A DNA stretch of 61,826 nt, filler included, from Jimgerdemannia flammicorona (taxonomy: Eukaryota): NCBI GenBank assembly GCA_003990765.1. It is 3 parts of 3 records of this genome, joined end to end, with 100 filler letters (N's around TTAATTAATTAA, not from the genome) between each part and the next. Parts side by side here need not be neighbours in the genome. Positions count along the whole stretch, not along the records: positions 41,289 to 61,826 come from RBNJ01001656.1; 2 more parts are not named here. One strand, written 5' to 3'. Each line of letters opens with the position of its first letter. Positions within the stretch are counted from its first letter, which is position 1. The translations under genes and the position numbers were made by a program. Shown in pieces: positions 1-61,826 of the stretch. The notes under the pieces were generated by a model. The model had not been told where the DNA came from. It ran no database searches and saw only the letters and a program-made list of their open reading frames with translations.

Positions 1-29
1 AAGTGACTATAAAAAAAAAAAAAAAAGAG

Positions 30-2026
30 AAAACTATCAAGAACATTCAATACTGCTACTATTGACCAAGCATGGTCAAGGAAATCAAGAACTATATTGC
101 CAGCTGTGATCTATGCCAGTGCAACAAGTCTACCAATCAAGTGCCAGCCAGTTTGCTATAACTACTGCCAATTTCCACCAAGAAATTTGAGTAAGTTACT
201 ATAGACTTTATAACTCAACTACCATGAACTCAATCTGGTGCTAATGCTATCATTGTATTCATTGACTGCCTGACCAAGACCATGGTTGCTGAACCAACTA
301 CTACCAATACTACTTCATCTGAGATTGTTAGAATCTTCAAGTCCATCTTCTGTCACTATGATCTATCATAAGTAATTGTCAGCAACCATAACCCCAAGTT
401 TACCAGCAAACTCTCTTCAAGACCCTGGGAACCCAATTGGCTATATCTACTGCCTTTCACCCACAAACTAATGGACAAACTGAGTGTATGAACAGAACTC
501 TAGAACAAATGCTTAGAAACTATGTTTCCTACAAGTAAGATGACTGGGACCACTATTTGACTTATGTGGAGTTTATATATAACAATGCCATCCATTCATC
601 TTCTGATCTTTTCCCTTTTTAGTTACTCTATGGTCAAGATCCCAAGACCTCTGCAAGTCTATTTCCTTTGAAAAAAAGTAGTCAAATATAAGTCTCTACC
701 ACTAAGAACCTTACAGATAAAATGGATAAACTACTCAAGATTGCCACTGTGAATCTTCAGAAGACTCAACAGTATCAAGCCAAGTATGCTGATAAGAAAT
801 GCTGTGATGTCACTTATATTGTTAGATATCAAGTCCTACTGTCTATCAAGAACCTCAAGATATAATCTTAAGTCAACCACCTATTAAACAAGTTTCAACT
901 CAAGTATATTGGACCTTTCAAGATTACTGAATAAGTCTCTATATCTTCCTACCACCTCAAGCTATCTGAAACCATGAGAGTACACTCAGTCTTTCATGTA
1001 TCACACCTCAAGACCTGGAAACAGTCACTGCTCTACTCTGGTCAAATTCCTAAGCCTTCTGCCCCTGTGATTATTGAACACCATATCAAGTATGAAGCTA
1101 AGAAAATTCTTGACAAATGAATCTGCCACCACCATCCTGAATACCTAGTCAAGTGGATGGGTTACCCTGAATATGATGCTACCTAACCACTGGTCAACCT
1201 AAAGAACTCTCAAGATTTAGTTCAAGACTTTCAGACAAAACACATTGCCCAATCCCTGTAGTGACCTTGGATTGTTGACAACCTATGGCAATGACCAGTG
1301 CCTTATGCATTGGAAGTTTACTTTGGAACCCTGGAATCAGCAGAATATTTAATGAACAAGAAGTCAACCAAAATGAAGCTATATATTAGATGGGTTTGAA
1401 TTCCTCCCAGTTGATAAGTCTAGTAATAGGTTCTCTGCCTTATATGAGGATGGCCAATCTCTGTCAATACACTGATACAAGTTTGAGAAATTTTGGTTAA
1501 GTATACCTAGTCTTGTATTACCTAAGAACTCAATGAGAACTTTGGTTCTTAAGAAGGAAGGGATGTAACAATTTCACAGTCATATTTAGTCTTAGTACAT
1601 TTTCATATCTTTTAGTTAGTCTTTTCTTGTCATTTCTTGAACATTCTACTATGTTCTGCCACCTTCTACTTGCTTAGAAACCTTCTCTTGGTGCCCAGAC
1701 ACTACTAAAATATTCTTATCTTTCCTTGGCACCAAGTATCTTGTCTTAGCTAGTCATGGAACCTTTCAGACATTGTAGAATAGTATTAGTCAGCTTTGCC
1801 AAGAACATATTTCTTGGTATTTCTCTTTCTTTCCAAGATTCTTCTGAATCTTTCTTTCAGATCATGTATAAATATCCTTATTCTCTACCTGAATAAAGCT
1901 CAGAATATTTTTTCCCAGAAATCCTTCAAGAATACTTGAACCTTTAAGTATCTCTTTAAGCTACTTTAAGCCAACTAGAACTTCCAGATTTAGCCACTTC
2001 CTCTTAAAGAAACTAGAATCATTACA
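30..2026 (+). mobile_element. 3' part of a decayed Ty3/Gypsy (chromovirus-type) LTR retrotransposon: integrase, chromodomain, PPT, 3' LTR
   Basis: Integrase motifs with stops: IDFITQLP (~200), [26 protein letters not shown] (~447-525), KYIGPFKI (~902). Chromodomain YEAKKILDK..EYLVKWMGYPEYDAT (~1090-1185). Purine tract AAGAAGGAAGGGA 1551-1563 precedes the LTR. Confidence 0.9.
1564..2026 (+). repeat. 3' LTR of the Gypsy element
   Basis: Starts TGTAAC right after the PPT and ends ATTACA. TGTATAAATA (~1866) is followed by AATAAA (~1892). Confidence 0.75.
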
Positions 2027-4450
2027 GATGAGATTTAAGACCTTTAGAACTCTATCCTAGAGGACAATCCAAACCAATTCATTCATGGTCTGATTGCATT
2101 ATTTCAAGACTCTCACTTGAGAGTCTGCTATCTCCAGAACTCCACAGATGTTCCCTACTTTGTTAATAACCTCACCATTGACTAGAGACCTCAAGAGCAG
2201 AATGACCTTATACATTTTGATGATATTACCCCTTCAGACAACTTGGAGAATAACAGCAACTCACTTATTTTATTAGAAAATAACATCAACAACTTCCTTT
2301 CCTCACTCCCAGAGCCCACCACTAATCTCAGCACAATTGTAAGAGATGCAAAAAATGATTTGATCAGACATTCTGAAGAAAATGAGAAGGAGGATAAGGA
2401 TGCTATAATTTCAGTTATATTGAATTTTAAGATATATGAGGATGGCTCTATTAGCTAAATTGAGTAAGTTAGTTAGTTATACAAATAGTGACTATATATT
2501 AACTAGTCAAATTTATCACAAACATAAAATTAGCCTTATCCAGTTAGTTAGTTACCTGAATTTCAAAAGTATACTAAATAGTATCTTCTAGTAATTGTGA
2601 GTTACAACTAATTATCTAGCCTTATTCTTAGTCTGAAAGTTGTATAAATATCCCCTAATATGAAGTGAATAAACCTCAGTTAGCTTGAGTTTGAAGTAAA
2701 ATGTTTTATAGAGAAACACACTGCCTTTAAGAGAACAAATAGTTCTAGGGATCAAAATATCTATCTGGAGTATAAAGCTCAGAGATTGAGAAGACAAATC
2801 ATGCCATTACTACAAAATCAGAATATGCTACCATAGTTAGATAAGGAAATAACTACTATTAGAAAATCAGAAGTCAAGATATAAGTCAAGACTGCTTTAT
2901 TTAAGATATAAGTTAGTTAACACTATCTCAGAAAATTGGATACAAGACTACAGACTATATGAAATTCAAGATATAAGTCAGTCAGTTAAAATTACTAATA
3001 TGAAAAATTATCATGAAACTCAGGATATATATAAGTCAGTTAAGACTATCATGAACCTCTGAAATCAGGTACCAGATTCAGGAAACCTGGCCAAGGATAC
3101 CAGAATAATCAAACTACTAGGAGACAATAGAGTATTGCTAAGAAATATAGAGAATCTGTGAAAATGATCACTGATTTCTCCACTATTCTGAATAGTCAGT
3201 TATATGACCTACAATATAGACATGAACTATTCAAACAGTAGTAAAGTATATATTGAGCCAGAATATTATTAATAGAAGAGATAAATAGTATATAAATAAT
3301 CAGTAGTATATTGAGCTATGCATATTAGCAAAAACAATCTATATAAATTATATACTATACTATACTAATATTTGGAATACTATTGTAAACTATATTTTAG
3401 CATCTCTATCTCTAATAACTATCTACAGCTTAGCACCTCTCTACTTTGTGAAAGTTAGATAGAATACTCTAAACATAATTAGCAAAGTCTACCATATTGG
3501 ACAAATCTCAAGCTACTAGTAAATCAGCTGTCTCCACAAAGATATCATTAACTACTATTATAATATAGATATTATAGAAATGTCCCAATACTAGAAACTC
3601 ATTACATATTAATACTAGGAACTCCTTTATAAGTATAGCACCTTTATTCTCTACCTTTAAGTTATTATTACTAAAATTATTACAACTCTGAACTATGGCC
3701 AAATTGATAATATAGTATATGAACTCAACTAGAAATATATTAAGTATATCCAAACTACAAATAGATCCTTTCTGTACTCAGATAACTATATCCTGCAAAT
3801 GCTCCAAGTTGCATATACTATAAAGAATTTCTATAATATATATAATCTAGTTTAACAATTATAAAGCAGAAGACAATGATATCTTTGACACTAAGATACT
3901 CTCTAGCCATAAATTTCTACTTACTCTGATCACTCTACCAACTCTACTGATGAACTTACAATAGTTTATAATTATTCACAAGACCTATTGAGACAATGAC
4001 CACTGGTACAAATACTAATCAGTATTCATATCCAACTATTTTAACTATAATGAAGAAATTGGAGAATACAATCTATACCTCTTAACAATCCTTAAGATAG
4101 AACCAATAACTCTGCTCTCTAGGTATAAGTGATATGAAGAATAACCTATAGAATATTATAACTTTACCATATACAGTACTGTAATCTATCAAAAATATAT
4201 CAATATCAAATCAAATAAGAGTGAAGATAAAGTATCTCTTCTCCAATCACTAATATTATATCTAATATACAAGATAGATAATACCATCTTATGGAATAAT
4301 TATATTATTCTAATATATTACAATATAAATATTTAGAGAGATATAATCCCAGAACCTCTCTTCCTAGATAATCATAGATAGTAATCTTATCAATAAATAT
4401 CTAAAAAAAGGACTTAGGTTGAGACATTAACCTAATTTTGAAATCAATAA
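2027..4450 (+). mobile_element. Highly decayed LTR-retroelement remnants, including an LTR fragment at ~2450-2830
   Basis: CpG-free and A-rich. TGTATAAATA...GTGAATAAACCTCAG (~2642-2679) matches the LTR core at ~5665, ~34590 and ~40990. Protease-like LILGTPF near 3610. Confidence 0.45.
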
Positions 4451-4690
4451 ATATAGAGAATGTACTCTATATAAAATTGATCTTAATATAAAGAAAGTGG
4501 TCTTTCATAATATCCAGAACCTTCATAAAACCTCTTATAGTATTACTCTACTTAATTAGATAATTTTATATTAAATAGTAGTTAAATTGTGTATATTTTA
4601 CTGAGTTTTATTATAAATAAAAATAAATACAGTCAATTGGTATAAAAATTTATAATTCTATATAATTTTCATATACTGCATAGTTTCTAT

Positions 4691-4721
<31 letters not shown>

Positions 4722-4849
4722 TTAATATATAAAGCCAGACCCAATTATCTCCAGATTTTGTAGTTTTTCTTTTCCATAGTAATGTCTATAATAGAATTCT
4801 AGATTCAGGTGTAGTTTCTTCCAAAATATCACTATCATTTAGAATATAC

Positions 4850-5345
4850 TAGTTATCAGAAATGCTGTAGTTGATTGAAATATAGTAGTTGTCTGGAATA
4901 TTATAGTTGTTTAAAATACTATAGCCATCTGAAAGAGTGCTCTCAAACAAATCAAATTAAATTGAATTCAAATTGAATTGAGGATCTAATTTGAATTCTA
5001 TTTTTCAAAATGTAATAACTCAATATAAATATATCCAAATTTAATATTCTTTAGCTTGTTAGATTCCTCATATATAGAGAAATCTAACAGTCTATAATTT
5101 GTTAAATTTAGATGTATTTTTATTGAGTTATTATATTTTAAAAAATAGAGTTTGAATTGAATCTCAAATCAAATTAGTTTTTGATTCAATTTGATTTATT
5201 AGAATTACTTATCTAAAATATATATAGTAGTTATCTAGAATGTAGTACCTATCTAGAATACAGCAGTTGTCTGAAATACAGAAGTTATCAGAAATGTAGC
5301 AGTTATCTAGAATAGAGCAATTATCTGAAATATAATTGTCTGATA
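4850..5345. repeat. Degenerate ~21-bp tandem repeat (GTAGTTATCTAGAAT-like), interrupted by a MITE
   Basis: Recurrent (t/c)agtt(a/g)tc(t/a)(a/g)gaa at ~21-bp spacing on both sides of 4935-5210. Confidence 0.6.
4935..5210. mobile_element. Decayed palindromic hAT-type MITE (same family as 50929-51310)
   Basis: Starts GAGTGCTCTCAAACAAATC and carries the same central hairpin CTTGTTAGATT...AATCTAACA. Flanked by ATCTGAAA / ATCTAAAA (8-bp TSD, one transition). Confidence 0.8.
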
Positions 5346-5430
5346 TATTATAACAAACCAAAATATACCACCTAAATTATAACTTAGCCAGATGATACAA
5401 ACAATTAGTATACTTATCCAGCATGATATA

Positions 5431-8400
5431 TGTAACTTCAAGTATATCATAGTTACTCATGCCCACCACACTTATAATTAGGCAGATCAGGATTGTTTAT
5501 CCATGTCCTGAGGACACACCTATGTCTGGCAGACACACTCATGTCCTGTGGACACACCTGTACCCAGAGGACAGACCCAAATATTACCAGAAGTAGTAAA
5601 TCTATAGTTAGCCATGTAGCAATCAGATAGCAACCATAATGTATATATTATCCTAGAGACAAGAGTGAATAAACCTCAGTCTGAAATACAAATACCAAAG
5701 AAGCCTCTAAAGATTGAGCATTGGTCTCCTTTCCACTCTAGTCCACTTTTCAATATAAAGCTTGAAGATTTTGCTGCCAAGTTTGAGTGAAGAACTTTAA
5801 TTATTAGTTTGCTTACCAGATAAGCCTGAAGATTTCTGCCTAAGAGAAAGCCACCTGGCCCAAGCCAGTTTCTGATGCAACTTTACAGTGATTCATTTGT
5901 ATAAATGAAACCAGTCTTTGATACAACTTTGTCAAGAGACCCTTTCCCAAAAGCTGCCAGTATATTTCCCCGTTAAAGCTACCATTTCTGAGTTATCTGC
6001 ATTCCCAGAGAGCTCCACCAATTTAGGAAGAATCTGTGACACCCAAGTTATTATTCCCAGAAGAGCTCAATTTAGAAGAATCTGTGCCATCTGAGTTATT
6101 TCCCAGAGAACTGCCAATTCAGGAGAATTCACGATATCTGAGTTATTTGTTCCCAGTGAGCCTGATACAGAAGAATCTGCTGCCAGCATAATTTACTGTA
6201 AGCTGCTATTTCAGGGAAGCTGCACCTAAATCAAGTCATCTACCTGAAATTACATACTTTTGAACAGAAGATCATCATGCCAGAAATCACATACTTTTGG
6301 AGATCATTATACTACACAAGATCATCATGTCAGAAATCGCATACTTTTGGAGATCATCACACTACATATGAAATTCTACCAATTCCCAGTTGACCCAAGA
6401 AGGAAACCCATTCACAAATCGCTGCTACACCCAGAGAACCATTCTAATTAGGAAATTGACACACAAATTGCTTGCAGATATCCAGTTTTGACTATTATAC
6501 CACTAAACACCAATAAGGATCTCAGGAATCTTAGAATATTTTGTTACTTTTGACAAAGTAACTGGGGGCTCAAGCCAAACTACATCAATACCCAACCTTA
6601 TAATTTGCCTCCATTGAGCCAGGCACATTACATTTGGGGGCTCAACTGGGCAAGATTTCAAATTGATGTTACTTTTCAGCTCACAAGAACCTACAGTCAA
6701 ACTGGATACATTTGATACAACACCAATCTCTGCCACTATAGGAGAACTAGTTATCACCAGTATCTGGACAGGAAGAGAAGTAATCACATCAAGACTTGTC
6801 AACTACCCAGCATCAGAAGGTTCCCAACCAGAACCAGAAGGCAGTACAGCCTAAAATCTCCAACAAGACTAATCAGACAACACAGGTGACCCTGCTGGAG
6901 ATTTTGAAGAACTTGCACAGAAACTAGAAGACCTTATTACACAAGCCCAAGATCTTACGGCCAGATACTCCATACCAGTCCCATCAATCTCATCAATAGA
7001 ACCTTTACCACAAGCTCTTGCAGAGTTGGAAGTAGCTCCTACAAGAATACCTAGACTTATTCCACTTCATCCAAGGTCCAGAATACCATCTTCAGGATAT
7101 CCAAGCACCCCCATCTCTAGTGGCAGCTCAGAAAGTGAATCAGAATCAGAATCTGAACCAGAACAAGAATCTAAACAAAGTGACAATGAAATGGCCACCT
7201 CATTGCCAATCTTTACAGGATACCCAGAGAAAGACCCCAGAGAATTCCTTGATGGAATTGAGGAAATTGCAGCTCTGAGGAATCTCTCAGATGAAAGAAA
7301 AATTGTTATTTACAAGGCTCAGCTCAGAGAACCAGCCAGAGGAATTTTCCATCAAACAGCAGACAACCCAGATTCAGAACTGGTAAGATAGATACAGGCA
7401 GCAATATCTTATGAGCTAGAATATGTGGCTATAGTCTACTGGCTCATTGAAAAGTATACAGGAAATGAAACCCACTACAAGGCTCAAGAATCCATCATGG
7501 AGATGAAGATGAATCTTGGAGAATCACCCAGAGCCTTCTTCACAAGAATCCAGAAGAGAATGCATACTGCTGAATTCAATGCCACCAATCAGGACATCAT
7601 AGGTCCAATGATCTTCATGAATAGAATTTCCCTGAACATCACTCAGTATGTCTGCACCCTAGACATCAGAAGGTCTGAAGAGTAAGTAGATGCAGTCCAA
7701 GGATTCTTCAATGTTAGACAAGGAACTATCTGGAGTGATTATGACAAGAAAGAAGATAAAGAAGACATCCAGGTCTAAGCCCTACAAAGGACAAGAAAGA
7801 TCCATAGAAAGAAGGCCAACCAAAGAAGGAAAGAAGGACAGAAGTGAAATCCAAGACCTTAGCTCCAAGTTGGACTGATTGGTTGGACAGATTGAAAAAC
7901 TCACCATATACAAAAATCAGAGCTATCAAGATGATAGAGGATACCCACTACAGAGGAGCCAAGGTTATCTACTAAGAGATAATAGGAATTATCAGCAAGA
8001 AGAAAGAAGATACCCTGTCTAAGACAGAGCCCAAGTCCAATGCTTCCACTGTAGACAATTCAGACACTATGCCACTGAATGTGACAACAAAAGAAGTGAC
8101 CAAAGGGACTCAGAACCATCAAACCAGAGGAATGACACTCAGTACAAAAAGACTGAAGCTCATCCTGTTGAAGATTTCAAAGAAGTAAGCAACAGTGAAG
8201 ACTACAGTGACCTAGACTTGTACCCTACCAAGGTTACTACCCAAAAAAAGTCTACCCAGTAGAGAAGAGGAAGAGATCTGTTAGAAAACTATCCAGGAAC
8301 ATCAGCAGAAGAATCATCCAAGAAGAAGACAAAGAACATGAAGAGGAGCAGGTAGAAATACCTCCCTGAACCCCCTCATCTTTTGTCTCTAAAACAAATG

Positions 8401-8610
8401 AGCTACCACCAGAGGATGAAGAAATGGAACAAGAAGAATGGGAACCTGCTGCTTCAAAGCCCAAGAAAAAGTATACCCTGAAGACCATGCCTAGAGACAT
8501 TTACAATGAAGTCTGGCAGAAGATTCAAGAGGCCAAGATGGAAGTCCCTCTCCTGCAGTTTCTGCAACTGATATCAGCTGGAGTTCAAAATAAATTGCTG
8601 AGAACCACCG
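5431..8610 (+). mobile_element. 5' part of a decayed Gypsy element: probable LTR (~5431-5925), repetitive leader, gag with zinc knuckle; truncated before protease
   Basis: TGTAAC start and LTR core AGAGTGAATAAACCTCAG. ~55-bp and AAATCACATACTTTTGGAGATCAT repeats at 5990-6365. Gag MATSLPIFTGYPEKDPREFLDGIEE (7190). CCHC knuckle CFHCRQFRHYATEC at 8041-8082. Confidence 0.8.
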
Positions 8611-8613
8611 GGT

Positions 8614-9770
8614 TTAGCACTGGCCAAGTTCCAATGTATCTTCTACAGCTTGACTAAGTCCGACATCAATCAGGAGTGTGGTATGAGACTTGTGGAATAC
8701 TACGTTCCCCGGGTGGAGATCCTTATGGCTGAATCCTATATTGTGGAGATTGGCCAAGCGGCTGGCAAGTTTTATGGCATATGTGAAAGCTGTATACCAA
8801 TCACCATCTTTTTCGCAAGGCTGGTTCTCAAGAGTACCGATATCAGCAAATTGCACAAGCATCAGATATTCTTTGGTTTCAGGGTGTCGTGACACAGCAA
8901 CAATATCCATTGTAGGGGAATTGTTGATGTTATCTCCACAGCGACTCAAATAGACATTCAGCGCTAACTGTATTGGTGGGATAAAATAGAGCAAGGTTAT
9001 TTTATAATAGATATTGTGTGAAAATATTATATATAATCGCGCAAACCGAAACTCACCTCTTCAACCATTGACAATTTCAATTCTTTAGCAGCCACCTGGT
9101 ACCATGCCGATTTCACAAATACTGTTGCCTGATAAACTTTGGCAAACCCGCCTTCGGCAATTTGTTTAATATCCTTGAGGTAAAAGGGCGGAATCCAAAC
9201 AAGGTATGACTCCAGCTGCGGCACGTCCAAGGTATTGAGGCAGGCACGGAGTTCGTAGTCATATTGGGAATATTGGTTCTTCCAGTCCAAGATTTCAGTT
9301 TGGTGGGCTCTGTGCAGGTTCTTGAAGGGCTTGAGTCGGGCCAATAGGCTCTGTAGGCCCCGTTGGCGGGTTGGGGCGGCCATGGTTTTTGTACTTGTTC
9401 GTCAACGGATGACAGGGCTGCGATAGTATTTGTATGTTCCACCAGAAATTTGTGGCTAGCAAACTATTGTGACGTGCGATTGTGCGTTTGACTTCATCTA
9501 CTCTACCTTGCCGCCATTCAACCATCTTTATTAGCATTCCCCTATTGCCTCAGCCTTGGCTTCTCGCTCCCATGCCTTCTAACGCCAGCCTCTCACCATC
9601 ACCAACCCGCGCCGCAAGACCCGCCTTCCACTGCCCTATCGCCCGCTCGCTGCGTCGCAACAAGCTGATATCTTGGATGCCTAGGAGGAGAGGAGGACGA
9701 TCGTACCTCGTTCCCCGGTGCTGCGGTGGGCTCAAACAGGAGCGTGAGGACACGGATATGACGACAACAA
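8614..9770 (-). pseudogene. Truncated, frameshifted protein kinase (TKL-like fungal family)
   Basis: IAEGGFAKVY (Gly loop), VAAKEL, intron ~8975-9056, HKDLHPGNV catalytic loop and LIDVGLS. Stops just after the DFG-equivalent; N-terminal part is split across frames. Confidence 0.8.
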
Positions 9771-11165
9771 CTCCCCGCGGCTGGCACCACCGCTGCATAG
9801 GAGAACGCGTAACTAGAGGGAGGTGAGTGAAATGGAACGTGGGCCGACACGGTTGTAATGCCGACGGCGAACCTACCACCCACTCCACTGCCGGAATCGG
9901 TAGAAATTCTATAAGTGTAGTATGTGTAGATAACGGAGTTTGGGAGACCTCACATGGCACCTCTTCTCTTACTGTATCGTTTTCTGTTCTTGACTTCCAG
10001 CCCCCGACCTCAAAACCGTCCTAACAATCAACTTCCAAATTACTCTCGAGCTCTACGACGACATGGACTCCACGGGTCCCTCCTACTCTGACTCCGACCA
10101 CATCACAACAACGTTCCTCCCTGATTTCTTCGACGGGTGGTCTCATGTTCGCAAACCTAAATCATCTCCTCGAAGACACAGACGTGGACATGGGCGGGGC
10201 CCTGGCCTCAACCACTCCATAGGCTCGCCGCCAAACCCACCACCCGTCTCTGCGCGTCGTGCTCTAATAGCCTGCTGTCTGACATGATCTAGTAAGAACG
10301 TTCGACATCAGGCGCGCCGACGACTTCGCGTCGTCGTAAGTTCCTATTCGATGATGACGCGCTGGAATCAGCGGAGGAGTTAGACAGGAGGGGAGAGGTA
10401 GAAAGGGTTGCACCGGCGCCACGGCTGTCCAATTTATGAAGCCCGGAAGAACATTTGTGGAAACCAGAACCTCACGAGCCAGTCACATCGGAGAGAGACA
10501 GGTAGAGGGGAGTGGAGGTGGAGGGAGGAAGGGCAGGGAGGAAAGACGAGGAATGGGAGGTTAAGGTGGTATGTATTGTATGGCATATATTGGTTTTGCT
10601 ATGTGTTGGGTAAGGTGGCGGAACACGACCTCATCTCCATTATATTCACATATCCCTATGCCACTTAATCGCAATTGCCCAAGATATCTCTCGAAATCGA
10701 CGACCGCAACTACACCGTCATCGGCCTGATGGTGGCGCTCAACGTCCCTGTCACTGGCAACAATGTCGTCACGTCCTGGGAGGGCGAGGTGGAATGCCGA
10801 GGTCGGGCGTCGAAGGTTTGTAGACGTATCGTGTGGTTTGTAGTTAGGGTGGACCGTGGCAATTTTCGTTTCGTGCGTTTCCCAGTAATATTATTTTCCT
10901 CCCGTTTTCGATGAACGAACCTTCTTTCTGTAACATCTCTCTTAATATATGCCATCTCTTTTCCTCGTCGTACTGCAGATCGTCGCCTCCGTCAACCACG
11001 TCTTGTGGACCAACAACCGGGAGTCAGATAAGGAAATGGACATGAAGCACTGGGAACTATTCGAACTGAGCGTGGGGATTGACGATCGACGGTGCGTTAC
11101 GAATGAGTTGGCGATGGTACAATAATGAGATGATTTTTTATATATGTATGTGAGATATTGTATTT

Positions 11166-12100
11166 TCATTTGGGGATTTTGGCGAATATGCAATGTATGT
11201 CGTCATCAGCATGACTGTCGACTCCAACGGCGTCTATCACAGAAATAACCCCGGCATTTTTGAGTTCGTTACCTCCGATTAATTTGTCATTAAGCCAAAC
11301 TGAATTGACGCGCGAGATGTTATATGCGTCTGTGAAGGGACTAGATCGAGTGGTTCTTTCATCAGTTTGGAACGTGGAAATGAGCGTGCACAGCTTAAAC
11401 GAGTAGATTAGTTGGTTAATGAATAAACAGGGTTTTTGTGCATGCGCGAGGTGAGATACACTTGAACGATACGCAAATCCTGATCATTGTGCGAAATTTA
11501 ATATAATAGAGTCACAGGCATAGTTACACTAAGTATGTTTGGTGGTATTGGACAACGTACGATTTCAACCAGCTTTGACATTTTTCGAAATGGATGTATT
11601 GAGGTTGCATTATTTATGACGGGTCGATGCTTAATGGTTTTTACGTTTGTTGGTAGGTCTCTCAACGGATCAGTTATCCAGGCCACATTCTCAAGTTATA
11701 GTACATCTGTTTTATTCGCGTCTTCAGTGCTTAAATGACCTACACAAGTATGATCGAAATTCACAAGGCAAAATATCAATGTACGTTTGGAAAATCATGC
11801 GGCCATTAATAGGCTGTTAGTATGTTAGAATGGTTCCGAATACTGATTAGATTAAAAATGCAATATGTACAACTGCAAAGGTATCGTGCACCAGATTTTG
11901 TGGCACAATACCAACCGTGCATCCCCTATTATCTCTCCACTCTGGCACATTCTGTTCTTCCAGCTACCGTCGATATTGCCTCCATGCGCACGTTGCAGGC
12001 ATGGACATCGACACGCAACGTGCCATTCCCCTGTGCTTCCATCCTTGATGGAGCTCAGCCAAGTTTCGAGTCGCGTTCAAGTTGTTTGTCTTCCTGGGGT
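11166..12100 (-). pseudogene. Possible spliced gene remnant of unknown function
   Basis: Minus-strand GT...CTAAT...AG intron-like segments (~11395-11459, ~11740-11870) separate exon-like frames ending ...DIHCIFAKIPK*. Internal stops; CpG retained. No family recognised. Confidence 0.3.
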
Positions 12101-12169
12101 CAAAAAACGTTGGAAATCATATATACGTAATACACTGCGGTGATACAAAAGAAGAGGCAAAATTGTTCT

Positions 12170-12225
12170 TCAATCCGAATCAATTCAAATCCAATCCGGA
12201 TTGAATTGACTCATTCGGAGCACTA
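12170..12225. mobile_element. Isolated hAT-MITE-like terminus
   Basis: Ends ...ATTCGGAGCACTA with upstream AATC/GAAT micro-repeats, like the right end of 50929-51310. Confidence 0.5.
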
Positions 12226-12699
12226 CAAGGGAGTGTATGGAGGATAAGACTATATACTAGGAATACATCCCCACAGAGTATATGATTGCAGATTTACTCA
12301 CCAAAGCTCTTCCAGGATCTAAATTCCAGCAATATACTAAAGAGATAAGTCTTATGATAAACTATATCCCAGTAATAGGTAATGGTAGATAATTACAAGA
12401 TATTTCATAACAAAGAGGAAGCAGAAAAATGATACAATATATCTCTCTACATCTCTCTCTCTTCAAATATTATATTGTATTATTCTTTCTTTCTTCTTCT
12501 ATATTTGAGATTTTCTACCATTGAGACCTATCTATATTCTTCATTTTTACTATAGTTTCTTATGTTTTAAGCATAGGTAGATAGTATTCTTTTAGTATAT
12601 TTGTAGTCATTTTGCAGTTATTACTTGATTATACTGTATTCTTACATTATATTACATATTATCTCATTGAGCAGGAGTATTGAAATTCTTAGTATTTTA

Positions 12700-13790
12700 A
12701 TATCTCAATAATGTAGTTTATATATATAACTATGTCATCTTTGAATTATATTACTCAATGTGTAAATATACATTATCTGGAATAATTAATAAACTGCTAC
12801 TCTTCTTCTCTGCTCTCTACTTCACTAAGTTATAACAACTATGATTGAGGAGATTATGCTGACCACATTAGGTACTTCAACTCTGACTTTACTAACTCTT
12901 TTATATATTATATAGTTTTAAGAATATCTGGCTATCTAATATCACTGAGTATAGGTCATCTTTTATAGAAAGTTTAGGACTATTAGTAATGATCAGATTA
13001 TTATGACTATCTCTGGATAGATTCCTTTTATAAAGATTACTTTGGCTACTTAATCTCTGATAGTATTAGTATAATTGATCAAAATTATCTAATAGCAGAT
13101 TTAGATATAGAAGATATTTAGATCTTCATTTATTCCTTAGTAAGTTATATTGAGTTAGTTCTTTAGAATCTACTTGATTTCATCTGTATAGTAAATGGCT
13201 TATAGCTAGGTCTTCTGTGCTATCAGTGTTACAACATTGTCATTTTCAGTATAATTCATAGCTATAATTATAACTCTTATTGGTTCTCAAAGACTGACAA
13301 TATAGGAGTCACTTATTGTATTAGTGATAGAGATCTTACAGTAGCATATTGCTCAAAATCATTAAGGAAGATAATAATTGATTCATTAGAAGTATATATA
13401 TATATCTATAGAATACTAGTAGTTTCATATCTACCTTATCTAAGTATTTTATTTTAATTTAAGTATATATTTATATAGTAGTAATTGTTTATTATTTAGC
13501 TTAAAAGTAAGAAATTTATCTTAAATCACCAGCTAATACATACTAAGTTATAATATAGTAAACATATACTAGTAGAAGTATTGTAGATTTCTTTATTATA
13601 AATACTTAATCTTCTTTAACTTCTCAGAGTTCTCAGATACTAGAGTGGGTGAGTTTGAAGTATATTTGCCTACAGACTTATTAGTTTCTTACTTCTTTAC
13701 TAGAACCTATTTTTATTTGAGATTTATTTACTTTAGATACTAGAAATATTTATTATTGGGATAGTAACTCAATATACTAATATATAACCT
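12700..13790 (-). mobile_element. Decayed inverted copy of the LTR end, PBS and gag start of the 34314-41162 Gypsy family
   Basis: Reverse complement of ~13100-13700 aligns by eye with ~34630-35250 (e.g. GTAAAGAA..ACTA..AA, CTGAGAACTCTG, CTATATTATAACTT..GTGATTTAAG). Confidence 0.75.
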
Positions 13791-13799
13791 TATGTTATT

Positions 13800-14860
13800 C
13801 TATCAGATTTACATTATTTATCAGTAATACAGAGAAATAGATGATCTATCCAACTTCAATAAAATTACTCTCTTTTATAACAAAGATTATGAGCCCTGCT
13901 AGTACTAAGTAGCTATGGCAAAACATCTCTTTAAATATACTACATATATGATAGAAATATCTGATAATTAGTCTAGCAATGTGAGTATAGAAATAAATAT
14001 ACCAATCATAAGCATTCTGCTAACTATGAGTATAACCTCAACAGGTATGGAAAATACAGTCTTGATTATTAGAATAAACACAGCTAAGAGATCTATCCTG
14101 ATCTTTGATGAAAAAGACTATGCTATTTGGGTATTTTATATAATAAATCACCTTAATGAATATGGCTTAATAAAGTATATAAAGTCAAAAGCACTAATTC
14201 AAGATTATGATCTTATAAATAATTGCCAAGCATTATGTAAGATTATATTCATATTATCAAACTTTCAAATAAAGCTCATAATATATGCTATGATAGCTCA
14301 TGATGTATGAGAGATTTTATACACTTCTCATCTATAAGTATCTGCATCTAATCAATTCCACCTAAAATCTCAACTATTCAATAGCTCAAAAAGTACATCT
14401 GTGATTATACCAATTATATTGATAATCTGATGAATTAAGTGAATTCTCTTAGTATATCTGCAGATTGCATTGTGAATGAAGACAAGGTTATAGTACTCAT
14501 AAAGAAACTCCCAGATATATATAATATTGTCATCACAGTTATATATAAGAGTAGTAGTCTTTCAGATTATGTCCACATAATAATAAGTCTCATGAATGAG
14601 GAAATGCACAAAGGAAATAGTCCTAATGATACTGATGATTATGAAAATGTCTTCTACAGATCCCATGAATATAGTGCCAAATGAGGTCAAAAGTATAGAT
14701 AATAAGACCAATAAATCCAAACTCAAAGTCAATGTAAAAATAACTAGTCTCACTAATCAATCAAGTATAATGATTACTGTGAATACTGCAGTAAGTATGA
14801 ATACAGAAAGTGATATTGCTATAGCTGCACATTTCATGTTACACATGTTTTACAACACTC
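13800..14860 (+). mobile_element. Ty1/Copia 5' fragment: LTR end, PBS, decayed gag
   Basis: PBS-like GATTATGAGCCC at ~13885. Gag IFDEKDYAIW and NSLSISADCIVNEDKVIVLIKKLPDIYNIV are homologous to the Copia gag at 58786-59517. Confidence 0.8.
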
Positions 14861-14899
14861 TTTTGAATAATTTATTAGAGAAAGATATTAAGAAGATGT

Positions 14900-17800
14900 C
14901 AAGCAGCAAGCAAGCTAACATGTATACTAGGTTGGGTAGACCTGGGGCTTTCGACTAGCAGCATATTGGTAGGGGCATAGGCTGGGGATGGGGTCTTTCA
15001 GTGGCTTGAGTGGACTGGGCAGCTCGGGTAGTGGAGGTGGCACTGGTAGAGGGGCTGGAGGGTGGCAGAAGAGGAGCTTTGCAGATATGCTGAGGACTGG
15101 GGGTTGGCCAATGGGAGCCTGCAGTGATCAGGCAGGAGGGAAGGGGAAGCAGAAGGCTGGGGATGCTGGGGGAGCTGGGCCTTCGCTGGTGGGAGGTGGG
15201 GGAAGTGGAGGAACTGCTGGGGGTAGTGGCAGGACTGCTGATGGTGGCATGATGGCAAATCAGGAAAAAAAAGAGATGTGATGGCTGATGGTCAGGGGAG
15301 GCAGGGGTTTCTAATGTGAAAGGGGACCTGGTGGATGGTGTAACAGGACTGGTGGTGGCCCTGTTGCTCAAGAAGTCAATTTCACAGTTCGTGACTACCT
15401 TGTGCTTCCAGGGCTTGGCAGTAATGGCAAGGATGGTCCTGGGGCTTATCTCGAAGCAGGTGGCTGGGGCAGCCTCAGTGAAATTCTTGAAGGGCCTGGA
15501 GGGGGTTGAGGTGGGCCTTGAGGAGGCAGGCCTACTGGATGAGGCCCTGAAGACTAGAGTGGTAGTTGGGGAGGTAGTGGTCCCCTTGGTGAGATGCTTG
15601 AGGTGGGACCCCAGGGTGGTGCAGCTTCTAGTGAGGGGGGTGCCCGCAGTGACTACAGAGTATAGAGATGTAGTGGACATCAGCTTTCAGGTATAGGAGG
15701 GGACGATGATTAGGACAGGTGATGTAGAAGTCAGGATTTGGCTGGCAGGGAAGGAGGCCACTGGGAAGATGAGTGACTGGCCCTCAGTATTGATGTGGGG
15801 GGCCTTTGTCTATAAGGTATCAAGGGTGAAAGGAAGTGAAGAGGAGGAGAAGGACTTGTTGGAGGTGCTGGAGAAGTTGGGTGGTACTGTAGAGAGGAGA
15901 GTGAAAGCCTGGAAGCTCTATGAGGAGTCAATGCACCTGGAGATTATAGAGGGAAAGCGTATCTGCACTGACAATAGGCAGTGGGAGCGGGCCCAGGGGT
16001 GTCTGAGGCAGAGGGAGCTCTTGGCAGTATGACAGAAGGGGAGAAGAGGAAGGTAGATGGGGCTGAGGAGTCTGGAGGCATCAAAGTCAGTGTATGGGCT
16101 AGTGAAGGTGGGAAGGAGGCAGTGGTAACAGAAGAATGGGCTACAAAGGTGCTGGGCAAGGATTCCTATGCAGATGGTACTTTCGAAGTTTGGGAGGAGG
16201 AATCAGATAGCACCCCCCCCCCACTTGTCAGGAGGGGCCCAGTGGGGTGGAGAGGGGTGGCAGAGGATGTACCAATGCAGGGGGCCCAGCGAGTTACCTT
16301 TGGGGTCCCAGATGTGGCAAAAGGGAGCCAGGTGGTGGTGGTTGGTGAGGATGAGGTGGTGGATGTCCCAGAGGAGGAGTGGAATGAGGATGCCAGTGTA
16401 GGTACTAATACTATGATGCTGGATGCAGGGTGGCTGGGGACCCCTGGAGGGAAGGAGATTGGGAATCTGTTGTGGATGAGCAAGGTGATGGATAACCTTG
16501 TGGCTGAGGTGTTGGGAGAAGTGGATCTAGGGATCATGCCAGAGGAGTACTGGGTATGGATTCTGCAAGATGATGGAGTGATGGAGGCACTGAAGGTGGA
16601 GATTCTTGCGATCTTACTGGAAGAAGAGGGTTATGAGGTGGATGAGGTGAGGAAGGCAGAGCTGGTGGTTGTTGCTGGTGAGTGGGCTGCCTACTGTTGG
16701 GCAGAATGACATGGTTTGCAGTTCTGGCAAGAGGCCTGTGTGGAGTATCAGGAGGACTTTGAGGAGAAAGAGGATGGGGCTATGGTTGAACTTCTGGGGG
16801 GGTTGGAGGCACAGGAAGCTGAGAAGAAGAAACTGGTTGCAGAACATATCTTGGATGTGGCACAGGAGGCTTGAGTGTGGATTTGTAGAGGAGAAGTTTG
16901 ATCTTTAATAATATTCCTTATAAACAGTACAACTAGCATTTTCTCTCTCAATGTGAATGGCCTTCAGGGATCTGTGCAGTGTAGGAACATTTTTACATAG
17001 CTAAAGAGATTGGAGGCTGATCTCTTTTTACTGCAGGATGTATGGTGTGAGGATGAGGATGATTGGATAGAGTGGACTAAGGAATGGAGTGGGGCTACCA
17101 CTTGGTTTGGAAAGGTGGCAATTCTGGTAAAGAAGGGTAGAGGGGATTTGGAGGAAATCAAGAGCTGGGGAGATCATTTGGTCTGGGGTGAATGGCACTG
17201 GCCAGGGTGGGAATTGGTGAGGGTGGGCTCTTGTTACTGTCCAGTGGCTAGGGGAGAGAGGATTGCATGGATTAAGGAGCTACTGGAGGAGGGCATTCTC
17301 TTGGAGGAAGGGGTCGATGTTCTTGATGGGGATTTTAATATAGTTCGAGATTTGTGGCTGGATAGAACTGATGGAGAGAGGAATGCCGGTGGAAGGAGTG
17401 GTGGTCTAGATGTGTGGGAGGAGGTGGAAAGTCTTAGCTCCTTAGGGGATATGGGCAGAACATGGTGGAGCAACTCCAGGGTCTACACACACTGGGTGAA
17501 TGGCCTAGAGACAAGGATTGACTGGATTTTGATGGTCAAATGTTGGGGTACAGATGTCTGGAAGACTTTGGAGGTGGTGTGGTGCCCGTGGTCTGATCAC
17601 TGGGGACTGCTTGGGCAGGGGCAGTTTGGGGGGAGTGGAGATGGACCCAGACATTGGTACCTTAACTCCTCCCTGCTGGCTGAGAAGGGGTTGTGGGACT
17701 CATGGGTGGAGGATGTCCAGGCAAAGGTTCTGCTCTGGAGGTGGGAGGGTTTGTCTGTGGGTGTCCATTGGATGAGGTTGAAGGAGGCTGTGAGGATCTA

Positions 17801-20545
17801 TTGGGGTGGAGCTGGTAGAGAGACAGAGAGACAGAGGAGGAGGTGAGTACAGTGTGCTTCAAATAGGTTGAGGGGATTGTAGTTGGAGTGGACAGATTTG
17901 CTTATGTCTGATGAGGTGGAGGATTGGAGGTTAGAGAGGGCGAAATTGGAAGTAGTAGAACTGCAACAGGTGTTGAGAGAGGAGGAGGAGACTTATATGC
18001 GAGGAATGGCTGCCAGACTATAGTGGCAGGGGCTTGAGGAGGGGGAGCGGCCTACTAGGTACTTGTCTAGGCTCCTCAAAGCCAGGTGGGTGAGACATTG
18101 GTGGGATGGGGTCTTTGATGCTAAGGGAGAGTTGGTGCATGGTACACAGCAGATCCTGGGAGTATTGAAGGAGAATTGGCGGAGTCTGTGGAGTGAGGAA
18201 GAAGGGGGTACTGATGCAGAGGTGATTGGCAATACACTGGAGGAGTGAGAGCCACTGCAGGTAGAGGGACTGGGTGACCTGTTCTTACCAGTCTGGGAGG
18301 AGGAGATTCAAGGAGTCCTGGCAGTGACTAAGCTTGGGACAGTGCCTAGAGAGGATGGATTATCATGGGACTTCTGGAAGAAGATGGCAAAAGTCCCTAG
18401 AATGCTGAAAGAGATGGCTGCCCTCTGTGACTATGTTATTCTAAATGGCATGTGGGTTAGAGAGCAGGACTTAGGGCTGGAGCACTATTGTACAAAGACA
18501 AGGGCAGGCATGAGGATTGGAAGAATTGGAGACTGATCATGCTTCTGGATATGGATCGAAAGTTAGTGACTAAGGTGATTGTTGCGAGGCTACAGAAGGT
18601 TGCCCAACAGGTGCTGGGTGAGGAGCAGTGGGGCTTTGTAGGTGGTAGGCTTATCAGAGATAGAACTGCCTGGGTGTATGGCATTATTGAAAGAGCCCAG
18701 GCCTGCAGACTAGATGGTAGACATGTTTTTTTGGACTAGAAGAAGGCCTATGACTGTGTTCAGCAGGTTTGGCTAGGCAAGGTGCTGGACAGAATTGGTG
18801 TTCTGCCACAGTTTTGGGCCTCTATGTTAAGTTTGTTGGATGGGAGTAGAGTGGCACTATTGTGTAATGGTCACAGGGGTTTGGTGTTTCCCTTGGGAAG
18901 GGGAGTCCCTCAAGGGGACCTGCTGTCTCCTATCTTTTATGCACTCTCCTTGGAACCTTTGATGGATAGGATCCATAGGAGAGTGGCTGGGCTCTCTGTG
19001 TATGGTGTGGAGTGGAAGGTGGGGGCCTTTGCAGATGATATAGTAGTTGGACTTGGATCAGTAGCAGATGTAGAGGCTCTTTGGGAAATAGTGGAGTGGT
19101 ATGAGGCACACTCTGAAGCAAGGCTCAACTGGCATAAGTGTGAGACAATAGTGTTGGGGAATTGGCTAGTGGGAGGGGATGTCATTGGAACAATTGTCCC
19201 CACAGGAGAGGTGGTGTAGTATCTCAGTATCTTTCTCTCTGTATATGGATCAGTCCTGCTATGAGTGTGGTGGGAGAGGAGGGTGGACATTTGGGGGGAG
19301 GCTCTAAAAGGTTGGGGGTCATCATATTTCCCTGGCAGGGCAGGTGGTGATTCTGAATGTATACTGGTTTCTCAAGCTATAGTATGTGGCATATCACTTA
19401 GACTTTTCAGCTTGAATGGTGAAGAGGCTGATGAAACTGGCTAGGGATTGGATTTGGGCAGGTAAAAGGGCCCAGATCAGTTGGGATACCCTTGTCGAGC
19501 CAATGCTTAGGAGAGGCCTGGGCCTTGTTGATTTCCCTAAGCGATTACACTGCCTGCAAGCTTGGTGATTGAGAAGAGCTATTGAGCTACAGGATAGAGG
19601 TTGGGTAATGCTGATGCAGAAGGTGTGGGAGATGAGAGTCTCCCCCCGGGGGTCCTCAGGGGATCTACTCTCTTTGGTGGATCTGAATAGAAGCTGATGG
19701 CTACAGTATAAGGGCTTCTGGTGGGGAGTGGTCGATGGAGTACACCAGATAGGCCTGCACTGGCATGGCAATGAGAGGGAGGTAGAATGGGGTCCAGCTA
19801 TGTGGAGATGGGACCATCTACTTCTAGGAGGAGTTCCACTTGCTGAGTTTAATATTGGGGATGGAGTGGAGTGTCAGCAGCAAATTGGTCAGGATCTTTG
19901 ACTGAGTAGTTGGCAGGCAGTGAGGATTGGTGAGGAGTGGGACTGGGCAGGGATCTGGTCTTGGAGTACAGAGGTGCAGTGGTGGCTACCTCTCAAGTTC
20001 TGGGTAGTGTGGAGGAATATTATGTTGAATTTCTGTGCTGGGCATCTGGTGGATGGTGGTCGACTGGATTGTGAGGAGTATTATAATGTTGGGCAAGCTG
20101 GGGGATTTGTACAAATGCCAGAACATTGGCTGGGAGAATGTGAGGTGCTGGGGGATTTTTGGATAGCTATAGGGAACTGGCTAGGGGTTGGAAGGAGACC
20201 AGATAGAGAGAGAAGTCGCTGGGAAGATTTGGAATCTAGACTTATGGGAGGTGTCAGCAATGGGTGGCTTACTGTAGGGTGGGTTGTGGCAGTGTAGATG
20301 GGGTTGGCTGGACATTGGCTCTTTATTTTTGAGGAGGGGCAACAGATAGGGATATGGAAGAAGTTGTTGAGATGGGAGGAGTTGGTGGCGGATCTGCTGA
20401 CTGAGTGGAGGATTGGATGGAGACCCCAAGGTGGGCAATGTTGCCATCTGGTGGAAGGGATATGTGAACAGAGTGGTGGGCAGGTGGAGATGGTGTTTGG
20501 TAATTATGTGAGTGGAGTGGGCATACGGGTATATATGCAGTGCAG
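14900..20545 (+). mobile_element. Near full-length decayed L1/Tx1-like LINE: ORF1 ~14990-16900, ORF2 APE endonuclease + RT ~16920-20500; 3' end lost at contig edge
   Basis: APE motifs SLNVNGL, DLFLLQD, GDFN, TRIDWIL, WSDH. RT motifs NWRLIMLLDMDRKL, QWGFVGGR, FLD*KKAYD, GVPQGDLLSP, FADD. Many stops and frameshifts. Confidence 0.92.
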
Positions 20546-20645
20546 NNNNNNNNNNNNNNNNNNNNNNNNNNNNNNNNNNNNNNNNNNNNTTAATTAATTA
20601 ANNNNNNNNNNNNNNNNNNNNNNNNNNNNNNNNNNNNNNNNNNNN
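20546..20645. other. Artificial contig linker (N44-TTAATTAATTAA-N44)
   Basis: Exactly 100 nt with a six-frame stop cassette; identical to 41189-41288. Confidence 0.97.
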
Positions 20646-20715
20646 AAAAAAAAAAAAACCTTCATATCAAAAGAAGTTCCCAAATTCACATCACATTCCA
20701 TCCTCTCTCTCTTAG

Positions 20716-21806
20716 ACGCCCCTGCCATCAAGTCTGCAGATGTGGGTGTAGCCATGGGCCTGGCAGGCACGGAGATCACCAAGCAGGCAGCAGACCTCGT
20801 GTTGGCCAATGACGACTTCACGACAATTGTGGCAGCCGTGGAGGAGGGTAGACAGGTGTTCGACAACATCCTCAAATTCATTGTCTATCTGCTCAGCTGC
20901 AACGGTGCCGAGATCTTCCTCATGCTCATCTGCGCGTGCGCCGGCATCGAATTGCCCTTCACTACTATCATGATTTTGTGGGCGAATATCATTGGTACGT
21001 GTATTCGCTTTTGTGTGGGTGTAGATATTGTCGCGTTGCCGTTCCTACCCTCTGGTATGATTGTGTATCTGACCCAATGTATCTATACAAAAAAAAAAAA
21101 AAAACAATCAGCCGACATTCCCCCCGCCATGGCACTCGGGCTTGAGCCCGCGGAGAAGGATCTTATGAGGCGGAAGCCGCGCAACCCGAATGCCGGCGTG
21201 CTGACACGCGTCACGTGGACCATGGTCGGCCTGCAGTCTGGTCTCATGGCCCTCATGACCTTTGGCGTATACACCATTGCCCTCTACATCGAGAAGATCA
21301 ATGAGGCGGATTCGAGGTCGTTGGTGAGTCGGATGTGATATGTTGCTTTTTTTTTATTTTTATTTTTTTATTTTGTCACTAACGCAATCCACTAACCCCT
21401 TACAAATGATAATAAATAAACCACAGGCCTTCACGCTCCTCACCTCCCTTCAGCTCCTCCAAGGCTTCCTCTCCCGTACCATCAACGTGTCCGTCTTCCA
21501 GACCGGATTCTTTACCAACTTGTGGATGATCTTTGCCGTCGGAGTGTCTTTCCTCGCCATGCTCATTGGTGTCTACGTAACAGGTAAGATAGTCATTATT
21601 GTTTTCGTCCCACGGTCTATCGGCTCCTCAAATAACAGTAAAAGTCTCATGATGATTTCCCTTCTTTCAAAGGCATATCCGACTGGTTGACCCTCACGTG
21701 GGTCCCGTGGTTCGGTTGGTGCAAGATCGGCATATGCTGCGTCGTGCTGATTGTTTTCAGCGAAGGAGAGAAATGGGTTGTGAGGAAGAAGCACTGGGCG
21801 TTCTAG
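20716..21806 (+). CDS. P-type II cation-transporting ATPase (Ca2+ or Na+/K+ ENA-like), 3' four exons: 20716-20994, 21112-21323, 21427-21583, 21673-21806; 5' part missing
   Basis: DAPAIKSADVGVAMGLAGTEITKQAADLVLANDDFTTIVAAVEEGRQVFDNI, ILWANII|ADIPPAMALGLEP, FFTNLWMIFAV. Canonical GT-AG introns keep frame to ...KKHWAF*. Confidence 0.93.
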
Positions 21807-22741
21807 AGGACGTTTGACAGGCTCGGGTTGCGTGCGTTGGCAGCGATTGAAGAAAAAATGGGTGGACAGAATACCAGATGCATAGACGGAGAGGACAGGA
21901 TACCACTTGAAAAATAATTATGCTATCGTGTATTTCGTTTGTTACGTCTTTCGGCTCGGTCGGTACTCAGAGTTTCACTTTGGGCGTTCGCCGAGGCTAT
22001 ACATAATTACATGTAACTTGGCGATGTGGCTAGCGCGGCAGTGTGACTTGCTGGCGTGTTTTTTTTTTTGGTGTGTGCATGTAAATAAAAATCAATATTT
22101 CACCTTGGGTGAAAGATCTTTTCCACCCGTCCATCGGCCATATTCACGTCAGACCGAAGGTTTATATGCCAGACGCGCCCCTCATGGGAAGGCGCATTAC
22201 CTTTGGAAGCAACAAATGCAGTGTCCACTGGACAAGAAATAAGGCCCAAAACCCAGGATCCAACACCATGCCGACTCGCGACTGACCTCTACCCCTAGCC
22301 TCGGTGCATCTCCATTAGGAATGGGCGCCTTTTTTCACAAAAACTCGAAGCCAATCGCAATACCAGAAGCATGGCCAAAAAGCCCAGATGAGAATGGTAT
22401 TCGTTTATTTTGATTTCGGCCAACTCGCTTCAAGACGCGCCGCTGCGTCCAACAATCCTTTGGCCACTCCATGAAGTCATTCGCACCCATTCCTGCCTGA
22501 AAAACCTGCTCCTGCCCCCCTGAAGTCGGGGACTCTGCACCCGCCCCTAAAGCCGCAGTTGCCCCTTGAGTTGTGGTCGTTGTACCCGCCCTTCAAAAAA
22601 TGTTTGACTGAGAGGGAGGAGGGCGGGAACTAAAGAAATGGATAAAAAAAAAAAAATCGGATTGCAAGGTTGGAGACGCGAGCACTGGTTGGACGTTCAA
22701 GAATGTCTCTGGGGTTGTAAAAATAAATTTAAAAAAGTGCA

Positions 22742-22860
22742 AAACTACAGCACCCAGTATTCCCATGTGGTCCCCCACCATAGTACTGACTGGGCCATCA
22801 CGGGCTTAACTTCGGAGATCGGACGGGATCCGGTGCATTGCCGTGTGTATGGCCGTAGCT
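22742..22860 (-). rRNA. 5S rRNA gene (dispersed copy)
   Basis: Reverse strand reads AGCTACGGCCATAC...GATCCCGTCCGATCTCCGAAGTTAAGC...AGTACTATGGTGGGGGACCACATGGGAATACTGGGTGCTGTAGTT, ~119 nt. Pairing ends and a downstream T-run Pol III terminator. Confidence 0.95.
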
Positions 22861-25018
22861 TAAAATATTAGTTACTGTATATGATTATATTCTTATGTTA
22901 TATCTGTACACGGTAGTTGGAGGATCTGTACAAATCTTCAGACCTCTCCTCTATACGAGATTTCTGTTCTCGTCGAACTCCCCTTGGGACGCCTGCGTTA
23001 TCTTTTAACCGAAGCGCCGTCCCCCAATGTCTTTAGCCTAGGACGAAAATGTCAATGTCAGGGGTTGGTGGGTATTTATTTTTACCATATCCGCCTTTGA
23101 ACGACGACCTTGATGAAAGCCGTCTGCAAAATGAGTTAGATCTTTTGCCATTACTGATATTATCTGTACCGCTTCAAGAGGGGCAGCATTAAGTGGTTGA
23201 TACGACCTGGGTGGAATTAAACATCCGTTTTCAAGTTGGGTTTATTTATACTTCCTCCTACTTCGGTTTATTCTGCACATGTCTTTATTCCATGTGAACA
23301 GATATATAACAAATCCCAAAGGACATTTACGTTCCAACGATAAGAGCATTGGTCAGGCTGCGATATATGGGCCGCTGTATATAGTAAGGAAAAGATGAAG
23401 GATTTGAGTCCGTCCACTTGGTTTATCCTCACTTTTTGAGTGAGGATTGTGGACGAGGTCTGGTGTTGGTGGGAGAAAGGTGTGTTGCTAACTTAGAGCA
23501 AACTATAATTATTTTACATTCTTCGTATGCAAATAATGAAATAATGACCAATGCCACTGCAGATCTGGCAATGAGGGCCCACACCTGATGACATCGGAAC
23601 AGAGAGAGTTCTCTATCATTCACCAAGGTCGCCGCCGTGAGAGATTCCATCGTTCCATGCACGGCAGCATAGCAGGCAGGATGCTTCCCCTGTGACGACA
23701 TGGCGTTGGCGAATGGGTCAAACGACGATGATCGGCGAGTAGGCGTCATTATGGTTGCGACTAGACCAAAAAAAAAAAATCCCCCTCTCTAATAGGTCTT
23801 TCGGACCCGAATTCGAACCGGTTTTGGTAATATTATAGAGGAGATTGTTGTTTGGTCAGCCCGTGGCAAGGTTGAAAAGATCGACTTTCAGCTGATACGG
23901 CGCACTACTACTATTCACGTCCAGGACTTGATTTCAATCTGACACAGCTAATATTCGGCTTTGAGCGAGGAAGTGCATCGACAGTTTTGCATACAAAATT
24001 CTCGGCCATACCATAGGAAAGAGAATTAGGAATAATTAAGTATTTTCCCAAATATCTGATGGATTATCAGCATCAAATTTTTTTTCTTCATTTCGCGCAA
24101 AACGAGCCACACGAATTTTGGGCACTATGACTACAATCGGCTCCGCCGGCTCCGATGGAAACTCAAGATGTGCCGACATGTCCCCTGCATCCGTGGTGGG
24201 GTGTGGCTAACTAGCCTGATATCCCTCCCGCGTGAAATCGTGTGATCGAAATTAACAATTCCCGGCGCGCGTTTCTTGCTTGGATGTTGCGTCGGCTTTT
24301 TCATTCCGAAAACCCGTCGCATCAAAGGGCGTCATGTGTGCTGAGCAATTCCCCACCCAATCCTGTGCATGTACTGCAATATAGGTAGTTGGCGGAGAAA
24401 GAGAGGAACGCGATGATCCGTGGCCTGTGCCAGGGTTGTGCAGAAAAAGAGGCCCCATGACGATGCACGCCTAGTGGGATAATTCGGGCGGTACGTGCGT
24501 GCGTTGGTAGAGAGGAAAGGATTCCGCGCACGTTCAATGCCAATTATGAACCGGTCATACGTCTCGTTACCCACGAGCCGGTCATCTCGGCATTCCACTT
24601 TCTTTGGAAGCTGCGATGCTAAACATTCCTTGTCGCCAGCATTTTTACACTCTGGTCTATTCCACGAGCGAAGGAATGATTAAAGGGATCGCCTCACCTG
24701 CCCACCAAAGTCAGAGTAGTCAAATGTAATTTGTGGAACCACTAAAGAGATGGCCCCCTTCCCTGTAAGACAAGTTGGAATCCTAGTCTAACCTAGAAAT
24801 CACACTTTACTCGTGGCCATCGGTGAAACCAATTGGCCACAATTCATTACAAGACAATGGGTGCGTGCTCCCAAAGACTTGAATCTCAAAATCATATGAA
24901 TGAAAGGCTTAAAAAGCCTGGTTACTCAAGAGCAACACACGATCAATCGCTTATTCCTCTAAATACGTGCACACAACCACCTCCCACTCCTTTTTGTCTC
25001 TCGCAACACCAAGCCCTT

Positions 25019-25060
<42 letters not shown>

Positions 25061-25084
25061 AAAAACAACAAAACTCGATACACC

Positions 25085-26518
25085 ATGGCTCTCCCTTCGA
25101 CATCAAACCAACAACCCACGTCCACCAATGAAGAACCTAGCCGCATGTCCGATTATTTGCGTTCGAATCTCAAATGGTTCACGAACCGGGCCGCGCCCAT
25201 GCAAAACACGCCCGAAGGCAATTTTTTCCTCAAGAACGATGAGGAAGAGGTCGATCGCACCCTGGTCCATCATGGGGCCATGAAGATGGCGTTTGGAAGG
25301 TATGCTGACGTTCGGTGGTGGATGCTCAAAATTGCAAACGAGCTGAAAACGAAGGCGTCTTTTGTTCCTCAAACTCATTGAACATATGTGATTCTTCCAA
25401 ACTAGCAACTTTACAGCACCCATGACAGACCTTCTGCAAGCAGGTGCGCGTGTCCTAGACGTCGGGTATGTAGACAACGGCATAATTTCGGAATTGCGTC
25501 TAACCTTAACACGACAGCTAACATCTGGCTTCGTAACTCATTGTTTGCACTCTACCAGCTGCGGACCTGGCTTCTGGGTGATGGTGAGGTTTCATTTCTC
25601 ATTTTGGGACACAGCAATCTGCTTTTCGCTGTATTTAATGTCGGAGTTTGTATAAACGACCCCTGATCATCCCAAAAATCTCAAAATTGACAGGATGTGG
25701 CGACCGAGTACCCGCTTTCACAATTCACCGGCATCGATATCGACAGTTACGTGCTACCAACAAGCACAATGCCTCAAAACACAGAATTCGAATGCGTGGA
25801 TGTGTTCTCAATGCCCTATGCGGAAGGGACGTTCGATTTCGTTTATGTAGGTATTTTTGCGGGTCACGAGCTGAAATAATAAATGTTCATCATGTCTGTG
25901 CGCCTTTTTACTTATCCTCTCAAATTGCACCAAACAAAGATTCGTGCCATGTTCACTTACTTCCGTGAGGAACAGTGGGTGGATATCCTCCGTGAGATTG
26001 CTCGGGTGACCAAATCTGGGGGATACATTGAAGTCCAGGACGCTTCAATGATTTTCAAGGATTTCGGCCCTATTGGGACGGCTTACGCCGAAGGTAAGTT
26101 TTGGCTACTCAATAATTCGCAATGCTCACACTTCCATCAGAACGCAAAAATATTCAGGCCGTTAACTCGATTATGGTTTTGCATCTCAGCCTTTGGTAAA
26201 GTGATGGTCGCCAACAAGCGCAATCTCTCTCACGCCACTTTCCTCACCAACGTCTTTGCCACAACCATGCGAGACACTTTCGAGTTCGTGTCAAAACACG
26301 ACGTGGACGTCCCCACCTGTCACGACCAGGAACTCGGCCGACAAATGCAAGAGGATTTTGCATACCTCGCGCGGCCTTTAATTGAGATGTTGGCTCTTCA
26401 GGGCAGCGACGATCTGACGAAGAGCATCGACGGGATCTCCTTTGACGACGCGTTTGGCGAATTCACGACTCACAAAACAACCATCGGATTTTTCAGCCTG
26501 GTCGCGAAGAGGCTGTGA
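25085..26518 (+). CDS. Class I SAM-dependent methyltransferase, LaeA-like family (6 exons, 5 introns)
   Basis: Spliced product contains FLKNDEEEVDRTLVHH, GARVLDVG|CGPGFWVM|DVATEYPLSQFTGIDI, FDFVY|IRAM and EIARVTKSGGYIEV. Introns begin GTATGC, GTATGT, GTGAGG, GTAGGT, GTAAGT; ATG in CACCATG context. Confidence 0.9.
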
Positions 26519-28189
26519 GGTATTTGTAGCGAGGTGTTATGTATATAAATAATGCTGTTGTTCGGTTTGTCGGTATTTTATCTGTTGCTCACATTGATTC
26601 CATGTTGGTAAGCATACATTGAATCGCATGCAATACAATCATGCGAATAATTGGATCATAAATATAAACTATTCTTGTTATTGCGTTCCCCAAAGGTGAT
26701 TTCAGACACGTTTTATGGCTGCTGTGTTCAGTGAGAAGATTGGGTATAGGACTCTCACGCTATGGTCGACTGAGTAAACTTGGGGCGCAATACACCACGC
26801 GCGTTGGCCGACTTTAGTTTTGCATGTGATCTAAAATAGACGCGTATTCGCCAATCTAGGTGTTTAGAAGGAATCCATTTATTCGTTCGTGTCTAACTAG
26901 GTGCACAAAAATAACAATGCCAAGGAAACAAAATGGGACAATGGCCTCCAGCAGACCGTCCATATATGGCGGCTCCCGGTCCTTTGCAAACTTGCTCGCC
27001 GTCCATTATACCCGTTGGAACAAAAGTTCGTGCATGGATGCGTCAGACAATTCTGTAACGCATGCTATGTACGTAACGCAACAAATTTGTGCACATGAAA
27101 GGTAACGACCTTGTTCAATCAGTCTCGAAACAGCATAGTTAGAACCTTGCTTAGATCTGAGATCAAACTGTGGCCCATTTTTGGGGTTGAGTTTCATCGA
27201 TGTCACCTAACCCCTCTCTACCAAAGTAATCGACGGAAAAGGGAAAACCTCTGGTCGACATTGACATTGTTTGTTTATTTGTTTGTTTGTTTTTCTTTTT
27301 TCTTTTTCACCAATCCTCAGTGCTCGAGAATTTTGTACAAGCAATCACAAAAGGAACCGAACTTGCCAATATATTTTGAATTTTGCGCAATGAGGTTTGA
27401 ACTAAGCACTATTACACTGCACAGCATTGCCTTTTGCTTTGGATCTCATGACTGGGCAGCGCCAATCATGTCCCATGGCCCAGACTTCAATCTCTCTCAC
27501 TCCTCTCTTTTTTTTTTTTTTTTTTTTTTTTTTTCCTCTACTCTTCGCTGGTCAGATAATCCGTCGCACCTAATGAATATTTAAAGCGTTATTCCATGTT
27601 TTACGATACCCCCTTCCCATTCAAAATCCAAGCTGCGCTGGAAACATGTCTTTTGATCTGATTGCCCGTTCTGGAGCATGGCGTTGTATCAGATAATCCG
27701 TCCCACCTAGTGAAATTATTACAAAAGCACAAGCTCACAAGGAGTGTGCCACCTACTGGTTTTGATGTTTTCGTCCCTAATCGGGTTTACTCCACTTCGC
27801 CAAATCTTTCGCTGCTCCATGGTTGGGGAACTTGCAAGAATTATGATTCACCATCTTCATTCAGTGAAGATGCATCCTATGACATAATTATGACACATCT
27901 TTCGGACAAATATTCATGTCCAAACGTCCTAATACGTTTTTTTTAGCCGCCATCATCTTGCTTCAGGTTCTCCCCTGGGGTAATATCCTAACTTGAATGC
28001 TTACAAACATGTGCTCTTCCGTGTGAAGAACTATTCGTGACGTTTCAAACTACCTATCACATCTACATCCCAGCGGTGATCAACACAATCAACAGGCGAT
28101 GTTTCGCAATACGCCATGCCATGCCTCCACATACGAGGAAACGTGAATGCGATAATTATGATACACGTTAAAGTCATCCGAGCATACCA

Positions 28190-29290
28190 TTCGTGGACTC
28201 CGTGCAGGGCTTGCTGTTAACTATTGAAGATGACACCACGGAGCTACCCAGCTATCCAGCGGACCGGGATGAAATGGATGTTTTTTGATGGCATCCCATC
28301 ATCGGTCTCACTGGATTTGCAGTGGCTGAGTGCGGGGGGCGTGCCAAATCATCTTTCTGACACGGGTTCGTGGAAAGGGTAAGTCAGCGCTCTGACGAGC
28401 AAGCCGTAAGTAGGCGCGAGGGTGAGAGGCTAGGGGGTCGCGTGGACTGTGGGTGCGACCCAACAAGTCGTCAAATCGTCAACATCTCCCCCGATTTTCG
28501 CAGATTTAAACTTTAAAGTTTATTCGTTCCTTCCAGCGGTTTCACTGTTCCCGTGGAGGGTTTGGTGGCGCGAAAGTTCTCGATGTTGGGTATGTTGTGA
28601 TATGTCTCTCTGTCGATGTATGTACTAGCGTCATTCTGTTGGATTCCACTATTACAGGTATCTAACAACCTTCATCTTTATCTAATTAATGTAGGTGTGC
28701 ATGCATCTGCATTCTGGACTATGGTACGAATATCAAGCGTCTGAGATACGGCGTTTCAGGAATTCATTCAGGATATGTTTTGGCATTAAACTCGATCCCA
28801 ATGCTTCCAAAATGCGACGGGAACAGGATCTCGCTGCTCAATTTCCAAATTCTCATTTCACGGGTGTCCATTGTGATGAATACGTTTTGCCCAACAGGTG
28901 CGTACTTGATTCAATTCTTATTCGTCGTATGCATCGCACATCTACTGGGTTCCCAGCATTTAACAATAGCCATAAACGGCGACTTCGAGATGGTCGACGT
29001 GATCGCACCCCCGCCTATCTGGACAACATCTTCGACCTCATCTACATCTGATGTATGAGGTCGAGCATTTACGGGAAAAAATGGGATCCCGGCGGCTACA
29101 TGGAGTGCGTCGAATTGGCCGGTAAACTCCATGCTAGTCTTATTATGGGAACGAATATTGAAAACTCTGGTACTGAACCAGGAGAAGTCTTAAAAGCTAT
29201 TTCCAGACGAGAGGATAGGGCTTGTGTGATTGTCTCTGACGAAATAGAAAAGCCCAAGGAAGCTGTCGGTATTCCCAATCGTATTTAACT
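28190..29290 (+). pseudogene. Decayed paralog of the LaeA-like methyltransferase
   Basis: SYPADRDEMD (~28250), GGAKVLDVG followed by GTATGT at the same intron position (~28590), DLAAQFPNSHFTGVHCDEYVLP, DNIFDLIYI*, PGGYMECVE. Stops and frameshifts. Confidence 0.75.
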
Positions 29291-31212
29291 ATCAATAGCA
29301 TGGGACCAAAGACAACCCAATTGGTTTTGAGTAATATATAAAAATGGTACGGGCGCCGTGTCGGCGAGGAAAGTGTGAAGTGTGGGTGGGAAAACTCGGG
29401 GTTGTGATTGTAGATATTTTTTTTTTTGGGGGGAGGTATTTTTAGTTCACCGCAGCCATACTTTCTATCCCGCTGGCCGCATATCGTTCGTGATCTACCT
29501 TTCTAATCTCATTAAAGAAAAAATTGATCGTGATCTTGGTTGCACCGAGAGGTCATGTGCCGATCGGTTTTGTTGCGCTGAAATCGCTGCACGCACATGT
29601 ATGGTCAAAAGACGTAATAGGCCCCTAAGGTGTACTTAAACAGCTATCACACCCAGAACAGCTGAGATAGAGATAGGTAATGAGCGCCTGGTAGCCAGCA
29701 GTGTAACAGCCCAGGAATCGAGCCTATTCTGGTTCTTTCGCATCCATCAGGGTTGCAAATCGCAACAGACGGGATTCGTCATGTGACAGGTCGGCGGAGA
29801 ATTTCCACATATACACAGCAAACGGCTTTAATTAATGGGTGTGTGATCCTGCCAAACCTTGAGGCAATCGTGTGAAGCCATTTAAGTCGCGGACAGGAGT
29901 AGACCATGCCACACGTAGAGGGAGTGGTGACTTGCCTGGATAGAGGTTAATGCATAATCTCGGGGCGTTGTGGGGACGAGTGAACGGACAGACGCTACGA
30001 ACGCGAGAGCGTAACCCGAAGAGACAGTGCATGACGGCACCTCGGGTAAACACGGTCAAATGATACAGAAAGCTTGAAATGGTTGACGGGAGCTTAGAGT
30101 TTATGAATATCTTACAGAATGTCGCCTTTGCCGGGCGTGCATGAGAGAAACTGTGTCGGAAGAACGACTATGAAACAAATACAAACAACGGAAAATATTT
30201 CTGGACGCTGACAAGATGGAGCGGAGTTTTTAGTTGGCGCCGAGCCATGGCGGTGTCGGAGCGTTGAAATTTTTGACAGAAGCTTTGAAAGCCGTTGCGT
30301 AGGGATGATGGGAGTTTCTGCCTCTCGGGGTGCCGCTTGCCGAGAACAGTTCCGAAAAGGCACGGAAACCACCTCCCGAGCTTTACCGTTTCCGCCACTC
30401 TGGACCCAGATTCGTGACACGGAGGCGCGTGACGCGGTAATGGTGGGTAACAATGCGCGTCTCACACTAGGAAGCCTAGAGCCCGATCTTGATGGCACAG
30501 CATGATGAGGTAAACCGCGGCTTTCCGCTTCAGGACAGTTTTCCCGCGCTGCTCATCCAACCTGTCTGTGCCTCGCCGGTCGGCCTTGCCGCTGGTCCCG
30601 CAGCGGAACACGGAAGCCCATCATCCTGACGATGCCGCAACGTCAAGGCGATGGGGGAGGGGATTCTCGTGACCAGATCTATTTGTTGGGTGCGCACGCA
30701 ACCACCTCGTCAGTGTTTATGAAGCCTGCGATGGGTAAGTGTGTCTCATGACCCATGGTGTGATTAACTGCCATGGAAATCTTCAGGAGCCGGAGCCGCA
30801 CATTGTAGGCGACGATCGGGTGTGTAAGCAGCGCGTGACACCCGAGAGACGCAACACCGTCGTTTTCGGGCACGATTTACGGTTTTCGATTCCCACCCAC
30901 ATTGCCATGTTGGGAACCGGCGACACATGATTCCCACTGTTACGAGACTTGCCTTATTCGATGAGAGGCTCAGTTGAGTCACTTAGGAAACTGCACGGGA
31001 AAAAGGAAGGTAAGGGATTGGGAGGGCGATCTGAAGCTTGGTTTGGTATTTAAATTGCCACCAGCTCGAACTAAAATCTCCTCGGATTTGTTGGCAGACT
31101 TGTACGTGAAGCGAAACTATTCTGGCGATTACGACCAACCCTAACGAAGATTTACGTCCTTCTCGCGATCCGAAATAAAAACCAATTCAAAAAACCCCTC
31201 TCAAACATCGCC

Positions 31213-31578
31213 ATGAACACGGCCAAGCTCACCAACTCTGTCTCCACACCAACCCCGCGGCGCACCGTCCGTCAGCTAGACCCCGCCGTCGCCGCCGCTC
31301 GCCGCGCCAATAGGGCCTCTCTCCCGGCGAGGCCCACGAAGGCCCACACCCACAACGGCACCTCGTGCTCCTGCGGTGGCACTACTCACGACCACGATAA
31401 TATGTACTTCAGGCCCGCCACCCAGGTCTGCACCACGGCCGCCGACCGCAGGAGGTCCCTCCCTATCGTTATGTCTCCGTCCACGTCCTCCCCGGTCATC
31501 TCCACCAATGTGAAGAGGCAGGTCAGGCAGGTCAGGCTGGTCAAGAAGGACGAGACTGTCGTCGTCAAGAAACCGTAG
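31213..31578 (+). CDS. Small basic hypothetical protein (121 aa), intronless
   Basis: GCCATG start after an A/C-rich leader, strong C/G-ending codon bias like the ATPase, TATA-like TATTTAAA at ~31048, AT-rich 3' region. Confidence 0.65.
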   Translation: MNTAKLTNSVSTPTPRRTVRQLDPAVAAARRANRASLPARPTKAHTHNGTSCSCGGTTHDHDNMYFRPATQVCTTAADRRRSLPIVMSPSTSSPVISTNVKRQVRQVRLVKKDETVVVKKP

Positions 31579-32462
31579 ACGGGGATGGGTGTCCCTTCTA
31601 ATACGATCTGCCATCCTCCCTTGACGCAAAAGATTTATACAGGAAACGACCATCCCAGGGCCATCCATGGTATCCTGGCCAGGTCCTCCCCAAAAGAAAT
31701 TAATGAAATGAAATGAAATTACCCGTTTTGCAATGACGTACTAAAATGATAATAATTTTCCATTTATTCGTATCATGTCCTGCGGTGACCTCACATGCCG
31801 CAGTTGGTTGTATATCGTATACATAATCTGTACATATTCGATACCAGCCCCACGACGGCCGCGATGAAGTTCTCATCCGCCTCGCGAAGCCGTTGTAATA
31901 TGTAACATAATTTGCTTCGTTATCGTAAATATTCTTCTGTATGTTCGTTGCTATTAATAAATAAACATATAAGCATGTATGCAAAGAAATGCGCTGCGTC
32001 TCTGGTTACGTATGACAATCGCTCTGTTGGCATCACGTAATATCACCCAATAGTATTTTTACCACGACGCTCCATGGCGCAGTGAATACAAAAACATAGT
32101 AGAACGGTTACCTTTTAGTACTAGGCGACCAGGCCACATGCGCCAGCAGAAGTCATTCGATCCCAAGGTCAACACACGACACACCCATTTTTTCTATACC
32201 AACCACGCCCGATTTTTCCATAGCAACCACCTCCTCCCCGAAACCCCGCCTCCCAAAGTCCGAACCCAGCAACCAGATCCCTGGATTGGGAGACAAGAAA
32301 TGGTCCGTGGCCGACGATCTTCCCCCCTACTTCTCCGCGCACCTGCATCGAACCAGGATCGCCGTTTGGAGCGATCACGAGACAGAGTCCGTACTGTATG
32401 CTGTATGATGCGGATAAGTATTTATGCACATAAAATGTCCCACGCGCATCGAGGATTCTACT

Positions 32463-32500
<38 letters not shown>

Positions 32501-32989
32501 GATTGACCGCCACCTCTCCGAGTGATAAAGTTCCATGTTAGCAAATTCTAGGGCGGGGTTTGCCCGGTTTGAACTATCCGCCCCGCGCTTCTTTTATCAA
32601 TGTCCGTGCGCCGTGCACAAGGTACAGCACGCATCAGCTGGCCGTGGTAAGCAAGATTGGCGGGTCCGCTGAACCGAATGGTTGGAATGTACGGACGAAG
32701 CATCCCGCTCGAGAGATTTTATAATAGGAGTTTTAGACAGTCAACCGTAAGGTTCATGGTGTTTTTCGGGGGAGGGGGAGGGGGAACAAACGAAAGCGGC
32801 TGGCGGTGGCGATATAAGTCAAGACTTCTTTATTTCAAACGTTATATATATATTGTGACGTAGGTGGTACCAAATAGGGAATAGACATTTGATCGGCGGA
32901 CCGTAAGTCCGAATTTCTTGATTTGGTATAGAAAATAGGTAATGCTGAAATTGCATCCTTGGCAATGCTTACAAAAAGCCAAATGTCTC

Positions 32990-33200
32990 GGCAGTACCAA
33001 AATAACTTCACTACATAATTAGGCGCCATACAGCATAGCAAATTTGTATAAATAATTTAGTATTAAGAGTGAATAAACTTTAGACCAAGATAATTTTAGT
33101 AAAATATAAGTATTCTAATACATAATAGATCTTCAGACATATATCATTTGGCCTCACCAATAATTAACTCTGAGAGTCAAAGAAATAAAGAAAGTCAAGA
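32990..33200 (+). repeat. Decayed LTR fragment of the window's Gypsy LTR type
   Basis: AGCAAATTTGTATAAATAA...AGAGTGAATAAAC at ~33038-33079 matches 34560-34602. Confidence 0.55.
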
Positions 33201-33785
33201 TAAAGAAATATGATATACTTTCTAAGCTAGTTATTATATATTTATATATTTATATTATAATATATTTAATTTAGTAATTTACTTTTTCTATAAAATAATA
33301 TTTTAACTCAAAGATATATTTAGAAGTCTTTACTATAAATTATTTAATTCAAAAACTCAAGAATCAATTTCATTTTTTTTCTTTCTCTTTTTAATTATTT
33401 ATTATTTAAAATTTTAATAATTTTTATTTAATAATTATATATTATAATATTGATAATACTTAATCTAAAAAATATATTAAATCTCTTTATCTTGAATTTT
33501 TATCTTCTTTTGATTTTTAAAGGCAATATATAGAGTAAAATTAAAATATAAATAAATATATCTAAAGGTCTGTTATTAGAAATATTTATATTTTATCAAA
33601 TTATTTTAATTTAAAATTTATTTATTTAAAATTTTGAGATTATTTATAAGTTTACTATAATATAGTAATTATATCAAGAAAAATAAAATTAGTTTATATT
33701 TGTAGATTTATATCTGTAGCTATTCAAGTTTATATTATTATAAAATATAGTTTAAGTTATAGTTAATCTATTTTATATAACTGTG

Positions 33786-33820
<35 letters not shown>

Positions 33821-34313
33821 TAATAATATAAAATTAGTTTATATTTATAAGCTTATATTATATAATAACTATTTAAGTTTATATTATATATATTTATCTA
33901 TATCTTATTCTATCTCAAACCACTTATCTATAAGATTATATAATACTATTTAGTTATATAATAGATTTTTATAAAACTATTATTTATAATAGATAAGTTA
34001 GTAAAATATAGTTAAACTTAATTTTATATCTCTAATAAATAGAGTAATAAAAATATTAATCTATATAAATATTAGAAATATTATTAAAAAAAGTTTATAT
34101 ATTTCTTCTCTTATAGTATAGGCAAATTTGTTTATAAAAATATTTAATATAAAATATCTTACTCTATACTATATATAATTATAAGATAAATATATATATA
34201 CTTAATTCCAATATTGGTAAATATATCTGTAAAAGTTTAGAGAGAAATACTATAGTTTATACTTTATAATATTTATATAAATATAGATTATATATATATG
34301 TAAATACAGATAA

Positions 34314-34778
34314 TGTAATGGTTGATCTGAATTAGGAATATGAATCAGGAGAATTAGACATTTGATCATAGTATCTGAATCCAATTCTTGATATAATATA
34401 ATCTTACAAATAGTAGTTATTATTATTTTACAACTATTAAAGTTTTTATAAATATTAAACTCTTTGCAGATATTGAAGATTTTGTAGATATTGAAAGATT
34501 CAACACTTGTAAAAAGTGACTTATAAGAAACATAGTCATAACTTAACCACCTTATAGCTAGCAAACTTGTATAAATAACCTAGTATCTTAGAGTGAATAA
34601 ACCTTAGATTAAAATAGTTCAAAGTAAAGAGAAAGTAAAGAAACTAGTAAACTTATGAGCAGATATACTTTGGACTCACCCTTTGTACTCTGAGAACTCT
34701 GCAAGAGTCAGAACAAGTTAAGTTTTCAAGATATAGAAATCTGCTATACTTCTGAGATTAGATATCTACTATATTATA
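34314..34778 (+). repeat. 5' LTR
   Basis: TGTAATG start, TGTATAAATA and GAATAAA core, followed by AC and the PBS TGGTGCC; aligns with 40718-41162. Confidence 0.88.
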
Positions 34779-36945
34779 ACTTGGTGCCTATTGGCTAGTG
34801 ATTTAAGATGAATCCCTCACTTTCAAGCTGAACAATAAACAATTTTTACCATCTAAACAACTATATAAATTGAACCAAGACATCTAGATAAGATAGATAT
34901 AAGACCATTAGTATTCTATAGATATATCTTAGATGAATCAATCATCACCTTCATTGATGATTTTGAGCAGTATATGTACTACTATAAGGACTCTAACAGC
35001 AATATAACAAGTAGCCCTTCTACTCTTCAGTCTCTGAGGACTAGTAAGAGTAGTATTCATAGCTGCAACCTATATGAGAAATAATGATAATATAGTATTA
35101 GTAGTACAGAAGGCCTGGCTCTAAACTATCTATGATATAGATGAGATCAAGCAAGTCCTGAAGAATCTGCTCAATACAACTTACCAGAGAATGAGTAAGG
35201 ATTCAAATACATTTTACACTAGAATCTGATATCAGATAATTCTCACAGATTATGCTACTATCATTCAAGACCAAGTTGCTGAGATAACCTTTATAAAAAG
35301 AGTCTACCCAGAGATAGCCCTAGTTATCCAATCATTACTAATAGTTCTGGATCTATCACAAAAAGTCACCTATGTCTAGCAATACTAGATAGCCAGATAT
35401 CTACAAGACTATATAATAGAAAGAGTCACTAGAGTTAGAATTGAAGTATTTAAGATAACCAGTATAATTCCTACTATAGTGATTAATCAAAATATATCTC
35501 AGCTAAGAGCTACTGAGTAGCAGAGGAATAGTGACCCTATGGAGGAACTTATCAAGAAGTTCACTAAAATGACAGCCCATCTAGAAGATATAGTAAAGAA
35601 AATTAAAGAAAGAGACCATCACTTAGTTTAGAAATTTGCCACCACCTCAGACAAGAAGAGAGGTACTTGCTATACTTGTAGAGAAGAAGACCACTACTTA
35701 TATGAATGTATGAGTAAAATTAAGTATAAGGCCCAGCCAAGCAATATTACTCAAAATAAGGAACAGACCAATATCATCACCTTTAAGGAAATTGGAAAAT
35801 CAGATGAAGAGGAATGAGAAGCCTATCCTGCCAAGACTATTAAGAAAGATGTCTGCAAATAACTCTACAAGAGACTATCAGAGAGACCCAAGAAGAACTC
35901 TGTAAAAAATCAGATAGAAACTACTACAGAAAGTCAAGATAAAGAAATGGATCAAGATATAGAGCTAAAACAGACTATTCAGGATATTATCTAAGAAACT
36001 ACTCTAGCTAGTAAAGGAGAAAAGAAGAAGAAGCTTTGCAAAACTAAGATCTTCAAGTATAATATCTTCAAGGACCTTAGCTAATAAAAGATCAATGCAA
36101 CCTTTGATCAGCTGGTAGAAATACTTATATTCAGATAGCAAATGAGATATGGACTTACTGAGATAACCAAGAAGCAAGGTTGGAAGATAACTAAGGTCAA
36201 CAATGTATAAGAAGACTTAGGAGAAGAGAGTGAAGACAATTGCAAGACCTCTACCTATGCAATCTATCAGATTGAAGATAGAATCTTCAAGGCTATTATT
36301 GATACAAAAGTAAAAAGATGTCTCCTCAGTAAGAAAGCAGCAGACCACCTAGGTTGGAAGGTTGAAGAAGCAATCAAGCTGGTATTTGTCACAGTAGATG
36401 GTATAAGAGCTACTCTTCTGAGAAAGATCTGAGATATTCCTATCAAGTTTGGAGGAGCAACTATTTCAGTAAATGTGATTATAACCAATGCCACCAACTA
36501 TAATATCCTCATCAGCAACCAGTGGCTTCATAAAGCCAAGGCAATAATCAATCTGAATGCCCAGAAGATACAGATCATCTACTGAGATCAGAAGATACAA
36601 ATCTCCATTAATGTCAACAAAGAAGTGCTGCCTAAGATAGAGAAAGAAGAAAGTAAGCAAGAAGAAACCTATATAGTGACTACTCAGAAAAAGAAGAAGA
36701 AAGTTGGCTAGATCAGTAAAGAAGATTTGTATAAGAAGATTGCAGAAGGATATATACTACAAAGAGTCTGCTCTCATGGAATCAAGATGTACTGTAGTAA
36801 GCACATCAATGACTGCTACCAATGCAGCATTTGCATCAGAAAGATCTACCAGAAAAGAAGACAGAAGGCTCTTGAAAAGTAGACAAGAGAAGAGGAGGAG
36901 GAAGAGGATAATGAACCACTAGCCTTCCTAGAGAATAGTGAAGAA

Positions 36946-37365
36946 AAAATCAAGGTCAAGATTCAGAGAATCTACCCTGATGCAGTTCTACCAGAATATA
37001 AGTTAGAAAATGCTGTTAGAATGGATATTGCCACAGTAGAAGAAACTATACTGGAGCCCCAGATAACTACCTTACTGGTAACTGGTCTGAAGATAACTAT
37101 TCCAAAGGACTATATCAGAATCCTCAAGACAAGAAGCAGCCTAGCTAGGAGTGAAATTACAATTGAAAGAGAAGTTATTGATTTAGATTATATTGGAGAA
37201 ATACTACTTATTGCTAGAAACTATAATTCTACAATTCTATTTCCAATCAAGAAGAAGGATCAACTAGCACAGATATTAATCTTCTCAATTCTTTAGCTAT
37301 GAATCATAGAAGTCAAGAAGTTGGAGGAAATGGAAAGAGAAAGGAAAGAATTTGGATCCACAGGA
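36946..37365 (+). pseudogene. Trimeric dUTPase domain within the Gypsy pol
   Basis: DAVLPEY..NAVRMDIA (motif I), RSSLA (II), VIDLDYIGEI (III), DQLAQILI (IV), ERERKEFGSTG (V). In frame with the upstream linker and the downstream RT. Confidence 0.92.
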
Positions 37366-38878
37366 AAAGGAGTATTCATCAGCATCAAGATTACTAAACT
37401 GGATCACAAGAAGGAGGAAACTACAAACAGACATAGCTATATCATTAGAAATAAATTTCTACTCAAGAAGGAACTCAAGTAGATACTCTATAAATTTGAG
37501 GATATCCTAGCCATGGATTTCAAGGATATCAAAGAAAAGACCCTACACTACTATTTTGATATAGATACAGGAGACACTGAACCAATCTATCAAAAAGTAA
37601 GGCCAATACTGCTAGTCTACTATAAATGGCTCAGAGAAAAAATCAAGCAGATAGAAGAAGCTGGTATCATTAAAGAAGTCAGTAGCCCCTGGGCTTCACC
37701 AGTTGTACTAGTCCTGAAAAAAGAAAATAAGTCAGGAGAATTTGCCTCAAGACTTTATACTGATTACAGGAAGCTCAACTTAGTTATTAAGAAAGATCAC
37801 CAACCATTATTACTCATTAGTAATATTCTCATAACTTTAGGAGATAAAGTATAGTACTACAGTACCTTGGACCTATACTCAGAATTTTACCAAATTGGTC
37901 TCACTGAAGCAGTAAGTGAAAAGTCAGCTTTCATCACTCCAGACAGAATCTATGTCTATCTGCAAATACCATTTAGAATGTGCAATATACCAGCAAGCTT
38001 CTAGTGAATGATGAATAAAATCTTCTACTATAATATAGGAAGATGGATGATGGTTTATGTAGATGATGTTATCATCTATAGCAAGATAGCTGAAGAACAT
38101 CTGCAGTATATCTAGCAGATAATGGAGAAGCTAAGACAGTATAGTCTTTACATTAAGCCCAAAAAGTGCAAGTTTGTAGAAATCAAGATCATCTATCTTA
38201 GTCATATCATCAATTGAGAGGGAATACACACAGACTCCCTCAAGATTCAAGCAGTAGTAGCATATCCAAGGCCTACCACAGTTACTGAAGCCCAAGCCTT
38301 CATAGGACTCACCTCCTACTATTGAAGATTTATCAGAGAATTCTCCAACATCATAAGCCCAATCTATGAACTCAATAAGAAGAATACTAAGTTCTAATGG
38401 ACTGGCAGACAACAAAAAGCATTTGATGAACTTAAGGTCAGACTGACCTAGGCACTCATCCTCAGAAGACCTGATTGGACTCAAAAATTCATCCTACAGA
38501 CAGATACAAGTATTCAAGGACTAGGAGCAATCCTGGTCTAGAAGAAAGACAAGGTAGAATATGTCATCACATATCTAAGCTGAGGAATCTAAGGAGCTGA
38601 AAAAGAGTATGAATTATATAAGCTAGAATATCTTGCAGTTATCTGGGTTGTAGACAAGTTTCACTACTATCTGACAGAAAGATACTTTACTATTCAGATA
38701 GACTACTTAGCCCTCACTTGACTACTGACCACTGAACAATCTAAAGGAATCTATGCCAGATAGATTATGAAGTTGCAAGCCTATAATATAACCATCATGC
38801 ACTAGCCAGGAAGAACTAATGCTAATGCAAATGCCCTCTCATGAATACTCTGAAGAACCCTCAACCAGCAAATCAATC

Positions 38879-40079
38879 ATGAATAAGGAGCTCTACTACA
38901 GAATTATCACCTATCTGAGATAGTGAAAGATACCCCAACATCTGAAAGAATGGATATAAATAATTATTAATAGAATATAGAAATAATTTGAAACTAATAG
39001 AGAAGTACTAAAGAAAGAAAAACTACTAGTCATATCCAAACACAAGAAAGAGCAAGTAATGAAATCAGTATATGAACTTAGTCATCTAAGAGGAACAAAT
39101 ATATATAATAAAGCAAGAAGAACAATGTGGTGGTCAGGAATAGAGGAAGATATCAGACAATTTATCAAGACCTATGATAAATATCAGAAACAAAAACAAG
39201 ACCAATAAAATCAGACCCTGGGATTAGCACACATAGAACTAGTACCCTTTGCTCTTATAGCAATATATAATTGATTCACTATCTCTGATATTGACTAGCA
39301 ACTGATATATCATTATCATTGTAGACCTTTTTATAAAATGGATAGAGACAGGACTCCTCAAGGAAGCCAATATACAGTCAATTGTCAATTTCTTTCATAA
39401 AGAAATTATCTACTGATTCAAAACTTCAGCACAAGTAACTACAGATAGAGGAACAGAATTTGTGAATCAGTTCTTTGAGATTCTCTACAAAAAGTACAAA
39501 ATCTAGTATATTCAGACTACAGTATATCACTCTTAAAGAAATGGACAAGCAGAAAGGACTAATAAGACTCTCAATAATATCATCACCAAGATCTACAATA
39601 ACTATAAAAATTAGGATCACTATCTGTTAATATGTAGCATTATCTGCTCTTCAGGATATCTAATTACAAAGTACTCATTTGACTCTATAAGAGATACTGT
39701 TTGGAGAAGAAAGTTCTCAAAAAACTCTATTGTCCAATAGAGATACCATTTGGAAATACATAGATACAGAGATATGAAGACTATACTAAATTAGAAAGAA
39801 AGCTGAGGATTATATAACTAAGGTACAGATACTACAATGAAATAATATAGAAAAGATTACAAGCTATTGAAGATTATTAAGATAGGAGATAAAGCTCTGA
39901 TATATCAGAACATAGTAGAAGCTTCATAGTTACAAAAACTAGAGCCTAAGTGGGAAGAATCTTATCTTGTACAAGATATAAAAGAAACTACCTTTTGGCT
40001 ATAAAAACTCTTAGGCAATAAAAACTCTTAGGCATAATCATCTCCACTATTATTCACTGAAACTGACTCAAGAAGTATC

Positions 40080-40086
<7 letters not shown>
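38879..40086 (+). pseudogene. Gypsy integrase (HHCC remnant, DDE core, GPY/F), apparently its own ORF
   Basis: ATG at 38879 overlaps the end of the RNase H frame (CAT GAA TAA). MWWSGIEEDIRQFIKT, VDLFIKWIET, TDRGTEFVNQ, KLEPKWEESY. Confidence 0.85.
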
Positions 40087-40717
<631 letters not shown>

Positions 40718-40722
<5 letters not shown>

Positions 40723-41162
40723 TGATTGATTTGAATTAAGAATATGAATCAGAAGAATTAGACATTTAATTATGATATCTGAACCCAATTTCTAATATAG
40801 TATAGTCTTACAAATAGCAATCATTGTTATTTTGCAACTATTAAAGTTTTATGAATGTTAAACTCTTCACAGATGTTGAAGATTTTGCAGATATTGAAAG
40901 ATTCAATACTTGTAAAAAGTGACTAATATATAACTTAGCCACCTTATAGTTAGCAAACTTGTATAAATAACCTAGTATATATCTTAGAGTGAATAAACCT
41001 CAGATTGAAATAGTTCAAAGCAAAGAAAAAGTAAAGAAACTAGTAAGCCTGCAGACAGATATACTTTGAACTCATCCCCTGTATCTTAAGGACTCTGTGA
41101 GAGTCAGAATAAGTCAAGTTTTCAAAATATAGAAATCTACCATACTTCTAAGGTTAGGTATC
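40718..41162 (+). repeat. 3' LTR (truncated by poly-T/contig end)
   Basis: TGTAATG start after a purine tract; colinear with 34314-34765. Confidence 0.88.
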
Positions 41163-41188
41163 TTTTTTTTTTTTTTTTTTTTTTTTTT

Positions 41189-41288
41189 NNNNNNNNNNNN
41201 NNNNNNNNNNNNNNNNNNNNNNNNNNNNNNNNTTAATTAATTAANNNNNNNNNNNNNNNNNNNNNNNNNNNNNNNNNNNNNNNNNNNN
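41189..41288. other. Artificial contig linker
   Basis: N44-TTAATTAATTAA-N44. Confidence 0.97.
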
Positions 41289-42590
41289 CACAATTTTGGC
41301 TTTAAACCAAAGCCAAATCAAATGCAACCTGAGAGAATAAACCTGTCTATAGATCTGACCAAAAAAACATTAATAACTCTATGAATATACATCCAATTTC
41401 AATGTACTTTAGCTTGCTGGATCCACATTTAGTACGAGGATCTAGCACAATAAAGATAAATAAATTTGGAGATATATTCACAAAGTTATTCATATTTATG
41501 TGAAATGTCTATTTTATTTAGATTTGGCATAATTTTGGCCTTAAAGGCATATTAAAGTGCTTTTAATTTGGCTTTGTGAAGTGTTAATTTAAGGCTGAAA
41601 TTGTGCTGGTCTTAGTGGGTCAACAATATCATTAGATTAAACTTGATATGATGTTCCATCAAGTTATGATTTTTATTTTTATTTTATTAAATACATTAAA
41701 AGGGAGTAGCAAAAAGGTTGAGTATAAGTATATACGGTGCACTAGTGCACAGTACTTATACTCAACCTTTTTGCTACTCCTTTTTAATGTACTTAATAAA
41801 ATAAAAATAAAAATCATAAATTGATAGAACATCCTATCAAGTTTAATCTAATGAAGAGTTTTTTTTTATTATTACATATAATATTTTAATAAAAGTAGTT
41901 TTTTTCACTATTTTATAATAGATATTGTGACCCACTAAGACCAGTCACAATTTCGGCCAAATTAAAAATAAAATTGAATCATAACTTATGCTCACTTCTT
42001 TTTGCTACTTTTTCTTAATATATTTAATAAAAAAATAATAAAAATCATAAATTGATAGAAAATCCTATATAGTATAAAACTATGAAGAGCTTTTTTTTTA
42101 ATTATTACATATAATATGTTAATAAAAATGGGGTTTTTACTTATATTTATATTTTTTAAATGCTTTCTCCTATACATTAGTTATATTAAAATATATATTA
42201 GAAATATAAGTAGTAAATATTATCTACTTTACTTCTATGAAGAGTTTTTTTTAATTTTTTTTCTAGTTATAATAATATATATAAATTTAAATTATATAAT
42301 TATGAGATATTGTGACTGATAGGCCAAGCACTTTAATATGATTTTAAGGCCGAAATTTAAGGCCGAAATTATGCCAAATCTAAATAAAATAGACATTTCA
42401 CATAAATATGAATAACTTCTCCAAATTCATTTATCTTTATTGTGCTAGATTTCCGTACTAAATGTGGATCCAACAAGCTAAAGTACATTCAAATTGAATG
42501 TATATTCATAGAGTTATTAATGTTTTTGTGGTCAGGTCTATAGATAGGTCTATTTTCTCAAGTTGGCTTTGGTTTAAGGCCAAAATTGTG
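41289..42590. mobile_element. AT-rich foldback/palindromic non-autonomous element
   Basis: 41289-~41560 is the reverse complement of ~42350-42590 (CACAATTTTGGC...GCCAAAATTGTG). Centre GTGCACTAGTGCAC at 41737-41750; right arm has an internal duplication. Confidence 0.85.
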
Positions 42591-42738
42591 ATCGGCCTTT
42601 TGCTGAGCTGAATTCATTCCCAGTGTGACGTCTACATTTTATTTCTAACTCAGCCATAAGATCGTTCATCTGTCAATATTGTCAACAATCTTTCTTGATA
42701 TCTTACAAAACCAAGGTATGTAATGTATATTTTTTTCT

Positions 42739-43183
42739 GAGACGAGCGATGGGAGACGGGCGATGGGAGGGAGACGGGCGATGGGAGACGGGCGATGGAA
42801 GACGAGACGGGCGATCGGGGACGGGTGATGGAAGATGAGACGAGCGATGGGAGACGAGACGAGCGATGGGAGACGAGACGGGCGATGGGAGATGGGCGAT
42901 GGGAGACGAGCGATGGGAGACGGGCGATGGGAGACAGGCGATGGAAGACGGGCGATGGGAGACGGGCGTCTCATCTCCCATCGCCCGTTCGTCTCCCATC
43001 GCTCGTCTCATCTTCCATCGCTCGTCTCATCTCCCATCGCCCATCTCCCATCGCCCGTCTTCCATCGCCCGTCTCCCATCGCTCGTCTCGTCTCCCATCG
43101 CTCGTCTCGTCTCCCATCGCTCGTCTCGTCTTCCATCGCCCATCTCCCATCGCCTGTCTCCCATCGCCCGTCTCCCATCACCC
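42739..43183. repeat. Inverted (head-to-head) minisatellite of GAGACG(A/G)GCGATGG units
   Basis: Units run forward to ~42964 and as reverse complement from ~42967; centre GACGGGCGTC. Confidence 0.95.
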
Positions 43184-44609
43184 TTTTAGATGATCTTACT
43201 AAATTATTAAATTTATATTTTTTAGTTATAACAAAATGCCAAGACCATCTAAATGATCTCAGCACTTACAAAGTTTAAAATATCAAAAAAGTAAACTTGA
43301 AGAAGAGATTATAGGTAAATATTATTATATACAAATATTATTAATATTATTAATATATTAATTATAATTATAATTATAATTATAATATAGATGATGATGA
43401 TAAGAGAGAAGAAGAAGATGAAAGAGAAGAAGAAGATGAGAATGATGATGATGATGAAGATGAAGATGATGAGGATGAAGATGAAGATGAAGATATAGAT
43501 GAAGATGAGAATGCAGATGAAGATGAAGATGAAGATGAAGATAAAAAAGCTGACAGCAGTTGGGAACCTCATATTTTTGCACTCAAAGTTCATATGAAGA
43601 ATTTAGAGAATCTATCTCTAAATTCTATTTTAAAATATCACCATATATCATGACATATGGTATTTAGAAACAATAACAGGAGTACTTCTCAAGCTAGTCA
43701 TCTGATTGCAGAAAGTATCAACAAAGGCTTATATTATGCAAAGCTTTTGAGAAGATGGACACAAGATTGGATTGATAACAGAATTCTTCCTATTTCTCAG
43801 CAAGGAAGATATGCTAAGAAGAAAAGTCTTCTTAAAGATAAAAACATTAAACTTGCAGTAGAAACTTATTTAGAAAAAAATAAGTTTACTGCTACTCCAA
43901 AATCTCTTAAAGAACATTTAGAAGAAGAGATTTTTCAATATCAGCAGAATCTACAAAAATTCATGAAGATAAAGCAAGAAGATGGATGCTAAAGATGAGC
44001 TATACTTATAGTAGGCGCAGAAAAGGACTCTATGTTGATGATCATGAAAGAGATGATGTCAAAGTATCCTATGAACAATTTTTAAAGCAGATGGCTGACT
44101 GGAAACCATTTATGGTTCAATGTGATGAAAATTTTCAACCATTACAACACAACATTTCTCTTGGACAACAACATATTCTAGCTACCTATGATGAGGCTAC
44201 TTTCAAGGCAAATGATGATCTAAATTATAGATGGATAATTTCCTCTAAGAAAAAAAAGTAGAGGTGCTAGTATAATGGTTAGTGAATTTCTTCTGGATAC
44301 TGTTGGAAGACTGGCTATATCTGAAAGACAATATAAAGATATGAAGAGGCCAAAGCCTCCAAAAGAAGCTTGTTGTCTACTTGAAATTGGAAAAGCTAAG
44401 AAAGATTATTGGACTGGAAATGATCTAATAGATCAGGTATGTATATTTATAATAATAATTAAATTTAGTAAATAGATTAAATAAAAAATACTTATAATAT
44501 AAATTAATATTATATTTTTAGATTAAAAACAAAGCTATTCCAATTTTCAATGCTATTCATCCCAACTGTATAGCAGTATTTGCATTTGATCATAGTCAAG
44601 GACATTCAA

Positions 44610-46207
44610 TGTACATTGTAATGGTGATCTCAGAATGGTGACATCATCACAGGAGACAGCCTTTCCTTACAAGCCACCAGATCAGAGCACAAGAAGATTA
44701 TATAGCATGACTCATCCAGGCTACAAGATGAGCAATGATGACAAACCATGAGTTATGATGACTACAAGATAAACATCTCAAGAAATATAAAGGAAGGACC
44801 AAGAAACCACAGTAGCAGCAATTAAAACAAGACTCAAAATCCTGAAATAGTTCAAAAGACTCACTATAAACAAAATGCCTATCACTCACCAAACCTCAAG
44901 GTCCAGGAACCACCAAGGCCTCTCAGTTCAAGAAAGGATGTTCCAAGACATCAGGAGAGCCATAAGGACCTGCACCAGAAGGATTCCTAGCCTCAACCTG
45001 GGTATTGGTAACTCTTACCACTTTACCCTCTACCACCATGAAATGGAGACAAGGATTACTACTGCTACTGAATGCCTCTGGATGTGGCAGAAATACGAAA
45101 TAGAGAACCTCCTCTGCCAGGAATTCCCCCAGGCCAGTCCCCAAGAGATACAAGATGACACCTCTATAGATGCACATAAATTGAGGATAGCCAAAAAGAT
45201 CCATCAGGTCTTCAGACATGCACCTTGGTCAATCTCCAACTTAGAGTATACCAGAGTCTCAGACTTCAAGGAATTGTCAGCCTACTACATGGATGCACTA
45301 GAAGCTATGGTGGCCACAGAAGCCCAATCTACCATTACTCTCAAAAGTGATGAAGTAGAGGAGTTCTGGAATCCCATCCTCCAGGACAATTCAGATCAAT
45401 TTCTGCAAGGATTAATCTCAGTATTCTAAGGCCCCAGTATCCAGGTCAGACCCCCTCAAGATCCCACCTTTGTCCCCTACTTTGTGGAGGAAAACATCAT
45501 AGATTGGAGAGCCCCTGATCTGCTGCTGAATGTGATGACATCATCATTGATGACATCATCCTGCTAATCAACACATGTGAAATGAACAAAATGCTTGCAG
45601 AAATGCTTGCTGACCTTATTTCCTTCAAAGATATCCCATCCCTGACCTCTAGTCTTGATGATAGCAATGAAGACAAAGCCCTGAGAATTTTGAACATTTT
45701 ACTCTAATTTGTATGTATAACTATTTGTTTGAACACTTGAATATTTTAGCACTCTGACTTTGTGTAACTGTCAGAAATTATTCCAGAATTCTGATCTTAT
45801 ACAACCAATTGTATAGGTACTCAAATTTGTACTTACAACCTGAAGTTTTCTGTGTTCAAATATCTTATTTGGATATTGGATTTTATATTAGCTTTATATC
45901 TTAGCAACTATTGAATTACATTTTGTATAAATACCCCTCTCATTTCCTTTGAAATAAAGTATTAAAAACACTCAAGCATTCAAGTACCCAACTACTCAAG
46001 AGCACAAAAGTTCCAGTCCTCTACTCAATTCTACACAAGTAAATCCAAGAGATAACAGAACAGTTTAAAGATAAGAAGTTTGAGGACTATAAGATCTTGG
46101 GAAGGCACTCCAATAGAACTTGCTTATAAGAAACTTGTAGTTGGTCTAAAGATACACCTTGAAGAGAATCTGATGTACTTGGAGAACTCAGCGCCCACTA
46201 TATGACA
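44610..46207 (+). mobile_element. Solo-LTR-like insertion (~1.6 kb) inside the transposase
   Basis: Removing it rejoins transposase H-S-(M/I)-Y-A-S-D. TG...CA ends with imperfect terminal inversion; TGTATAAATA (~45925) then AATAAA (~45953), as in other LTRs here. Exact left boundary and TSD are ambiguous (ATGTA/ATATA). Confidence 0.65.
44875..45429 (+). CDS. Uninterrupted 184-aa ORF within the LTR-like insertion; similar to Gypsy ORF3
   Basis: ATG to TAA with no stops in otherwise decayed DNA; motif KYEIENLL...IAKKIHQVF...SDFKEL. Confidence 0.55.
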   Translation: MPITHQTSRSRNHQGLSVQERMFQDIRRAIRTCTRRIPSLNLGIGNSYHFTLYHHEMETRITTATECLWMWQKYEIENLLCQEFPQASPQEIQDDTSIDAHKLRIAKKIHQVFRHAPWSISNLEYTRVSDFKELSAYYMDALEAMVATEAQSTITLKSDEVEEFWNPILQDNSDQFLQGLISVF

Positions 46208-47487
46208 ATATATGCATCAGATGCTTTATTTGCTCACAAGATGAATCTTGGACCTGCTGGAAAACAACCACTTATGAGAACTAAAAAGTTTAACAATATC
46301 ACTCAAGAAATGATATTTTCATCATCATGTGATAATGTTAAACTGCGTGGTAAACCAAAGGGCTTAAAACAAGTACTTAAAGAAAGAAATCTTTGGAGAG
46401 AATATTTAAGAAGAAAATGCAAAGAAAAATGCAAGACAGAAGATTTTTGTGCAGTATATACGTGACTATTGACAGATAATAAAATTGATGACACCTAATT
46501 TATAATACAAATGAAATACAACCCTCTTGGCATTACCCAGAAGCCACCACGAGGAGGTGGGGTTGTGTTGGCTTCCACATACCTTATAATGCTCCTCCTT
46601 GAAATCACCACCATCTTGCGACTCCTCTCCTCTTTTTCTTGCTGCATCAATATGGCCATTCCTTGTGGATGGTATTCTAATTGTAACATTATCACTGTTG
46701 CATCCATCACTCGTCCTCTTGAACTCATCCAGCCCAGAGGGCATTGTGACAGATGGAGGTGACACTGTTCACTTGACTCCATGCTCGCACTTCACCTTCG
46801 TGGGTGGGACTCAGCAGGAGGGACACAGCGAATCATCCTCGGGATGACAATGTCAGGTTGGGCACCCCAAACTGGACCTGAGAGGAGGGGAGTTCCTGGA
46901 AATACTGAAGAAAGATTGCACTTTGAATTAATAGCCAAGATGGTCTATACCTTCGTGGGTGCAAGAGGCATCCTGCTTGAACTACATGCTTTAAATCACT
47001 GTCATAGAGGGGCATGGCAAGGTTGAGATGCAGATAATGAGCGTTTGTGATAAATCTTGATGACAAGGATAACTAGAGGGTGGGTGTACCTGTGTCCTCA
47101 CCCTCCTTGGACTCGTACATTTCTCCACTAGAAGCAGGAACTCGACCTGGTTGTCAGCAATGGAATTTGTATACTGCAATGGAGAATGAACTATCAGAAA
47201 TGTGAAAATCACTGAGAAGGGTTTCAAATATAATTTCAATTTATCTTCAAACAAGAAATGGATGGAAATAATAACGATATCGCAATTTGATGAAACCAAT
47301 ATTCAAGATGAAAGCTGTGGCAAATAAAGAACTTTTGACCAAGGGTTATAGGTTGTCAATGGAAAAGAGCAAAAGCAATACAAAGTACAAATAAAAGCAT
47401 AAGCAAAATTATAAAAGCTAGAAGAGTTGCTCTCTCTCTGAAACTTCCAAAGTGCACAGGATAATTAACATAATTAGTGCACCGGAC

Positions 47488-47660
47488 AGCAGATCAGTTT
47501 AATGTCATGAGGCCAGGACTAATTTAAACACCCTGCATAGGATGGCAGATCCGTTTAATGTCATGAGGCCGGGACAGTTGGGTGCAGATCCGTTTAATGT
47601 CATGAGGCCGGGACAGTTGGGTGCAGATCCATTTAATGTCATGAGGCCAAGACAGTTGGG
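47488..47660. repeat. 39-bp tandem repeat GCAGATCCGTTTAATGTCATGAGGCCGGGACAGTTGGGT (3 copies plus one upstream partial)
   Basis: Direct copies at ~47545, 47584 and 47623; related copy at ~47488. Confidence 0.92.
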
Positions 47661-48159
47661 AGAGAGCAGTATCATCAATGAGTGCTATATGTATGATGAA
47701 GATATTTTATTTGCCAATGGCAAAACATTATGCATATTTGATTTCGCTATTGGAGTATTTGTAAGCACACATTAGATTCCCATTATTGGTATATATATCA
47801 AAATGACACCAGCTGACTTCAGTATTATGCATCATACTGTATCAAATAGCCAAATTATATATTTCATAAAGCAATCTCCGGTTTACTGAATTTTGGTTAG
47901 CTTGAAATTGCTGTCCTCAATGAGATCATGTATTTGAAATTTTTGCTTTGTATAATGACTAATCTCTCTGCAGCTTGGCAGCAATAGTGAATTCGAGCTC
48001 TGTAATATTATGTACCAGATATTTCTTCACATAATTACAGAGCTACATTTTGTCAAATATATATAACATCTGAAGGAATAATGCTAGCCAGACCACTTCC
48101 ATGCATTTCCTATTACGAATCATTGTAAAATCTTTATTGAAGACGAATGACTGCATCGT

Positions 48160-49435
48160 GATTTTGCAAAAAGTAGCATGCCGAATTGTCGGACCATTGG
48201 GTCACCTGTGACATCATCCCCAATGGCAAAATTAAATGATGCACTCTAGATACACACTTTAGTGTCCCTTTAGCTCAACAGTAACCACATAGCCCTTGAG
48301 GTAGAGGTTTGAACCTTCATAAAGATTCCCAGTGTGGCTGAACTCTAGTAGTAGGTAGTTACATCGCTCAAGAAGACTGTCCTTCAAGTAGTAGGCAGCT
48401 ACGTCATTCGAGAAGAAATGAAGCCTCATATTGATGATCCGACAGTTCGGTATGCTACTTTTCATAAGCAACACAGGGTTCTTGGAAAAGCCAGGTTGAT
48501 TGCATACGTGACTCGTCTGGGGATTTCTGCTGGATGCCCTGTTGTTCGCAAAAAGTAGCATACCGAATTGTCGGACTGTTGGGTCATCCGTGACATCGTA
48601 CCCAATGGCAAAATTAAACAATTCCATTTGATGCACGCGCTTTTACGCGATTTAGATACACACTTTGGCGCATCCTTTTTCTCAACAGTAACCACCATAG
48701 CCTTCTAAAACGAAATTTGAACTTTCATAAAGATTCCCAGTCTGGCTATTCTTTAGATGAACTCTAGTAGTAGGTAGTTACATTGCTCAGGGAAAAAAGC
48801 TTATAGCTGTCCTTCAGATAGTAGGTAGCTGCATCACTCAATCATGTTGATGACCCAACAGTACGGTATGCTACTTTTCTTGAGCAACACAGGGTTCTTG
48901 GAAAAAGCCAGGTTGACTTCATATGTGGCTCATCCGGAGATTTTTGCTGGATGCCCTGTTGTTCGCAAAAAGTAGCATACCAAATTGTCGGGTCATTGAG
49001 TCACCCGTGACATTGTATATACCCAATGGCGAAATTAAACAATTCCATTCGATGCACGCGCTTTTATGCGATTTAGATACACGCTTTGGCACGTCCCTTT
49101 TCTTAACAGTAACTACCATAGCCTTCTAAAACGAGATTTGAACTTTCGTAAAGATTCCCAGTGCGGCTGTCCTTCAGGTAGTAGGTAGCTGCGTCAATCA
49201 AGAAGAAATGGAAGCCTCATATTGATGACCCAACAGTTCGGTATGCTACTTTTTGTGAGCAACACAGGGTTCTTGGAAAAGCCAGATTGATTGCATATGT
49301 GACTCATCTGGGGATTTCTGCTGAATATTCCGTTGTTCGCAAAAAGTAGCATACCGAACTGTTGGGCCAATGCTGCGGCTTTTGCTCAACAGTAACCACA
49401 TAGCCTTAAAATTCGGTGTGCTACTTTTTGTGAGC
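48160..49435. repeat. Tandem array of ~375-420-bp units with alternately oriented 25-bp motifs
   Basis: CAAAAAGTAGCATACCGAATTGTCGG at 48167, 48549, 48966 and 49340; reverse complement at 48439, 48855, 49230 and 49411. Confidence 0.9.
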
Positions 49436-50392
49436 ATTTAGTCAGCTCAAAATCACTTTATGAGATGAGTTGAATTTACTGTAGTCATACAAGGTATAGT
49501 AGAATAATACATTTACTACTATTTGAATTTACTACTTCTTTATCATTTGTATCCCACATTGACCACATATATATGTTTCTCTCTCCATTGTGTCAGCTCT
49601 GTAAATTGTGATGTATATATATGATTAGTACAAGATCTAAATATAGTTCATAAATATTAATCAACCAAGTGTTATTACCTCAGGTGGTCTCTGACTGGCA
49701 TCATACGCATTTGTCAGATATTATAAGATAGTAGGAGTATCAAGATCTAAGCTCCATCCTCCCCATTCACATATCTCACCTATTGATTTATGCTGTCCTG
49801 CATAGTAATGCCAGTACTGACACCCTCTACATCGAAATGAATGTGTATCATACAGATCTGACTTTACAATTCCAATCGCCTGTAGATCCTTTCAGAATTG
49901 ATTTTGGAAGGATTTGTAGCTTACTCTCTGAGCTACATCAAGATCCTGGTTATCATTTCTAGTGACAAAGAAATATCCATCTGTCTCACCATGGTAGTAT
50001 AACCATCTCATATATGGCAAAGATACTTATTGTAATTATTGCGCCATAATATAAAGGACTGGATCCCTGTGGAATAATAGATGAATTAGAAGCATCGCAG
50101 TTACATTTGCTTTACAAACATCTTGAGAGATGACCTACCTCCACCCTGTGCTGTTTTACGAAAGTTCAATATTAATGTGACATATCTCTTCCGAAATTCA
50201 ATATGTGTCCATTGAATATTCAATACTTCATCACCATGTAGAAGGCACAGATATGCAAACAGGTATGCATACTGTAAAATGTATGTTAGTTAAACATGGG
50301 TATATATTGCATAAAGCAAATACGAGCTGACAAGTATATATATACATATTGATGAGCACCAATAACTCCCTCTTGCTGACAGTATGTGTACA

Positions 50393-51488
50393 TTTTTTTT
50401 TTTTTTTGGAAGGGAAACTAGACTATATAGGCCAAAACCCTCCCCCACCCCCACCCTGAACACTACACCCCCATTAACTTAGGCTTGCTATTGTCCAGCA
50501 GCTCTACTATGCCAGGTGCAGCAGGGCTTATATTAGCCTGCACCTCATTCTGCACACCATGCTCTCCTTACCACCAAGGGGAAAACAACCATATACTAAT
50601 GACTGAAGGTGCATACTTGAATCCCCAACATATGTACAAGGCCATGCCAGAGCCAGATAGCAAAGCCCCCACCACCCCAAAGAGAGTGACAGGCAAAAAA
50701 AGACCCCTCCAAAAGATACAGAATGATAGATAGGACCTGGTTCTCTCTGATGGAGTGAGTGAAGAACTTATATGTAAGGTGGGAGGAGACCCCCAGTACC
50801 CTGCTACTCAAGTCTGTGGGCCTCAATCATATCACTATGTCAGCTTCTGGTTCTAGTTGAGTGCAGCCTAAACACCTGACCCTGGTAGCCTCAGGCCCCC
50901 CAACAACTCCTAACAACTGGAGCCTAACTAGTGCTCCCAAACAAATCGAATCAATTCGAATCAAATTGAATTGAGGGTCATTCAGATCGAATCAAATTGG
51001 GGATTTTTCAATTTGAATCAAATTCAAATTGAATTGAATTCAAATTGAATTGAGGGTCCAATTCAACCCCTATTTTTCAAAATGTAATAACGTGACGAAT
51101 ACACATCCAAATTCAATGATCTTTAGCTTGTTAGATTTCCCTATATAAGGGAAATCTAACAAGCTAAAGATCATTGAAATTGGAGGTATATTCGTCAAGT
51201 TATTACATTTTGAAAAATAGGGTTCAAATCAGACCTCAAATCGAATTAGCCTTTGATTCAATTCAAATCAAATCGAATTGGACCTTTGATTTGATTCGTT
51301 GGGAGCACTAAGCCTAACCTCACTGATCACCAAGAGCCACCAAGAATGACACTTACCACCTAACCACCCTGCACCAATCAGAAGGCCCCACCAATGTAGC
51401 ACTTGCAACAACCCTAATAACCATCACCAGCCTGATATCTGACTGGTCTACTGTAATTGCCCTTCTGTCTATCTGTGACAGCCATCAC
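50393..51488 (-). mobile_element. 5'-truncated LINE 3' end (second family), inserted in the YR gene
   Basis: Poly-T then GGAAGGGAAACTAGACTATATAGGCCAAAACCCTCCCCC, the reverse complement of the 3' end at ~60705-60750. Also shares GATGGCTGTCACAGATAG with ~60080. Confidence 0.75.
50929..51310. mobile_element. Palindromic hAT-type MITE (382 bp)
   Basis: TIRs TAGTGCTCCCAA / TTGGGAGCACTA; exact 8-bp TSD AGCCTAAC (50921-50928, 51311-51318); central hairpin CTTGTTAGATTTCCCT-ATATA-AGGGAAATCTAACAAG. Confidence 0.95.
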
Positions 51489-52058
51489 ATATGGACTTTG
51501 CTGCCTTACCATGCCATGCCTTACATCATTGCAAGTGCATATATATCTTCATACATCCTCTGATTGAGTTGGATTTTCAACCAATTTTGCTTTTTCTCAT
51601 CATATTCAAATATTGCCATTGATGTTATAATATTGAGTAATAGCTGATTGTATTGTCAATGTAGTTGAGATCTATATTGTGTATGTAAATAACAATATAT
51701 GATTATTACTAAATATTGAAATACAAAATTATATATATAAATTACATTTACCAAATATCCCAGACATCTAATAGAATTACCATGCTCATCCATTGTACAT
51801 ATCTCTAGGTTCACACTGTTTGTATATATATGTACAGATATCATTTGGTATCATTTCTATAATATTTGTGGAATCAAATTCTTTGTTATAGAGATGTTTA
51901 TATTATTGGCATTGAAATCGGTAATATTCATTTTATGTACTTAGTGCTCTAAATGGATTCAATTTATTTAGATGAGATTCAATTCAGATTCATCATGTGA
52001 TGGATTCAAATTAATTCAGATTGGTCTTATGATCAATTCAGATCAGTCAAATCTTTGG

Positions 52059-55000
52059 TGATATCATCCTTTTTGGTGACATCCTCCTTTTTGTATTTTT
52101 TTTTTTTTTTTCACCAGTCAATGCTCAATCCACTATAAATAAATAAATAGCACCTCTTAACCATATATTGGTTTACTCATTTTATCTAACCAATGATCAT
52201 CTAACTAATGATCATTAAAAAGAGAGAACATTTGAGACAAAAAAGTACTTTCTCCTTTTTTATGAGCACTAGGCCCCTTTATTAACTAATCTATAATAAA
52301 TACATGGTCCTTATACCTCACCAGTAGCCCTAATCCAACTCCACTCTACCCTACCCCAACACACTCCCTTCCCCCCACCCTTTCTCTCTTAAAAACTACC
52401 AGATCATTAACCACCCCAATCTACCCATCACTCCTCTCATATATCACTTCCACCAGATGCTGACAATGACCTCCCTGAGGCCCCCACCCCCTCCACCAGT
52501 CCAACAGGATGTCCACCATTAACCTCTCCCACCTTACTAACCTCTCTACCATAACTATCCATTTCCCATCCTTGAATACATATATATAGCCAGTGCCTAG
52601 CCAACCCCACCCATACTACTAATGCTCACCCAACAGCAAGTCACTCATTATCTATATACTCTACCAACTGCTCTCTCAAGCCATCCCATCTTTCCCCCTC
52701 CTCATCATCCTGCTGTTGCACCTCCAGGTAACCCCCAACCATTGCTCAGAAGTCACCAAGTACTCCACACTCACTTAGTCAATGTTTAGGTATCTGTGTA
52801 AACCTCCCCTCCTGCCCCAATTATAATACTCCTTGCACTCGAAACTGTGTCCTAACCTAAAGTTCAACATGATATTCCTCCTCAAGACACACCATCACAC
52901 CATCCAGAACTTCAGAGGAAGCCACTGCCATACCTTAGCACTCCAAGACCAGACTCCAGCCCAGTCCCATGCCTCACCAATGCCTGCTGACTGCCTGCCC
53001 AATGGCCATAGATCCTGTCCCACTCCTCATTGACACTTCATGCCAATTCCAATGTCAAAGTCCACTAGCAGTGAACCATCCAACAGAAGTCTGTCCCAAT
53101 GCCATATTGCAGATCCCCATTGCACCTCCCCCTTATTACCATGCCAACATAGACCAATGCAGAGAGCACTCTCCACCACCCCCCACCAGAATTCCCTATA
53201 CTGCAAGCACTGACTACTCTCCAGTCCAACCATTGACAATAAATCTCCTGGGGAACCTCTAGGGGAGAACCTTATCTCCCAGACCCTCTGCATCAATGGT
53301 ACCCACCCTCTACTCTGTAACTCAATAGCCCTCCTCAACCACCAAGCCCTAAGGCAATGCAACCTCTTTGGGAAGTCCACCAGACCCAGACCACCCCTGT
53401 CCACTAGAGTCACCAACACCTTTCAACAGAAAAGCACTTTCTGCTGACAATGTTAAATTCTTTCTCATATGAACAGTACACAAACTACTTATTGAGAGTC
53501 AAGGTGGCAATAATGATGAGGGAGAATTCTAGCAATAATTTACAGAGACCCTGCAGACCTCAGAATTTATAGACCTTACAGCTATGTATGCAGCAGCCTT
53601 TGTAGAGCAGCTAGTAGTAGATATAGGTTGCATAGTATCTTTTCACCATTACAATTAATTAAATTCCACAGTATGATCCAATTCACATCACACTGTTTTC
53701 TTTCTTAGGGTCCACAACTCTACAGTGAGATCTGCTGACTTTAGTTGCAATATCTGGTCAAGATGAAGAAAGGCTGGAGGATGTTGCAAGACATGCCTTT
53801 GGTGGCTGAGCTGTTGAGTCAATATATTATATAGCAGAGGTCTCAAAAGGAGCAGAAGCAAGCCTTCATGAACACCTCATCCGCATGCAACTCCATCTGT
53901 TTCTATCCTATTCTCATCCTATTCTCATCCTATTCTCATCCTCATTCTGATTCTATCTCCCCCTTTTTCTATTTATTAAAAAAAAAAAAACCTTACACAT
54001 AATCTGTCCATATATACAACTCGACCCACTGGCTCAGATCAAGGCTCAGTTCCACTACAAAAGAGAAAAATGACCCAAGTTCAGCAATATCTGGCATCTG
54101 ATGAATTAGAGAAGTTTGAGGGCAAGCTATTCAGCATGAGCAATACCAACATTGCTATCAGGGCTTGGGGATCAACATTCAATTTGAACCCAACTGTTCT
54201 TGACCAGAGGGTCCATTTGACTGCAGGAGTATTCAACAATGACAAGAACCACATCATCATTAATGATCACAGAGAGGTGGTTACAATAGTGGTGAAGAAT
54301 CTCTATAGTAATGAGCTTCACTACTATATCAATGAGGTTTATAAGGATTGTGTCAAATACCAGGTGGCAGGGAAGAGAGGGTGTAAAAAGCAAGAAGGGG
54401 GAGTTTGGACAGGAATTGGGTATATGACAACATTGGCAAAGGGTGGGTTCCTTGGGGTTTTTCTGAAATTCTCTGCATTCAACTCAAAAATCTCGAATGC
54501 AGAAAATTTCGGAAAAACCCTGAGAAACCCACCCTTTGCCAATGTTGTCATATATTCAATTCTTGTCCAAACTCCCTCTTCTTGTTTTTATGCCCTCTCT
54601 TTCCTGCTATCTAGTATTTGACACAATCCTCACAAACCTCATTAATATAGCAGTGAAGCTCATCACCATAGAGATTCCTCACCACTATCATAACCACCTC
54701 TCTGTGATCATTAATGATGATATAGTTCTTGTCATCATTGAATACTCCTGCAGTCAAATAGACCCTCTGGTTGAGAACAGTTGGGTTCAAATTGAATGTT
54801 GATCCCCAAGCCCTGATAGTAATGCTGGTATTGCTTATACTGAATAACTTGCCCTCAAACTTCTCTAATTCATCAGATGCCAGATGTGGCTGAACTTGAA
54901 TCACTTTGAATTCTCTTCTGCAGTGGAACTGAGCCTTGATCTAAACCAGTGGGTCAAGTTGCATATGTAAATAGATTATGTGTGAGGTTTTTTTTTTAAT

Positions 55001-55622
55001 AAATAGAAAAAGAGGGGGATAGAATCAGAGTGAGGATGAGAATAGGATGAGAATAAGATGAGAATAGAATAAAAACAGATGGAGTTGCATGTGGATGAGG
55101 TGCTCATGAAGGCTTGCTTCTGCTCCTTTTGAGACCTCCACTACACAATACATTGACTCAACAGCTCAGCCACCAAAGGTATGACTTGCAATGTTCTCCA
55201 GCCTTTCTTCATCTTGACCAGATATTGCAAATGAAGTTGGCAGATCTCACTGTAGAGTTGTGAACCCTAAGAAAGAAAACAGTATGATGTTAATTGGATC
55301 ATATTGTGGAATTTAATTAATTGTAATAGTGAAAAGGCACTGCACAACCTACATCTACTGCTGGCTGCTCTACAAAAGCTGCCACATATATAGCTGTGAG
55401 GTCTATAAATTCTGAGGTCTGCAGGGTCTCTGTAAATTGTTGCTAGAATTCTCTCTCATCATTGCTACCTTGGTTCTTGATAAGTAGCTTGTGTGCTGTC
55501 CATATGAGAAAGAATTTAACATTATCAGCAGAAAGTGCTTTTCTACCTCAAATGTTCCCTCTTTTGACAATCATTGAAAAAAAAACACAAAAAGGAGGAT
55601 GTCACCAAAAAGGATGATGTCA
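52059..55622. mobile_element. Foldback element: ~45-bp TIRs enclosing a 2.1-kb near-perfect palindrome (53428-55544); left side interrupted by a LINE fragment
   Basis: TGATATCATCCTTTTTGGTGACATCCTCCTTTTTGT at 52059 is inverted at ~55585-55622. Inner arms are reverse-complementary around a centre at ~54486. Confidence 0.85.
52270..53420 (-). mobile_element. 3' fragment of the 14900-20545 LINE family
   Basis: RGGLGLVDFPKRLHCLRAWWLRRAIELQ (ORF 53027-53419) matches the translation at ~19510-19600; extends into a putative 3' UTR. Confidence 0.88.
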
Positions 55623-55629
55623 ATCATCA

Positions 55630-58600
55630 AGATCTCCAGTCCAGTCTATATCATATATACCAGATAACCTTATAATACTCCTGCTTGATCTATTATCATT
55701 ACTTAAGCATAGTGTATAGTATGCTGTATCTTTGATGTATCTGAAGATATACTTAATTGTCATCTAATATAAATTGTTATAACAGGATGAATACTGTACT
55801 ACTTTGTTGACTGCATACAATATATTAGGCCTCATCTTGAGTATAAGATATATGAGAGATCTTACAGCTTGTTAATAGAAAATATCATTATCTTCAGGTG
55901 TAATATTGGACTTCTTTAGCCTCACAGATATCTCCATAGATATTTCAACAGATTTACATTTACTCATTCTGAATTATTTGGGTATAGTCTAAATATATGT
56001 GGCTTATGATAGATATACAGCATGCTCACATCTATCATATGATTAATATTTCAAGAAGATGGGATGTATTACCCATATCTGTCATCTTGAATTCCTGATA
56101 TAGTATTATCTTTATAATATTAATTTTACTTGCCATTCTGACCAGAATGATATCATTAATCCAAATTTCAAGATATATCATTCCTGAGGATATATATCAG
56201 GTATATATATAGATTGCCTCACAATGCTTAAATCCATTGCTTAAAAGATACTTATTGATTTTTTGATTTCACAGCCTTATTACTTATTTGATATTATAAA
56301 GACCTTTATATAATTTATATATAAGCTCTTTTTACTCATTATTGTATAGTTCATATTCTTGCAGTTGATAGATATATAGCTCTATATCTACATTACTATT
56401 CAAGAAGACTGTCTTAACATCTATTTGATGAATTTCATAATTATATTTGGCTCCAATTATAAGAAGTATTCTAAGTAAAGTAAGCTTAAATATCAGGAAA
56501 AAAGTCTTATCATAATCTATACCATATTCTTGTGAATACCTCTTTGCTAAAAATCAGGTCTTGTACTGCTCTATGTTATTATTGCTATTATACTTAATTT
56601 TATATATCTATTGAGATTCTATTGCTTATCAATTTGTCAGAAGAGAGACTAGATTCCAAGGGTTATTTTTGATGAGTAAATCATATTCCTCATCTATAGC
56701 CTTTTTCCATTCTTTTTTATTATCTGAATATATAGCTTCATTGTAGTTTACTGGTTCATCAGTCATTATAATGTAAGTATACTTATAAGTATAGTTTATG
56801 ATATTTATTATGATAAAATTCCTTAGGTTGATCTCAATAACCTCCAAAATCTGCTTTGATCTCATTGTATAGCCTAGACTCATATCTTTTCTTACCTTTC
56901 AGAGAGGTATCCTCATTATTATCCTCATTCATAATTTCCATAATTCTTGGCTCTGATAATCTCATTGATATGGATATAGGTTGTACTAATACTAGCATAG
57001 GCATCATTTCACTCATCTTTGAAGTTAGTATAGTTATTACTAACTGTACTATTAGGTTGGTTGAGATAGAAACTTCTACATAAATTTTCTGCTTAATTTC
57101 CTTGAATTGAATGTTATGCAAGATAATGATATGATGTTTCTGTGGATTCCACAATCTATATACCACTCTATCATATCTAAGGAATATATGCTTATCTGCT
57201 TTAGGCTCAAATTTGCCTCTATTGTTACCCTTATTCAAGATATAAGCCTTGCTTCTGAATATCTATAGGTGTGAAATATCTGGCTTAGATTCACTCTATA
57301 ATTCTTTAGGGATAAGATTACTATCATTTCTAGATTATTGATTATTATTATTGGATTTGCCAGATCTGCTAGAGTCTTTACTTAAAGCTTAAGAAATATA
57401 ATGATTTTAGATATATACTGCTATATTCACCACTTCAGCCCAGAAGAGGTATGGTAAGCTATCTGTATTTATCATCATTTGAGCCATCTCTACTACTGTT
57501 TAATTAAAGTACTCCACCACACTATTCTGCTCAGATATATAGAGGGCTATTATAGAGTATTGAATACCATACTTCTTCAAGAAGTATCTGAAGGCTTTGT
57601 TGATATATTTCTTATCATTATCTAAGTATAGAATTTATATCTTACATCTTGTTTCATTCTCCACAGTTGCCTTGAATTCTCAAAATTTCTCAAATATCTC
57701 ATTCTTCACTATAAGGAAGTATATATAGGCTTTGTAAGTATAATCATCAATAAAGGTGATAAAATACTTCTTTTTGGAGTATATTGCCATTTATATGGGG
57801 CCACAGATATCTATATATATTATGTCAAGAATACTGGTCACTCACTTCATACATTTCTGAAAAGGTTACCAGGAAGTCTTATTTGCCATACATCTGTCAT
57901 AAAAGCTGAGATTCAATAGTATATAGTTTAGTAATCTATATATAGATTTACTCCTTATTATCAATTTCAAGCTCATCTTGCCAATATGTTCTAAGCATTT
58001 ATGCCATATACCAGAGATCCTCTCTAGTCATAGCAGAATATACAGATAATAACTACTTGGTATATTATTAATTGCATATAGGTTCTCCTTTTTTGATATA
58101 TATATTAACTTCTTATTATTCTTTAGATTAATTACTATTATACTGTTTGGTTATATATTTACTCTTTTATCTCCTCAAGTCATTATCCAGCTAATTGAAA
58201 AGAGATTTTTGCTGATGTCTGAAGTATATAGTATATCTAAAAAGATGTCTGAGAGTTCATCAACTTTTCTATATAGATGTATACTGACATTTCCCTTGCC
58301 TTGAGTGTAAATAATGTTATTGTCATCTAGTTTGATAGATACAAGATGCTTGAACTTCTCATATATAGAGAACCACTTACAGTAAGCTGTTATATGCTAT
58401 ATCATACTGGAATATATAAGCCAAACTTCTTTGCTATATATATAAGCACTTGGTATATATATAGCTTACATTTATACTAGCACTGACATCAATATTTTCT
58501 ATTTCTATAACTTCTTCTACAAGTAGATAGGTCACTGCTTCTGTAAAAAACAGATCTTTATTATTTCTATCACTTTCATTATTACTATTATTGTTGATGT

Positions 58601-59718
58601 CTATAATATTTATCTGCTATTATCCATATTGCTCATCTTGACCACTCTTTTTCTTTTTCTTATAATTGCAATCTTGCTTATAATGTTCATATTTATTACA
58701 GTAGAAGTATTTATCATCAAATTTTTTATATTGCTGACCTTGGTCTCATCTTTTGCTTAGCTTGTCTTTGTCTTATCTATGTGTTCTATAAGACTTTTTC
58801 ATCACCATCATCATTGTCATTATCACCCAGTCTTGATTCCTTATTTAAAAGACTCATGATGATATACTTGTAGTCTGATAGTTTGCCAGATCTCCTCATA
58901 GTGGTAACAACTATATTATATATCTCAGGAAGACTATATATAAGGACCAGAACCTTGTCTTCATCCTTAATAAGTTCCACTAGTATAGAAAGAGAGTTCA
59001 CTTGATTTGCCAGATCATTGACATAATTGGTATAATCTTGAATACTCTTCTTGGACTTTATTCAGAGATTAAACAGTTGTACTTTCAGGTGGAATCTGTT
59101 TGATATGAATACTTACTGATAGTGATTGTATAAGATCTCCCAGGCTTTATTTGCCATCATAGTATTGATGATGAGTTTCATTTGTATATTCAAAAGGGTA
59201 AACATAATCTCTCTTAGTACTCTGTAATCCTTTATGGCTTTGTATATCATTACTTATATTTGTGTATTCTAGTAATCTTTCAAACTATATTCTTTTAAGA
59301 GATTTTTCATATAATATATCCATAAGATATAATCTTTACCATCAAAGACAGGAATCATCCTCTTTATTGTTGTCAGCACCACTGTAGTTGTGGCCATTGT
59401 ATTAGGCATACTTATGCTGCTGGTTTCCATTCTAGATCTCATTTTGCTTATATTACTTAGCTGGCTTATATTTGATATACCACTAGTATTGACTGATATT
59501 ATAGTATAGTATAGCATATATGTTAGAGGTATATTTGTTATCTGCTTTTGCTAGTGGAGCTCATAACCATTTATTGTAGAATACTTAGAAGAGTGGAGAG
59601 GGAAGAGGGTGTTGTTTATTAATGCTAACTTATGCATATTGATGATGTTTACATGATGACATATCAGGGTCAGGCTGTGCCACCATATGTCGAGTTGCTA
59701 TAACTAAGATATTTCAAT
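55630..59718 (-). mobile_element. Decayed Ty1/Copia element: 5' LTR (~59573-59718), PBS, gag-CCHC, protease, integrase, RT; 3' end missing
   Basis: PBS GGTTATGAGCTC (59558-59569, minus); IPVFDGKDYILW; knuckle (Y)FYCNKYEHYKQDC ~58666-58707; TFIDDY and PFWAEVV(like) integrase motifs; GKFEPKA; EPVNYNEAI..KEWKKAIDEEY; QIDVKTVFLN. Copia order (IN before RT). Confidence 0.9.
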
Positions 59719-59719
59719 A

Positions 59720-60750
59720 GAAATACCTATTCTGCAAGGACATGATGGGAGGAGGGCAATGGTGATGAGTTGCTCCTTTATTAGTGTCAGATCAGTGTCT
59801 TCTCCACTTTTTCATGGTTTCTGGTACCTTCAGCTGCATCTGGGGTGTACTCATTTTGGTATGGTGCCTTCTTTCTTTTGCTGTCACCAACTAGGTATTG
59901 TCTTGGTGCATTATGGGTTACATAGGGAGTTGGCCAACCTTGGGTGTCAAGTGCCCAGTATAGGTTACCTACAGGTCCTTGATGCCTGTGGTGGGGCCCT
60001 CTGGCTTTGACAAGCTTTCTGGCAAGCATAGTTCTGGTGTAGGTGACTGTTTTTCAGCTGTTGTCAGGATAGGAGGGAAGATGGCTGTCACAGATAGGAG
60101 GAAGGGCAATAACAGTGAACCAGTAGAGTGCTAGGCTGGGGGCAGTCATTGGGGCTGGGGCAGGCAATATTTTGGTAGAACCTTTCAATTGGCTGATTGG
60201 GCATGGGGTGATGCAGGGGCTAGCATCCTGGCTGTACCCAACTGGAACTGAGAGCTGATGTGGTAACACGATCAAGGCCCACAGGCTTGGGGAGTGGGGC
60301 CTTCCTCATTTGACTGTACCCAACTAGAACTAAGAGCTGATATAGCAATGTGATCAAGGCCTGCAGGCTCAGGGAGTGGGAGTGGGGTCTTTTCTGGCCC
60401 TAGCCCATGTGTAAGTCCTTTACTCACCCACTTTGAATCTACTTTGCTCTCTATTGGTTGGTTGGGGGGTTTTTCTTTACCTCAGTTGGGGGGCTATTCT
60501 TTATTCAGTCCTGGCACTGCTAGATCTGATGCATAGGTGTGCTCTCGCATATAATATGATGATCCAGCCCAGGTAAGCAGACAAGTCTAGTCTATGTCAT
60601 GGGGATCAATATAGCCAGTGTTTGACAGGCATAGCTGGAGCAGTGGGACTGCTGGACAGTTTAGTAGCCTAGGTTAATGGAGGGATATTGTTTGGTGGGT
60701 GGTGGGGGAGGGTTTTGGCCTATATAGTCTAGGTTCCCTTCCAATAAAAA
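59720..60750 (+). mobile_element. LINE 3' fragment (second family) with an internal ~80-bp duplication
   Basis: 3' end GGGGGAGGGTTTTGGCCTATATAGTCTAGGTTCCCTTCCAATAAAAA matches 50393-50450 inverted. CTGTACCCAACT(G/A)GAACT occurs at ~60232 and ~60314. Confidence 0.7.
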
Positions 60751-60769
60751 TCCACGGAACTATGAGTCC

Positions 60770-60822
<53 letters not shown>

Positions 60823-61147
60823 GAAACACCTATAGTAAAGATGTCTAAGGTGAGAACACCAACAATTTCTTTAAATGATTGTAGTTTGCGTGTCATGTTG
60901 GCAATAGGATATCGTTGCATAGATATATTGATAGGGCATGCATACATCACAAATAAATGAATTAGAACACAGAAGAGCATCAAGCCGAAACTGCAGAGTT
61001 TAATAATACACCATCTCAAAGTACATCAATTGGCTGAGTGAAAAATGAAAAACTTTACACCAAAGTAAGGTTAAGAAAGATTTTGACGATGAAACCGAAA
61101 CAAATGGGAAAAAGGGAGAAACTCCAAAAATGAACACCTTATTATTG

Positions 61148-61826
61148 TTACCCTGTAAATTTTCCAAGTACTGAATTTTTCATTCGTTTCAATATACTGA
61201 TTTTTTTCTTATTTTCGGAATGATGACCATTCTCTGCTAACGACCCTGATACAGATGGAATCTTCAAATTTTGCTGCATTGTACTGACCAACACACCCTC
61301 CTCTGTTGAGCGCCGTTCGGTTGCTGCCATAGAAGAGACAAATTGATCATGCAACTGGACAGGTGGCTTGTGCACGACCCCTGATGTTGACAAAAACATC
61401 TCAACCAGTCTGTTGGAATTCTGTCGTGCGTTGTCCAACTTCGTAGCCTCCATTGTCGAAGATTCCAACACCAACGAAGACATATCGACTACACCATCCA
61501 AATTCTGGCGCATACTGTCTGGAATCATATTCCCTGTGAAGAGTGGAATATTCACTGGGGTCACAGCGACATCATAAGAAGGGTGCAGGAGAAGCTGTTC
61601 ATATACTGATTTTAGAGTGTTGACAATCTCTTCCATTTCAGGTCGCTCCTTCGGCTGCGCTGATCCACAACGTCGGTACAGGTTTTGGTATTCAGGGCTG
61701 GGACACCGTAGCAGAGGCTTCAAACGATTGGGGTTGACTGCTCTCTCATTGCTGCCCGGAAATTCGGACGACGCAATCTCCCAACACAAGACACCAAAGC
61801 CAAAAATATCATGCAGGAAGTTGTAT
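61148..61826 (-). CDS. Protein kinase, C-terminal exon (5' part outside the window)
   Basis: HDIFGFGVLCWEIAS (subdomain IX), YQNLYRRCGSAQPKERPEMEEI (XI), then an open C-terminal tail to the stop at 61148; CpG retained. Confidence 0.85.
   Translation of the reverse strand, partial: YNFLHDIFGFGVLCWEIASSEFPGSNERAVNPNRLKPLLRCPSPEYQNLYRRCGSAQPKERPEMEEIVNTLKSVYEQLLLHPSYDVAVTPVNIPLFTGNMIPDSMRQNLDGVVDMSSLVLESSTMEATKLDNARQNSNRLVEMFLSTSGVVHKPPVQLHDQFVSSMAATERRSTEEGVLVSTMQQNLKIPSVSGSLAENGHHSENKKKISILKRMKNSVLGKFTG

Follow-up and report, generated by a model that had tools for sequence, protein, structure and literature searches.

Does an array of alternately oriented motifs that lies directly beside a decayed tyrosine recombinase (YR) gene in Jimgerdemannia flammicorona belong to the same mobile element as the gene, or is it an unrelated neighbour? 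The locus is part of the stretch of DNA analysed here (61,826 nucleotides, hereafter the window). Among the DNA transposons of eukaryotes, to our knowledge, no class is understood as poorly as Cryptons: their ends are hard to define, and in textbooks they are described as lacking terminal repeats. The DNA recognised by a Crypton recombinase is known, in the available part of PMC9977147, only as the target of about 5 bp of one algal element, CryptonF-1_cRei, which was seen to be active in Chlamydomonas. If motif arrays of the kind described below are recombinase-binding regions, assays of binding and recombination would gain specific candidate cis-sites, and genome annotation would gain a practical means to delimit Crypton elements. 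The copy in the window is dead; thus, its own value is that of a pointer, and the copies that merit testing are intact relatives, for example those of the L016 type.

The recombinase gene and its family

The minus-strand gene at 49532-51977 is a dead tyrosine recombinase that is Cre-like and of a Crypton-type family. Its parts, and the gap between it and the array, are as follows:

49532-51977, minus strand: tyrosine recombinase pseudogene, whole detectable extent
49437-49531, no strand assigned: AT-rich gap of 95 nt from the array end to the recombinase stop codon
49532-49600, minus strand: last exon, ...ETYICGQCGIQMIKK and then TAG TAA, with the C-terminal CxxCG
49601-49677, minus strand: putative GT-AG intron, 77 nt (sequence reading and alignment to relatives)
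49678-50065, minus strand: catalytic exon with HSFR, WGGWS and the Tyr codon
50066-50136, minus strand: putative GT-AG intron, 71 nt (same basis)
50137-50289, minus strand: box I exon with CLLHGDE and the lysine of RKT (50157-50155)
50929-51310, no strand assigned: nested hAT-like MITE inside the recombinase gene, a foldback with TIR TAGTGCTCCCAA...
51801-51977, minus strand: N-terminal domain, decayed to a remnant (59 aa at 30.5% in tblastx with L005, E 5e-6)

The initial annotation had described a pseudogene with the layout R..K..HxxR..W..Y and a C-terminal CxxC. The order of residues and the C-terminal CxxCG are indeed present, the latter matching the CxxCG(R)... tail of relatives, but the first arginine is not: the catalytic Arg of box I has become His (50238-50236), with Lys, HxxR, W and Tyr retained. 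In the alignment, relatives keep all of the R-K-H-R-W/H-Y catalytic residues. The catalytic exon (H of HSFR at 49843-49841, R at 49834-49832, Tyr codon at 49720-49718) carries a 1-nt deletion near 50031, a TGA at 49894-49892 and a TAA at 49723-49721, directly 5' of the catalytic Tyr codon. Thus, the layout notwithstanding, the Arg-to-His replacement, the frameshift and the two in-frame stops establish that the recombinase is dead. The view that the gene is spliced is borne out by at least two putative introns (50136-50066 and 49677-49601 in the direction of the gene), which were placed by reading the sequence and its alignment to relatives. The N-terminal remnant is also supported by a match to P0078 (E 0.008). 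The MITE nested within the gene is bracketed by an 8-bp target duplication, AGCCTAAC (50921-50928 and 51311-51318), and has a related copy at 4936-5197.

The recombinase family was found by exhaustive HMMER search. The usable fragment of the window copy is about 120 aa. A family profile built from the window fragment and 23 relatives matches Cre residues 106-327 (E 5.6e-12), and Pfam Phage_integrase is matched by 7 of the 24 family members (best E 2.5e-6). The window fragment alone (P0001) matches nothing in Pfam, even at E up to 10, single recombinase exons match no meaningful Pfam family, and a word-index search with a 56-aa catalytic piece against longer proteins returned nothing. In the Atlas, a full-length relative has Crypton-related families as its neighbours, namely the clusters of NDC10_II, DUF3504 and ALOG/integrase. 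Reverse transcriptase (RT), RNase H and methyltransferase are absent from all 50 flanking ORFs of relatives that were searched, the matches of which are assorted non-transposon domains; these ORFs were taken from the 66 longest of 466 (90 aa or longer, in loci of 3.5 kb or more), with 16 of the 66 skipped as near-duplicates of the same cluster or as overlapping an ORF already chosen. The proposed kinship with Cryptons is upheld by the Cre match and the RT-free flanks, and on its coding content the family is Crypton in the broad sense, that is, a recombinase unaccompanied by RT, RNase H or methyltransferase. Assignment to a named subgroup fails, since neither GCR1_C (CryptonF; E up to 1) nor DUF3504 (CryptonA/Glomhopper) is found in the 24 family members. 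Two other classes are ruled out: Starship captains, as DUF3435 occurs in 0 of the 24 members and the relatives' elements are small (apparently less than about 5 kb), and DIRS/Ngaro, as no RT adjoins the gene in the window or in relatives.

The initial annotation had further suggested that 39-bp repeats and gene remnants at 46.5-48.1 kb form one larger element with the recombinase. This suggestion was not sustained: at the coding level, positions 44000-48160 resemble the flank of no relative, and no meaningful Pfam family is matched by the ORFs at 46.2-47.8 kb; thus, there is no evidence for a larger element reaching 46.5 kb. Across 44000-48160 and 50290-56000, nothing besides the YR is common to relatives. 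The window at large is a transposon graveyard, with the hAT-like MITE in the gene, remnants of LINE, Ty3 and Copia type and further repeat arrays. The LINE RT at 18.7 kb belongs to another element, as do the closest remnants of LTR retroelements, a dUTPase at about 37 kb and a retroviral SH3-like domain at about 57 kb.

Anatomy of the adjoining array

The array is on the 3' side of the gene, of which the first stop codon is at 49534-49532. Its extent and distance, first given as about 1.3 kb and about 100 bp, were measured as 1274 bp and 95 nt. Its features are as follows:

48163-49436, no strand assigned: tandem array of 3.3 units, 1274 bp (self-BLAST and sequence reading)
48163-48544: array unit 1, 382 bp
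48545-48961: array unit 2, 417 bp
48962-49335: array unit 3, 374 bp
49336-49436: array unit 4, internally deleted, 101 bp
48167-48192, plus strand: motif copy 1, 1 mismatch
48439-48464, minus strand: motif copy 2, 3 mismatches
48549-48574, plus strand: motif copy 3, 0 mismatches
48855-48880, minus strand: motif copy 4, 5 mismatches
48966-48991, plus strand: motif copy 5, 1 mismatch
49230-49255, minus strand: motif copy 6, 2 mismatches
49340-49365, plus strand: motif copy 7, 2 mismatches
49405-49430, minus strand: motif copy 8, 4 mismatches, in an arm lacking its outer part
48434-48584, no strand assigned: example of a hairpin-capable module (minus arm, loop of about 66 nt, plus arm)

A mismatch-tolerant search of the whole 61.8-kb window (up to 8 mismatches) recovered eight copies of the 26-nt motif, the number that had been reported, in strictly alternating plus and minus orientation (48167-49430) and all inside 48163-49436, with no further copy outside the array. 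The eight matches at this threshold compare with 0-3 per shuffle (20 shuffles), and six matches at up to 3 mismatches compare with 0 in 100 shuffles. The 13-nt core GTAGCATACCGAA occurs eight times in the window at up to 1 mismatch, every time within the array.

While the alternation stands, the eight sites are not independently placed, as a unit of about 400 bp that holds one inverted pair was duplicated in tandem. Strict alternation is thus a structural by-product of this duplication. The anatomy is established. Each unit has one inverted pair with arms of about 40 nt (about 36-45 nt), which exceed the quoted motif. Over 29-42 nt the arms are 74-96% complementary, and in this they have the TIRs of a MITE or TIR transposon; every arm contains a small symmetric core, CCGA-N4-TCGG. 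With a plus arm at its start and a minus arm at its end, the array divides into four long segments, between which lie three conserved spacers of about 77 nt. Identity between units is 73-75% with gaps (blastn), or 76-92% when substitutions are counted. By region, conservation is 76-92% for the arms, 79-84% for the inner part and 83-88% for the spacer; the arms are thus conserved no better than the remainder, and there is no sign of selection on the array 'sites'. From the gene lesions and the unit divergence, gene and array are both old.

The array and those of the relatives were mapped by self-BLAST and k-mer counts. Tandem Repeats Finder does not report the window array, the units of which are too diverged, and it also misses most of the relatives' arrays. 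Folded as single-stranded DNA, the module at 48434-48584 reaches -36.5 kcal/mol, compared to -16.9 +/- 2.7 for shuffles (z = -7.2). No conserved ORF is present in the units, and Rfam and tRNA scans returned nothing in the array/recombinase region. The motif has 0 matches in public metagenome contigs; a single match in a bacterial Lutibacter genome (L001; full 26-mer, 3 mismatches) was rejected as chance, with a rough expectation of about 0.1 hit for such a pattern in a database of that size.

Motif arrays beside related recombinase genes

Related recombinases are encoded by 80 soil-metagenome loci (285,079 bp), none of which has the 26-nt motif of the window. The recurrence of motif arrays of other sequence beside these genes is established: in many relatives, lineage-specific palindromes or inverted-pair arrays adjoin the gene, some from 7-50 nt past the stop codon. 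L016 has an intact C-terminal exon (stop at 3396-3398), followed from 3449 by 90-bp tandem units with inverted pairs of about 29-nt arms, six arms in strict alternation. In the closest relatives with context (L003, L004 and L006; 43-44% identity), five alternating copies of a 22-nt motif are found about 2 kb upstream, and the 11-nt core of this motif recurs as an inverted pair 0.5 kb downstream. The 13-bp palindrome TCGRWWNWWYCGA occurs 133 times in the 285,079 bp, compared to 0-3 times in shuffles, and is present in 27 of the 80 loci. It is found on both flanks, in both orientations and also in introns just 3' of the splice donor; of 12 loci examined, 8 have their first palindrome 7-41 nt past the stop codon. 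Far flanks devoid of the palindrome are mostly from loci that do not have it anywhere. A TCGGT/ACCGA half-site common to the window arm and the relatives' palindromes (also in L010) was rejected as a mark of homology, since 5-6 nt is too short.

A generic repeat statistic, which asks for a 12-mer present 4 or more times with no more than 1 mismatch, is positive in the 2 kb downstream for 14 of 52 loci (11 of 44 sequence clusters) and upstream for 15 of 33 (14 of 26 clusters), with 2 of 59 in gene bodies and 0 under a Markov null, but it is not clearly above real genomic background, as 2 of only 11 far-flank control windows are positive. Within the window, 9 of 30 tiles (2 kb) have a motif of at least 4 copies. 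L065/L068 and L074/L077, with YR genes that differ by 8-12%, keep a homologous downstream array. From lineage to lineage the motifs beside the recombinase genes differ, as expected if a recombinase and its sites co-evolve. Certain relatives have short 3' ends without an array, as in L035 and L073, between which homology stops about 80 bp past the gene, and in L005, where a host dUTPase gene begins about 480 bp past the recombinase gene.

Ownership of the array and comparison with known systems

Since related recombinase genes often carry similar motif arrays, the array is taken here, with about even confidence, as the probable subterminal binding-site region of the element itself, an old and dead Crypton-type transposon. 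The locus would be one copy of a DNA transposon in which the tyrosine recombinase is the sole enzyme and in which a module of about 400 bp, with inverted arms of about 40 nt, was multiplied in tandem, possibly by unequal crossing-over between arms or by the recombinase itself. In a live element, each of the many arms may have been a site bound by the recombinase, through either the DNA-binding domain at its N-terminus or the Cys motif at its C-terminus, and the arms would thereby mark the element and help to assemble the synaptic complex for circle excision and re-integration. Counted for this ownership are the 95-nt distance 3' of the stop codon, the same design in relatives (L016 in particular), the positive repeat statistic in the relatives' flanks, the homologous arrays kept across 8-12% YR divergence, the lineage specificity of the motifs and the shared old age of gene and array. 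Counted against it are the absence of the motif from the 5' side of the gene and from the 80 related loci, the single available copy of the element, the repeat-rich neighbourhood, the positive far-flank control windows of relatives, the palindrome-free far flanks that come mostly from loci without the palindrome, arms no better conserved than the rest, inverted arms at both array ends, as in a TIR element that stands alone, and the short, array-free 3' ends of some relatives.

A serious rival, though a less probable one, is that the array is an unrelated neighbour: a TIR-bounded, MITE- or foldback-like element that sits beside a dying gene and expanded without the recombinase. By the route envisaged, an insertion beside the gene, either single or as two copies about 77 bp apart, would have been followed by ordinary unequal crossing-over, which generated the order element-spacer-element-spacer. 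Four arm-bounded segments, three spacers and arms at both ends are what unequal exchange between two direct copies gives, and in the last unit an internal deletion has spared both arms, as is usual in MITEs. The even conservation of arms and remaining unit, the graveyard setting, and the lack of the motif in all 80 related loci and on the gene's other flank agree with such an origin. However, neither the ends of the array nor those of single units show a readable target-site duplication, the arm is not known to begin like any TIR signature, and no other copy of the arm is found in the 61.8 kb. In addition, an array end less than 100 nt from the stop codon would have a chance of about a few percent if arrays were scattered at random (a rough estimate from the approximately nine repeat-bearing tiles), and relatives repeatedly have arrays in the same position.

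A role of the recombinase in building the array by serial integration, through insertion of small circular, hairpin-bearing modules (about 300-400 bp) at an attachment site 3' of the gene, is very unlikely. Such an array would be a eukaryotic counterpart of integrons or tandem integration, and the palindrome arrays of relatives would be the long-sought cis-sites of Crypton transposition, a prospect that is equally improbable; by analogy, the outcome would resemble tandem prophage or plasmid integration or an integron cassette array, a likeness in which little confidence is placed. The recombinase gene does adjoin head-to-tail units, the imperfect inverted repeat of each unit folds strongly as single-stranded DNA, the outer units (U1 and U4) have common variants that are absent from the inner units (U2 and U3), and Cryptons are thought to move as circles via short target recombination, according to the available parts of PMC9977147 and PMC3212892. 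By contrast, the number of units is not whole and one spacer is missing, a poor fit to a single fixed crossover point; a canonical core site, in which binding elements lie on either side of 6-8 bp, is not apparent; and the units lack a conserved ORF, the 127-aa frame across a unit having no Pfam family and no relatives in a word-index protein search. Most improbable is a regulatory or silencing feature, in which read-through hairpins feed small-RNA silencing or the palindromes are transcription-factor or terminator sites: the array's place in the 3' flank, hence inside any read-through transcript, the strong fold of the module, and the relatives' palindromes at a fixed short distance past the stop and in introns after the splice donor would suit it, but palindromes on both flanks and in both orientations, a length of 13 bp that is too short for silencing hairpins, and the lineage specificity of the motifs, which it leaves unexplained, do not.

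With the array read as the element's own binding-site region, comparison with Cryptons comes first. The Crypton transposition model reportedly goes back to Goodwin et al. in 2003. The window family is like Cryptons in that a YR with an N-terminal DNA-binding part is the only enzyme, introns are short, no RT is nearby and the element is small. It differs from CryptonF and CryptonA in the lack of GCR1_C and DUF3504 and in ending with a CxxCG(RxCxC) motif. The window array has inverted pairs, whereas published Cryptons, in the available parts of PMC3212892 and PMC13465315, have no TIRs or long repeats and have terminal direct repeats of 4-6 bp. The main texts of the literature, as far as available, yielded no description of palindrome or inverted-pair arrays beside Crypton genes. 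Glomhoppers, the DUF3504-encoding CryptonA elements of Glomeromycota, are likewise YR-only elements of fungi; as presented in the available part of PMC13465315, they are often intron-containing or truncated and occupy compartments rich in repeats, where kinase repeats and nested transposons adjoin them, with boundaries and repeats that could not be defined. The window protein and the 24 family members, by contrast, have no DUF3504 match and form a separate YR lineage.

Among systems with repeated inverted units, MITE-derived tandem repeats and foldback elements consist of TIR-bounded units arranged head to tail. The window array shares with them the TIR-bounded units, a conserved spacer and an internal-deletion derivative that keeps both arms, but it differs in having no readable target-site duplication, no dispersed copies in the window and a fixed 3' position as in relatives. 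Integrons combine intI with an attC cassette array, and the yeast 2-micron plasmid combines Flp and the inverted repeats of FRT with the STB tandem array. As in these, a tyrosine recombinase gene adjoins tandem units with an imperfect, hairpin-capable inverted repeat; the host, however, is eukaryotic, no attI-like or FRT-like site (6-8 bp spacer) is apparent, and an integron-like cassette array is rejected, as the units are geneless and their count is not whole.

Many short motif copies near element ends are typical of the arm-type sites of lambda-type integrases and of the subterminal repeats of hAT, CACTA and Mutator elements. The putative sites of the window differ in having arms of about 40 nt, in being set within 400-bp tandem units and in lying on one side of the gene only. 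The likeness, which is one of analogy, would be in the design: motif copies in both orientations, clustered by the recombinase gene and specific to the lineage.

Tandem units and inverted arms

The structure is a tandemly duplicated module with an inverted repeat, adjoining the dead, spliced gene of a Crypton-type tyrosine recombinase (YR).

48163..49436, array of four tandem units with one inverted pair of arms apiece, the fourth internally deleted
49532..51977, minus strand, YR pseudogene

As the initial annotation had reported, the array extends over 1.3 kb and holds eight motif copies in strictly alternating orientation. At ≤8 mismatches the 26-nt motif has eight matches in the window, all within 48167-49430 (shuffled sequence, 0-3), with 1, 3, 0, 5, 1, 2, 2 and 4 mismatches in the order +,-,+,-,+,-,+,-; at ≤3 mismatches there are six matches vs none in 100 shuffles. 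All eight occurrences of the 13-nt core in the 61,826 bases fall inside the array. The units form a direct tandem repeat with start-to-start distances of 382, 417 and 374 bp, and the fourth is cut down to 101 bp, with the two arms and 27 nt of the interior retained. Each unit holds one inverted pair, and the strict alternation thus results from duplication of such units. The arms exceed the motif, with lengths of 29-42 nt and 74-96% complementarity, and by eye reach up to ~45 nt at the internal junctions. As single-stranded DNA, a - arm, a loop of ~66 nt and the next + arm are predicted to form a strong hairpin, the module folding at -36.5 kcal/mol vs -16.9 ± 2.7 for shuffles (z = -7.2).

The units are evidently old. 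Identity between them is 73-75% with gaps (blastn), and Tandem Repeats Finder misses the array because the units are too diverged. Substitution identity is 76-92% in the arms, 79-84% in the inner part and 83-88% in the spacer; all indels fall in the inner part. The array opens with a + arm and closes with a - arm, so that its four long segments are separated by just three spacers. These properties bear on the main rival explanation, considered serious though less likely, in which the array is a MITE-derived neighbour of the gene by chance: the arms show no extra substitution conservation relative to the inner part or spacer, inverted arms bound the array as in a self-contained element, simple unequal exchange involving two direct copies would yield four segments with three spacers, and the array flanks just one side of the gene.

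The recombinase pseudogene and its family

The annotation of a spliced YR pseudogene is upheld by the reading frames, the lesions and two putative GT-AG introns (71 and 77 nt, read by eye) that are consistent with the alignment to relatives.

Minus-strand reading of the pseudogene, stretches in order
Stretch 1: ...AYLCLLHGDEVL...FRKTAQGGG
Stretch 2: IQSFILWRNNYNKYLC
Stretch 3: PYMRWLYYHGETDGYFF...
Stretch 4: THSFRCRGCQYW...CEWGGWS...TIL-stop-YL...
Stretch 5: ...ETYICGQCGIQMIKK, then two stops

Lesions of the pseudogene
Box I Arg changed to His
Near 50031, one base missing in the LCP codons
49894-49892, TGA
49723-49721, TAA immediately before the catalytic Tyr
Foreign repeats of ~1.2 kb, among them a 382-bp hAT-like MITE, separating the N-terminal from the catalytic part

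Judged from its sequence, this copy is dead. The gene tail, ICGQCGIQMIKK-stop, resembles that of a sub-family of relatives ending CxxCGxK(I/V)-stop; thus, the stop at 49534-49532 is probably the original one, and the near end of the array lies 95 nt downstream of it. An exhaustive search of 1.84 billion representative proteins with the main catalytic stretch (P0001, stops as X) yields 107 relatives at E ≤1e-3, including 14 at E ≤1e-10, the best at E 1.7e-21 and 37% identity. In tblastn, all 107 together match only 49667-50289, plus one weak match at 51887-51801, and the N-terminal remnant at 51977-51801 is confirmed by tblastx against related loci (E 5e-6).

Full-length relatives of ~450-490 aa share LCLLRxDE, RKTxQ, GTHSFRRGGCQY, WGGWS, TIVRYL and a C-terminal CxxCGRxCxC. 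The C-termini are of two kinds: CxxCGRxCxC-stop (L020, L028, L030 and L039 of the soil-metagenome loci L002-L081) and the shorter CxxCGxK(I/V)-stop (L021, L047, L010, L029 and L068), to which the window tail also belongs. A 24-member profile matches Cre recombinase over the entire catalytic domain (E 5.6e-12); 7 of the 24 members match Pfam Phage_integrase, and none matches DUF3504, GCR1_C, DUF3435 or NDC10_II. ESM Atlas neighbours of a full-length relative fall in clusters labelled NDC10_II (Mucoromycota), DUF3504 and ALOG/integrase, which is taken as a lead only. Neither the window nor 50 of the relatives' longest flanking ORFs place a reverse transcriptase (RT), RNase H or methyltransferase beside the gene, and DIRS and Ngaro are therefore excluded; the lack of DUF3435 and the small size of the relatives' elements show that it is not a Starship. 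With DUF3504 and GCR1_C both absent, it cannot be assigned to CryptonA/Glomhopper or CryptonF as defined in the portions of PMC13465315 and PMC3212892 cited here. As a YR-only DNA element, it qualifies as a Crypton in no more than the broad sense. Its proposed extension into a larger mobile element that includes the 39-bp repeats finds no support: 44.0-48.16 kb is without coding similarity to the relatives' flanks, and its ORFs match no Pfam family.

Other features of the window
4936-5197 (~4.9-5.2 kb), copy related to the 382-bp MITE, 76-78% identity
14-20.5 kb, LINE-like remnant, GC-rich with strong GC skew; endonuclease 17001-17846, RT 18740-19219
20646-21338, C-terminal fragment of a P-type ATPase, next to the LINE-like remnant in the window, across the filler at 20546-20645
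20546-20645 and 41189-41288, filler between the parts, each with a pair of 44-base N runs
22742-22860, minus strand, complete 5S rRNA gene (Rfam 106 bits, E 2.4e-22), solitary among transposon remnants
42739-43183, large inverted minisatellite: 14-nt GAGACGGGCGATGG (~17 copies), then its reverse complement (~11 copies)
47489-47661, 39-nt tandem repeat, four copies, 500 bp past the array, showing no link to the array or the YR gene
50921-51318, 382-bp foldback MITE nested in the YR pseudogene, TIR TAGTGCTCCCAA..., perfect 8-bp target duplication AGCCTAAC, presumably of the hAT superfamily given the duplication length
51940-51963, fragment of the MITE TIR at the 5' edge of the YR pseudogene

Arrays and palindromes at related loci

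A family-profile scan of JGI metagenome contigs gives 265 confirmed relatives, of which the best 80 (57 clusters at 85% nucleotide identity) were kept. Among these best 80 of 265, the 13-bp palindrome TCGRWWNWWYCGA has 133 copies in 285,079 bp vs 0-3 in ten shuffles and is present at 27 loci. It occupies both flanks and the gene span, with all copies <3 kb from the gene, and the far flanks without it are mostly from loci that lack it anywhere. The first copy lies 7-41 nt past the stop codon in 8 of 12 loci examined. Copies within the recombinase genes (L065/L068, L071, L025, L039, L047) follow, at a distance of a few bases, a GTATG-type sequence read by eye as a putative splice donor, which raises the question of whether introns and sites are connected.

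At L016 the C-terminal exon is intact (stop 3396-3398) and is followed from 3449 by units of 90 bp in tandem, every one containing an inverted pair of ~29-nt arms, giving six arms in strict alternation: the design and position are those of the window, on a smaller scale. L003, L004 and L006, the nearest relatives whose context is usable, have CGTGTCTTTGG(AATTGCTAATC) five times in alternating orientation ~2 kb upstream of the gene, and an inverted pair of its 11-nt core 0.5 kb downstream. Palindromes or inverted pairs of their own, in tandem units, are found in L026, L042, L051, L021, L025 and the L065/L068/L074/L077 group, which keeps a homologous downstream array despite 8-12% gene difference. 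Motif arrays or palindromes near the gene, including that of L016 at the equivalent position, speak against a chance neighbour. Arrayless relatives speak against the array as part of the element: L005 has a dUTPase ORF within ~480 bp after the gene, and homology stops ~80 bp past the gene in L035/L073 and ~500 bp past it in L017/L049. The last two are 99-100% identical, and a 59-bp deletion (L017 3695-3753) strips the C-terminal Cys motif in L049. A link between array and YR gene is held to be probable but unproven, at about an even chance.

The window motif is absent from the best 80 of 265 related loci, as expected at protein identities of only 31-50%, and has no match in the metagenome collection. 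The prokaryote genome collection has one match to a degenerate 24-nt form (10001-10024 of L001, a Lutibacter genome contig), probably by chance.

Loci at which some 12-mer, on either strand and with ≤1 mismatch, has at least four copies inside 2 kb
Downstream of gene: 14/52 loci, 11/44 clusters
Upstream of gene: 15/33 loci, 14/26 clusters
Gene bodies: 2/59 loci
Markov-chain controls: 0

Far-flank controls (2-kb windows >3 kb from the gene in a few long contigs) reach at least four copies in 2 of 11 cases, and study-window tiles in 9 of 30; thus, this generic statistic does not clearly exceed what repeat-rich fungal DNA shows as background.

Relation to known Cryptons

A literature search of article main texts found no account of arrays of palindromes or inverted pairs next to the recombinase genes of Cryptons. 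The pattern across relatives is the more interesting outcome, and suggests that one Crypton-like clade carries lineage-specific arrays of palindromic sites that begin directly after the stop codon. Should this hold up against a proper genomic background, it would add a new structural variant to a known class of transposons and supply candidate cis-sites for experiments. Cryptons, in the portions of PMC3212892, PMC13465315 and PMC3627910 cited here, have no TIRs or long repeats and use terminal direct repeats of 4-6 bp as recombination substrates; the single active family observed, as described in the cited portion of PMC9977147, has the ends CACCG and the target CAYCG.
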